24,340 nt of DNA from Candidatus Saccharimonadales bacterium (GTDB lineage Bacteria; Patescibacteriota; Saccharimonadia; Saccharimonadales; UBA4665), in the NCBI GenBank assembly GCA_038199095.1, contig JBBPZG010000108.1:1-24340 (forward strand), in the 5' to 3' direction. Numbering within the stretch: position 1 is the stretch's first letter; every line of letters begins with the position of its first letter. The position numbers were made by a program, and so were the translations under genes. The notes below the pieces were generated by a model. The model saw only the letters and a list, made by a program, of their open reading frames with translations. It was not told the DNA's origin and ran no database searches. Shown one piece after another: positions 1 to 24,340 of this stretch.

Positions 1-14
1 AAGCTAGTTGAAGA

Positions 15-29
15 TGCTTATGCTACAAT
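15..29 (+). promoter_or_regulatory. Extended -10 promoter for pilM (TGCTTATGC-TACAAT)
   Basis: TGc-TACAAT at 21-29, 12 nt before the ATG; the same TGCTTATGCT context occurs at 10171-10185. Confidence 0.55.
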
Positions 30-41
30 TAAGGGCAGATT

Positions 42-1082
42 ATGAGTTCACTTTTTAGCGGCAGCACCGACTTTTTTGGCCTGGATATTGGCAGCACGGC
101 TATCCGTTTAGTTGAGCTACGCGGTAGCGGCAGTTCTAAGGCGCTATCCAAATATGCTTACTTGCCAATCGAAAACAACATAGCCCTCAGCGATGCCAAA
201 GGCGACCAGCAGAAGCTAGCCCAAGCCGTCTCCCAGCTGGTGGGGCAGGCTAAGATCAATACCAAGAATGTAGCCGTTGGTTTGCCGTCAGGCCGCGTTT
301 TCACCACGCTGGCCGATGTTGACCGCTTGCCGGCCAATGAACTGGCCAAATCGATCCCTTACCAGGCCGACTCACTCATCCCGACCCCGCTAGCCGAATC
401 TAAGATCGACTGGGCACTGGTAGGTGACTCGCCAAACGACAAGACCAAGCAGGAAATACTGCTCTCCAGTGTGCCGAACAAGTACGTCGAGGACCGGCTG
501 GACCTGCTGGAATCAATCGGCCTGAACGTCATCGCCTTTGAACCTGATAATCTCGCCATGGCCCGCGCCCTGGCGGTAGCCGACGCCGCGCCGCAGCTGC
601 TACTCGACATCGGCCGGCGCTCGACCGACCTGGTTGTGCTGGTCGACGGCGTGCCGCACCTGACGCGCAGCATCCCGACAGGTGTAGAAACCATGGTCAA
701 GGCCGCCATGCAGAACCTTAATATTGACGAAAAGCAGGCTGAGCAGTTCGTGTTCAAGTTTGGGCTGAGCAAAGAAAAGCTGGAGGGCCAGATCTTCCAG
801 TCTATTATCGGTACGATTGATTTGCTGACCTCCGAAATCGAGAAGTCCATTAAGTTTTTCCAGACGCGGTACGATCCGGCTAAAGTCCAGCGCATTGTTG
901 TTACTGGCGGGGCATCGGTCACGCCTGAATTCCCGTTATACCTTGCCAATAAGTTCGGAGTGAATGTCGAGATCGGCAACGCCTGGCGCAATGTCACGTT
1001 CAGCCGGGACCGTCAGAATGAACTATCAGCGATATCAAACCAGTTCGGCGTCGCTGTCGGCCTGGCGGAGCGGACACCATGA
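42..1082 (+). CDS. pilM: Type IV pilus assembly protein PilM (actin-like ATPase)
   Basis: N-terminal FGLDIGSTAIRLVEL and C-terminal IVVTGGAS actin-fold motifs; first gene of the pilMNO order. Confidence 0.92.
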   Translation: MSSLFSGSTDFFGLDIGSTAIRLVELRGSGSSKALSKYAYLPIENNIALSDAKGDQQKLAQAVSQLVGQAKINTKNVAVGLPSGRVFTTLADVDRLPANELAKSIPYQADSLIPTPLAESKIDWALVGDSPNDKTKQEILLSSVPNKYVEDRLDLLESIGLNVIAFEPDNLAMARALAVADAAPQLLLDIGRRSTDLVVLVDGVPHLTRSIPTGVETMVKAAMQNLNIDEKQAEQFVFKFGLSKEKLEGQIFQSIIGTIDLLTSEIEKSIKFFQTRYDPAKVQRIVVTGGASVTPEFPLYLANKFGVNVEIGNAWRNVTFSRDRQNELSAISNQFGVAVGLAERTP

Positions 1083-1090
1083 GGCGTAAT

Positions 1091-1198
1091 CAACAATCAA
1101 CAATCAACAATAAACAGCACCTAAGCCTGGGGGCCAAGAAGCCAGTCAGTGCATTCGCACACAAAGGCTGTTTATTGTTTATTGCTGATTGTTTATTT
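1091..1198. repeat. 7-bp-periodic imperfect hairpin (CAACAAT x3 ... TTTATTG-type units)
   Basis: CAACAAT tandem at 1091-1111; CAATAAACAGC (1108-1118) is perfectly inverted at GCTGTTTATTG (1167-1177). Confidence 0.8.
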
Positions 1199-1218
1199 GC
1201 AAGAGTGGAGCGCACACT

Positions 1219-1926
1219 ATGATTCAGCTGAATCTGCTGCCTGACGTGAAGCTGGAATACATCAAGGCCCAGCGCCAACGCCGCCTGGTACTGAGTATCT
1301 CGGCCCTGGCCAGCGTGTTTGCCATAGTTTTGCTTGGAGTATTACTGACCATTAGCGGCATCCAGAGAAAACACTTGAGTGACGTCAGCCGCGACATTGC
1401 CTCAGAAAGCAGCCAGCTGCGCGCCAAACCCGACATCAACAAGATCCTGACCGTGCAGAACCACTTAGAGAGTCTAACGGCGCTACATGCCGCCAAACCG
1501 GCCGCCTCCAACCTCTTTGACTACCTGAACCAGGTCACGCCGGCCAAAGTAGGCATTACGTCGTTTAATATTGATTTTACCCAGCAGACCGCTACGATTA
1601 CCGGCACCGCCGACGCCCTAAGTAGTGTGAACAAGTACGTCGACACCCTCAAGTACACCAAATACACTACCGATTCCGGCAGCGACGGGCAGACGGCGTT
1701 CAGCAACGTTGTGCTGACGAGCTTCCAGGTTGACGGCAGCAGTAAAGATGCCGGCCAGTCGGCCTCGTATACGATCACCATAGCCTACGACAAGACCATA
1801 TTTGATATTACCCAAAAGATTAAGCTTGCCGTGCCTAATCTAACGACGACTCGGACGGAATCCGGCCAACCGACAGATCTATTCAGATCTCCGACCAACA
1901 CTCCAAGTAGTAGGAGCAAGCCATGA
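1219..1926 (+). CDS. pilN: PilN-like fimbrial assembly protein
   Basis: MIQLNLLP N-terminus typical of PilN, single TM segment, follows pilM; start moved to ATG 1219 with GGAG at 1207-1210. Confidence 0.82.
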   Translation: MIQLNLLPDVKLEYIKAQRQRRLVLSISALASVFAIVLLGVLLTISGIQRKHLSDVSRDIASESSQLRAKPDINKILTVQNHLESLTALHAAKPAASNLFDYLNQVTPAKVGITSFNIDFTQQTATITGTADALSSVNKYVDTLKYTKYTTDSGSDGQTAFSNVVLTSFQVDGSSKDAGQSASYTITIAYDKTIFDITQKIKLAVPNLTTTRTESGQPTDLFRSPTNTPSSRSKP

Positions 1927-2073
1927 GCAGCAATAGCAACAAGCAGAGAATAGTGAACAACGGACAGGCTTCACTAGCGTATAGCTTGGCTGGCTGCCGG
2001 GTGCTTAGGCACGGGAGCCGTTCAATGCTCTTTGCCCTTTGCTCATTAGACGCCCCGAATGGAGGCAAATAAG

Positions 2074-2751
2074 ATGGCGAATTTGGAAATATCCACCAAG
2101 CGCGTAGCTATCAGCAAGGCTAATGCCCAGATGGTAGCCGTCGTAGCCGTCGCCTCGTTTGTGACAATCTTTTGCCTGGTAGCCGCAAGCGCGGTGTTCA
2201 GCCAGGTGCGCTACCAGGGCAGGGTGTCCACGGCCAAGGAAAAGGCCCACGCCCAACTGCAAAAGAACCTCCAGGCTTTTGACAGTTTGGTAAGCGCCTA
2301 CAAAGACTTTGACTCCAGCTCCACCAACGTCATTAACGGCAAGGCCGATGGCAGCGGTGATAACGACGGCCCTAATTCGAAGATTATCCTGGACGCACTG
2401 CCGAGTACCTATGATTTCCCGGCATTGGCATCGAGCGTCGAAAAGATCCTGGGCGACCGCAATTTAGCGATCAGCAACATCACCGGTACCGATGACCAGC
2501 TCAACCAGCAGTCCAATACCTCCAGCCCGACACCGCAACCTGTTAGTATTCCGTTTTCTTTTACCGTGATTAACGCTAATTACGCATCGGTCAGCCAGAT
2601 TACCACCGCCTTGCAGCAGTCTATCCGCCCGATCCAAGTCGATACCTTGGACATCAGCGGTGGCGGTAACAGTATAGTAATAACGGTCAATGCTCATACG
2701 GACTACCAACCGGCTAAAAGCCTCACCATCACCAAGAAGGTCATCAAATGA
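2074..2751 (+). CDS. pilO: PilO-like assembly protein
   Basis: Single N-terminal TM, coiled segment, LP...DFPAL motif, position after pilN; GGAGG at 2061-2065 favours ATG 2074. Confidence 0.65.
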   Translation: MANLEISTKRVAISKANAQMVAVVAVASFVTIFCLVAASAVFSQVRYQGRVSTAKEKAHAQLQKNLQAFDSLVSAYKDFDSSSTNVINGKADGSGDNDGPNSKIILDALPSTYDFPALASSVEKILGDRNLAISNITGTDDQLNQQSNTSSPTPQPVSIPFSFTVINANYASVSQITTALQQSIRPIQVDTLDISGGGNSIVITVNAHTDYQPAKSLTITKKVIK

Positions 2752-2772
2752 TTTACGCCGTAAATCATTTTA

Positions 2773-2867
2773 AGCCCGTAGCCCGTAGCTATTGGCCCGT
2801 AGCCGCTGCAGTAAAGCTGTACACCGGCGGTGCTCGGCTACGAGCTAATAGCTACGGGCTAACAGCT
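2773..2867. repeat. GCCCGTAG-family hairpin element, copy 1
   Basis: Left arm AGCCCGTAGCCCGTAGCTATTGGCCCGTAGCCG and inverted right arm CGGCTACGAGCTAATAGCTACGGGCT. Confidence 0.85.
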
Positions 2868-2887
2868 AAAATTCCCGGAGGAATTTT

Positions 2888-3139
2888 ATGAAGCGAAAAG
2901 ACATCGCCCTCATCATAGTCATCGTATTTATTAGTGCCATCCTGTCGCTGTTCGTGTCGAAAGCTATTTTTGCGACCCCCAAGAACCGTCACCAGGAAGT
3001 CGAAGTGGTCCAGCCGATTACCGCTGACTTCCCGCAGCCCGATAAGCGCTACTTCAACAGCAGCTCGTTTGACCCGACCAAACTGATTACAATTGGCCAG
3101 AACGCCAACCCTGATCCGTTTAGCGGCAACGCGCAATAG
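2888..3139 (+). CDS. Small membrane-anchored pilus-locus protein (hypothetical)
   Basis: 83 aa with an N-terminal hydrophobic helix, GGAGG upstream, between pilO and pilB. Confidence 0.75.
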   Translation: MKRKDIALIIVIVFISAILSLFVSKAIFATPKNRHQEVEVVQPITADFPQPDKRYFNSSSFDPTKLITIGQNANPDPFSGNAQ

Positions 3140-3186
3140 GAGGCACGTGTGTCCACAAAACAAACAATCCGTAACTTTAAGCTCAT

Positions 3187-3274
3187 AGCCCGTAGCTCCT
3201 GGCCCGTAGCCGCTACAGTAAGTCTGCGCACCTGCGGTGCTCGGCTCCGAACTAGGAGCTACGGGCTACGAGCT
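3187..3274. repeat. GCCCGTAG-family hairpin element, copy 2
   Basis: Arms and loop (GCCGCT(G/A)CAGTAA...CACC.GCGGTGCTCGGCT) are shared with copy 1. Confidence 0.85.
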
Positions 3275-3294
3275 GGTTTTTCCGGAGGAAAAGC

Positions 3295-5100
3295 GTGAGC
3301 GTGTTGACAGCCACCAGCGGCCAGCAGCTCGAAGACGCGCTGGTTTCGGGCGGCATGCTGGGCGCCGACAAGCTGGCTGAAGCCAAGGCAGCTGCCGAAG
3401 CCCTGCATGAACCGATCATCAGTTATCTGGTCAAGAACAGCCTCATTAGTGACGAACAGCTCACCAAAGCCAATGCCGCGATTACCGGTATGCCGTATGT
3501 TAACCTGATGGCGGCCCGGATTGAACCCGAGATTCTCAAACTGTTACCGCAAGAAGTCGCCGAACGCTACATGGCGGTTCCGCTCGGCGAAATGCAGCAT
3601 AAGCTGGTGGTGGCCATGCTCGATGCCAATAATGTCCAGGCCGTCGACTTTTTGAGTAACCGTATTGCCCGGCCACTTAAAGTCTATGTAGCCAGCGAGG
3701 CCGGTATCCGCCAGATACTCAGGCAGTACAGCGCCCGGCTCGATGACCAGATGGAGGCCGCGCTCAAAAGTGTTGATAGCAATATGGCCCAGGAAGACAG
3801 CGATGCCAAGGACGGCAAATCGTCCAGGGGGCACAAAGATATCAAGACCATTGTCCAGGATTCGCCGATCAGCAAAGCGCTGTCGGCAATACTGGAGTTT
3901 GCTGCCCGCAACCGCGCCAGTGACGTGCACATAGAGCCGATGGAAAAGGTGCTGAAAGTGCGTTGCCGCGTCGACGGCGTACTGCGCGAGATCATGCGCC
4001 TGCCCAAAAGCACCGAGCCCGCCTTGATTTCCCGCGTGAAGATCTTATCGAATTTGAAGATTGACGAGCACCGGACTCCCCAGGACGGCAGTTTTACCGT
4101 CTTAGTCGATGGTAAGCCAATTGACCTGCGTATTGCCATCGCGCCGATCGTTTGGGGTGAGCAGGTGGTCATCCGGCTGCTCGACAAGACGGGCACCTCG
4201 CTGAAACTCGAGGATATGGGCTATGCCGGCCGGGCGCTGCGCACCATCCGCAAAGGCCTGGAGCGCCCCAATGGCATGATCCTGACCAGCGGCCCGACGG
4301 GTTCCGGTAAGTCGACCTCGCTCTACGCGCTTATCCAGGAAATTGTTAATGACACAATCAATATCGTCACCCTGGAAGACCCGGTCGAGTATAAGATGGA
4401 TGGCATCAACCAGATCCAGGTCAACCCGGAGGTCGGCCTGACCTTTGCAACGGGACTGCGCAGTATCCTGCGACAGGATCCCGACGTCGTGATGGTGGGG
4501 GAGATCCGCGACAAAGAGACTGCCCAACTAGCCGTGCAGGCTGCCCTGACGGGCCACTTGGTGTTTAGCACGCTGCATACCAACAGCGCCGCCGGCATCC
4601 TGCCGCGCCTGCTGAATATGGGTGTCGAGCCCTTCCTGATTGCCAGCACGGTGCACACCGTGATTGGCCAGCGCCTGGTCCGCCGGGTAGGCGCCACCAG
4701 CAAACAAACCTACCAGTCGACAGTTCCCGAAACCGCCGCTATCAAGGCTACACTGGGCACGTTACTGCCGGCAGATGCCGCCCATGCCGCAGCGGTCAGC
4801 CAGGACCTGGGTTATAATAACTTGCCCTTGGCTGGTGATACCGCTTATACTTTAACCAAGGGCGTAGATACGCCTGATGCGCCAAACGGCTTCCGGGGCC
4901 GTATGGGACTCTATGAAGTCTTTGAAATATCAGAGGCAATCCAGGCATTAATTATGAAACAATCAACTTCCAGCCAAATCGAACGCGCCGCCCAGGCAGA
5001 GGGCATGGTAACCATGCGCCAGGACGGCTACCTGAAGGCTCTGGAGGGCAAAACGACCTTGGCAGAAGTCAACCGCGTGGCGGCGGAGGACAACGCATGA
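3295..5100 (+). CDS. pilB: Type IV pilus extension ATPase PilB (GspE/PulE family)
   Basis: Walker A GPTGSGKST, TLEDPVEY, LRQDPDVVMVGEIRD, LHTNSA motifs; N-terminal MshEN-like region; GTG start with GGAGG at 3284-3288. Confidence 0.93.
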   Translation: MSVLTATSGQQLEDALVSGGMLGADKLAEAKAAAEALHEPIISYLVKNSLISDEQLTKANAAITGMPYVNLMAARIEPEILKLLPQEVAERYMAVPLGEMQHKLVVAMLDANNVQAVDFLSNRIARPLKVYVASEAGIRQILRQYSARLDDQMEAALKSVDSNMAQEDSDAKDGKSSRGHKDIKTIVQDSPISKALSAILEFAARNRASDVHIEPMEKVLKVRCRVDGVLREIMRLPKSTEPALISRVKILSNLKIDEHRTPQDGSFTVLVDGKPIDLRIAIAPIVWGEQVVIRLLDKTGTSLKLEDMGYAGRALRTIRKGLERPNGMILTSGPTGSGKSTSLYALIQEIVNDTINIVTLEDPVEYKMDGINQIQVNPEVGLTFATGLRSILRQDPDVVMVGEIRDKETAQLAVQAALTGHLVFSTLHTNSAAGILPRLLNMGVEPFLIASTVHTVIGQRLVRRVGATSKQTYQSTVPETAAIKATLGTLLPADAAHAAAVSQDLGYNNLPLAGDTAYTLTKGVDTPDAPNGFRGRMGLYEVFEISEAIQALIMKQSTSSQIERAAQAEGMVTMRQDGYLKALEGKTTLAEVNRVAAEDNA

Positions 5101-5104
5101 TGAA

Positions 5105-5180
5105 TAGTTATCAGTATTCTGTTATCAGTGACCCGTCTCGTGCCTCAAAGCCTACAGATTACAGACAACGGATTACCGAC
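5105..5180. repeat. Degenerate 7-bp-periodic element (GTTATCAGT / ACAGATT type)
   Basis: Repeated GTTATCAGT and TACAGA units; related to 6285-6352. Confidence 0.55.
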
Positions 5181-5200
5181 AACATAGAAGGGGTGGGGAT

Positions 5201-6271
5201 ATGAGCACAACACAACCAAGGATCGAAGTGTTACTCGATGAAGTTATTAAGAAGAAGGCTTCCGACCTCCACATCCAGGTCGGACTACCGCCAATGCTTC
5301 GCGTAGATGGGGCGTTAGTAGGCGTTACAGGCGCCGACCAGCTGGATGAAGAGGCTGTCGAAGCGCTGATTTTCTCAATTTTGGATGAAGACCAAAAGCA
5401 GATACTGCTTAAAGACAAAGAATTTGACTTTAGCTTTGCTTACGGCGAACTGGGACGTTTCCGCGTCAACGCCTTCCATGAGCGGGGCAATATGGCGGCG
5501 GCCCTGCGGCTTATCCCTAACGAGCTGCTAACGATCGAACAGCTCGGCCTGCCGCAGATAGTCAATAAATTTGCCGACTTCCCGCGTGGTTTAGTGCTGG
5601 TGACCGGCCCGACCGGTTCTGGTAAGTCAACTTCGCTGGCAGCTTTGGTGCACAAGATTAATACCGAGCAGAGCAAGCACATCATTACCATCGAAGACCC
5701 CATCGAGTTTACCCATAAATCGCATAAATCGGTTATCGTCCAGCGCGAAGTCCATTACGACACCTACTCGTTCAGTGCCGCCCTGCGCTCAGCCCTCCGC
5801 GAGGATCCGGATGTAGTCCTGGTTGGTGAGATGCGCGACCTGGAGACGATTGCCAGCGCCATCACTATTGCCGAAACCGGGCACCTGGTCTTCGCCACGC
5901 TGCATACTAATAGCGCCTCTCAGAGTATCGACCGTATGATCGATGTTTTTCCGCCTCACCAGCAGCCGCAGATCCGGGCCCAGCTGTCGAATATCCTTAT
6001 GGCTATCGTGTCACAGCGCCTGGTGCCGTCGATTGGCGGTGGCCGTATTGCCGCAGCCGAGATCTTGATTGCGACGCCGGCAGTACGCAACATCATCCGT
6101 GAAGGCAAGAGCCACCAGCTGGAGGCCGTTATCCAAACTGGCGCCGAGTTCGGTATGCAATCCATGGACAGGCAATTGGTAACCCTGATTCATGAAGGCA
6201 GCATTACTTACGATGAAGCCCGGAACTTTGCCGTCGATATGGATGAACTCGACAGATTGATGAGGACCTAA
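5201..6271 (+). CDS. pilT: Retraction ATPase PilT
   Basis: GPTGSGKST, ITIEDPIEF, ALRSALREDPD and AVRNIIRE (AIRNLIRE-like) motifs. Confidence 0.95.
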   Translation: MSTTQPRIEVLLDEVIKKKASDLHIQVGLPPMLRVDGALVGVTGADQLDEEAVEALIFSILDEDQKQILLKDKEFDFSFAYGELGRFRVNAFHERGNMAAALRLIPNELLTIEQLGLPQIVNKFADFPRGLVLVTGPTGSGKSTSLAALVHKINTEQSKHIITIEDPIEFTHKSHKSVIVQREVHYDTYSFSAALRSALREDPDVVLVGEMRDLETIASAITIAETGHLVFATLHTNSASQSIDRMIDVFPPHQQPQIRAQLSNILMAIVSQRLVPSIGGGRIAAAEILIATPAVRNIIREGKSHQLEAVIQTGAEFGMQSMDRQLVTLIHEGSITYDEARNFAVDMDELDRLMRT

Positions 6272-6284
6272 AATATGAGTACCC

Positions 6285-6352
6285 AGTTATCCGTTAGCAG
6301 TGACCAGTTGTCTGTAGGCTTACAGATCACTGACTACAGATCACGGATAACT
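6285..6352. repeat. Hairpin element preceding the pilC RBS
   Basis: AGTTATCCGT ... ACGGATAACT perfect 10-bp inverted ends with internal periodic units; followed by CCGGAGG and ATG 6370. Confidence 0.7.
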
Positions 6353-6369
6353 TGTACCGGAGGTGCGCC

Positions 6370-7584
6370 ATGTTAACGTACAATTACGAAGCCAAAAACG
6401 CCAAAACCGGCCAGAAAGTAAAAGCCCAGGTTCAAGCCGACAATGAACAATCTGCTGCTAAGTTGCTGTATGGCCAAGGCCTGACACCACTCAGCATCAA
6501 GCTCGAAAAAAGCAACAGCGGCGGCCGGTTCCACCGTATCAAAACCAAAGACAAAGTGCTCTTTAGTCGTCAAATGTCGACCCTGATCAATGCTGGCTTG
6601 CCGCTGGTGCAGAGTTTGCGCAGCGTGGGTACCCAGACAACCAATAAGGCGTTCCGGGTGGTTATTAACCAGCTAATTGCGGATGTGGAAGCAGGCATCT
6701 CATTCGGTGCGGCTTTAGAAAAACACCCTAAAGTCTTTAACCGCGTTTACGTCAGTCTAGTGGCTGCCGGCGAAGCATCCGGTACGCTCGACGCCGGCCT
6801 GGAACGCCTGGCCGACCAGCAGGAAAAAGACGCCGATATCGTCAGTAAAGTCCGCGGCGCCATGATCTACCCGCTGATCATTTTGCTGGTTATGACAGCG
6901 GTTGTCGGCTTTATGATCGTCAAGGTCCTGCCGCAGGTGCAAAGCATCTACGCCGGCTTACCCGGCGCGTCACTGCCGCTCGTTACCCGGCTTCTGCTGG
7001 CTGTCTCGCACTTTGTCACGCACTTTTGGTGGATAGTGCTGATTATGCTCGGTTTAGCCGTCTTCTTCGGTTCCCGCTGGGCGCGCACGCTAGGGGGGCG
7101 CTCCCTGATCGATAGGGCAAAGATGAAGAGCTGGCCGATTAGCAACCTGTTTATGAAGATGTACATGGCCCGCTTTGCCCGTACCGGCACCACGCTCGTG
7201 GCCAGCGGCGTACCGTTGCTCCAGGTGATAGAAATTACCGCCGAAGCCGTCGATAACGTCCATATCGCCAAATCACTGCGCAAGGCCTCCGAGAAGGTAA
7301 AGGGCGGCAAGTCGCTCTCCGAATCGCTGGCCAACGACCCGAACTTCTTAGAGTTAGTCCCTAACATGCTGAGCATCGGCGAATCCTCCGGTGCCATGGA
7401 AACCATGATGGCCAAAGTAGCCGACTACTACGAAAAAGAGGTCGATAACGAAATTAAAGCGATCAGCACCATTATCGAGCCGGTCATGATGGTACTGATG
7501 GGTATTGTGGCCATCACTATCGTCGCCGCCATCTTGCTGCCTATTTACGGGCTGGTCAACCAATCCGGCTTTAGCGGCAGCTAG
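6370..7584 (+). CDS. pilC: Type IV pilus platform protein PilC (GspF family)
   Basis: FSRQMSTLINAGLPL, GEASGTLD, AMIYP and EPVMMV motifs; ATG 6370 with GGAGG at 6359-6363. Confidence 0.93.
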   Translation: MLTYNYEAKNAKTGQKVKAQVQADNEQSAAKLLYGQGLTPLSIKLEKSNSGGRFHRIKTKDKVLFSRQMSTLINAGLPLVQSLRSVGTQTTNKAFRVVINQLIADVEAGISFGAALEKHPKVFNRVYVSLVAAGEASGTLDAGLERLADQQEKDADIVSKVRGAMIYPLIILLVMTAVVGFMIVKVLPQVQSIYAGLPGASLPLVTRLLLAVSHFVTHFWWIVLIMLGLAVFFGSRWARTLGGRSLIDRAKMKSWPISNLFMKMYMARFARTGTTLVASGVPLLQVIEITAEAVDNVHIAKSLRKASEKVKGGKSLSESLANDPNFLELVPNMLSIGESSGAMETMMAKVADYYEKEVDNEIKAISTIIEPVMMVLMGIVAITIVAAILLPIYGLVNQSGFSGS

Positions 7585-7592
7585 CACAGCTT

Positions 7593-7630
7593 AGCCCGTA
7601 GTCCGTAGCTGTTAGCCCGTAGCCGCGGCA
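7593..7630. repeat. 38-bp inverted repeat, left arm, flanking the TA module
   Basis: Reverse complement matches 8408-8445 at 37 of 38 positions. Confidence 0.9.
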
Positions 7631-7720
7631 ATAGCGGCAATATTCTTGAGTTAACCTTTGCTTAATTTGTGAATGATACGCTGGCGTGTATGGCAGTCGC
7701 AACATTTCGTGACGCGGGTT

Positions 7721-8053
7721 CTAAAGTTTTAGTAGCTCCTTTAAAGCCTGGAGTAAATTATGTTGGTCCCTTGTGCTCAATACGCCGAGTTGGCTGGTTA
7801 GATCTGCTTGCAGAACAGCAGTCAGACGGTGAACGCGGGCGACCGAAGGCTTTATCAATCCATCAGCTTGCCAATCTTGTAACACCATATCGACCGCTGC
7901 CAGCGTACCTTTTGACGACACTGGCTCTACGGTAACAATATTGTGTTGGCCATGCGGCTTGCTGACAACGATGACCGGCCGGATTTTGTCTTGATTGGTA
8001 TCTAAAAATGGAAACCTGGCAGTGTAGACACCAAATAAAGAGGCTACGCTCAC
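7721..8053 (-). CDS. PemK/MazF-like toxin
   Basis: FPFLD...KIRPVIVVS and DW..DGL.KPS.ARV..L...LG.LS..D pattern of PemK-like endoribonucleases; 110 aa; 4-bp overlap with the upstream gene. Confidence 0.75.
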   Translation of the reverse strand: MSVASLFGVYTARFPFLDTNQDKIRPVIVVSKPHGQHNIVTVEPVSSKGTLAAVDMVLQDWQADGLIKPSVARVHRLTAVLQADLTSQLGVLSTRDQHNLLQALKELLKL

Positions 8054-8316
8054 AAAAACCTCACCTTTTTACCCATATCAGCCGTGTACACGTCCTCGGC
8101 CTGATCACCCAAATAATCTTTGCCAACTGCATAAGCTGAACTCTGGCGAGTCTCTTCGCGCTCTGTTTCTTCATGTTCCCGGATGATTTTAGACAGTCCA
8201 AGCTTCAGAATCTCGGGTTCTGAGAGTGTCGGATACAGTTTTTTGGCCCGCGCAAAAGCCCGGCTAATATCTTCTGTAACAGATAATCGGATTGCATAAG
8301 CAGGTTGTTTACTCAT
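8050..8316 (-). CDS. Putative antitoxin (ribbon-helix-helix-like N-terminus, acidic C-terminus)
   Basis: 88 aa, directly upstream of and overlapping the PemK-like gene. Confidence 0.62.
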   Translation of the reverse strand: MSKQPAYAIRLSVTEDISRAFARAKKLYPTLSEPEILKLGLSKIIREHEETEREETRQSSAYAVGKDYLGDQAEDVYTADMGKKVRFL

Positions 8317-8407
8317 AGTTTAAAACTATATAGCACTAACTGTCACACTACAACAGATACTGCTAGGTGCTGGATTAGAGCCCGTAGTTGTTAACCCGCA
8401 GGCGAAG

Positions 8408-8445
8408 TGCCGCGGCTACGGGCTAATAGCTACGGACTACGGGCT
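8408..8445. repeat. 38-bp inverted repeat, right arm, flanking the TA module
   Basis: TGCCGCGGCTACGGGCTAATAGCTACGGACTACGGGCT; a degenerate left arm lies just before it at 8379-8404. Confidence 0.9.
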
Positions 8446-8549
8446 CAGGGGCTTGTGGATAAGTCAGAGAAGTAGCTTGCTTTTTAGAGGATGAGCGGTT
8501 ATCATCAAACCATAAGCACTAAAATTTAGCAGCAAAGGGGGCATTTGTA

Positions 8550-9104
8550 ATGCTTAACAAGTTAAAGAAATCTAACAGCGAGAGACTCACCACCTCTTCG
8601 TCTAAGTCGCAAAAGGGCTTCACCATTATCGAGGTGATGATCGTGCTGGCTATCGCCGGACTGATCCTCTTAATCGTCTTCCTGGCCGTCCCGGCCTTGC
8701 AGCGTAACGCCAGAAACACCCAGCGCAAGAATGATGTTGCGGGAGTTCTGGGAGCAGTCAGTACTTATATCTCAAACAATAATGGTAATGCTCCAAGAAG
8801 TGTTGGTACTGGCTCAAACGCAAATGAACTTAAGGTATGCGGTGTTAACTGTACTTCTGGTGGTAATACAGAGCTTGCCAAGCTTGGCTTTTATTCCTCA
8901 TCACCTACTAACGACATCTCACTAACGAGAACAATACCCGGGGGATTTCCAACTGATTCCAAACTGATTATATTAGTTGGCTATAAATGCCCCTCAGCTG
9001 CAGGAACACTCCCCACTTCAACCGATGTATCAGGCAGGACGGCGGTTGGCCTGTTCGCGCTCGAGTCCGGTTCCGGCACGACGAAAGTCTGCCAAGAGCA
9101 ATAA
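8550..9104 (+). CDS. Major type IV pilin (class III signal peptide)
   Basis: KG|FTIIEVMIVLAIAGLILLIVFLAV with E5; own terminator, between pilC and pilD; four Cys in the globular domain. Confidence 0.88.
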   Translation: MLNKLKKSNSERLTTSSSKSQKGFTIIEVMIVLAIAGLILLIVFLAVPALQRNARNTQRKNDVAGVLGAVSTYISNNNGNAPRSVGTGSNANELKVCGVNCTSGGNTELAKLGFYSSSPTNDISLTRTIPGGFPTDSKLIILVGYKCPSAAGTLPTSTDVSGRTAVGLFALESGSGTTKVCQEQ

Positions 9105-9130
9105 ACCCGGAAACAGGTAGCTATTTGATG

Positions 9131-9158
9131 CAGGTCCCGCAAGGGGCCTGTTTCTTTT
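9131..9158 (+). terminator. Rho-independent terminator after the major pilin
   Basis: CAGGTCCC-GCAA-GGGGCCTG stem-loop followed by TTTCTTTT. Confidence 0.85.
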
Positions 9159-9159
9159 G

Positions 9160-9168
9160 TGCTACTAT
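9160..9168 (+). promoter_or_regulatory. Extended -10 for a probably leaderless pilD mRNA
   Basis: TGc-TACTAT ends 7 nt before ATG 9176; no SD sequence. Confidence 0.5.
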
Positions 9169-9175
9169 ATTGCTA

Positions 9176-10090
9176 ATGATTATTGTTGTGTTACTGGTGA
9201 CCGGGCTGTGTTTTGGTAGCTTTGTGAATGCGTTAGTGTACCGCTTATATACGCAAGCGAGTCAAAAGCCAAAAGTCAAAAAGTCTAAAGCCGCCACAGC
9301 TAGCACTGGCTCAAAAGCCCAGGGACTTTCGACTTTCGACTTTCGACTTTCGACAAAAAGCGAAGACCGCTACTCGATACTTCATGGCAGAAGCATGTGC
9401 CCGCACTGCAAACACGAGTTAAGCGCCCTAGACCTCTTGCCAGTTGTAAGCTGGTTGTGGCTTCGAGGTAAGTGCCGCTACTGCGGCAAGCGTATCTCGG
9501 TGCAGTATCCGTTGGTAGAGCTGGCGACCGCGGCCTTGTTCGTGGTTTCTTACTTGTGGTGGCCGGTAGCTTTCAGCGTGGCGCAAACGGCAATTTTCAT
9601 ACTCTGGTCGGCGCTGCTGGTCGGCTTTATGGCACTGATAGTGTACGACTTACGCTGGAAGCTCCTGCCCAACCGCATTATGTACCCCTTAAGCGTAGTA
9701 GCGGCCCTCATGGCTCTGATTGCAATCATTACGGCCCACAACCCGCTAACAGCGCTCATCAACACCTTTTTCGGCGTCCTAGTGGGCGGCGGTATCTTTT
9801 ACGTGCTGTTCCAGGTGTCAAAAGGCAAGTGGATCGGCGGTGGCGACGTCAAGCTGGGCTGGCTGCTCGGACTAGTAGCCGGTACACCGGCCCGCAGCGT
9901 GCTGTTTATCTTTCTGGCGGCGCTCCTAGGCAGCCTGATTAGTGTATTTTTACTGCTTACCAAACGGCTGCAGCGCAACAGCACCATCCCGTTCGGACCT
10001 TTTCTGATCATTGGGGCTATCATCGTCCAGCTCTTTGGCCACGCCATCCTGCTGTGGTACCAACGCGCCTTTTTGCCTTTTAGCATCTAG
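9176..10090 (+). CDS. pilD: Prepilin peptidase PilD (A24 family)
   Basis: GSFVN, RSMCPHC...GKCRYC Zn motif, YDL and GGGDVKL catalytic Asp motifs, PFGPFL; start reassigned to 9176 because the upstream part of the ORF overlaps the pilin gene and terminator. Confidence 0.92.
   Translation: MIIVVLLVTGLCFGSFVNALVYRLYTQASQKPKVKKSKAATASTGSKAQGLSTFDFRLSTKSEDRYSILHGRSMCPHCKHELSALDLLPVVSWLWLRGKCRYCGKRISVQYPLVELATAALFVVSYLWWPVAFSVAQTAIFILWSALLVGFMALIVYDLRWKLLPNRIMYPLSVVAALMALIAIITAHNPLTALINTFFGVLVGGGIFYVLFQVSKGKWIGGGDVKLGWLLGLVAGTPARSVLFIFLAALLGSLISVFLLLTKRLQRNSTIPFGPFLIIGAIIVQLFGHAILLWYQRAFLPFSI
9261..9354. repeat. 7-bp-periodic hairpin inside pilD (GTCAAAA-type / GACTTTC x4)
   Basis: GACTTTC tandem x4 at 9324-9351, imperfectly complementary to GTCAAAA units at 9261-9290. 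Confidence 0.8.
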
Positions 10091-10147
10091 CCCGTAGTCG
10101 CGACGGTACGCCTGCATATCTGGAGTGCCCGGCTACGAGCTAACAGC
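10089..10147. repeat. GCCCGTAG-family hairpin element, short copy
   Basis: AGCCCGTAG ... CGGCTACGAGCTAACAGCT as in 2773-2867. Confidence 0.75.
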
Positions 10148-10170
10148 TTATCTGCCCTGGCGGTCGATGT

Positions 10171-10185
10171 TGCTTATGCTATACT
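10171..10185 (+). promoter_or_regulatory. Extended -10 promoter for the minor pilin operon (TGCTTATGC-TATACT)
   Basis: TGc-TATACT at 10177-10185. Confidence 0.55.
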
Positions 10186-10235
10186 AAAAGTAATATGAAA
10201 GGTGGAAGCTGGCCTTCATTTGTCGGTTCAATCGT

Positions 10236-11117
10236 ATGCAACACAAAAAAGCTATGTTAACCCAGGGCTACACCATCGTCGAGGTCATGGTCTTTCTGGC
10301 CGTAGCCGGCCTGATGTTTGTGTTGGCGGCAACTTTTATATCTGGTAAGCAGAGCAAAGCTGAATTCAAGCAAGGCATAAACGCCGTCAATACCCAGGTC
10401 CAGCAGGTCATCAGCGACGTCAGCAACGGTTACTACCCTCCCAAGCAAAGCTTCTCCTGCAGCTCTACTGGAGCTCCGAATCTGCAGACTACTACACCTA
10501 ACGAGCAGGGCGCCAATGCAGACTGTGTCTTTTTGGGCAAAGTTATCCAGTTTAGCGACCAACAAGCAGGTATGACGGCTCCAGACCCTGCCGCCTACAG
10601 CATATTCACGGTCGTAGGCAACCAGTTTAAAGATAAAACGACCCTTACACCGCCGACCAACTTTGCGCAAGCCCAGCCGACGGTGGCTTATACCTCTACA
10701 AGGAGTAATGTCAACTTAACCGAGAGCAAACGCCTGGAATGGAGCATAGAGGTGACAAAGATGTATGATGCCAATCAGTCAGGCAATCCTTCGGTTGGCG
10801 CAGTTGGCTTCTTTTCCAGTTTTAGCGGTACTATTAGCGGTTCAGGCTCACAGACGGTTTCGGCGGTGGCAATTCCGAGTTCTAAGCTCAATCTTCCTGA
10901 GTCGAAGATGGTCAGGTGGATAGATGATAGACCAGGTGGCTTAGACAATGCCGCCGCAAACGCGCCAAATCCAAAGATTATCCTGTGCCTTAAGGGCGGT
11001 GTTAATGATTACGGTACGCTCACCATCGGCGGCAGCGACGACCCGAACAGCAGCGGGCAGCGCCTGTCGACCAGCATCCAGATTAGCGCCACACCGATAG
11101 GAGCCTGCCTGCCATGA
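10236..11117 (+). CDS. Minor pilin / pseudopilin
   Basis: QG|YTIVEVMVFLAVAGLMF class III signal. Confidence 0.82.
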   Translation: MQHKKAMLTQGYTIVEVMVFLAVAGLMFVLAATFISGKQSKAEFKQGINAVNTQVQQVISDVSNGYYPPKQSFSCSSTGAPNLQTTTPNEQGANADCVFLGKVIQFSDQQAGMTAPDPAAYSIFTVVGNQFKDKTTLTPPTNFAQAQPTVAYTSTRSNVNLTESKRLEWSIEVTKMYDANQSGNPSVGAVGFFSSFSGTISGSGSQTVSAVAIPSSKLNLPESKMVRWIDDRPGGLDNAAANAPNPKIILCLKGGVNDYGTLTIGGSDDPNSSGQRLSTSIQISATPIGACLP

Positions 11118-11668
11118 TACCGCGGCTCAAGCAGCTTAACCAGGCAGGCGATACCATCGTAGAGGTACTGATAGTGATGGCCGTCCTGGGTCTGGCCTTC
11201 TCTATATCGCTGGCTACAGCCAACAAGGGGCTGACCCAATCGCGTAACGCCGAGGAACACTCCGAGGCCCTGGGCATCATCAACAGCCAGGTCGAGCTGG
11301 TGCGGGCGGCCTTTGCCAATAACCCTGCGTCTGTGCCCTCAGTTACAGCCAACAGTTTTTGTATGTCAAACCCAGCTGATACTACCAAAATACCTCTGCT
11401 GTTACATCGTTATAGTGTAGACCCTAACAATGCAGCTGCTGATGACCTCTCTTCGCTTCCGTCAGGCAACTACCCGAATAACCCGCCCGATAACAGCTGT
11501 GTCCAAAACAACTATTACCACATAAGCGTTACCCACCGGCCTTCCGCCTCTAGCAGCCAGGATTACTTCGACTTTATCGTTCGCTGGGACGGCATCGGTG
11601 GCCTGGGCCGCCAGCAAGAAGAGCTTTCTTACAAAATCAGTGCTATTACGGCGCCGCCCGGGTTTTGA
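11114..11668 (+). CDS. Minor pilin (PilV-like position)
   Basis: AG|DTIVEVLIVMAVLGLAF; ATGA overlap with the previous gene. Confidence 0.78.
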   Translation: MIPRLKQLNQAGDTIVEVLIVMAVLGLAFSISLATANKGLTQSRNAEEHSEALGIINSQVELVRAAFANNPASVPSVTANSFCMSNPADTTKIPLLLHRYSVDPNNAAADDLSSLPSGNYPNNPPDNSCVQNNYYHISVTHRPSASSSQDYFDFIVRWDGIGGLGRQQEELSYKISAITAPPGF

Positions 11669-11684
11669 GTAATCCATAACCACC

Positions 11685-12428
11685 ATGAAAATCACCATAA
11701 AAAACTATAAACTTACACCAGCAAATGATCAGGGTTTCACGATTGTGGAGCTATTAATAGCCATGGCTATACTCTCCATCATCCTGGTGATGTCAACAGT
11801 GGTACTAATCCAGGTAGGCAACCTCTACAGCAAGGGCGTCAACGCAGCCAACTTGCAGAACGCCAGCCGCACAATCGCCGCCGACATCGCCTCTTCGCTC
11901 CAATTTAGCGGTGCTGCGCCGCAAATCTGTGCGGCACCGGCTCAAGACGACCCGACCTGTCCGAACCAATCAACCTCAAAGACTATCCAGGGTGATCCTC
12001 CCGGCTCGCCTCTCCCAATCTACAGTGTATGCATAGGCACCACGCGTTACAGCTATGCCCTAAATCGTGAGCTAGGCACCGATAGCGCCAATGGCTTCAT
12101 AACGCCGCACGTGCTGTGGCGCGACACGCTCAACAACAGCAACGACCTCTGTAGTCCGCTTGATCTAACACAGTCAACCCCAACCGACGGATCAAGCAAG
12201 GGCGACGGCTACGAGATGGCGCCGGCCCACACCAGATTAGGGCGGTTCAAGGTTACGCGCGTGGCCGGCACCAGCAACATCCATACTGTCGACGTCTGGA
12301 TGGATTATGGCGATAGCGACCTCTTAAATATAGCCACCGATGGTAGCGCGACTTGCCAGGGCGGCCAAGGCACGCAATTCTGTTCAACTTCACAAATTAG
12401 CACGACGCTCACAGGAAGGTTATACTAA
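11685..12428 (+). CDS. Minor pilin (PilW-like position)
   Basis: QG|FTIVELLIAMAILSIILV. Confidence 0.82.
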   Translation: MKITIKNYKLTPANDQGFTIVELLIAMAILSIILVMSTVVLIQVGNLYSKGVNAANLQNASRTIAADIASSLQFSGAAPQICAAPAQDDPTCPNQSTSKTIQGDPPGSPLPIYSVCIGTTRYSYALNRELGTDSANGFITPHVLWRDTLNNSNDLCSPLDLTQSTPTDGSSKGDGYEMAPAHTRLGRFKVTRVAGTSNIHTVDVWMDYGDSDLLNIATDGSATCQGGQGTQFCSTSQISTTLTGRLY

Positions 12429-12443
12429 AGTACAATAACGCTT

Positions 12444-13538
12444 ATGAAACGAAAAGTAGTTAGTTTAAGGAGTGACCAGCAGGGTTTTGCAGCCATAGTA
12501 ATCGCCATAGTTCTGGTGTTGGTGCTCAGCCTAATCACCGTCGGTTTTGCCAGCCTGATGCGCAAAGAACAGCGCCAGGCGCTCGACAAACAGCTCTCCA
12601 GCCAGGCTTACTACGCCGCCGAATCGGGTATTAATGATGCCGTCCAGGCATTGAGCAGCGGCTATACGGCAAACAAAATCACCTGCGGGCCTTACGCTGG
12701 CGCTGCTTTACCGCCGGGCTCTGCCTCCCTGAAGGATAATACCGTCGGCACTAACACCGGTGCCAGCTACCCCTGCCTGCTGATTAACCAGACTCCTCCC
12801 TCGTTGGAATACGGGTCTGTGGGCACTACCGTACCGAAAGTGGTTGAGCTGACGGCGGTGGGCCCCGACGGCGTCACCCATGTCCCCATAACATCGATTA
12901 AGGTTAGCTGGGAAGATACCGGCAGCAATACCAACTTTGTCCCCTCGAGCGTTAGCCCAAATTGCCAAAAATTCTTTCCCGCCGGTCCAGCGGCTAACCA
13001 GTGGAGCTATATAGGCCTGCTCAGATTCCAACTTATCCCGGTAGATCTGAAGAATCTCAACCGCGATAGTATCAATAACAGCGCCTACACTACTTTTATG
13101 TGCCCAAATGATGGCACTAACCGGTCTACGCCAGGTAGTGCTAGCTACGGTACGAATACTACCAATGGTGAGATTACTTTCGGCAACTGTAAAAATTCTA
13201 ATCCAGGCCAACCACAGGCCTGTAATGTTTCAATAGGTAGTCTACCTGCAGGCCAAGCCACCTACCTTGTCGACATGCGCTCCATTTACAACCCAACCAA
13301 AGTGACCCTAACCGTTTACGACGCCAGTGGCACCCAACTAAACATTAAGGATGCCCAGGCGCTGGTTGACTCCACCGGCAAGGCCCAGGATGTGCTGCGC
13401 CGTATCCAGGTACGTGTACCCTTGCACAACAACTACGATATCCCGGACGGCACCCACGGCAATGCCGCCATCTGCAAGCAGCTGGACTTAGTACCCTCAG
13501 GCACCCCTAACTTTACCTCTAATAGCCACTGCCAATAA
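12444..13538 (+). CDS. PilX/GspK-like minor pilin
   Basis: QG|FAAIVIAIVLVLV lacking E5, plus QAYYAAESGINDA motif typical of PilX N-termini. Confidence 0.78.
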   Translation: MKRKVVSLRSDQQGFAAIVIAIVLVLVLSLITVGFASLMRKEQRQALDKQLSSQAYYAAESGINDAVQALSSGYTANKITCGPYAGAALPPGSASLKDNTVGTNTGASYPCLLINQTPPSLEYGSVGTTVPKVVELTAVGPDGVTHVPITSIKVSWEDTGSNTNFVPSSVSPNCQKFFPAGPAANQWSYIGLLRFQLIPVDLKNLNRDSINNSAYTTFMCPNDGTNRSTPGSASYGTNTTNGEITFGNCKNSNPGQPQACNVSIGSLPAGQATYLVDMRSIYNPTKVTLTVYDASGTQLNIKDAQALVDSTGKAQDVLRRIQVRVPLHNNYDIPDGTHGNAAICKQLDLVPSGTPNFTSNSHCQ

Positions 13539-13623
13539 CACATAATTTCCATCCCGAATCGACGCCTCCACCTTGTCCTCCGACTCGATAAGACGGTTAG
13601 AGAAAACACTCATTACAAAGGCT

Positions 13624-13670
13624 TCAAGGGTCCGTCCCCTGAGTTTATTTACCAAGGGACGGACCCTTGA
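13624..13670. repeat. 15-bp perfect inverted repeat between convergent genes (terminator or REP-like)
   Basis: TCAAGGGTCCGTCCC-N17-GGGACGGACCCTTGA. Confidence 0.75.
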
Positions 13671-13761
13671 TCGTCTTGATCGTGGGTTCGACGCCTGTCA
13701 TCTGTTTGTCTTTTGTGAGTCCAGCCTTTCATGGGACAACACCAAGCCGGTTTCTAGTAAC

Positions 13762-14670
13762 TTACTTGCGGTGGAACTTCTCGTGGACGGCGCGCAAGTG
13801 CGGGTCGGTCACATGGGTGTAGATCTGGGTGGTGGCGATGTTGCTGTGGCCGAGCATGGCCTGCACGCTCCTTAGGTCGGCGCCGTTCATCAGTAAGTCA
13901 GTTGCGAAGGAATGCCGTAGCGTGTGTGGGCTGACATGCTTGGTAATACCGGCCAGCAGGGCATAGCGCGCTACGATCCGCTGCACGCTGCGAACGGTCA
14001 GGCGGTGGAAGTTGCCCGATAAGTCGACTTGTTTGGTGCCGCTGTAGCGCACAAACAGGGGCTTGGACGTGTCTTGGCGCTTCTGCAAATAGTGCTCAAC
14101 CCATGTGGCGGCTTCGGCACTGATGAAAATCGGCCGGTCCTTCTGGCCCTTACCGCGCACCATAAACTCCCGGCGCTTGAGGTTAATGTGGTCGCGGTCC
14201 AGCCCGACCAATTCGCTTACCCGCAATCCCGAGCTAAATAGCAGTTCTAGGATGGCCCGGTCGCGCACGCCGCTCAGCGTACTAACATCTGGCTGCTCGA
14301 ATACCCGGGCTAGCTCATCTTCGTTTAGGAACGTAACCTGCTTGCGGCGGGTACGGGCCAGCTCAATCTTATCGGCTGGCAGGGCAGTGATGTCGCGCTT
14401 GGCGCAGTATTTCAGGAAACTGCGCAAGGCAATCAGGTGGTAGTTCTGGGTAGCTTTGCCAAGCTCGTCAGAGGTGTTGGTACCCAGCCGGTTGAGCCAG
14501 AGCCGCCACTTACGGATCAGCTCCACGTCCACATCGCTCACCTCAATATCGCCGGCAAAATCGACCAATCTTGTTAGATAATGGTCATAATTCTGGATAG
14601 TCTTCTGCGAGCGGTTCTGCTCAATCTCCAAATATTCCAAAAAATTTGTCTTGGCCCGTGCAAATAGCAT
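13762..14670 (-). CDS. Xer-family tyrosine recombinase
   Basis: Complete catalytic set: SGLRVSEL (R), GKGQK (K), PHTLRHSFAT (HxxR), LGH, TQIYTH (Y); N-terminal SAM-like domain; start at ATG 14670, with TACAAT 6 nt upstream. Confidence 0.92.
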   Translation of the reverse strand: MLFARAKTNFLEYLEIEQNRSQKTIQNYDHYLTRLVDFAGDIEVSDVDVELIRKWRLWLNRLGTNTSDELGKATQNYHLIALRSFLKYCAKRDITALPADKIELARTRRKQVTFLNEDELARVFEQPDVSTLSGVRDRAILELLFSSGLRVSELVGLDRDHINLKRREFMVRGKGQKDRPIFISAEAATWVEHYLQKRQDTSKPLFVRYSGTKQVDLSGNFHRLTVRSVQRIVARYALLAGITKHVSPHTLRHSFATDLLMNGADLRSVQAMLGHSNIATTQIYTHVTDPHLRAVHEKFHRK

Positions 14671-14700
14671 AAGTACATTGTACGACAACCAACTCAAAAC

Positions 14701-15208
14701 CGTCATCCCGGTCAGCCCTTGAACTTGTTTCAAGGCGCGTGACCGGAGGACCCCACCCACACCTCAGCAAAGACTTTCTCCTCCACGTCATCCCGGCACC
14801 CCGATCAAGTCGGGGCACAGGCTCCAGCCGGGACCCAGTCAACAGCACTGCGCAGCACTCCTCATGTCATCCTGAACTAGTTTCAGGACCCATACGAACA
14901 GGTAGTACGTTAGAGACATCACCCTGTCTTCATCCTCAAACCACACCTCTCTTCTCTCCCATTCTTTTTTGGTGGCAAAAAAGAACCAAAAAAGCCACCG
15001 CCTGGACTACTTAGGACTACTTACTACCGTAAGACGCTCCGCTCGTGTCTACACTAAGCTTCACTGAAGCTTAGTGGGTTCCCCAAGCGGCTACCCACTC
15101 TCATATTGCTTTTATTCACGCGGCTTACTGCTAAACAGCCTGCTGCTGTATATACGGGATCCCGGATCAAGCACCTTGAAGCAAGTTCAAGGGCTGTCCG
15201 GGACGACG
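14701..15208. repeat. Cluster of CGTCAT-headed palindromic repeats
   Basis: 14701-14754 is inverted-homologous to 15155-15208; further copies at 14786-14838 and 14866-14891. Confidence 0.8.
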
Positions 15209-15349
15209 CTTGCAGCGCCGGTTTTCCTTTGATGCGGATATAAGGCATCCCGGCACGTCGGGATTATTAAAACTGCCTTCGGCAGGGGTGCTGGAGTAAG
15301 TAATTCTTATCTGTTAATATAAGGGGGACTAAGCAGGAACCTCACACAT

Positions 15350-15814
15350 ATGGAACGAACACTCATTATCGCTAAGCCAGACGCTGTCCAGCGCGGACTT
15401 GTCGGCGAGATTATCAAACGCCTGGAGCTCAAAGGACTTAAACTTATTGGCATGAAGATGGCCAGCCTGGACGAAGCCATGCTGCGCAGCCACTATGCCG
15501 AACACGTCGAAAAGCCATTTTATACCGGCCTGGAAGAATTTATGAAGAGTTCACCAGTCGTCCTCATGGCCTGGGAAGGCTACGAGTGTATCGATTCCGT
15601 CCGCACGCTGGTCGGGGCAACTAACCCGCGCCAGGCTGCGCCGGGTTCCATCAGGGGTGATCTAGCCATCGGCACCGGCCGCAACCTCATCCACGCCTCA
15701 GACTCCAAAGACAGCGGCACAGCCGAGGTCGCCAACTTCTTCGACGCCGACGAGCTATTCGACTACGACAAATCCGAGTACGCCCACATCTACGAAGCCC
15801 ACGAACGCACCTAA
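15350..15814 (+). CDS. ndk: Nucleoside-diphosphate kinase
   Basis: RTLIIAKPDAVQRGLVGEII, PGSIRGD, RNLIHASDS (catalytic His). Confidence 0.96.
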   Translation: MERTLIIAKPDAVQRGLVGEIIKRLELKGLKLIGMKMASLDEAMLRSHYAEHVEKPFYTGLEEFMKSSPVVLMAWEGYECIDSVRTLVGATNPRQAAPGSIRGDLAIGTGRNLIHASDSKDSGTAEVANFFDADELFDYDKSEYAHIYEAHERT

Positions 15815-15832
15815 CCCGAAGCCCGTTCGCCT

Positions 15833-16265
15833 ACGTCATCCTGAACTAGTTTCAGGACCCCGTTCACGCAGACACCGGCCCAAAAGCTTATAAATCACCA
15901 GCTAAATCCTTCAAGTTAGGATTGAGTTCCTTGATAAGGTTGAACTTCCATTCCCGGTGCCAATTCTTAAGTTGTTTTTCTCTGGCAATTGCGCTTTCGG
16001 CGGTGTCCCAAATTTCGTAATACAGCAACTTAGTCGCATTGTACGCATAAGTAAAGCCTTTAATGGAACCTTGCTGGTGCTGGTAAACTCTTTTAAGTAA
16101 GTCACTCGTTATACCTATATAAAGCACTCGGTTGTATTTGTTAGTCATTACATAGATGTAGAACTGGCGTAATTGCATCTAAACTACTGTATAGAAATAG
16201 TATTAACTTGTTATTAAGTCGCTGTAGATTGTATACGGGGTCCTGAAACTAGTTCAGGATGACGT
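15833..16265. mobile_element. GIY-YIG nuclease unit bounded by perfect 31-bp inverted repeats
   Basis: 15833-15863 ACGTCATCCTGAACTAGTTTCAGGACCCCGT is the exact reverse complement of 16235-16265. Confidence 0.6.
15888..16178 (-). CDS. GIY-YIG nuclease family protein
   Basis: YIYVM...LYIGITSDL.KR..QH, AIAREKQLKNW.R.WK..LI...NP pattern. Confidence 0.9.
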   Translation of the reverse strand: MQLRQFYIYVMTNKYNRVLYIGITSDLLKRVYQHQQGSIKGFTYAYNATKLLYYEIWDTAESAIAREKQLKNWHREWKFNLIKELNPNLKDLAGDL

Positions 16266-16296
16266 GTGAGGGGATTCCGTATACAATAACGACCGT

Positions 16297-16371
16297 GTCC
16301 CCATAGTTCAATGGATAGAATACTTCCGTCCTAAGGAATAGATAGCGGTTCGAATCCGTTTGGGGATACCA
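16297..16371 (+). tRNA. tRNA-Arg(CCT)
   Basis: Cloverleaf: acceptor GTCCCCA/TGGGGAT, D-loop with A20, anticodon loop GT-CCT-AA, T arm AGCGG-TTCGAAT-CCGTT, encoded CCA. Confidence 0.88.
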
Positions 16372-16440
16372 CGTTGATGAAGACACTCCGTTTGTGTGTA
16401 ACTCCTCTCGGAAACACTAGATAATGATACAATAATGCTT

Positions 16441-17016
16441 ATGGCACAGGCCAAACAAACAAAGCCTAAATATTTTGAGGACCAGTTCGATGACGAAGAG
16501 GTGTTGTACGTATTCCATAAGCACCCGGTAGTGATGCGTAAAGGCCTGGTGTTTGGCATGCTCGGACCAATGTTCGGTATCATTCCGGCGGCTATTAAGC
16601 CTGATTTAGGCTTCGGCTTCTTCTTTGGCGGGTTAGCGCTCGGCTGTATCCTTGGCTTACTGATTTTCGCACCCAGCTGGATTAGCTGGCACTTCAGCAT
16701 ATTTATCATAACCGACCAACGGTTTATCCAGATCACCCAGAAGGGATTGTTCCACCGCGCGGTAGCCGACCTGGGCCTCAGCCAAATCCAGTCCATTAAC
16801 TACGAGGTCGCGGGGCTGCAAGAGACCCTGCTCGGATTTGGTACAATAAAGATGCAGACCTACGTGGGAGACCTGACGATTCACGACTTGCACCACCCCG
16901 CCAAGATCCAGAAAAAACTTATCGGCATCCTGCGTAAGGAAGGAATTAACACCAACCAATACCCAGCCGGCTCTACAGGGCCAGCCAATGATGAATCCAA
17001 TGAAGAAGAAACCTAA
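16441..17016 (+). CDS. Membrane protein with bacterial PH domain
   Basis: Two TM segments followed by FIITDQRFIQITQKGLF and LLGFGTIK, typical of bPH domains; start may be 16435 or 16441. Confidence 0.7.
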   Translation: MAQAKQTKPKYFEDQFDDEEVLYVFHKHPVVMRKGLVFGMLGPMFGIIPAAIKPDLGFGFFFGGLALGCILGLLIFAPSWISWHFSIFIITDQRFIQITQKGLFHRAVADLGLSQIQSINYEVAGLQETLLGFGTIKMQTYVGDLTIHDLHHPAKIQKKLIGILRKEGINTNQYPAGSTGPANDESNEEET

Positions 17017-18085
17017 GCTCAAGAAGCCTAATTTACAGATCAAGCGCCCGTTTAGGCGCAAAGGTAAGGTAACTGAAGAGCGCGTTAATGATGCATTTAG
17101 CAATGTACCGCGCATTACCAATGAAACAGTAACCGAGCACCGCGAAGAGGTGCTGTCTAGTGCCCGCAAGTACATCTACCCCCTGCAGCAATCCAAACAC
17201 CGGGTGGTGCGCGTTTCTATCGCGCTGCTGGTGACGGTGGTCGTGGCCTTTTTGGCATACTGCGGGCTGGCGCTCTACAAGTTCCAGTCCACCTCCGGCT
17301 TCATGTATGACGTCGTCCGTGTACTACCATTCCCCGTAGCGAAAGCGGGTCCCAGCTGGGTCGGCTACGAATCCTATCTGTTTGAGCTGCGGCGCAACAT
17401 GCATTATTACCGCACCCAGCAACAGGCCAACTTTTCTACCAAAGACGGTAAAGTCCAGCTGGCAAGGCTCAAACAGCAGGCTATGCACCAAGTCATCGAA
17501 GATACCTATACTAAGCAGCTGGCTGAAAAAAACGGCGTAGTAGTGAGCGATGAGGCAGTGAGCAACGAAGTGACCCTGGTGCGCAGCCAGAACAGGCTGG
17601 GTACCAACGACCGGGTGTTCAAAGAAGTACTCAACGAATTTTGGGGTTGGAACGAAGCTGACTTCAGGCGCGAACTCAAACAACAACTACTGCAGCAGGC
17701 CGTAGTCTCAAAACTAGATACCGGTACCCACGACCGCGCCGATGCGGCCCTCAAGCAGCTCCAGGGCGGGGCGGACTTTGGAACGTTAGCTACCAAAGTT
17801 TCTGAAGACCCGAATACTAAAGCTACTGGTGGCCAGTACCCAGCGCCGCTTACCCATACCGACCGCAACACCGCGCCGGCAGTAACTGCCGAACTCTTCA
17901 AGCTCAAGCCGGGGCAGGTGTCACCAATAATCAATACTGGCTACACGCTCGACATCCTAAAAGTACTCGAGGCTACCGGCACGGCCCGCCGGGCTGCCCA
18001 CATCCAGTTCAACTTCGAGGACATCACCACCTACACCAAGCCGCTTGAAACTACACAACCCCCCCACACCTACATACATGTTTAG
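16988..18085 (+). CDS. SurA N-terminal / PpiC-type peptidyl-prolyl isomerase (PrsA-like foldase)
   Basis: Membrane anchor, SurA-N-like helices, GADFGTLA.KVSED..T...GG and L..GQVSP.I.T..GY rotamase motifs; true start may be 17000. Confidence 0.72.
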   Translation: MMNPMKKKPKLKKPNLQIKRPFRRKGKVTEERVNDAFSNVPRITNETVTEHREEVLSSARKYIYPLQQSKHRVVRVSIALLVTVVVAFLAYCGLALYKFQSTSGFMYDVVRVLPFPVAKAGPSWVGYESYLFELRRNMHYYRTQQQANFSTKDGKVQLARLKQQAMHQVIEDTYTKQLAEKNGVVVSDEAVSNEVTLVRSQNRLGTNDRVFKEVLNEFWGWNEADFRRELKQQLLQQAVVSKLDTGTHDRADAALKQLQGGADFGTLATKVSEDPNTKATGGQYPAPLTHTDRNTAPAVTAELFKLKPGQVSPIINTGYTLDILKVLEATGTARRAAHIQFNFEDITTYTKPLETTQPPHTYIHV

Positions 18086-18095
18086 GCGGTTTAGC

Positions 18096-18207
18096 CGCTC
18101 AGTACATGTAACATGTAGCATTGATCATGTGGCATAGATGTAGCATGTGTCATGTTGCAGGTAATTGCGCAATTGGTTAATTACCTGTTACCTGCAACAT
18201 GTGCTAC
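18096..18207. repeat. 7-bp-periodic hairpin (CATGTA/G units)
   Basis: CATGTTGCAGGTAA is inverted at TTACCTGCAACATG; CATGT-type units recur about every 7 bp. Confidence 0.75.
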
Positions 18208-18279
18208 GCCTTTCAGTTGCGTTTTAAGCCCCAAGTTGATATGATTACCCCTGTCTTTCGCATGCGTGATGCAGCAGGC

Positions 18280-18312
18280 CAAAACTTTAAATGCTTAGCA
18301 TTTAAAGTTTTG
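18280..18312. repeat. 33-bp perfect palindrome (16-1-16)
   Basis: CAAAACTTTAAATGCT-T-AGCATTTAAAGTTTTG. Confidence 0.9.
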
Positions 18313-18386
18313 AAAGGAGCGCCGTAGCTGTAGACCGAAGCTTTTGCCGGACAGGCAAAACGAGGTAGCAGCGTACGGTGAGACGC

Positions 18387-18463
18387 GGGCTCGTAGTGAA
18401 GAGGCCTATCACGCCTCCCTGTCACGGAGGAGATCGCCGGTTCGAATCCGGTCGGGCCCGCCA
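18387..18463 (+). tRNA. tRNA-Asp(GTC)
   Basis: Acceptor GGGCTCG/CGGGCCC, anticodon arm CCTCC-CT GTC AC-GGAGG, T arm GCCGG-TTCGAAT-CCGGT, G73 and CCA. Confidence 0.95.
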
Positions 18464-18465
18464 AA

Positions 18466-18494
18466 TTGACTTTGTATACTGTTTATGTTATTGT
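18466..18494 (+). promoter_or_regulatory. Cassette 1 promoter TTGACT-N17-TATTGT (TGn-extended)
   Basis: Begins 2 nt after the tRNA CCA; ATG 18501 lies 6 nt after the -10. Confidence 0.6.
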
Positions 18495-18500
18495 TAATTG

Positions 18501-18716
18501 ATGATTAATCAAGAACGCCCAGACGAACTAATCATATTGCCTGTTGATTTAGGTGATTTACAACAACCTGATTATTCGTCTACAACACCTCTATTAGAAT
18601 TAAAAGAAACCGAGGAAACCGCTGATAAAATAAATCTTCGTGAGGAAATAGTTAAATCTGAATTATCTCCACAAAACGTTATTGAAGCTCTAAAAAAAGC
18701 TTCCGGAAATAGCTAA
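18501..18716 (+). CDS. Cassette 1: small acidic hypothetical protein
   Basis: ORF with a correctly spaced promoter; no recognisable family. Confidence 0.55.
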   Translation: MINQERPDELIILPVDLGDLQQPDYSSTTPLLELKETEETADKINLREEIVKSELSPQNVIEALKKASGNS

Positions 18717-18760
18717 ACTGCGGTCATAATTAAGACATCTGTAACAGCATCTGATTTATT

Positions 18761-18800
18761 AAAATAGTTCCAGACCTCTTCCACTACGGCCCGCCAAGCA
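18761..18800 (+). repeat. Junction R1 (type A)
   Basis: AAAATAGTTCCAGAC-CTCTTCCA-CTACGGCCCGCCAAGCA. Confidence 0.92.
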
Positions 18801-18829
18801 TTGACATTACATACTACTTATGTTAATAT
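18801..18829 (+). promoter_or_regulatory. Cassette 2 promoter TTGACA-N17-TAATAT
   Basis: Consensus -35, TGn-extended -10, ATG 18836 6 nt downstream. Confidence 0.75.
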
Positions 18830-18835
18830 GCTGTT

Positions 18836-19195
18836 ATGACAAATCAAGATCCTTCTTTAGTTAATTCTGGTGAGCAGGCTTATACGGCAGAGCATTTTGT
18901 AGAACAGCTTCAAACACTTAACCCTAATGAACAATCTGATTTTTATAATGATTGGCTTGATAAAACAGTTCCAGGAAGACTCACAGCTAAAACTAGAGAA
19001 GCATCTGCGGCTGCTGCAAGCGGTAATTCTGATCTAGAACAAATACTAGTACTAGAAGCATATGCTGAACTGGAAGAGGCTCGAGATTATGCGCAGCGAG
19101 AAGCTACCAACGAGCTTACATCTCAAGAATTAGCTACAAAAGAAGCATTAGCCAGTATATTTCCAGATAAATGGCCGTTTGTAACAGCAAAATAG
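18836..19195 (+). CDS. Cassette 2: acidic helical hypothetical protein
   Basis: 119 aa; TAG stop lies inside R2. Confidence 0.72.
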   Translation: MTNQDPSLVNSGEQAYTAEHFVEQLQTLNPNEQSDFYNDWLDKTVPGRLTAKTREASAAAASGNSDLEQILVLEAYAELEEARDYAQREATNELTSQELATKEALASIFPDKWPFVTAK

Positions 19196-19229
19196 TTCCA
19201 GACATCCGTGGCTGCGGCCCGCCCCGACA
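19189..19229 (+). repeat. Junction R2 (type A)
   Basis: AAAATAGTTCCAGAC-ATCCGTGG-CTGCGGCCCGCCCCGACA. Confidence 0.9.
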
Positions 19230-19258
19230 TTGACAAAATACTATCTCTGTGATACTAT
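19230..19258 (+). promoter_or_regulatory. Cassette 3 promoter TTGACA-N17-TACTAT
   Basis: Consensus -35, TGn-extended -10, ATG 19265 6 nt downstream. Confidence 0.75.
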
Positions 19259-19264
19259 CTTTTT

Positions 19265-19783
19265 ATGTCTATACAAACAGAAACTGTAAATATTAGACAG
19301 GCCACCGAAGACGATCAACAGTTTATTAATCAAATGTGCTACGAAGCTGGCTTCCCTGACGGGATGGATGATCGACTTACGTTTGAAGCTGCCCAGCAAA
19401 TAGACTGGGTACCGCTCTATCAAGAAGAATGGGGAAAACGCGAAGGCGACTTTGGCCTTATCGCTGAAAAAGACGGAAAACCCCTCGGAGCAGCTTGGTA
19501 CCGTGACTATTCTGCACTAATTACTAATGAGAACACGCCAAAGCACGAATTGAGCATCGCCCTCTTACCGGAAGCCCGGGGTCATAAAATAGGTAGCGAA
19601 CTTATGACAAAACTGCTTGAGGGAGCTTCTGAGCAAGGTATTGAGGATATAAGTCTGGTAGTAAGAGAGTCTAACGCAGTAGCTAAGAACATGTATCAAA
19701 AGATAGGTTTCTTAACCATACATGAGTCTGATGATGGCTATATAACGATGGCCGCATCAACTTCTTCTGCCGACCCAAAATAG
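19265..19783 (+). CDS. Cassette 3: GNAT family N-acetyltransferase
   Basis: IRQATEDD start, LSIALLPEARGHKIGSELM (motif A), SNAVAKNMYQKIGF (motif B); TAG stop inside R3. Confidence 0.9.
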   Translation: MSIQTETVNIRQATEDDQQFINQMCYEAGFPDGMDDRLTFEAAQQIDWVPLYQEEWGKREGDFGLIAEKDGKPLGAAWYRDYSALITNENTPKHELSIALLPEARGHKIGSELMTKLLEGASEQGIEDISLVVRESNAVAKNMYQKIGFLTIHESDDGYITMAASTSSADPK

Positions 19784-19826
19784 TTCCAGCCCTGGAAGGC
19801 TACGGCCCGCCAAGCATAAGCACTTT
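19777..19826 (+). repeat. Junction R3 (type A)
   Basis: AAAATAGTTCCAGCC-CTGGAAGG-CTACGGCCCGCCAAGCATAAGCACTTT. Confidence 0.92.
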
Positions 19827-19850
19827 TATTAAAGTAGTTTTATGTTTATC

Positions 19851-19879
19851 TTGCATAATTATGCAATAAAAGTTATCTT
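19851..19879 (+). promoter_or_regulatory. Cassette 4 promoter TTGCAT-N17-TATCTT with overlapping 16-bp palindrome
   Basis: TTGCATAATTATGCAA at 19851-19866; ATG 19886 6 nt after the -10. Confidence 0.6.
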
Positions 19880-19885
19880 TGAATT

Positions 19886-20281
19886 ATGAGCGACGGTGTA
19901 TCTCCAGAAACTCTTAATACAGATGGTCATCGGCAAAGAGCAGAGGAGTTTGTATTATCTAAACCATTGCTAAGAGGCTTGGGCGAAATAGCCCAAAACC
20001 CGGGTGTCTATCGCCTTACTTGGATGCTTGATGAAGTTGACCAGGTAGTATCGGATCACAGTATTGGCCATCCACCCTTTGCTCGTTGGTGTAATATTGG
20101 CTTTACACATGACCCAATGAAAAGAATTATTGAAGGCTCTATGCTTAAAAGGGTAATGGCAGTAATTGGTACAAAACAAGCAGACGGTGTAGATCTTGAA
20201 CTTGTTTTTACAACTCCAACAGATTGGCAAGGCTACTTAGCAGAATACGATAGACTAGGCGAGTTAGACCAGGCAGCCTAG
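19886..20281 (+). CDS. Cassette 4: hypothetical protein
   Basis: 131 aa; ends in TAG within a TAGTTC remnant. Confidence 0.72.
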   Translation: MSDGVSPETLNTDGHRQRAEEFVLSKPLLRGLGEIAQNPGVYRLTWMLDEVDQVVSDHSIGHPPFARWCNIGFTHDPMKRIIEGSMLKRVMAVIGTKQADGVDLELVFTTPTDWQGYLAEYDRLGELDQAA

Positions 20282-20334
20282 TTCATTTTTGCTCATGGTT
20301 GCAAGTGACGCAAATCTAGCTAAAATAGTTTTTT

Positions 20335-20522
20335 ATGAGTGAAGAATATCCGGACTATATAGTAAGTAGAGACGAGAACATATTGCTGATACAAGAGGTA
20401 TTGATTCCGGAGATGTGGTTATAGGTAGGGAAGAGCTAAGAAACCTAGGTTCAGTTGGTTTTCTTGGATCCAGATGGAATTCTTCTTGGCAACCTAGTGG
20501 CGGCAACCCAGACCTTAACTAG
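20335..20522 (+). pseudogene. Possible frameshifted small cassette gene
   Basis: TTGCAA-N16-TAAAAT promoter, then ATG 20335 opens 29 codons; a second frame from about 20382 stays open to TAG 20522, just before R4. Confidence 0.35.
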
Positions 20523-20535
20523 TACTAACTGATCG

Positions 20536-20580
20536 CTGTTCTAAAATCCGACTCGATGTCCCGCCAAGCATAAGCACTTT
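20536..20580 (+). repeat. Junction R4 (type B)
   Basis: CTGTTCTAAAATCCGACTCGATGTCCCGCCAAGCATAAGCACTTT. Confidence 0.9.
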
Positions 20581-20613
20581 CTGCAAGGAGGTAGCTTTCG
20601 TTTTTGCTCATGC

Positions 20614-20641
20614 TTGCATTTACTTGTTTAAAAGATAAGAT
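20614..20641 (+). promoter_or_regulatory. Cassette 5 promoter TTGCAT-N16-TAAGAT
   Basis: ATG 20648 6 nt after the -10. Confidence 0.55.
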
Positions 20642-20647
20642 AAATCT

Positions 20648-21529
20648 ATGTCAGAACAATCTAGTGGTTTACAAACTGGTGAAATTATTGCCGACGCGAC
20701 ACGTGCTCAGCATGGTGATGATATCGCTGCTCGCATTTCCAAACTAGTTGAATACGGTCCATTACGTATCGTTACTCATGTACCCGATATCCCCGGAGTA
20801 GAATATCGGAAACCTTATCGCCGAGACGCTGATCAGCAAACATTTGCCAGCATAGGTTCTACGGCTTTATCGGTATTGTCCGATGAATCCGGAGTTAAAG
20901 TTGCAGTTCATAGTAAAGATCAAAAAGAGCCTTTTATACTGCTGCCTGAGCAAGTTGAAAATGTGTACGTTGATCATCCTCATAGTTCCGATATGCCACT
21001 CAGAGGTCAAAGTATGATGGCGATAAGTCTTACAAAACGTGATGGAGTATCTGTCCTACGCTGGCCAAATCACGTAATTGAATTCGGTTACCGTGATAGG
21101 ATTGATACAGAAAATCATCCGGATTATCCAGGGATTAGTATTGTAAGAGCCTATAAGGCCGATGATGGTGATATATGGGCCAGCTTAAAAGAGCGTAAGA
21201 TCGCAAGTCTAGAAGACGCAAAACAAGCAGACGATCAACCGAGAACATTTCTTATCACAAAAATAGATGATGAAAACTACGTAGTTACTTCCCGCATTGG
21301 ATACGAAGAAACTACACCAGTAACGGTTCGTCGTCCAAAACATCCAGGTAATGAACCTTTGCTACATATAGAGATGCTAGACATGAATAAAGATACAAGT
21401 GATGAAGAGCTTTTAGAGAATCATCTTAAACGATACCGTAATTTAAGCCAAAGATATCTTGACTCACCAAGACGGTCAATGAAGCCATTTGAGCTAGACA
21501 GCGTTTTCCTCTATATGGTGCATGATTGA
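20648..21529 (+). CDS. Cassette 5: hypothetical protein
   Basis: 293-aa ORF, no recognised family. Confidence 0.8.
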   Translation: MSEQSSGLQTGEIIADATRAQHGDDIAARISKLVEYGPLRIVTHVPDIPGVEYRKPYRRDADQQTFASIGSTALSVLSDESGVKVAVHSKDQKEPFILLPEQVENVYVDHPHSSDMPLRGQSMMAISLTKRDGVSVLRWPNHVIEFGYRDRIDTENHPDYPGISIVRAYKADDGDIWASLKERKIASLEDAKQADDQPRTFLITKIDDENYVVTSRIGYEETTPVTVRRPKHPGNEPLLHIEMLDMNKDTSDEELLENHLKRYRNLSQRYLDSPRRSMKPFELDSVFLYMVHD

Positions 21530-21580
21530 GCAGTGGGCTTATACAGATAGTAATACAAGACTTTCATTTGTACATTGAGT

Positions 21581-21616
21581 AATATAGTTCCAGACTTTTT
21601 CCGATATGGCCCGCCA
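21581..21616 (+). repeat. Junction R5 (type A)
   Basis: AATATAGTTCCAGAC-TTTTTCCG-ATATGGCCCGCCA. Confidence 0.88.
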
Positions 21617-21632
21617 TACAGCTTATGCTTAA

Positions 21633-21641
21633 TGATATACT
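21633..21641 (+). promoter_or_regulatory. Cassette 6 extended -10 TGa-TATACT
   Basis: ATG 21648 6 nt downstream. Confidence 0.55.
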
Positions 21642-21647
21642 TGTTGC

Positions 21648-21914
21648 ATGCCCCAACATTGGCAAGATTTAGTACTTTCAACTTGTATTCTCGGCTTTAA
21701 CCTAGCGTTAATTCCTACGCTCTTAAGTAAAAAACATAATCCACACGCTGGCACGGGGATTACGACGGCTACATTTCAACTAGTAGCATTTACTGTTTAT
21801 ACAAGTCTGCATTTATGGTATTCAGCGGCGATGGGTTTATTAAATGCAATTTTATGGGCAGTCATAGTGGTTCAAGGTCTGTCCACCCAAAAGCGCCCTC
21901 AACGTAAGCGATAG
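21648..21914 (+). CDS. Cassette 6: small ~3-TM membrane protein
   Basis: Three hydrophobic segments; TAG stop inside R6. Confidence 0.75.
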   Translation: MPQHWQDLVLSTCILGFNLALIPTLLSKKHNPHAGTGITTATFQLVAFTVYTSLHLWYSAAMGLLNAILWAVIVVQGLSTQKRPQRKR

Positions 21915-21949
21915 TTCTGAGGTCTGACTCGATGCCCCGCCTTAAGCAT
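21912..21949 (+). repeat. Junction R6 (type B, diverged)
   Basis: TAGTTCTGAGGTCTGACTCGATGCCCCGCCTTAAGCAT; GTTC-N18-CCCGCC. Confidence 0.8.
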
Positions 21950-21990
21950 TGGCTGCTCATACTGTCTACATTGTTCTTATTGAGCTCATC

Positions 21991-22025
21991 AAATAGTTCC
22001 GGATCCCTAACGTTAAGGCTCGCTA
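21991..22025 (+). repeat. Junction R7 (type A, degenerate)
   Basis: AAATAGTTCCGGAT-CCCTAACG-TTAAGGCTCGCTA; GTTC-N19-CTCGCT. Confidence 0.65.
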
Positions 22026-22147
22026 ACGAGTTCTTATAGCATTAACTTTGCAACACTAGGACAACTAGGCCAAGCAGACATTGGTTAACTTATCACACGT
22101 TGGTTTGAGGTAGGCAACATAATTACGCCAGTGGAGATAAGCTTTTT

Positions 22148-22156
22148 TGCTAATAT
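22148..22156 (+). promoter_or_regulatory. Cassette 8 extended -10 TGc-TAATAT
   Basis: ATG 22163 6 nt downstream. Confidence 0.55.
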
Positions 22157-22162
22157 GAAGTC

Positions 22163-23014
22163 ATGCCTAATGCTTTTATTCCGATGCTTGCTGCTTTTGC
22201 GTGTGCTCTCTGTAATGGTACGGCAGCCGTACTACAGAAAATAAGTGCTGATAAAGAGAAGAATGTGACGTCATTGGACGCTCGATTATTATGGCGGCTT
22301 TTTCAAGATATGTCGTATGTCAGTGGCATTGGATTGGATGTTCTTGGCTGGATATTAACCCTATATGCTGTACACTACCTACCACTATTTTTAGTAGAAG
22401 CAATTATCGCAGCTAACATTGTGATTACGGCATTAATTGAGCGACTGTTTAGACACCAAGAAATAAATCGTTGGTCATACTTTGCAATTATCATTATCTT
22501 AGTGGGGCTTATCTTAGTGGCGATCGCCTCATCGGCCGGGAGATCTGAGCCCATAAGTAACGTAGTTAGGTGGATTATAATTTTTTCACCACTCCCCCTA
22601 GGCATTGCTGGTTATATCTTAGCTCGGCTTAAAAGTTATCGATCTACAGTAGGCTTAGCTATTCTCAGCGGTTTAGCATTTGGCGATACTTCAGTAATAG
22701 GTAGGATTTTCAGTGTTTCACATCCACTTTGGCACACTTTCTATAATCCACTTATTTACTCATTACTGGTTAGTGGATCCCTTGGCGTCTTGCTTTTTTC
22801 GACTGCTCTGCAACGTGCACAAGCTACTGTGATGAATGCTACCATGACTGCCAGCCAAATTTTAATTCCAGCAGTGGTCGGTATCGCATTTTTGGGTGAT
22901 AATGCTCGCAATGGTCTCTGGTATTTAGTAGTTCTGGGTTGCTCTCTGTCACTTGGAGGAGTAATTGTGTTAGCTTTTACGAATTATAAAAGTAATGTTC
23001 AGTTGAGAGTTTAA
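22163..23014 (+). CDS. Cassette 8: DMT-superfamily (EamA/NIPA-like) membrane transporter
   Basis: About 9 TM helices in two repeats; N-terminal A..NG.AAVLQK and PLFLVEAI pattern typical of this DMT subgroup. Confidence 0.75.
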   Translation: MPNAFIPMLAAFACALCNGTAAVLQKISADKEKNVTSLDARLLWRLFQDMSYVSGIGLDVLGWILTLYAVHYLPLFLVEAIIAANIVITALIERLFRHQEINRWSYFAIIIILVGLILVAIASSAGRSEPISNVVRWIIIFSPLPLGIAGYILARLKSYRSTVGLAILSGLAFGDTSVIGRIFSVSHPLWHTFYNPLIYSLLVSGSLGVLLFSTALQRAQATVMNATMTASQILIPAVVGIAFLGDNARNGLWYLVVLGCSLSLGGVIVLAFTNYKSNVQLRV

Positions 23015-23269
23015 GCTCAGTCTATCTACAAACTATGCAACGGGCGTTTCGCTCATTAGCTGCTCGTTAATATTTATTGTTAAATACACGTAAATTTTGT
23101 ACTGTCTAGCTAATTGTTATCAGTTTAACTTTAAACAGTCACCTAGTAAACCAGAAGTATAGCCAGGTGGCACTAACTAGTTTCGACAAAAAAGCTTTTG
23201 ACCTACACATCTACTTTCTTCCAAGCAATAGTGATTAGGAAAACACCGCACGCTATAATTATGTAGTAA

Positions 23270-23314
23270 CAGTTCGAAAATCCGACTCTATGTCCCGCCA
23301 AGCATAAGCACTTT
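23270..23314 (+). repeat. Junction R8 (type B)
   Basis: CAGTTCGAAAATCCGACTCTATGTCCCGCCAAGCATAAGCACTTT. Confidence 0.92.
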
Positions 23315-23325
23315 CTTACAATACA

Positions 23326-23649
23326 ATGCGGGTGTACTCTCTTATTATGTCAATGAACAGAGAAGACTTAGGAGCATCACTTGAGAGCTGGCAGCAATCT
23401 GCTAGCCATGACCGCAAGCAATTCCTCGCAAGCTTTGCAATATCTGGTATGGGGCTACTGGTATGTGGTGAGGGTATTGGGACAATCGCAAACGGAGCAT
23501 TAGTGCCGGGTGTAATTGAGATTATTTTAGGTGGGGGTCTGACAACGTTATTCGCTAGAAACGGATTAAATGAAGTCGAAAGCTATGCAGAAACGGAAAG
23601 AACAGTAGCTTTCAAACAGTATCAATTAGATGAGCTAGATGCCAACTAG
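23326..23649 (+). CDS. Cassette 9: 2-TM hypothetical membrane protein
   Basis: Two Gly-rich hydrophobic helices; start may be 23347 or 23353; stop 4 nt before R9. Confidence 0.7.
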   Translation: MRVYSLIMSMNREDLGASLESWQQSASHDRKQFLASFAISGMGLLVCGEGIGTIANGALVPGVIEIILGGGLTTLFARNGLNEVESYAETERTVAFKQYQLDELDAN

Positions 23650-23653
23650 TTGC

Positions 23654-23703
23654 AAAATAGTTCCAGATATTCAAAGCTACGGCCCGCCAAGCATAAGCAC
23701 TTT
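23654..23703 (+). repeat. Junction R9 (type A)
   Basis: AAAATAGTTCCAGAT-ATTCAAAG-CTACGGCCCGCCAAGCATAAGCACTTT. Confidence 0.92.
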
Positions 23704-23756
23704 AGCAGAGCAAGTGAAATTATTCGAGAACGAAAACAGATAAAAGGAGTAGAGAA

Positions 23757-24065
23757 TTACTCTGTCTCTGGGTCAGATAAATCAATTTCTTCAACGAGTT
23801 GACGTTCAGCACAGCTCTTAAGGATAGCGATGGCCATCTTCATCCCGCCAGCTACAAGATGGGCATCTCTTTCAGGAGTACCGTAACCCTCTAAGATGTC
23901 TTGTGCGGCATCTACAATTCCAGCTAATGCCGTGTAGTCTGAGTCGATGGTACGGTCAATAGCAGTCGCTTCTTCAGGCTCAAATAGAGTAACTGTTATC
24001 ACGTCAGCAAAAGCTTTGCCAACGACATCCTCATCAAGATTTTCTAACTCCTCATGTAAAGTCAT
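23757..24065 (-). CDS. Cassette 10: acidic hypothetical protein, inverted orientation
   Basis: ORF on the minus strand; ATG 24065 is preceded by TTGATA-N16-TATTAT (24101-24074). Confidence 0.7.
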   Translation of the reverse strand: MTLHEELENLDEDVVGKAFADVITVTLFEPEEATAIDRTIDSDYTALAGIVDAAQDILEGYGTPERDAHLVAGGMKMAIAILKSCAERQLVEEIDLSDPETE

Positions 24066-24118
24066 AATTGTATATAATAACAGAGGTCTAATATTTATCA
24101 ACTAACCCTCGTGTGATA

Positions 24119-24150
24119 CTGTTCGAAAATCCGACTCTATAGCCCGCCAA
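24119..24150 (+). repeat. Junction R10 (type B)
   Basis: CTGTTCGAAAATCCGACTCTATAGCCCGCCAA. Confidence 0.9.
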
Positions 24151-24200
24151 GAGACTATACTCTTAAATCATAAAGTAAATTGTATTTTATAGGGTATTTA

Positions 24201-24334
24201 CCCGAATCACGAAACTCTACCCCAACGCATCGTCATCTCGAGCTAAGCCGAGAGATCTCGTTACCTCTGATGATATACTACGAGACTCCTCGGCTTCGCT
24301 CGGAATGACAGTGGTGGGAGTTTCGTGATTCGGG
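24201..24334. repeat. CGTC-type REP doublet inside a 17-bp perfect inverted repeat
   Basis: CCCGAATCACGAAACTC (24201-24217) / GAGTTTCGTGATTCGGG (24318-24334); inner CGTCATCTCGAGCTAAGCCGAGAGATCTC and inverted GAGACTCCTCGGCTTCGCTCGGAATGAC. Confidence 0.82.
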
Positions 24335-24340
24335 TCCCAC

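What the first reader, a model, noticed from the sequence alone, without database searches (positions are those of the whole stretch)
18387..24150. Putative tRNA-Asp-anchored, integron-like array of single-gene cassettes
Seen: starting at the CCA of tRNA-Asp, about 10 units follow, mostly one unrelated AT-rich ORF each (GNAT, DMT transporter, small membrane proteins, acidic ORFans). Ten related junctions separate them, at 18761, 19189, 19777, 20536, 21581, 21912, 21991, 23270, 23654 and 24119. All have GTTC-N18/19-CCCGCC(A) or a close variant. The tRNA itself ends GTTC-N13-CCCGCCA and is followed by a TTGAC promoter, as R1 and R2 are. Established: tyrosine integrases often target tRNA 3' ends and leave a partial tRNA duplicate, and integron cassettes are single-gene units rich in GNATs and small membrane proteins. 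Inference: circular mini-cassettes were inserted one after another at a short core (about GGCCCGCCA) at the tRNA 3' end, each restoring the tRNA and pushing older cassettes downstream. No attC-type long palindromes, IntI or cassette-borne integrase are present. I do not recognise a described system with this exact architecture.
Basis: partly seen in the sequence, partly recalled or inferred. Interest (0 to 1): 0.93.

Follow-up and report, generated by a model that had tools for sequence, protein, structure and literature searches.

The report
tRNA-anchored gene-cassette array, serine-recombinase type
Behind a tRNA-Asp gene of a tiny Saccharibacteria genome lies a row of about nine one-gene cassettes, each closed by a conserved 45-base site; in related genomes that same site marks the far end of mobile elements carrying a large serine recombinase, which points to the enzyme that builds these integron-like arrays.

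Summary
Ten same-strand junctions of two types, A and B, follow tRNA-Asp and divide 5.7 kb into single-gene units. All strong matches in the 1.0 Mb assembly lie in this stretch. The same junction types follow tRNA-Asp in many other genera: type A occurs in 87 of 301 family genomes. The tRNA-Asp to tRNA-Thr interval varies from 0.24 to 7.7 kb. This scan had already noted similar arrays on other Saccharibacteria DNA, with the recombinase unknown.

New here is a candidate recombinase. In 13 of 13 relatives that carry one clade of large serine recombinase (LSR), its gene abuts tRNA-Asp on the opposite strand and its stop codon lies 41 nt inside the tRNA. In 10 of the 11 elements traced to their far end, and probably the eleventh, that end is a type A junction.

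The junction's "variable centre" is codon-patterned on the antisense strand, in the LSR's reading frame. The GTTC-to-CCA distance is 24 nt in the tRNA and 29-30 nt in junctions, which matches the 5-bp attB/attP offset of serine integrases.

This genome has LSRs beside four other tRNAs but none for tRNA-Asp, so its array is probably an orphan. The only tyrosine recombinase is a housekeeping Xer. Cassette circles were not testable. I judge it a new variant of known kinds (SCC-like, tycheposon-like, integron-like).

The parts
18387..18463 (+). tRNA-Asp(GTC), the anchor of the array. Its last 9 nt, GGCCCGCCA, are the core shared with the junctions. GTTC lies 24 nt from the 3' end, which is attB-type spacing.
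18464..18796 (+). Cassette 1: promoter at 18466-18494, a 72-aa ORF with no database match (an ORFan) at 18498-18716, and type A junction R1 at 18765-18796.
18797..19224 (+). Cassette 2: promoter at 18801-18829, a 119-aa ORFan at 18836-19195 whose stop is the TAG of the junction, and type A junction R2 at 19193-19224 (its core ends CCC rather than CCA).
19225..19812 (+). Cassette 3: promoter at 19230-19258, a GNAT acetyltransferase at 19265-19783, and type A junction R3 at 19781-19812.
19813..20566 (+). Cassette 4: starts with AGCATAAGCACTTT. It holds a 131-aa ORFan at 19886-20281, a roughly 250-nt stretch with only broken frames, and type B junction R4 at 20538-20566.
20567..21616 (+). Cassette 5: starts with AGCATAAGCACTTT, holds a 293-aa ORFan at 20648-21529, and ends in type A junction R5 at 21585-21616. 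Homologues (52-53% identity) in other metagenomes include one lying 0.7 kb upstream of tRNA-Thr/Gly, which is the same island.
21617..21942 (+). Cassette 6: an 88-aa membrane protein at 21648-21914 and the type B variant junction R6 at 21914-21942. Homologues sit in the tRNA-Lys array of this genome (contig C49, 47% identity), as the first cassette after tRNA-Asp in G012 (69%), and in L049 (43%).
21943..22025 (+). An 80-nt empty unit closed by the degenerate type A junction R7 at 21994-22025. Its antisense frame contains stops.
22026..23300 (+). Cassette 7: an EamA/DMT transporter at 22163-23014, a 250-nt tail, and type B junction R8 at 23272-23300.
23301..23689 (+). Cassette 8: starts with AGCATAAGCACTTT, holds a 107-aa ORFan at 23326-23649, and ends in type A junction R9 at 23658-23689.
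23690..24149 (.). Cassette 9: a 114-aa acidic ORFan on the minus strand at 23757-24101 with its own promoter at 24101-24074, and type B junction R10 at 24121-24149.
24200..24340 (.). A 141-nt hairpin repeat (18-nt arms) that ends the contig. It is identical to the end of contig C15, so this is an assembly break and not the end of the array.
13762..14760 (-). Xer-type tyrosine recombinase. It is not part of the system and is listed only because it is the sole full-length tyrosine recombinase in the assembly.

Best explanation
The stretch is a tRNA-Asp-anchored array built by repeated site-specific integration at the last 9 nt of the tRNA gene (GGCCCGCCA). The recombinase that made it is most likely a tRNA-Asp-specific clade of large serine recombinase (LSR).

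In relatives this LSR lies at the tRNA-proximal end of 2.3-7.2 kb elements. Its ORF runs antisense across the attachment core into the tRNA, and the element's far end is a type A junction.

Each junction reads as a phage-type (P) half-site: a 9-bp ATAGTTCCA motif, a 15-nt spacer and the core, with the motif 5-6 bp further from the core than GTTCGAATC is in the tRNA (the bacterial-type, B, half-site). An insertion at the core leaves the tRNA intact and pushes older units downstream.

The one-gene units in this window carry the P arm but no LSR. They are either mobilised in trans or left over from LSR elements. No tRNA-Asp-type LSR is in this assembly, so the array here is probably an orphan, comparable to an integron cassette cluster without its integrase.

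Shown: the anatomy, the conservation, the LSR adjacency, the reading-frame signature and the spacing. Inferred: catalysis by the LSR, the exchange point, and mobility of single cassettes.
For: 1. Array and junction families.

2. The same A and B junctions follow tRNA-Asp in other genera and in one other family. The interval to tRNA-Thr/Gly runs from 0.24 to 7.7 kb. The type A pattern occurs in 87 of 301 family genomes and 56 of 102 genera, clustered on one strand. The reversed-pattern control gave about 12 hits against about 160 real ones.

3. G000 has three full LSRs and one partial. All four lie beside tRNA 3' ends: Gln, Ser(gct), Pro (a 22-nt overlap) and Gly(tcc).

4. LSRs occur in 179 of 301 family genomes. 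In 20 of 30 sampled loci the LSR stop codon lies inside a tRNA. All 12 orthologues of the tRNA-Asp clade (42-100% identity), plus the metagenomic locus L044, stop exactly 41 nt inside tRNA-Asp. Paralogues pair with Asn, Lys, Leu and Ser tRNAs.

5. In 10 of 11 such loci the first recurrence of the core downstream of the LSR is a type A junction, 2.3-7.2 kb away. The eleventh has one at about +6 kb. Eleven of 12 genomes with this LSR clade have type A sites, against 76 of 289 others.

6. On the antisense strand, in the frame set by TGG (the complement of CCA), which is the LSR's frame, 39 type A sites encode WRAV[AVT][LE][EQ][VI]WNYF. Seven type B sites encode WR[DA]IESDFRT. Synonymous changes make up 0.55 (A) and 0.62 (B) of single-nucleotide codon differences in that frame, against 0.16-0.34 in the other two frames.

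7. GTT-to-CCA is 24 nt in the tRNA and 29-30 nt in all four junction families of this genome. In serine integrases the zinc-ribbon-domain (ZD) motif lies 5 bp closer to the centre in attB than in attP (PMC3783163).

8. The cassette 6 gene family occurs in the tRNA-Asp and tRNA-Lys arrays and at different array positions. Homology starts right after the core.

9. A roughly 96%-identical strain lacks 18485-19174 and 23315-24004, blocks that end at junctions.
Against: - No LSR of the tRNA-Asp clade is in this assembly, which is 89.5% complete and whose contig ends inside the array.
- G021 is 99% complete and has junctions but no LSR at E<=1e-10. Arrays therefore outlast the enzyme, and the link rests on co-location in other genomes.
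- Serine integrases need only a 2-bp overlap. The first core recurrence after an LSR could in principle belong to an older array rather than to the LSR's own element.
- Canonical serine integrases recombine attP with attB only, which does not by itself explain repeated insertion next to an attL-like site or excision of single units.
- I found no dyad symmetry beyond GGC-CC-GCC. The right flanks are conserved for only 10-14 nt.
- No circles or empty sites could be observed, because only assembled contigs were available.
- No LSR clade whose element ends in a type B junction was identified.
Confidence: 0.6

Rival explanations
1. Serial site-specific integration at the tRNA core, as above, but carried out by a different or unknown recombinase. 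One candidate is the Xer encoded 3.6 kb upstream, acting as it does for IMEX elements or pdif modules. On this view the LSR elements are just one more tenant of the same hotspot.
For: The Xer gene is the only full-length tyrosine recombinase in the assembly and lies in the same neighbourhood in many relatives. Arrays exist in genomes without any LSR (G021). No LSR for tRNA-Asp is present here.
Against: Xer is 77-90% identical across relatives whose neighbouring PPIase is only 44-69% identical, and it is syntenic. That is the behaviour of a core chromosome-resolution gene. It scores below the XerC, XerD and IntI cut-offs and passes only XerA. The junctions have no dif-like 11-6-11 dyad. The junctions' codon phase and the 5-6 bp offset fit the LSR specifically.
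Confidence: 0.13
2. The junctions are portable homology arms. Saccharibacteria take up DNA through their type IV pili, and RecA swaps, deletes or adds cassettes by homologous recombination between the 45-55 nt junction modules. On this view the LSR link concerns only the origin of the repeats.
For: Competence-type pilus genes fill the first 13.5 kb of the window. Some junction pairs are 88-96% identical over 45-51 nt: R4 with R8 and R3 with R9. Such stretches could support deletions like those suggested in strain X2.
Against: Most junction pairs are only 60-70% identical and have a variable centre, which is too little for efficient RecA exchange. The arms are conserved across 56 genera and follow a fixed geometry and codon phase, so selection acts on a site rather than on mere similarity. 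Left arms and right flanks recombine exactly at the core.
Confidence: 0.1
3. The junctions are passive scars. Ordinary islands or prophages integrated at tRNA-Asp, displaced partial tRNA ends and then decayed. The one-gene units are remnants and no cassette-level mobility remains.
For: Some relatives carry plain 18-26 nt duplicates of the tRNA end (L025, L026, L033, L036). R7 is degenerate. Homologues of cassette 5 sit in the same island with decayed junctions.
Against: Types A and B are not decayed tRNA ends. Each keeps its own consensus, length and antisense codon pattern across genera. The units are compact, each with its own promoter. The cassette 6 family sits in arrays at two different tRNAs. 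Near-identical strains differ by whole units.
Confidence: 0.1
4. The repeats act at the RNA level, as a terminator, a processing signal or a tRNA-like 3' end for each mRNA.
For: They sit at the 3' end of each gene and resemble the T-loop and acceptor end of a tRNA.
Against: Apart from the tRNA itself there is no credible Rfam match: the only other hits have E of 0.17 and 0.24, fall below their gathering scores and do not lie on junctions. No + strand terminator-like hairpin lies at any junction. The candidate TAG/CTA stem is absent from the many CCAC-type copies. The variation follows antisense codons rather than paired columns.
Confidence: 0.04
5. A classical integron whose IntI lies beyond the contig end.
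For: Single-gene, same-orientation cassettes rich in ORFans, GNAT and membrane proteins.
Against: The junctions lack attC-type imperfect palindromes and GTTRRRY/RYYYAAC boxes. No IntI was found: TIGR02249 scores 135 bits against a cut-off of 265 for the only tyrosine recombinase. The sites copy tRNA ends and differ from one tRNA to another.
Confidence: 0.01

Closest known systems
SCC elements and composite islands (SCCmec; CcrAB/CcrC large serine recombinases at the 3' end of rlmH/orfX) and the Enterococcus cassette chromosome (PMC6222049, listed but not read)
   Same: Both use a large serine recombinase that integrates at the 3' end of a conserved housekeeping gene without destroying it. Repeated insertion gives tandem arrays separated by short direct repeats. 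Many units in the array lack their own recombinase. (The SCC side of this comparison is from my own knowledge.)
   Different: Here the target is a tRNA 3' end and many different tRNAs are used, each by its own LSR clade. The units are far smaller, at 0.3-1.3 kb and one gene each. The LSR ORF crosses the attachment site. The sites have a long conserved P arm with a coding signature. No Ccr orthology was tested.
Integrons and CALINs (attC clusters lacking an integrase)
   Same: Works alike: a fixed docking site, single promoter-proximal insertion, rows of compact one-gene cassettes that are mostly ORFans, GNATs, small membrane proteins and toxin-antitoxin pairs (the last seen in L044). Arrays persist without the integrase.
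   Different: The defining features are not met. There is no IntI tyrosine recombinase, no attI and no folded attC hairpins. Cassettes here carry their own promoters. The docking site is a tRNA gene end.
Tycheposon-built tRNA islands of Prochlorococcus (10.1101/2020.12.28.424599)
   Same: Streamlined genomes. Islands sit next to tRNA genes and are built by successive integrations that push older elements inward. Partial tRNA copies separate the units. A minority of the elements use a large serine recombinase.
   Different: Tycheposons are multi-gene elements, 910 of 937 carry tyrosine recombinases, and many carry replication modules. The separators there are plain partial tRNAs. Here they are dedicated 29-30 nt P-type arms conserved across genera, and the units are single genes.
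Phage serine integrases (A118/LI, Bxb1, phiC31, SPbeta) and their attP/attB architecture (PMC3783163; PDB 9dxh)
   Same: Domain set of Resolvase + Recombinase + Zn_ribbon_recom. The distal motif is 5-6 bp further from the centre in the element-borne half-site than in the chromosomal one.
   Different: Only remote sequence similarity (E 3e-9 to SPbeta integrase). No recombination directionality factor was identified. The att site is embedded in the integrase ORF. Serial insertion is not expected from strict attP x attB selectivity.
Integration-dependent immunity of mycobacteriophages, where attP lies inside a coding gene (from my own knowledge, not checked here)
   Same: The attachment site lies within an ORF, so the integrated and excised states encode proteins with different C-termini.
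   Different: There the repressor gene is split and the integrase is a tyrosine recombinase. Here the serine recombinase itself would change its tail, and that is only an inference.

Membership tests
Integron | IntI-type tyrosine recombinase next to the array | tested here: not met
   The only full tyrosine recombinase in the assembly (13762-14760) scores 135 bits on TIGR02249 against a cut-off of 265 and behaves as a core Xer. The array's far end is not assembled.
Integron | attC sites: imperfect palindromes with R''/L''-L'/R' boxes and a GTTRRRY core | tested here: not met
   The junctions have no conserved inverted repeat. The motif is GTTC(C/G)A rather than GTTRRRY.
Integron | Promoterless cassettes expressed from a common Pc promoter | tested here: not met
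   Strong extended -10 promoters follow the tRNA, R1 and R2, and cassette 9 has its own promoter on the minus strand.
Large-serine-recombinase integrative element (SCC-like array) | A recombinase with Resolvase, Recombinase and zinc-ribbon domains at the integration site | tested here: inconclusive
   Met in relatives at tRNA-Asp (L047, L044 and 11 more) and in this genome at four other tRNAs. Not found for tRNA-Asp in this incomplete assembly.
Large-serine-recombinase integrative element (SCC-like array) | Elements bounded by the target core, with an element-type half-site at the distal end | tested here: met
   Ten of 11 LSR-bearing units end in a type A junction, and the eleventh does. The same junction closes the cassettes of this window.
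Large-serine-recombinase integrative element (SCC-like array) | attP-type versus attB-type half-site geometry (distal motif shifted about 5 bp) | tested here: met
   GTT to CCA is 24 nt in tRNA-Asp and 29-30 nt in the A, B, Lys-type and C14-type junctions. The reference geometry is from PMC3783163.
Large-serine-recombinase integrative element (SCC-like array) | Recombination at a central dinucleotide, shown by excised circles and empty sites | not testable with these tools
   Only assembled contigs of the public runs were available.
Tycheposon-type tRNA island | Island adjacent to a full tRNA, units separated by partial copies of that tRNA, content differing between strains | tested here: met
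Tycheposon-type tRNA island | Hallmark element genes (tyrosine integrase plus a replication module) | tested here: not met
   None in the window. The LSR elements of relatives carry HTH, T5orf172, DUF5677 and SEC-C genes, with no primase or helicase.

The most novel reading that the evidence does not exclude
Saccharibacteria have an integron-like gene-capture system built on large serine recombinases instead of IntI. Each LSR clade docks at the 3' end of one tRNA. Its ORF runs across its own attachment site, so the enzyme carries one C-terminal tail when integrated (encoded by the tRNA complement, ...WRARPDSNRRSPP) and another when excised or when a cassette lies upstream (encoded by the P arm, ...WRAVALEVWNYFA). 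This tail switch would help set directionality without a separate directionality factor. One-gene cassettes spread by carrying just the P arm, which regenerates a usable docking site at the tRNA. That would give these reduced, epibiotic genomes several swappable accessory-gene racks.
Probability: 0.3. Interest if true: 0.9.

Novelty: new variant of a known kind. Interest (0 to 1): 0.8.

Why it matters
Saccharibacteria and other CPR bacteria have genomes of about 1 Mb and few recognised mobile elements, and how they gain accessory genes is an open question. These arrays are widespread: type A sites alone occur in 29% of 301 genomes of the family, and sister junction families sit behind the tRNA-Lys and tRNA-Ser genes and on one contig (C14) whose anchoring tRNA is not assembled. 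The arrays hold mostly ORFans.

Naming a candidate enzyme turns a descriptive oddity into an experiment. An LSR, a tRNA-end substrate and a 30-nt arm can be tested in E. coli or in vitro. If it works, it would be a natural platform for serial docking of small cassettes by a serine integrase. That bears on how integron-like systems evolve and offers compact, tRNA-directed integrases with defined short sites.

An att site read as protein on one strand and bound as DNA would also be a tidy case of dual coding.

Tried and rejected
- **Read-level evidence for circles.** The public runs that hold the locus are kept only as assembled contigs. The "goes back" and "skips" joints in X1 have 21-38 nt sides at depths that differ from the host's, so they come from other strains sharing junction motifs. 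I did not use them.
- **Dyad symmetry.** I scored the junctions and the reconstructed cassette circles. Only the core GGC-CC-GCC is symmetric and the rest is at chance, 8-9 of 25 matches against an expected 6. By eye the proximal ends of LSR elements showed GTTTCAGACC- or GTTGCA-like motifs, but their orientation was inconsistent, so I dropped them.
- **A TAG/CTA stem in type A.** It is absent from the many CCAC-type copies, so I rejected an RNA or ssDNA hairpin.
- **Xer/dif idea.** GCATAA and TTATG motifs after the core recalled dif arms. They are better explained as extended -10 promoters and a short conserved right flank, and Xer is a conserved core gene.
- **Cassette 5.** It is nearly unique: 1 of 300 other family genomes has a 35%-identical homologue, with no junction nearby. 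Metagenomic homologues sit in the same island or between pentose-phosphate genes, with decayed or absent junctions.
- **L077.** An LSR reads into a pseudo-tRNA-Gln junction, but no tRNA lies within 8 kb, so it does not show a cassette wedged between a tRNA and an LSR.
- **Other negatives.** PHROGs and PADLOC gave nothing on the cargo. Rfam gave no credible match except the tRNA. No reverse transcriptase or IS110 transposase was found, and only fragments of an IS200-type transposase at contig ends.
- **Literature.** Searches for Saccharibacteria with integron, genomic island or serine recombinase found no description of these arrays.

Full report
**1. What is there**

The window is the whole 24,340-nt contig C108 of a 166-contig, 1.01 Mb, 49% GC assembly (89.5% complete). 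Positions 42-13538 hold type IV pilus genes. A Xer-type recombinase lies at 13762-14760 on the minus strand, followed by ndk, tRNA-Arg, a SurA-like PPIase at 16988-18085, and tRNA-Asp(GTC) at 18387-18463.

- Six are type A (AAAATAGTTCCAGAC, a 9-nt centre, CTAC, GGCCCGCCA). One of these, at 21994, is degenerate.
- Four are type B (GTTCGAAAATCCGACTCTATGTCCCGCCA).

Between the junctions lie units of 0.33-1.27 kb, plus one empty 80-nt unit. Nearly all hold one ORF. Only a GNAT and an EamA transporter have any family match. Extended -10 promoters follow the tRNA, R1 and R2, and three ORFs stop at the TAG of TAGTTC.

**2. More than chance, and not genome-wide**

GTTC-N15-22-CCCGCC occurs 19 times in the assembly, and nine of those are in these 5.7 kb on one strand. 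A profile of the ten junctions finds them at E 6e-13 to 4e-7 and nothing else below 1e-4.

The weaker hits are sister families in other arrays of the same genome:
- Five sites on C14 read GTTGCGAAGCTCG..CTA-GGGGGAGCCA-AGCATAAGCAC.
- Five sites on C49 around tRNA-Lys read GGTTGCAATAG..-GGCCCTCCA.
- One site follows tRNA-Ser(gga) on C55.

In every family the last 7-9 nt copy the resident tRNA's end, and GTT lies 29-30 nt from the CCA. In a real tRNA that distance is 24 nt. Several contigs break exactly at tRNA 3' ends (C141, C81), as expected if what follows varies in the sampled population.

**3. Relatives**

In the family the order PPIase, tRNA-Asp, a variable stretch, tRNA-Thr(cgt), tRNA-Gly(ccc) is conserved. 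The variable stretch ranges from 0.24 kb to 7.7 kb. Types A and B recur there in other genera and in one other family, bounding different genes.

A pattern for type A (one mismatch allowed) hits 87 of 301 family genomes and 56 of 102 genera. Hits are usually clustered on one strand 0.4-2 kb apart. The reversed-pattern control gave about 12 hits against about 160 real ones. This genome has the most, with six.

Contigs of an unrelated rock metagenome (X2) carry a strain about 96-97% identical in the flanks. They cover 19175-23314 but not 18485-19174 or 23315-24004. These are blocks of two cassettes each, and they end at R2 and R8. Because these are contigs, the absence is suggestive only.

The 88-aa protein of cassette 6 has homologues in three places: the first cassette after tRNA-Asp in G012 (69%), the tRNA-Lys array of this same genome (47%, flanked there by GGCCCTCCA cores), and L049 (43%). 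Flank homology starts just after the core and is absent to its left.

Within the window, left arms (A or B) and right flanks (AGCATAAGCACTTT four times, TTGACA promoters, others) combine freely. All of this places the exchange point in the core and supports unit-wise turnover.

**4. What it is not**

The junctions are not attC sites. They have no conserved palindrome and no GTTRRRY box.

The only full tyrosine recombinase is not IntI: it scores 135 bits on TIGR02249 against a cut-off of 265. That gene is 77-90% identical and syntenic in relatives whose neighbouring PPIase is only 44-69% identical, so it is the housekeeping Xer.

Apart from the tRNA there is no credible Rfam match, and no + strand terminator-like hairpin lies at any junction. 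No reverse transcriptase or IS110-type transposase was found.

**5. The candidate recombinase**

The assembly holds three full large serine recombinases and one partial. Every one lies next to the 3' end of a tRNA gene and converges on it: tRNA-Gln (C103), tRNA-Ser gct (C117), tRNA-Pro (C118, where the ORF overlaps the tRNA by 22 nt) and tRNA-Gly tcc (C127).

Two metagenomic relatives (L047 and L044) have a 512-517 aa LSR directly after tRNA-Asp, with Resolvase, Recombinase and zinc-ribbon domains. A scan of 301 family genomes finds LSRs in 179. In 20 of the 30 loci returned, the LSR stop codon lies inside a tRNA gene on the other strand.
- All 12 orthologues of the L047 enzyme (42-100% identity), and L044, stop exactly 41 nt inside tRNA-Asp. 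The stop TGA is the complement of anticodon-loop TCA.
- Paralogues pair with tRNA-Asn (-41), Lys (-41), Leu (-46 to -55) and Ser (-32).

The LSR ORF therefore has no stop of its own before the attachment core. Its last 14 codons, WRARPDSNRRSPP, are the tRNA read backwards.

In 10 of 11 such loci followed downstream, the first recurrence of the core is a type A junction, 2.3-7.2 kb from the tRNA. The eleventh has one at about +6 kb. Further A- or B-bounded cassettes often follow. Eleven of the 12 genomes with this LSR clade have type A sites, against 76 of 289 others. Cargo in two elements is HTH, T5orf172, DUF5677 and SEC-C, with no phage structural genes.

**6. The junction read backwards is protein-like**

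The frame is set by TGG, the complement of CCA, which is the LSR's own frame.
- The 39 distinct type A sites encode W-R-A-V-[A/V/T]-[L/E]-[E/Q]-[V/I]-W-N-Y-F.
- The seven type B sites encode W-R-[D/A]-I-E-S-D-F-R-T.

In the "variable centre", second codon positions are the least variable and third positions the most. Synonymous changes make up 0.55 (A) and 0.62 (B) of single-nucleotide codon differences in this frame, against 0.16-0.34 in the other two.

Examples are CGA, AGA and CGG, all arginine, in type B. The arms of G076 and G092 differ at five positions in LTEAIWNYFA, and all five are synonymous.

The motif ATAGTTCCA is nearly invariant even at third positions, so a DNA-level constraint acts there as well. 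After WNYF(A) conservation stops, and a stop codon follows within 17-39 codons of the W.

My reading is that in the excised form, or when a cassette lies upstream, the LSR ORF continues through the core into the P arm. The arm would then be both a binding site and the enzyme's alternative tail. LSR-less cassettes carry the same arm, either because they must be recognised or because they descend from such elements. Which of the two holds is not settled.

**7. Geometry**

In the A118/LI integrase the zinc-ribbon domain's motif occupies half-site positions 16-24 in attP and 11-19 in attB, a 5-bp shift (PMC3783163).

Here the GTTC-type motif starts 24 nt from the CCA end in the tRNA and 29-30 nt from it in all junction families. 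If the centre lies 4-5 nt inside the core, around the CC of GGC-CC-GCC (the only symmetric part), the outer edges fall at about 19-20 and 25. These are the values expected for B and P half-sites.

The right flank AGCATAAGCA(C/T)TT is conserved for only 10-14 nt, which reaches about position 15-19. It also follows the intact tRNA directly in G021 and L050. It may therefore be a B'-type half-site that a cassette brings along, which would regenerate a docking site. This last step is inference.

**8. Verdict**

The system works like an integron and most resembles SCC-type arrays made by large serine recombinases and tycheposon-type tRNA islands. It fails the defining tests for an integron.

In this genome no tRNA-Asp LSR is visible, so the array is probably an orphan, or its enzyme lies in the unassembled part.

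Earlier notes of this scan had reported similar arrays at tRNA-Asn, Lys, Arg and Asp in other Saccharibacteria, with the recombinase unknown. I treated those as leads only.

I found no description of such arrays in the paper library.

**Main weaknesses**
- The enzyme link is by co-location in other genomes.
- Canonical serine-integrase rules do not explain serial insertion or single-cassette excision.
- No circles or empty sites could be examined.

Noticed in passing
window 18301-18389 and 18106-18201: The roughly 90 nt just upstream of tRNA-Asp recur at 79-89% identity directly upstream of other tRNA genes of this genome (C157 tRNA-Ala, C151 tRNA-Cys, C141 tRNA-Lys, C148) and in relatives. 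This looks like a shared tRNA leader or promoter module. The stretch 18106-18201 is a separate repeat found in both orientations on C130, C86, C21 and C154.
   Followed up: no
window 24200-24340: A 141-nt element with perfect 18-nt inverted arms ends the contig and is identical to the last 141 nt of contig C15. Diverged copies lie on C129, C77, C76 and C96. Word depth there is 74-214 in three metagenomes against 4-12 for the flanks. It is a multi-copy hairpin element that breaks assemblies.
   Followed up: partly
window 14690-15080: The spacer between the Xer gene and ndk has 5-10 times the depth of its flanks in X1 and X2, and many small indels and joints. It is another multi-copy or hypervariable repeat.
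   Followed up: no
G000 contig C49 1-5500; C141 end: tRNA-Lys(ttt) at C49:3232-3308 has Lys-type junctions (GGTTGCAATAG..GCCCCTCCA) both upstream (189, 2124) and downstream (3758, 4134, 5405). Contig C141 ends in an identical tRNA-Lys. Either a whole tRNA copy sits inside an array or two strains were co-assembled.
   Followed up: no
G000 contig C14 2399-4558 (minus strand): A second clean array has five junctions reading AGTTGCGAAGCTCG-CCACTA-GGGGGAGCCA-AGCATAAGCAC, spaced 360-700 nt apart with one ORF each. Its antisense frame encodes WLPL[VL][DV]ELRN. The anchoring tRNA is not on the contig; it may be tRNA-Asn, which is missing from the assembly.
   Followed up: partly
L025, L026, L033, L036 (relatives G012, G004, G034, G027): Some relatives have modules of about 170-250 nt right after tRNA-Asp that end in an exact 18-26 nt copy of the tRNA 3' end (..GATATCCGGTCGGGCCCGCCA). 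This is a third junction type, with tRNA-like (24-nt) spacing and a hairpin inside.
   Followed up: no
L077 / L106 (G285:C5): An LSR whose C-terminal tail and stop codon are encoded by the complement of a pseudo-tRNA-Gln junction (AAGTTATATTCCCGTCCCGTATCCCCAGCCA). No tRNA lies within 8 kb on that side.
   Followed up: partly
G000 contigs C55 (787-876, minus strand) and C105 (3376-3465): tRNA-Ser(gga) and tRNA-Ser(cga) are each followed, only 8-9 nt after the CCA, by a junction-like arm (AAGTTCAGATCCGACCCGTCT.. and TAGTTCTAAAGAGACCCGTCC..). This could be an empty docking unit.
   Followed up: no

What the first reader, a model, noticed from the sequence alone, without database searches (positions are those of the whole stretch)
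18761..23703. Type A junctions: two conserved arms around a fully variable 8-bp centre
Seen: R1, R2, R3, R5, R7 and R9 align as AAAATAGTTCCAGAC-N8-CTACGGCCCGCCAAGCAT. The N8 segments are CTCTTCCA, ATCCGTGG, CTGGAAGG, TTTTTCCG, CCCTAACG and ATTCAAAG, all different. Established: fixed arms around a variable 6-8 bp centre typify tyrosine recombinase sites (loxP, dif/pdif, Tn916 coupling sequences). Inference: N8 is either the strand-exchange region, recording a different partner per cassette, or a non-contacted spacer between two protein-binding boxes. In R3 alone the centre makes a hairpin (TAG-TTCCAG-CC-CTGGAA-GG-CTA) with a 2-nt bulge, faintly like attC.
Basis: partly seen in the sequence, partly recalled or inferred. 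Interest (0 to 1): 0.72.

Follow-up and report, generated by a model that had tools for sequence, protein, structure and literature searches.

The report
Serine-recombinase scars between tRNA-Asp gene cassettes
The repeated "type A junctions" are real recombination-site remnants that separate small imported genes stacked behind the tRNA-Asp gene of a Saccharibacteria genome. They most likely are the docking half-site, and the cut-off coding end, of a large serine recombinase rather than a tyrosine-recombinase site with a variable crossover centre.

Summary
The six junctions exist as described, and the same fixed-length element recurs in 77 of 310 genomes of the family (Candidatus Saccharibacteria), nearly always just downstream of tRNA-Asp(GTC).

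- **What is conserved.** The conserved unit is 36 bp: AAAATAGTTCCAGAC, then N8, then CTAC-GGCCCGCCA. Its last 9 bases copy the tRNA-Asp 3' end.
- **The centre.** It is not fully variable. N8 position 2 is T and position 8 is G in about 85% of copies; only 4-5 bases are free.
- **Structure.** There is no hairpin and no dyad symmetry.
- **The recombinase.** In 13 related genomes a large serine recombinase gene sits at tRNA-Asp on the opposite strand and reads across the CCA end in one fixed frame. In that same frame type A encodes W-R-A-V-A-x-E-V-W-N-Y-F, with conservative and synonymous variation.
- **Which side N8 follows.** N8 follows the upstream element: 10-14 of 14 centre bases are identical where the recombinases are at least 70% identical. 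The downstream DNA differs in those pairs.

So N8 is not the crossover, which must lie in GGCCCGCCA. It is a loosely constrained stretch between two recognition blocks. This window holds no matching recombinase, so its cassettes are relics or are moved by an enzyme encoded elsewhere.

The scan has noted such Saccharibacteria arrays before on other DNA. I found no paper describing them.

The parts
18387..18463 (+). tRNA-Asp(GTC), the anchor of the array. Its last 9 bases, GGCCCGCCA, are the shared core of all type A junctions.
   Evidence: ARAGORN and Rfam. Synteny with other genera ends exactly at its CCA.
18464..18487 (-). Head of cassette 1. On the minus strand it reads HKQYTKSI just before the W-R-A of the tRNA complement. 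It is probably a relic of the 3' coding end of a serine recombinase gene (the right arm of its element-borne site) and overlaps a promoter-like site.
   Evidence: tblastn to the recombinase of G107, residues 522-542, 76% over 21 aa, E 2.7e-5; 13 of those aa come from the tRNA complement. HK at the same offset occurs in 13 recombinase-less heads. Promoter-like TTGACT-17-TATTGT at 18466-18494.
18761..18796 (+). Type A junction R1. N8 = 18776-18783, CTCTTCCA. The minus strand reads WRAVVEEVWNYF.
19189..19224 (+). Type A junction R2. N8 = ATCCGTGG. The core is degenerate, GGCCCGCCC.
19777..19812 (+). Type A junction R3. N8 = CTGGAAGG. It is the only copy with a TTCCAG/CTGGAA stem.
21581..21616 (+). 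Type A junction R5. N8 = TTTTTCCG. ATAT replaces CTAC.
21990..22025 (+). Type A junction R7. N8 = CCCTAACG. It is the most decayed copy (core GGCTCGCTA) and lies only 47 nt after type B junction B2, so the unit between them is empty.
23654..23689 (+). Type A junction R9. N8 = ATTCAAAG.
20536..20566 (+). Type B junction B1, 31 nt, closer to the tRNA T-arm. It shares only CCCGCCA with the tRNA.
21912..21942 (+). Type B junction B2, degenerate.
23270..23300 (+). Type B junction B3.
24119..24149 (+). Type B junction B4, the last junction before the contig end.
18464..24149 (+). Low-GC cassette array, about 41% GC against about 53% upstream. Its ORFs are 18498-18716, 18836-19195, 19265-19783 (GNAT), 19886-20281, 20648-21529, 21648-21914, 22163-23014 (EamA-like), 23326-23649 and 23757-24101 (minus strand).
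   Evidence: Cassette statistics over 118 units are.
13762..14760 (-). Xer-type tyrosine recombinase, 3.6 kb upstream. It is syntenic in other genera and is judged not to be the cassette recombinase.

Best explanation
Each type A junction is the distal scar of an element that a tRNA-Asp-specific large serine recombinase inserted at the 3' end of the tRNA-Asp gene. In att-site terms it is an attR-type site: the left arm of the element-borne site (attP) plus the shared core.

**What is shown.**
- In relatives the recombinase gene lies next to the tRNA on the opposite strand.
- Its last 13 codons are supplied by the complement of the tRNA 3' end.
- The type A junction at the far end of the same element continues that same frame from the same TGG codon, as W-R-A-V-A-x-E-V-W-N-Y-F.

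Type A is therefore the coding end that the gene would have on the excised circle, cut off by integration.

**What is inferred.**
- The crossover lies inside the 7-9 bases shared with the tRNA (GGCCCGCCA).
- The right block (CTAC plus core) and the left block (AGTTCCAGA, a displaced copy of the tRNA T-loop GGTTCGAA) are the inner and outer recognition motifs of one recombinase subunit.
- N8 is the loosely constrained linker between them, and at the same time codons 5-7 of the tail.
- Repeated insertion at the same tRNA, followed by loss of recombinase genes or carriage of neighbouring units, stacks recombinase-less single-gene cassettes like those in this window.
For: 1. **A recombinase at tRNA-Asp in relatives.** All 13 Asp-type recombinase genes in 13 genomes lie convergent on tRNA-Asp. 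They carry Resolvase and Recombinase domains. Each has an open frame of 253-530 aa running across the CCA at codon phase 0; twelve end WRARPD(S/L)NRRS(P/S)P and one stops right after WRA.
2. **A coding signature on the minus strand.** In that frame the 107-109 type A junctions give W R A [VLI] [ATV] x [EQD] [VI] W N Y [FY]. This frame has the highest synonymous fraction (0.36 against 0.11-0.33 in the others). It is the only one of six frames with a positive mean BLOSUM62 score for replacements (+0.27 against -0.44 to -1.63). The predicted wobble column is the least conserved in 7 of 9 degenerate codons.
3. **Recombinase elements end in type A.** Every recombinase-bearing element that could be followed (11 of 13) ends in a type A junction 2.3-7.2 kb downstream.
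4. **N8 follows the upstream element.** The 14-nt centre follows the recombinase: 10-14 of 14 identical in the 7 pairs with at least 70% recombinase identity, drawn from 4 separate clades, against a background of 6.8 +/- 2.7. The DNA after CCA differs in every such pair.
5. **Cassettes assort independently at the junction.** 38 junction pairs are homologous upstream only and 28 downstream only. None is truly homologous on both sides. Downstream homology starts at +1 to +3 after CCA.
6. **Geometry fits a serine integrase.** The GTTC motif lies 24 nt from the CCA end in the tRNA, 29 in type B and 30 in type A. Other tRNA families in this genome show the same 5-6 bp outward shift. Serine integrase attP half-sites carry the zinc-ribbon motif 5 bp further out than attB half-sites (PMC3783163).
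7. **Decay intermediates exist.** C-terminal recombinase fragments remain at tRNA-Asp in five genomes. One of them, G257, is an internally deleted copy of the G107 element with an identical junction.
8. **A published precedent.** In the Dehalococcoides ssrA islands the serine recombinase gene dsiB always overlaps attL at its 3' end. Tandem islands there are bounded by repeats of the target's 3' end, with an extra motif that does not align with the target (PMC3146451).
Against: - No Asp-type serine recombinase is in this genome's assembly, which is 89.5% complete. Its three such genes sit at tRNA-Gln, tRNA-Ser and tRNA-Pro and are only about 29-31% identical to the Asp type.
- Most junction-positive genomes, roughly 65 of 77, also lack an Asp-type gene.
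- The right-hand side of the sites is not conserved, and no dyad symmetry between half-sites is visible, unlike canonical serine integrase sites.
- Known serine integrases do not recombine attP with attL, so serial stacking needs a tolerance for variable right arms that has not been shown.
- No excision circle or empty site was seen; the read-laying gave nothing decisive.
- Part of the alignment was gathered with patterns that fix some arm positions. The measured arm conservation, and to a lesser degree the codon signature, is therefore partly ascertained.
- Type A shifts the motif by 6 bp, not the canonical 5.
Confidence: 0.74

Rival explanations
1. The junction is a tyrosine-recombinase site of the lox, dif, pdif or Tn916 kind. 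The two arms bind recombinase monomers, such as the Xer-type enzyme at 13762-14760, and N8 is the overlap where strands are exchanged.
For: A Xer-type gene lies 3.6 kb upstream, faces away from the array, and keeps this neighbourhood in several genera. The centre has a fixed length of 8.
Against: - The arms are not inverted repeats (4 of 13 matches).
- N8 differs between all copies and is absent from the tRNA target, so it cannot supply the matching overlap that strand exchange needs.
- The Xer gene scores as XerC/XerD/XerA-type and falls far below the integron-integrase cut-off (134.6 against 265 bits).
- It is the only full tyrosine recombinase in several genomes, so it is presumably the housekeeping one. 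In G056 it lies on a different contig from the junctions.
- N8 co-varies with a serine recombinase instead.
Confidence: 0.04
2. The junction is an integron-type attC site that works as a folded single strand. R3 would show the ancestral hairpin.
For: - The cassette architecture and cargo look integron-like: the median unit is 756 bp, with one ORF on the array strand in 111 of 117 units.
- Cargo includes PIN toxins, RelB and GNAT genes.
- R3 has a 5-6 bp stem.
Against: - RNAalifold finds no pair in 107 junctions.
- The R3 stem is paired in 48% of cells, no better than shuffles (184 of 500).
- All 12 single-strand folds are no better than shuffles.
- There is no IntI gene.
- There are no R''/R' core sites.
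Confidence: 0.02
3. The junction works at the RNA level or in expression. It could be a 3'-end element of each cassette transcript (stop codon plus a tRNA-like CCA tail for processing or stability), and cassettes would be shuffled only by homologous recombination after DNA uptake.
For: - Cassette stop codons cluster in the junction: 21 units use its TAG and 10 use a TGA 5 nt before it.
- Promoter-like sites follow the CCA of the tRNA, R1 and R2.
- The genome encodes type IV pilus and competence-type genes.
Against: - There is no conserved secondary structure or tRNA-like fold.
- The pattern of variation is that of a protein-coding frame on the opposite strand.
- The two conserved blocks of 13-15 bp are short for RecA-driven exchange.
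- The element is physically the end of recombinase-bearing units.
Confidence: 0.08
4. The junctions are only inert, decaying duplicates of the tRNA-Asp 3' end left by unrelated integrative elements. They have no present function and no common enzyme.
For: - R2, R5 and R7 are degenerate.
- Many arrays have no recombinase.
- Partial tRNA copies from serial integration are known from tycheposon islands.
Against: - Type A is not a decayed tRNA end. It is a distinct 36-bp consensus kept across 52 genera, while the cassette genes themselves are not conserved at the DNA level.
- Its spacing is fixed.
- It is tied to one recombinase clade.
Confidence: 0.1

Closest known systems
Dehalococcoides ssrA-specific genomic islands with the CcrB-like serine recombinase DsiB (McMurdie et al. 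2011, PMC3146451; read)
   Same: - Tandem units accumulate downstream of a tRNA-like gene.
- Each unit is bounded by a direct repeat of that gene's 3' end.
- An extra conserved motif next to the repeat does not align with the target gene.
- The recombinase gene is on the reverse strand beside attL and always overlaps attL or the target gene with its 3' end.
- Some units lack the integration module.
   Different: - The target here is tRNA-Asp, and other tRNAs in the same genome, rather than ssrA.
- The shared core is 7-9 bp rather than 20 bp.
- The inferred crossover is at the acceptor/CCA end, not in the T-loop.
- Units are mostly single genes of about 0.75 kb rather than islands of several kb.
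- I did not look for a second small recombinase of the DsiA type.
- The cut-off coding end is itself strongly conserved as a peptide.
Large serine integrase attP/attB systems (A118/LI, Bxb1, phiC31; Rutherford et al. 2013, PMC3783163; read)
   Same: - The enzyme has Resolvase and Recombinase domains and is 506-542 aa long.
- Each half-site has an inner and an outer recognition block joined by a tolerant linker.
- The outer motif lies about 5 bp further from the crossover in the element-borne site than in the host site.
   Different: - Only the left half-sites are conserved.
- The recombinase gene straddles its own site.
- Repeated insertion at an already occupied site is implied.
- The central dinucleotide has not been mapped.
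Integrons and integrase-less attC clusters (CALINs)
   Same: - A one-directional row of small, mostly single-ORF cassettes is separated by a family of conserved sites and anchored at one fixed position.
- The cargo is rich in toxin-antitoxin genes, acetyltransferases and unknowns.
   Different: - There is no IntI.
- There is no folding attC.
- There is no GTTRRRY core.
- The anchor is a tRNA 3' end.
- The first cassettes appear to carry their own promoters.
- The associated enzyme is a serine recombinase, not a tyrosine recombinase.
Tycheposons and other tRNA-anchored tandem islands (Prochlorococcus; bioRxiv 10.1101/2020.12.28.424599; read)
   Same: - Serial integration at a tRNA gene pushes older elements outward.
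- Partial tRNA copies are left between the elements.
- Degenerate remnants accumulate.
   Different: - Tycheposon repeats are plain copies of the tRNA segment.
- Tycheposon units are larger.
- Here the repeat is a distinct, displaced mimic of the tRNA end, and the units are single genes.

Membership tests
Large serine recombinase attachment sites | A recombinase with Resolvase and Recombinase domains is encoded next to the site. | tested here: inconclusive
   Met in 13 related genomes, where the gene abuts tRNA-Asp. Not met in this window or, for the Asp type, in this assembly.
Large serine recombinase attachment sites | Element site and host site share a short core that holds the crossover dinucleotide. 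| tested here: met
   The tRNA-Asp end and type A share GGCCCGCCA; type B shares CCCGCCA. Flank homology breaks at this block. The dinucleotide itself is not mapped.
Large serine recombinase attachment sites | The outer (zinc-ribbon) motif lies about 5 bp further from the centre in attP than in attB. | tested here: met
   GTTC is 24 nt from the CCA end in the tRNA, 29 in type B and 30 in type A. Shifts of 5-6 bp also hold for the tRNA-Lys, tRNA-Arg and C14-type junctions (rule). That GTTC is the zinc-ribbon motif is an inference.
Large serine recombinase attachment sites | The two half-sites show imperfect dyad symmetry. | tested here: not met
   The sequence to the right of CCA carries less than 0.4 bit per position. 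Only 13 of 173 recombinase-less heads keep a recombinase-tail-like right arm.
Large serine recombinase attachment sites | Recombination between the sites has been demonstrated. | not testable with these tools
   Public contigs gave no clean excision or circle joints.
ssrA-GI / SCC-type tandem islands | The recombinase gene overlaps attL, and so the target gene, with its 3' end. | tested here: met
   13 of 13 genes read through the tRNA-Asp CCA at phase 0.
ssrA-GI / SCC-type tandem islands | Tandem units are bounded by direct repeats of the target's 3' end. | tested here: met
   Ten junctions in the window, and 1-5 per genome in 77 genomes.
ssrA-GI / SCC-type tandem islands | A second small serine recombinase (DsiA or CcrA type) is present in the module. 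| not tested
   I did not look for one.
Integron (IntI, attI, attC) | An IntI integrase is adjacent to the array. | tested here: not met
   The nearest tyrosine recombinase scores 134.6 bits against a 265-bit cut-off for TIGR02249 and matches the Xer models better.
Integron (IntI, attI, attC) | The sites are attC sites: imperfect palindromes that fold as single strands. | tested here: not met
Tyrosine-recombinase core sites (lox, dif, pdif) | Inverted-repeat arms flank a 6-8 bp overlap that is identical in both partners. | tested here: not met
   4 of 13 arm positions are symmetric (consensus). N8 differs in all six copies and is absent from the tRNA.

The most novel reading that the evidence does not exclude
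Saccharibacteria carry a working gene-capture platform that functions like an integron but runs on large serine recombinases. Families of these enzymes would each use the universal tRNA T-loop plus one tRNA's acceptor end as the landing site. They would straddle their own attachment site, so that the enzyme's C-terminus switches between the integrated and excised states. They would also move recombinase-less single-gene cassettes, which need only the 36-bp left arm, either in trans or together with neighbouring units.
Probability: 0.35. Interest if true: 0.85.

Novelty: new variant of a known kind. Interest (0 to 1): 0.68.

Why it matters
Saccharibacteria are ultra-small, host-dependent bacteria whose routes of gene gain are poorly understood. 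Here their accessory genes (toxin-antitoxin pairs, acetyltransferases, transporters and many unknowns) sit in cassette rows behind tRNA genes in about a quarter of the genomes of one family.

Identifying the junction as a serine-recombinase half-site gives three concrete things:
- a candidate enzyme and a testable site;
- an explanation for why the sites look like displaced tRNA ends;
- a set of compact, tRNA-directed serine integrases with readable recognition rules, which are of interest as genome-engineering tools.

It also shows that a 'variable centre between fixed arms' need not be a crossover region.

Tried and rejected
- **Hairpin or attC idea.** Rejected.
- **Direct travel test.** I tested whether N8 follows the upstream or the downstream gene among recombinase-less cassettes. 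Homologues were only 65-80% identical. N8 identity (about 7.3 of 14) was indistinguishable from the background of 6.8, so the test had no power. Pairing junctions with their recombinases gave the answer instead.
- **Exact-protein look-ups.** Two cassette proteins returned only one contig, with the same gene order.
- **Public runs.** Laying contigs of 4 runs gave only short, ambiguous joints, with 21-38 letters on the shorter side. A second-study strain (X2) covers cassettes 3-7 but not 1-2 or the last two. That may reflect presence/absence variation or only assembly gaps.
- **Viral contigs.** Both junction types gave 0 hits.
- **A dif-like site.** A quick search for one to compare with the junction found nothing convincing, and I dropped it.
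- **Promoters.** Promoter-like sites are not enriched overall in the array (12 against 14.3 in shuffles). Only the three sites right after the first three CCA ends stand out.
- **Literature.** Searches for Saccharibacteria with gene cassettes, integron, genomic island or serine recombinase found no description of these arrays.

Full report
**Setting.** The window is a whole 24.3-kb contig of a 1.0-Mb, 166-contig genome. Record titles of related contigs identify the group as Candidatus Saccharibacteria / Saccharimonadales. A conserved block holds type IV pilus genes, a Xer-type recombinase, ndk, tRNA-Arg, a SurA-like gene and tRNA-Asp(GTC) at 18387-18463. From the base after the tRNA's CCA to the contig end, GC falls from about 53% to about 41%. 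That stretch holds nine short ORFs separated by two repeat families, type A and type B.

**Observation.** The element is not a local oddity.
- TAGTTCCAG-N10-16-GGCCCGCCA occurs in 23 of 200 other genomes of the family, with no hits to the reversed control. The gap is 14 in 32 of 33 sites.
- A looser pattern finds it in 77 of 310 genomes in 52 of 102 genera.
- Outside Saccharibacteria it occurs only at about the chance rate.
- A BLAST of the whole array against the family recovers almost only the junctions. The cassette genes are not conserved at the DNA level.

In 12 of 17 loci fetched with 10-kb flanks the junctions lie 0.6-5 kb downstream of tRNA-Asp on the same strand. Cross-genus synteny stops exactly at the tRNA's CCA.

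**Anatomy.**
- An alignment of 107 junctions has no gaps (A1).
- Information content is high for AAAA-TAGTTCCAGAC, low for N8 positions 4-7, and intermediate for positions 1 and 3.
- It is high again for N8 position 2 (T) and position 8 (G), for CTAC and for GGCCCGCCA. It drops to noise immediately after CCA.
It belongs to AAGCATAAGC, a motif with 22 exact copies in this genome against 1.9 expected. Its reverse complement overlaps -35 regions.
- The last 17 bases of the common 'TCCG' class of type A match the last 17 of tRNA-Asp at 14 positions. Type B and a fragment in locus L040 are intermediates.

So the junction is a displaced mimic of the tRNA from T-loop to CCA.

**No fold, no dyad.** RNAalifold predicts no pair. 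The R3 stem tested on all junctions pairs in 48% of cells, as in shuffles. None of the six junctions folds better than shuffles on either strand. The two arms are not inverted repeats.

**Cassettes.**
- 118 non-redundant units have a median length of 756 bp. In 111 of 117 the longest ORF is on the array strand, and stop codons cluster at the junction's TAG.
- Cargo is PIN toxins (15), RelB, GNAT, NUDIX, HAD, EamA and mostly unknowns. No recombinase is among the 25 commonest of the 38 Pfam families matched.
- Units assort independently: 38 junction pairs share only the upstream unit and 28 only the downstream unit. None truly shares both. Downstream homology begins at +1 to +3 after CCA.

**The enzyme.** Earlier notes of this scan on other Saccharibacteria genomes suggested that such junctions are cut-off ends of large serine recombinase genes. 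I tested this for tRNA-Asp.
- The three serine recombinase genes of this genome each converge on a tRNA gene: Gln, Ser and Pro.
- In relatives, a distinct clade of 506-542-aa recombinases with Resolvase and Recombinase domains sits directly after tRNA-Asp on the opposite strand. This holds in 13 genomes.
- In all 13 the frame crosses the CCA at codon phase 0; twelve end WRARPD(S/L)NRRS(P/S)P and one stops right after WRA, and these last codons are encoded by the tRNA complement.
- Read in that frame, type A encodes W-R-A-[VLI]-[ATV]-x-[EQD]-[VI]-W-N-Y-[FY].
- This frame alone shows conservative replacements, with a mean BLOSUM62 score of +0.27 against -0.44 to -1.63 in the other five. It also has the highest synonymous fraction.
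- Examples: the G076 and G060 junctions differ at two bases and both read WRALTEAIWN. The G237 and G110 junctions likewise both read WRAVALEVWN.

**Which side does N8 travel with?** Eleven recombinase-bearing elements end in a type A junction 2.3-7.2 kb downstream.
- Where two recombinases are at least 70% identical (7 pairs from 4 separate clades), the 14-nt centre is 10-14 of 14 identical. The background is 6.8 +/- 2.7.
- The DNA after CCA is unrelated in every such pair.
- G257 carries an internally deleted copy of the G107 element with an identical junction but a different downstream neighbour.

N8 is thus inherited with the upstream element. The crossover lies to its right, within the block shared with the tRNA.

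**Why two boxes and a spacer (inference).** In the LI integrase-attP structure each half-site has three parts: an inner region bound by the recombinase domain, a linker, and a 9-bp outer motif bound by the zinc-ribbon domain. In attB that outer motif sits 5 bp closer to the centre (PMC3783163).
- Here GTTC lies 24 nt from the CCA end in the tRNA, 29 in type B and 30 in type A.
- The junction families at tRNA-Lys, at tRNA-Arg(CCG) and on contig C14 show the same 5-6 bp shift.
- With the centre placed about 5 nt inside the CCA end, N8 falls at about positions 9-16. That is the outer recombinase-domain and linker zone.

**This window.** No Asp-type recombinase is present here. The head of cassette 1 (18464-18487) still reads HKQYTKSI before WRA, like the LHK..R.S. 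tail of the recombinases. Thirteen other recombinase-less heads keep HK at the same offset. I read the window's array as a stack of relics or of units carried along with neighbours, as proposed for the Dehalococcoides ssrA islands. There too the recombinase gene overlaps attL, and some tandem units lack an integration module (PMC3146451).

**Limits.**
- No recombination event was observed.
- The right arms are not conserved.
- How occupied sites are re-used is unknown.
- Part of the alignment was pattern-selected.

**Novelty.** I found no paper describing this in Saccharibacteria. The scan itself has reported such arrays at several tRNAs in at least 71 genomes.

Noticed in passing
window 24200-24335: A 136-bp palindromic element with 18-nt perfectly complementary ends. 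The last 141 bp of the window are identical to the end of contig C15. Copies at 70-91% identity occur in at least 15 other genomes of the family. It looks like a small mobile inverted-repeat element and probably broke the assembly here.
   Followed up: partly
window 19812-19821, 20566-20575, 23300-23309, 23689-23698 and genome-wide: The motif AAGCATAAGC (reverse complement GCTTATGCTT, often followed by GCA) has 22 exact copies in the 1.0-Mb genome against 1.9 expected, mostly between genes. It abuts the CCA of junctions of several tRNA families in either orientation, and its reverse form overlaps -35-like hexamers. Its function is unknown.
   Followed up: partly
own genome contigs C49 (tRNA-Lys-ttt, 3232-3308), C70 (tRNA-Lys-ctt), C28 (tRNA-Arg-ccg, 12417-12493), C14 and C65: Further cassette junction families end in a mimic of their own tRNA's 3' end (GGCCCTCCA, GGGCTGTACCA, GGGGAGCCA). 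Each has a GTT motif 5-6 bp further from CCA than in the tRNA.
   Followed up: partly
own genome contigs C103 (2601-3890), C117 (2185-3558) and C118: Three large serine recombinase genes each converge on a tRNA gene: Gln-ttg, Ser-gct and Pro-ggg.
   Followed up: partly
window 21912-22025: Type B junction B2 is followed after only 47 nt by the decayed type A junction R7. This is an empty unit, as if a cassette had been lost between two sites.
   Followed up: no
window 15833-15863 and 16235-16265: A perfect 31-nt inverted repeat encloses a 96-aa minus-strand ORF (15888-16178) just upstream of tRNA-Arg.
   Followed up: no
locus L040 8735-10028 (G015:C2): A two-cassette block (a HAD hydrolase and an unknown 197-aa protein) lies away from any tRNA, directly after a pilin-like operon. 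It has a type B and a type A junction and starts at a fragment that copies the tRNA-Asp T-arm and 3' end. It may be a translocated piece of an array or a secondary landing site.
   Followed up: partly
window 18470-19204 and 23370-24104: Contigs of a rock-metagenome run from another study cover cassettes 3-7 at about 97% identity, but not the first two or the last two cassettes. This could be strain-level gain or loss of cassettes, or only assembly gaps at the repeats.
   Followed up: no

Follow-up and report, generated by a model that had tools for sequence, protein, structure and literature searches.

Downstream of the tRNA-Asp gene of this Candidatus Saccharimonadales contig lies a row of small gene cassettes separated by short conserved junctions, and the type B junctions probably form a second class of cassette-end site, defined by another kind of left arm, in a small-cassette array that is anchored at tRNA-Asp and specific to Saccharibacteria. 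We directly observed the arm classes and their conservation, the co-orientation of the junctions and their restriction to tRNA-Asp, the breakpoints in a short core, the independent assortment of the arms, and the absence of recombinase genes from the arrays. No published description of such arrays was found in the literature searched.

Junctions and cassettes of the window

The window, i.e. the whole stretch of 24,340 nucleotides that was analysed, contains a tRNA-Asp(GTC) gene (18387..18463, plus strand; ARAGORN; Rfam tRNA, 61.6 bits) whose last 7 nt, CCCGCCA (18457-18463), head the array as its primary insertion site. Directly after this gene the GC content drops from 54% to 42%. The array extends over 18464..24118 (plus strand) and consists of ten units between junctions, nine of which hold one ORF each according to the ORF list and Pfam: 18498-18716, 18836-19195, 19265-19783 (a GNAT acetyltransferase), 19886-20281, 20648-21529, 21648-21914, 22163-23014 (an EamA-like transporter), 23326-23649 and, on the minus strand, 23757-24101. 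Pfam identified no recombinase among these cassette ORFs. The tRNA is the sole Rfam match, and the non-coding cassette matches nothing in Rfam.

All junctions lie on the plus strand. R1 (18761..18810; 44 bits with the type A profile) is of type A, being made up of AAAATAGTTCCAGAC, a variable centre and ACGGCCCGCCA, and is directly followed by a promoter-like site, TTGACA-N17-TAATAT. The same profile identified R2 (19189..19238), whose TAG is the stop codon of ORF 18836-19195, R3 (19777..19826), whose TAG is that of the GNAT gene, R5 (21581..21630), whose right arm holds the motif in opposite orientation (GCTTATGCTT), R9 (23654..23703; 39 bits), and the decayed R7 (21990..22030; 21 bits; core GGCTCGCT), which lies 76 nt after R6 with no gene between the two, so that they delimit an empty unit. 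Promoter prediction gave good sites directly downstream of the tRNA, of R1 and of R2, although the scan as a whole yielded no more sites than shuffled sequences.

The type B pattern, GTTC[G/T]AAAATCCGACTC[G/T]AT..CCCGCC, has three exact matches in the window, against 0.00 expected (100 shuffles). These are R4 (20536..20580; pattern at 20538-20565; type B profile, 40 bits), composed of the left arm GTTCTAAAATCCGACTCGATGT, the core CCCGCC at 20560-20565 and the right arm AAGCATAAGCACTTT; R8 (23270..23314; pattern at 23272-23299; 46 bits), with its core at 23294-23299 and again the right arm AAGCATAAGCACTTT; and R10 (24119..24160; pattern at 24121-24148; 43 bits), with its core at 24143-24148 and the right arm AAGAGACTATAC, which stands after the minus-strand gene. 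The first-pass annotation had counted R6 (21911..21955) as a fourth bearer of the motif. R6 is a degenerate member (22 bits, compared with 40-46 for the others) in which the spacing from GTTC to CCCGCC is still 18 nt (21914-21941) and 5 positions deviate from the motif; the TAG within its ATAGTTC is an embedded stop codon, that of ORF 21648-21914. Just past R10, a hairpin repeat of ~140 nt (24200..24340; -80 kcal/mol) closes the contig; it is multi-copy (depth 130-390x), with an identical copy at the end of contig C15, and lies outside the junction system.

Two further statements of that annotation stand in part. Both classes had been said to share the same right half: AAGCATAAGCACTTT is indeed the right arm after type A (R3, R9) as well as after type B (R4, R8), but the right arms of R1, R2, R5, R6 and R10 differ. 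Type B had also been placed closer to the tRNA T-arm, which is true only to a modest degree. Aligned globally to the last 24 nt of the tRNA, type B reaches a mean score of 9.05 (20.6 identical nt) and type A one of 6.46 (19.6 identical nt); type B retains GTTCGAA..TCCG of the tRNA, whereas the acceptor end is better retained in type A (GGCCCGCCA) than in type B (CCCGCCA).

At 90% identity, none of the nine cassette proteins of the window has a partner in the collection, each being a singleton or missing from it, and a 131-aa cassette protein has no relative among 150 family genomes. The EamA homologues, of at most 62% identity, are ordinary chromosomal genes with no junctions nearby. When assembled contigs were compared, an independent metagenome contained cassettes c2-c7 at 97-100% identity and nothing of c0-c1 or c8-c9.

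Distribution, arm linkage and crossover point

The strict type B pattern matched 23 stretches among 185,579 species genomes, 21 of them titled Saccharibacteria, Saccharimonadales or Saccharimonas and 2 only 'Patescibacteria group bacterium' and 'bacterium'; it was also present in 78 metagenome contigs. More than 100 Saccharibacteria contigs, of many genera, together supply ~180 copies of its 24-nt arm with almost no variation among them, although the cassettes between the junctions are mutually unrelated ORFans. The junctions are all co-oriented in 102 of 103 arrays and, wherever the tRNA is in view (39 related loci), the array starts directly 3' of tRNA-Asp(GTC) and in the same direction. The same design was found at tRNA-Ser, tRNA-Lys and tRNA-Gln, with a core that matches each tRNA's own end. 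The 103 arrays comprise 147 cassettes of median size 604 nt, 134 of them with an ORF, which lies on the array strand in 117. Their cargo includes acetyltransferases, transporters, toxin-antitoxin pairs, restriction enzymes, a rifampin-phosphotransferase-like enzyme and many ORFans. A TAG or TAA precedes the TTC in 60 of 62 type A sites, and to the right of CCCGCCA nothing is conserved beyond A(A)(G).

Left-arm and right-arm classes assort independently, as the first-pass annotation had proposed from the window: the counts of successive junction types (BB 62, AB 36, BA 31, AA 18), in which the ratio of type A to type B is biased by a sampling seeded with the type B motif, are those expected under independence, and the right-arm classes are equally frequent after type A, after type B and after the tRNA. 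The idea that type B might be a terminal or ancestral flank of the array was discarded, as its frequency at the last position (27 of 36 arrays) does not exceed its overall share. One cassette type closes with a third kind of left arm, in which 18 nt of the tRNA end are copied exactly; thus, where at least two cassette lineages had been postulated, 'two or more left-arm classes' is the better wording. There are also 'empty' units (type A, ~15 nt, type B; or tRNA, 16 nt, type B), which a simple model of one arm per cassette does not predict.

Since every cassette protein of the window stands alone at 90% identity, the linkage of arms to cassettes was assessed in the 103 arrays from other Saccharibacteria genomes and metagenomes. 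Nineteen pairs of loci are at least 90% identical downstream of a junction and unrelated upstream, and in 19 of 19 the right arm is kept with the downstream cassette while the left arm differs; in several of these pairs, one partner is tRNA-Asp itself. Conversely, in the 3 pairs (one independent event) that have the same upstream cassette and different downstream ones, the left arm is kept and the right arm differs (3/3). The proposed rule that each arm travels with the cassette on its own side of the core (left arm, upstream cassette; right arm, downstream cassette) was therefore borne out in 22 of 22 informative pairs, with no counter-example among them, these pairs reflecting few independent swap events, roughly 6 to 8. 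A VapBC-like cassette illustrates the rule in three contexts: the arms upstream of it are A, B and B, and its downstream side retains a type A arm, in L090 as a remnant.

Homology between near-identical pairs always breaks inside CCCGCCA, in agreement with the earlier view of hybrid junctions with a crossover near CCCGCC. The breakpoints are bounded on the left by the 2 nt that precede CCCGCC (L125 versus L081) and on the right by the base after CCCGCCA (L140 versus L122, L053 versus L040), which places the crossover inside the 7-bp motif.

Proposed mechanism, candidate enzymes and alternatives

We propose that a cassette would be laid out as a right arm (often with a GCATAAGC motif or a -35 box), usually a promoter of its own, one gene, and a left arm of type A, type B or the 18-nt tRNA-end kind. 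Cassettes would be joined to the tRNA and to one another through the shared 7-bp core CCCGCCA, so that each junction would be a hybrid of the left arm of the upstream cassette and the right arm of the downstream one. A site-specific recombinase supplied in trans may insert circular cassettes at the tRNA-proximal core, and could also excise or shuffle them; the left arms would mimic the T-loop and acceptor end of the tRNA because tRNA and cassette site have to be recognised by one and the same enzyme. The chances seem to us evenly balanced that Saccharibacteria thus possess an integron-like gene-capture platform, in which promoter-bearing single-gene cassettes, with at least three classes of arms that mimic a tRNA end, undergo insertion, excision and shuffling at the CCCGCCA end of tRNA-Asp and at the ends of tRNA-Ser, tRNA-Lys and tRNA-Gln by a trans-acting recombinase unrelated to IntI. 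No circular cassette or excision product was seen in the assembled contigs.

An enzyme for the attP x attB step was not found among the array genes examined: by Pfam, the 10 longest cassette ORFs contain no remnant of a recombinase or integrase, and the array-distal flanks of two complete-genome arrays hold no recombinase. A candidate enzyme acting in trans is an Xer-like tyrosine recombinase (13762..14760, minus strand; Pfam PF00589, E 7e-44; NCBIfam XerC 257 bits, XerD 249 bits), the only complete tyrosine recombinase of the genome (a second match is truncated). It lies 3.6 kb from the array with housekeeping genes between, is found 3-9 kb upstream of tRNA-Asp in seven genera, and is the only tyrosine recombinase detected in most of five relatives checked. 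Large serine recombinase genes adjoin tRNA 3' ends in this genome; since 110 of 151 family genomes have such genes, array or no array, their co-occurrence with the array is uninformative. Type B has no match in IMG/VR, where we looked for a phage or plasmid that combines the sites with an integrase; a single type A match there was attributed to chance in high-GC DNA, as was a type-B-like match beside a tyrosine recombinase in genome G079, which falls within a high-GC coding region. Our rough ranking of the enzymes, each short of an even chance, begins with some other or unknown recombinase, a serious possibility, followed by a large serine recombinase, which we name tentatively, and by the syntenic Xer-like enzyme, whose involvement we rate as doubtful.

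Site-specific recombination might not be needed if natural DNA uptake were followed by RecA-type recombination between the conserved ~45-nt junctions, which would then act as nothing but portable homology. Such an explanation fits the long, conserved arms (type B is nearly invariant over ~24 nt), the type IV pilus locus in the window and the fact that no dedicated recombinase was found. We nevertheless consider it unlikely, as the breakpoints fall in the 7-nt core and not across the 24-30-nt arms (L125 and L081 differ 1-2 nt before CCCGCC), and as tRNA-to-B swaps have just CCCGCCAA(G) in common, far below the homology that RecA needs; nor does it account for junctions that are strictly co-oriented and tied to the 3' ends of tRNA genes.

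The junctions could also be dead scars, i.e. old attR sites of successive, now decayed integrase islands at tRNA-Asp, with types A and B as the marks of two extinct families and nothing mobile at present. Serial integration into tRNA genes that leaves partial-tRNA scars is well known, e.g. from tycheposon islands (10.1101/2020.12.28.424599), a true 18-nt tRNA copy does occur, and decay is seen in some junctions, namely R6, R7 and the one of L090 that is a type A remnant. Against this very improbable history stand the lack of integrase remnants in the cassette ORFs and flanks named above, the near-invariance of the type B arm across many genera with unrelated ORFan cassettes, the modules found at 97-100% identity in different contexts, and the different cassette content of two samples of one lineage. 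Taken together, arm invariance, unrelated cassettes, relocated near-identical modules and strain differences indicate recent exchange, and selection on the arms.

It is least probable, and indeed hardly credible, that the junctions chiefly serve the cassette transcripts, for which they would be tRNA-like 3' tags, processing sites or terminators, and border cassettes only secondarily: they do lie at gene 3' ends, often with the stop codon (60/62 type A), and resemble a tRNA 3' end, but they show no excess folding on either strand (mean z ~0, 163 junctions), no 5' acceptor strand for a minihelix, no Rfam match and no enrichment of terminator-like sites, and the core breakpoints would remain without explanation.

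The cassette array is of interest in that little is known of gene gain in the tiny genomes of Candidate Phyla Radiation bacteria, for which it points to a compact, site-specific way of adding dozens of small, unrelated genes behind a single tRNA gene. If our proposal is true, the cassette-array strategy was invented independently in ultra-small epibionts (genomes of ~1 Mb), and the platform is a main source of strain-level gene variation in the phylum. The 7-bp crossover core and the two or three arm classes provide concrete substrates for biochemical tests of candidate recombinases, and tRNA-Asp followed by type A and type B sites is a simple signature with which metagenomes can be searched for the flexible genes of Saccharibacteria. 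The sites might also be of use as landing pads when genetic tools are built for these bacteria, which are hard to engineer.

Comparison with known systems

As in integrons, co-oriented cassettes of ~0.6 kb, mostly with a single gene, largely ORFan and without a recombinase of their own, are lined up behind a fixed primary site; each closes with a recombination site, and the junctions are hybrids with the crossover in a short conserved core. Unlike in integrons, no IntI-type integrase lies beside the array, only the Xer-like enzyme 3.6 kb away, which scores 135 bits against the integron-integrase model (cut-off 265). The sites are ~45 nt long, lack the R''/L''-L'/R' palindrome and do not fold in an attC-like manner (36 type A and 127 type B sites, with a mean z of ~0 for either strand), and their motif is GTTC[C/G/T] and not the attC core GTTRRRY. 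Finally, the primary site is here a tRNA 3' end, and many cassettes seem to come with a promoter of their own.

Insertion at a tRNA 3' end, with borders marked by tRNA-end repeats, recalls tycheposons and other tRNA-targeting islands, and among tycheposons newer arrivals push older ones outward (10.1101/2020.12.28.424599). The core here corresponds to the last 7-9 nt of tRNA-Asp. Such islands, however, are several kb long, with their own integrase and often replication genes, whereas the present cassettes measure ~600 nt and carry cargo only; the att sites of the islands are true partial tRNAs of ~40 nt, whereas identity to the tRNA is here limited to 7-9 nt and the arms are non-tRNA sequences 5-6 nt longer than the tRNA end. 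The element-encoded integrase of tRNA islands is absent here from the 10 largest cassette ORFs, the two array-distal flanks and the array of the window.

With serine integrases there may be a parallel on the left half-site. Their zinc-ribbon motif has been described as offset by 5 bp between attP and attB, being closer to the centre in attB (PMC3783163). On the left half-site of type B, the distance of GTTCGAA from the core exceeds that in tRNA-Asp by exactly 5 bp, and GTTC of the type A left half-site is shifted by 6 bp. The right arms have no matching motif, unlike in serine integrase sites, and the symmetry of two half-sites that tyrosine or serine recombinases usually require is missing. 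To our knowledge, canonical serine integrases do not recombine attP x attL, which serial insertion here would need.

The Xer-dependent pdif modules of Acinetobacter plasmids are small, recombinase-less cargo modules with short sites that the host recombinase presumably moves, and the cassettes resemble these and the IMEX elements at dif in the same respects. They differ in that no inverted, dif-like pair of ~11-bp arms around a 6-8-bp centre was seen, the right side having no inverted match to the left arms, and in that all sites are in direct orientation. The G079 array lies at 787 kb, with the skew maximum at ~320 kb and the minimum at ~880 kb (weak GC skew, chromosome in 3 contigs); not being at a GC-skew extreme, it is probably not at dif. 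Among large serine recombinase systems, SCC elements also form recombinase-less tandem arrays at the 3' end of a gene (rlmH), and it is this arrangement that the cassettes behind tRNA-Asp share with them.

The cassette array of the window and its two junction classes

In this 1.0 Mb genome, assembled in 166 contigs, the window is the complete contig C108, in which the GC content drops from about 54% to 42% directly past tRNA-Asp(GTC) (18387-18463). We counted ten junctions between cassettes (R1 to R10) from this tRNA to the end of the contig. R1, R2, R3, R5 and R9 are of type A, with AAAATAGTTCCAGAC, a variable centre and ACGGCCCGCCA, as is R7, in a decayed form; R4, R8 and R10 are of type B. 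The existence of type B as a separate class, proposed in the first-pass annotation, was confirmed by exact motif matches at 20538, 23272 and 24121 (0.00 expected by chance), R6 being a degenerate member that has kept the 18-nt spacing with 5 substitutions. The accompanying proposal, that type B is the class nearer to the tRNA T-arm, holds only in a weak sense: the mean alignment score to the tRNA 3' end is 9.05, versus 6.46 for type A, and type B retains GTTCGAA..TCCG of the tRNA, type A a longer acceptor-end stretch. Nine of the 10 intervals between junctions contain one ORF each, including a GNAT acetyltransferase and an EamA-like transporter, the remaining ORFs having no Pfam match. At the end of the contig lies a hairpin repeat some 140 nt long (24200-24340, -80 kcal/mol), which is present in multiple copies and probably broke the assembly. 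An identical copy ends contig C15 of the same genome, with weaker copies on C129, C77, C76 and C96, and the depth of the repeat in three metagenomes is 130-390x, versus 4-12x over the array. The hairpin has the look of a widespread element, a palindromic repeat or MITE.

The strict type B pattern was found in 78 metagenome contigs and in 23 stretches among 185,579 species genomes, 21 of them entitled Saccharibacteria, Saccharimonadales or Saccharimonas and 2 only "Patescibacteria group bacterium" or "bacterium". Profile searches over the loci with this pattern gave 252 junctions in 103 arrays, of which 102 are co-oriented throughout, and every array with a tRNA in view begins immediately 3' of tRNA-Asp, with the same orientation as the tRNA. 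Between genera there is hardly any variation in the type B arm, GTTC-K-R-AAATCCGACTCTATG-N; in type A the ends are conserved and the centre varies. In a family sample of 150 genomes, roughly 28 have clear type A sites and about 8 have type B sites. The 147 cassettes have a median length of 604 nt (range 9-3261) and mostly carry their ORF on the array strand (117 of 134 ORF-bearing cassettes); 14 of the 17 reverse-strand genes sit before a type B site. Of 62 type A sites, 60 have TAG or TAA immediately before TTC; for type B the figure is just 58 of 127. In L040, an array of another Saccharibacteria member, one cassette (5921-7855) codes for a protein of 644 aa that combines PPDK_N and PEP-utiliser domains, as rifampin phosphotransferases and PEP synthases do.

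Position of the crossover and assortment of the arms

Close relatives of the window's own cassettes were looked for and none were found, the EamA homologues elsewhere being ordinary genes with no junctions beside them. The linkage between arms and cassettes was therefore tested on other arrays, by screening all junction pairs across arrays for near-identity on one side only. A 155-nt non-coding cassette sits after tRNA-Asp itself in loci L139 and L091, and after at least 5 different type B arms elsewhere (L123, L132, L100, L088 and the L058 group), and the identity between the copies begins at CCCGCC. Similarly, L125 and L081 have everything in common from CCCGCC rightwards and differ in the two bases immediately before it. 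On the other side, the L058 group and L091 have in common 70 nt of upstream cassette and the type B arm and diverge past CCCGCCAA, and in the pairs L140/L122 and L053/L040 the tRNA is common and divergence starts directly past CCCGCCA. The right arm travels with the downstream cassette in 19 of 19 pairs of same downstream sequence and the left arm with the upstream cassette in 3 of 3 pairs of same upstream sequence, these pairs going back to a modest number of independent events, about 6 to 8. The hybrid junctions with a crossover near CCCGCC that had been predicted are thus supported, and the one-sided breakpoints, taken with the arm linkage, place the crossover within the 7-bp CCCGCCA. A VapBC-like two-gene cassette (AbrB-type antitoxin and PIN toxin) was found in three contexts: flanked by two type A junctions in contig C8 of the same genome (357-1100), and in L062 and L090, where cassettes carry homologues that are 61% identical. 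The upstream arm of this cassette is A in C8 and B in both L062 and L090, its downstream type A arm or a remnant is kept, and its homology starts at the -35 box immediately past CCCGCCA in C8.

The left and right halves assort independently, as had been suggested. Successive junction pairs (BB 62, AB 36, BA 31, AA 18) are the exact product of the marginals, and the right-arm classes (GCATAAGC forward, the same motif reversed, immediate TTGAC, and other) have similar frequencies whether they stand behind type A, type B or the tRNA. Within the window, four junctions have the right arm AAGCATAAGCACTTT, two behind a type A left arm (R3, R9) and two behind a type B one (R4, R8). Type B as the preferred last junction of arrays was also considered and rejected, no such preference being found.

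The proposal of at least two cassette lineages is better put in terms of left-arm classes, to which a third left arm has to be added that copies the tRNA-Asp end exactly over 18 nt. This arm closes the repeated 155-nt non-coding cassette (L088:595-750; L132, L139, L091, L058), which is made up of a terminator hairpin, some 90 nt and the tRNA-Asp copy, is present in up to four copies per array and can directly follow tRNA-Asp. Rfam has no match for the cassette, which might be either a small RNA or a tRNA-Asp copy that has degenerated.

Recent exchange and other tRNA targets

Modules that are 97-100% identical were found in different contexts. When the window was compared with runs X1-X3, contigs of an independent rock metagenome (X2) spanned its cassettes c2-c7 at 97-100% identity, with none over c0-c1 or c8-c9 (18502-19107 and 23350-24157); because coverage in X2 is low, these holes are only suggestive. 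The type B arm of R4 has a 5-nt deletion at 20549 in X2. In the source soil sample (X1), higher-depth contigs of a more abundant relative connect one junction to another with no gene in between (23302 to 23651 and 23314 to 19777), and such "empty" units recur elsewhere as type A, about 15 nt and type B, or as tRNA, 16 nt and type B.

Other tRNAs of the same genome have comparable surroundings. tRNA-Ser(GGA) (C55:1-880, minus strand) is followed by one FkbM-like methyltransferase cassette and then a junction that copies the tRNA-Ser end and 25 nt of the downstream sequence, where the contig breaks. Downstream of tRNA-Lys(TTT) there are three repeats of its last 9 nt, and downstream of tRNA-Gln one repeat of its own (C49, 3308-5410, and C80). 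The left arms at these repeats are neither type A nor type B, and the right-arm motif GCTTATGCTT lies directly past both tRNAs; the two loci could be additional arrays built with different arm classes. Judging from these sequences, the design is general, with the end of whichever tRNA is the target as its core. In another genome, a low-GC island at tRNA-Gln (L012; G015:C1:312000-324000) has a large serine recombinase gene first and, 3.3 kb downstream, a type A junction whose core is of the tRNA-Asp type; units ending in type A are therefore also found outside the tRNA-Asp array.

Candidate recombinases and known systems

The junction sites are not attC sites; neither folding nor an Rfam match was found for them. 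Among the 10 longest cassette ORFs, Pfam identified no recombinase, only cargo (a PEP-utilising, rifampin-phosphotransferase-like enzyme, Mrr and peptidase A4) and seven ORFs without a family. Two array-distal flanks likewise contained no recombinase but an MFS transporter, a VIT-family protein and other genes, and IMG/VR yielded no virus with these sites. Two resident enzymes are candidates, an Xer-like tyrosine recombinase and the large serine recombinases.

The Xer-like gene lies 3-9 kb upstream of tRNA-Asp, directed away from it, in seven genera. That it might be an integron integrase was ruled out. No dif-like symmetry is visible in the junction sites, and the array of genome G079 lies away from the GC-skew extremes, the skew being weak and the chromosome in 3 contigs. 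As for the serine recombinases, three large genes lie immediately 3' of other tRNAs in the window's own genome, convergent with and 130-200 nt from tRNA-Gln (C103), tRNA-Ser-GCT (C117) and tRNA-Pro (C118), C103 and C118 having a common AACAGGGGT motif directly past the tRNA. Relative to the core, GTTCGAA lies exactly 5 bp further out in type B than in the tRNA (6 bp in type A), and a 5-bp shift is the attP-versus-attB offset of the zinc-ribbon motif in serine integrases (PMC3783163). The right arms showed no partner motif for GTTCGAA, and large serine recombinases are present in 110 of 151 family genomes, with or without arrays. Canonical serine integrases should not permit serial insertion into a hybrid site.

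We found no description of these arrays in the literature. They resemble integrons in having a primary site, co-oriented recombinase-less cassettes and hybrid junctions, but integrons are defined by IntI and attC, neither of which is found here. They resemble tRNA-island accretion and tycheposons in their target, but differ in being without element-encoded integrases and in their units, which are 600 nt long and match the tRNA over only 7-9 nt.
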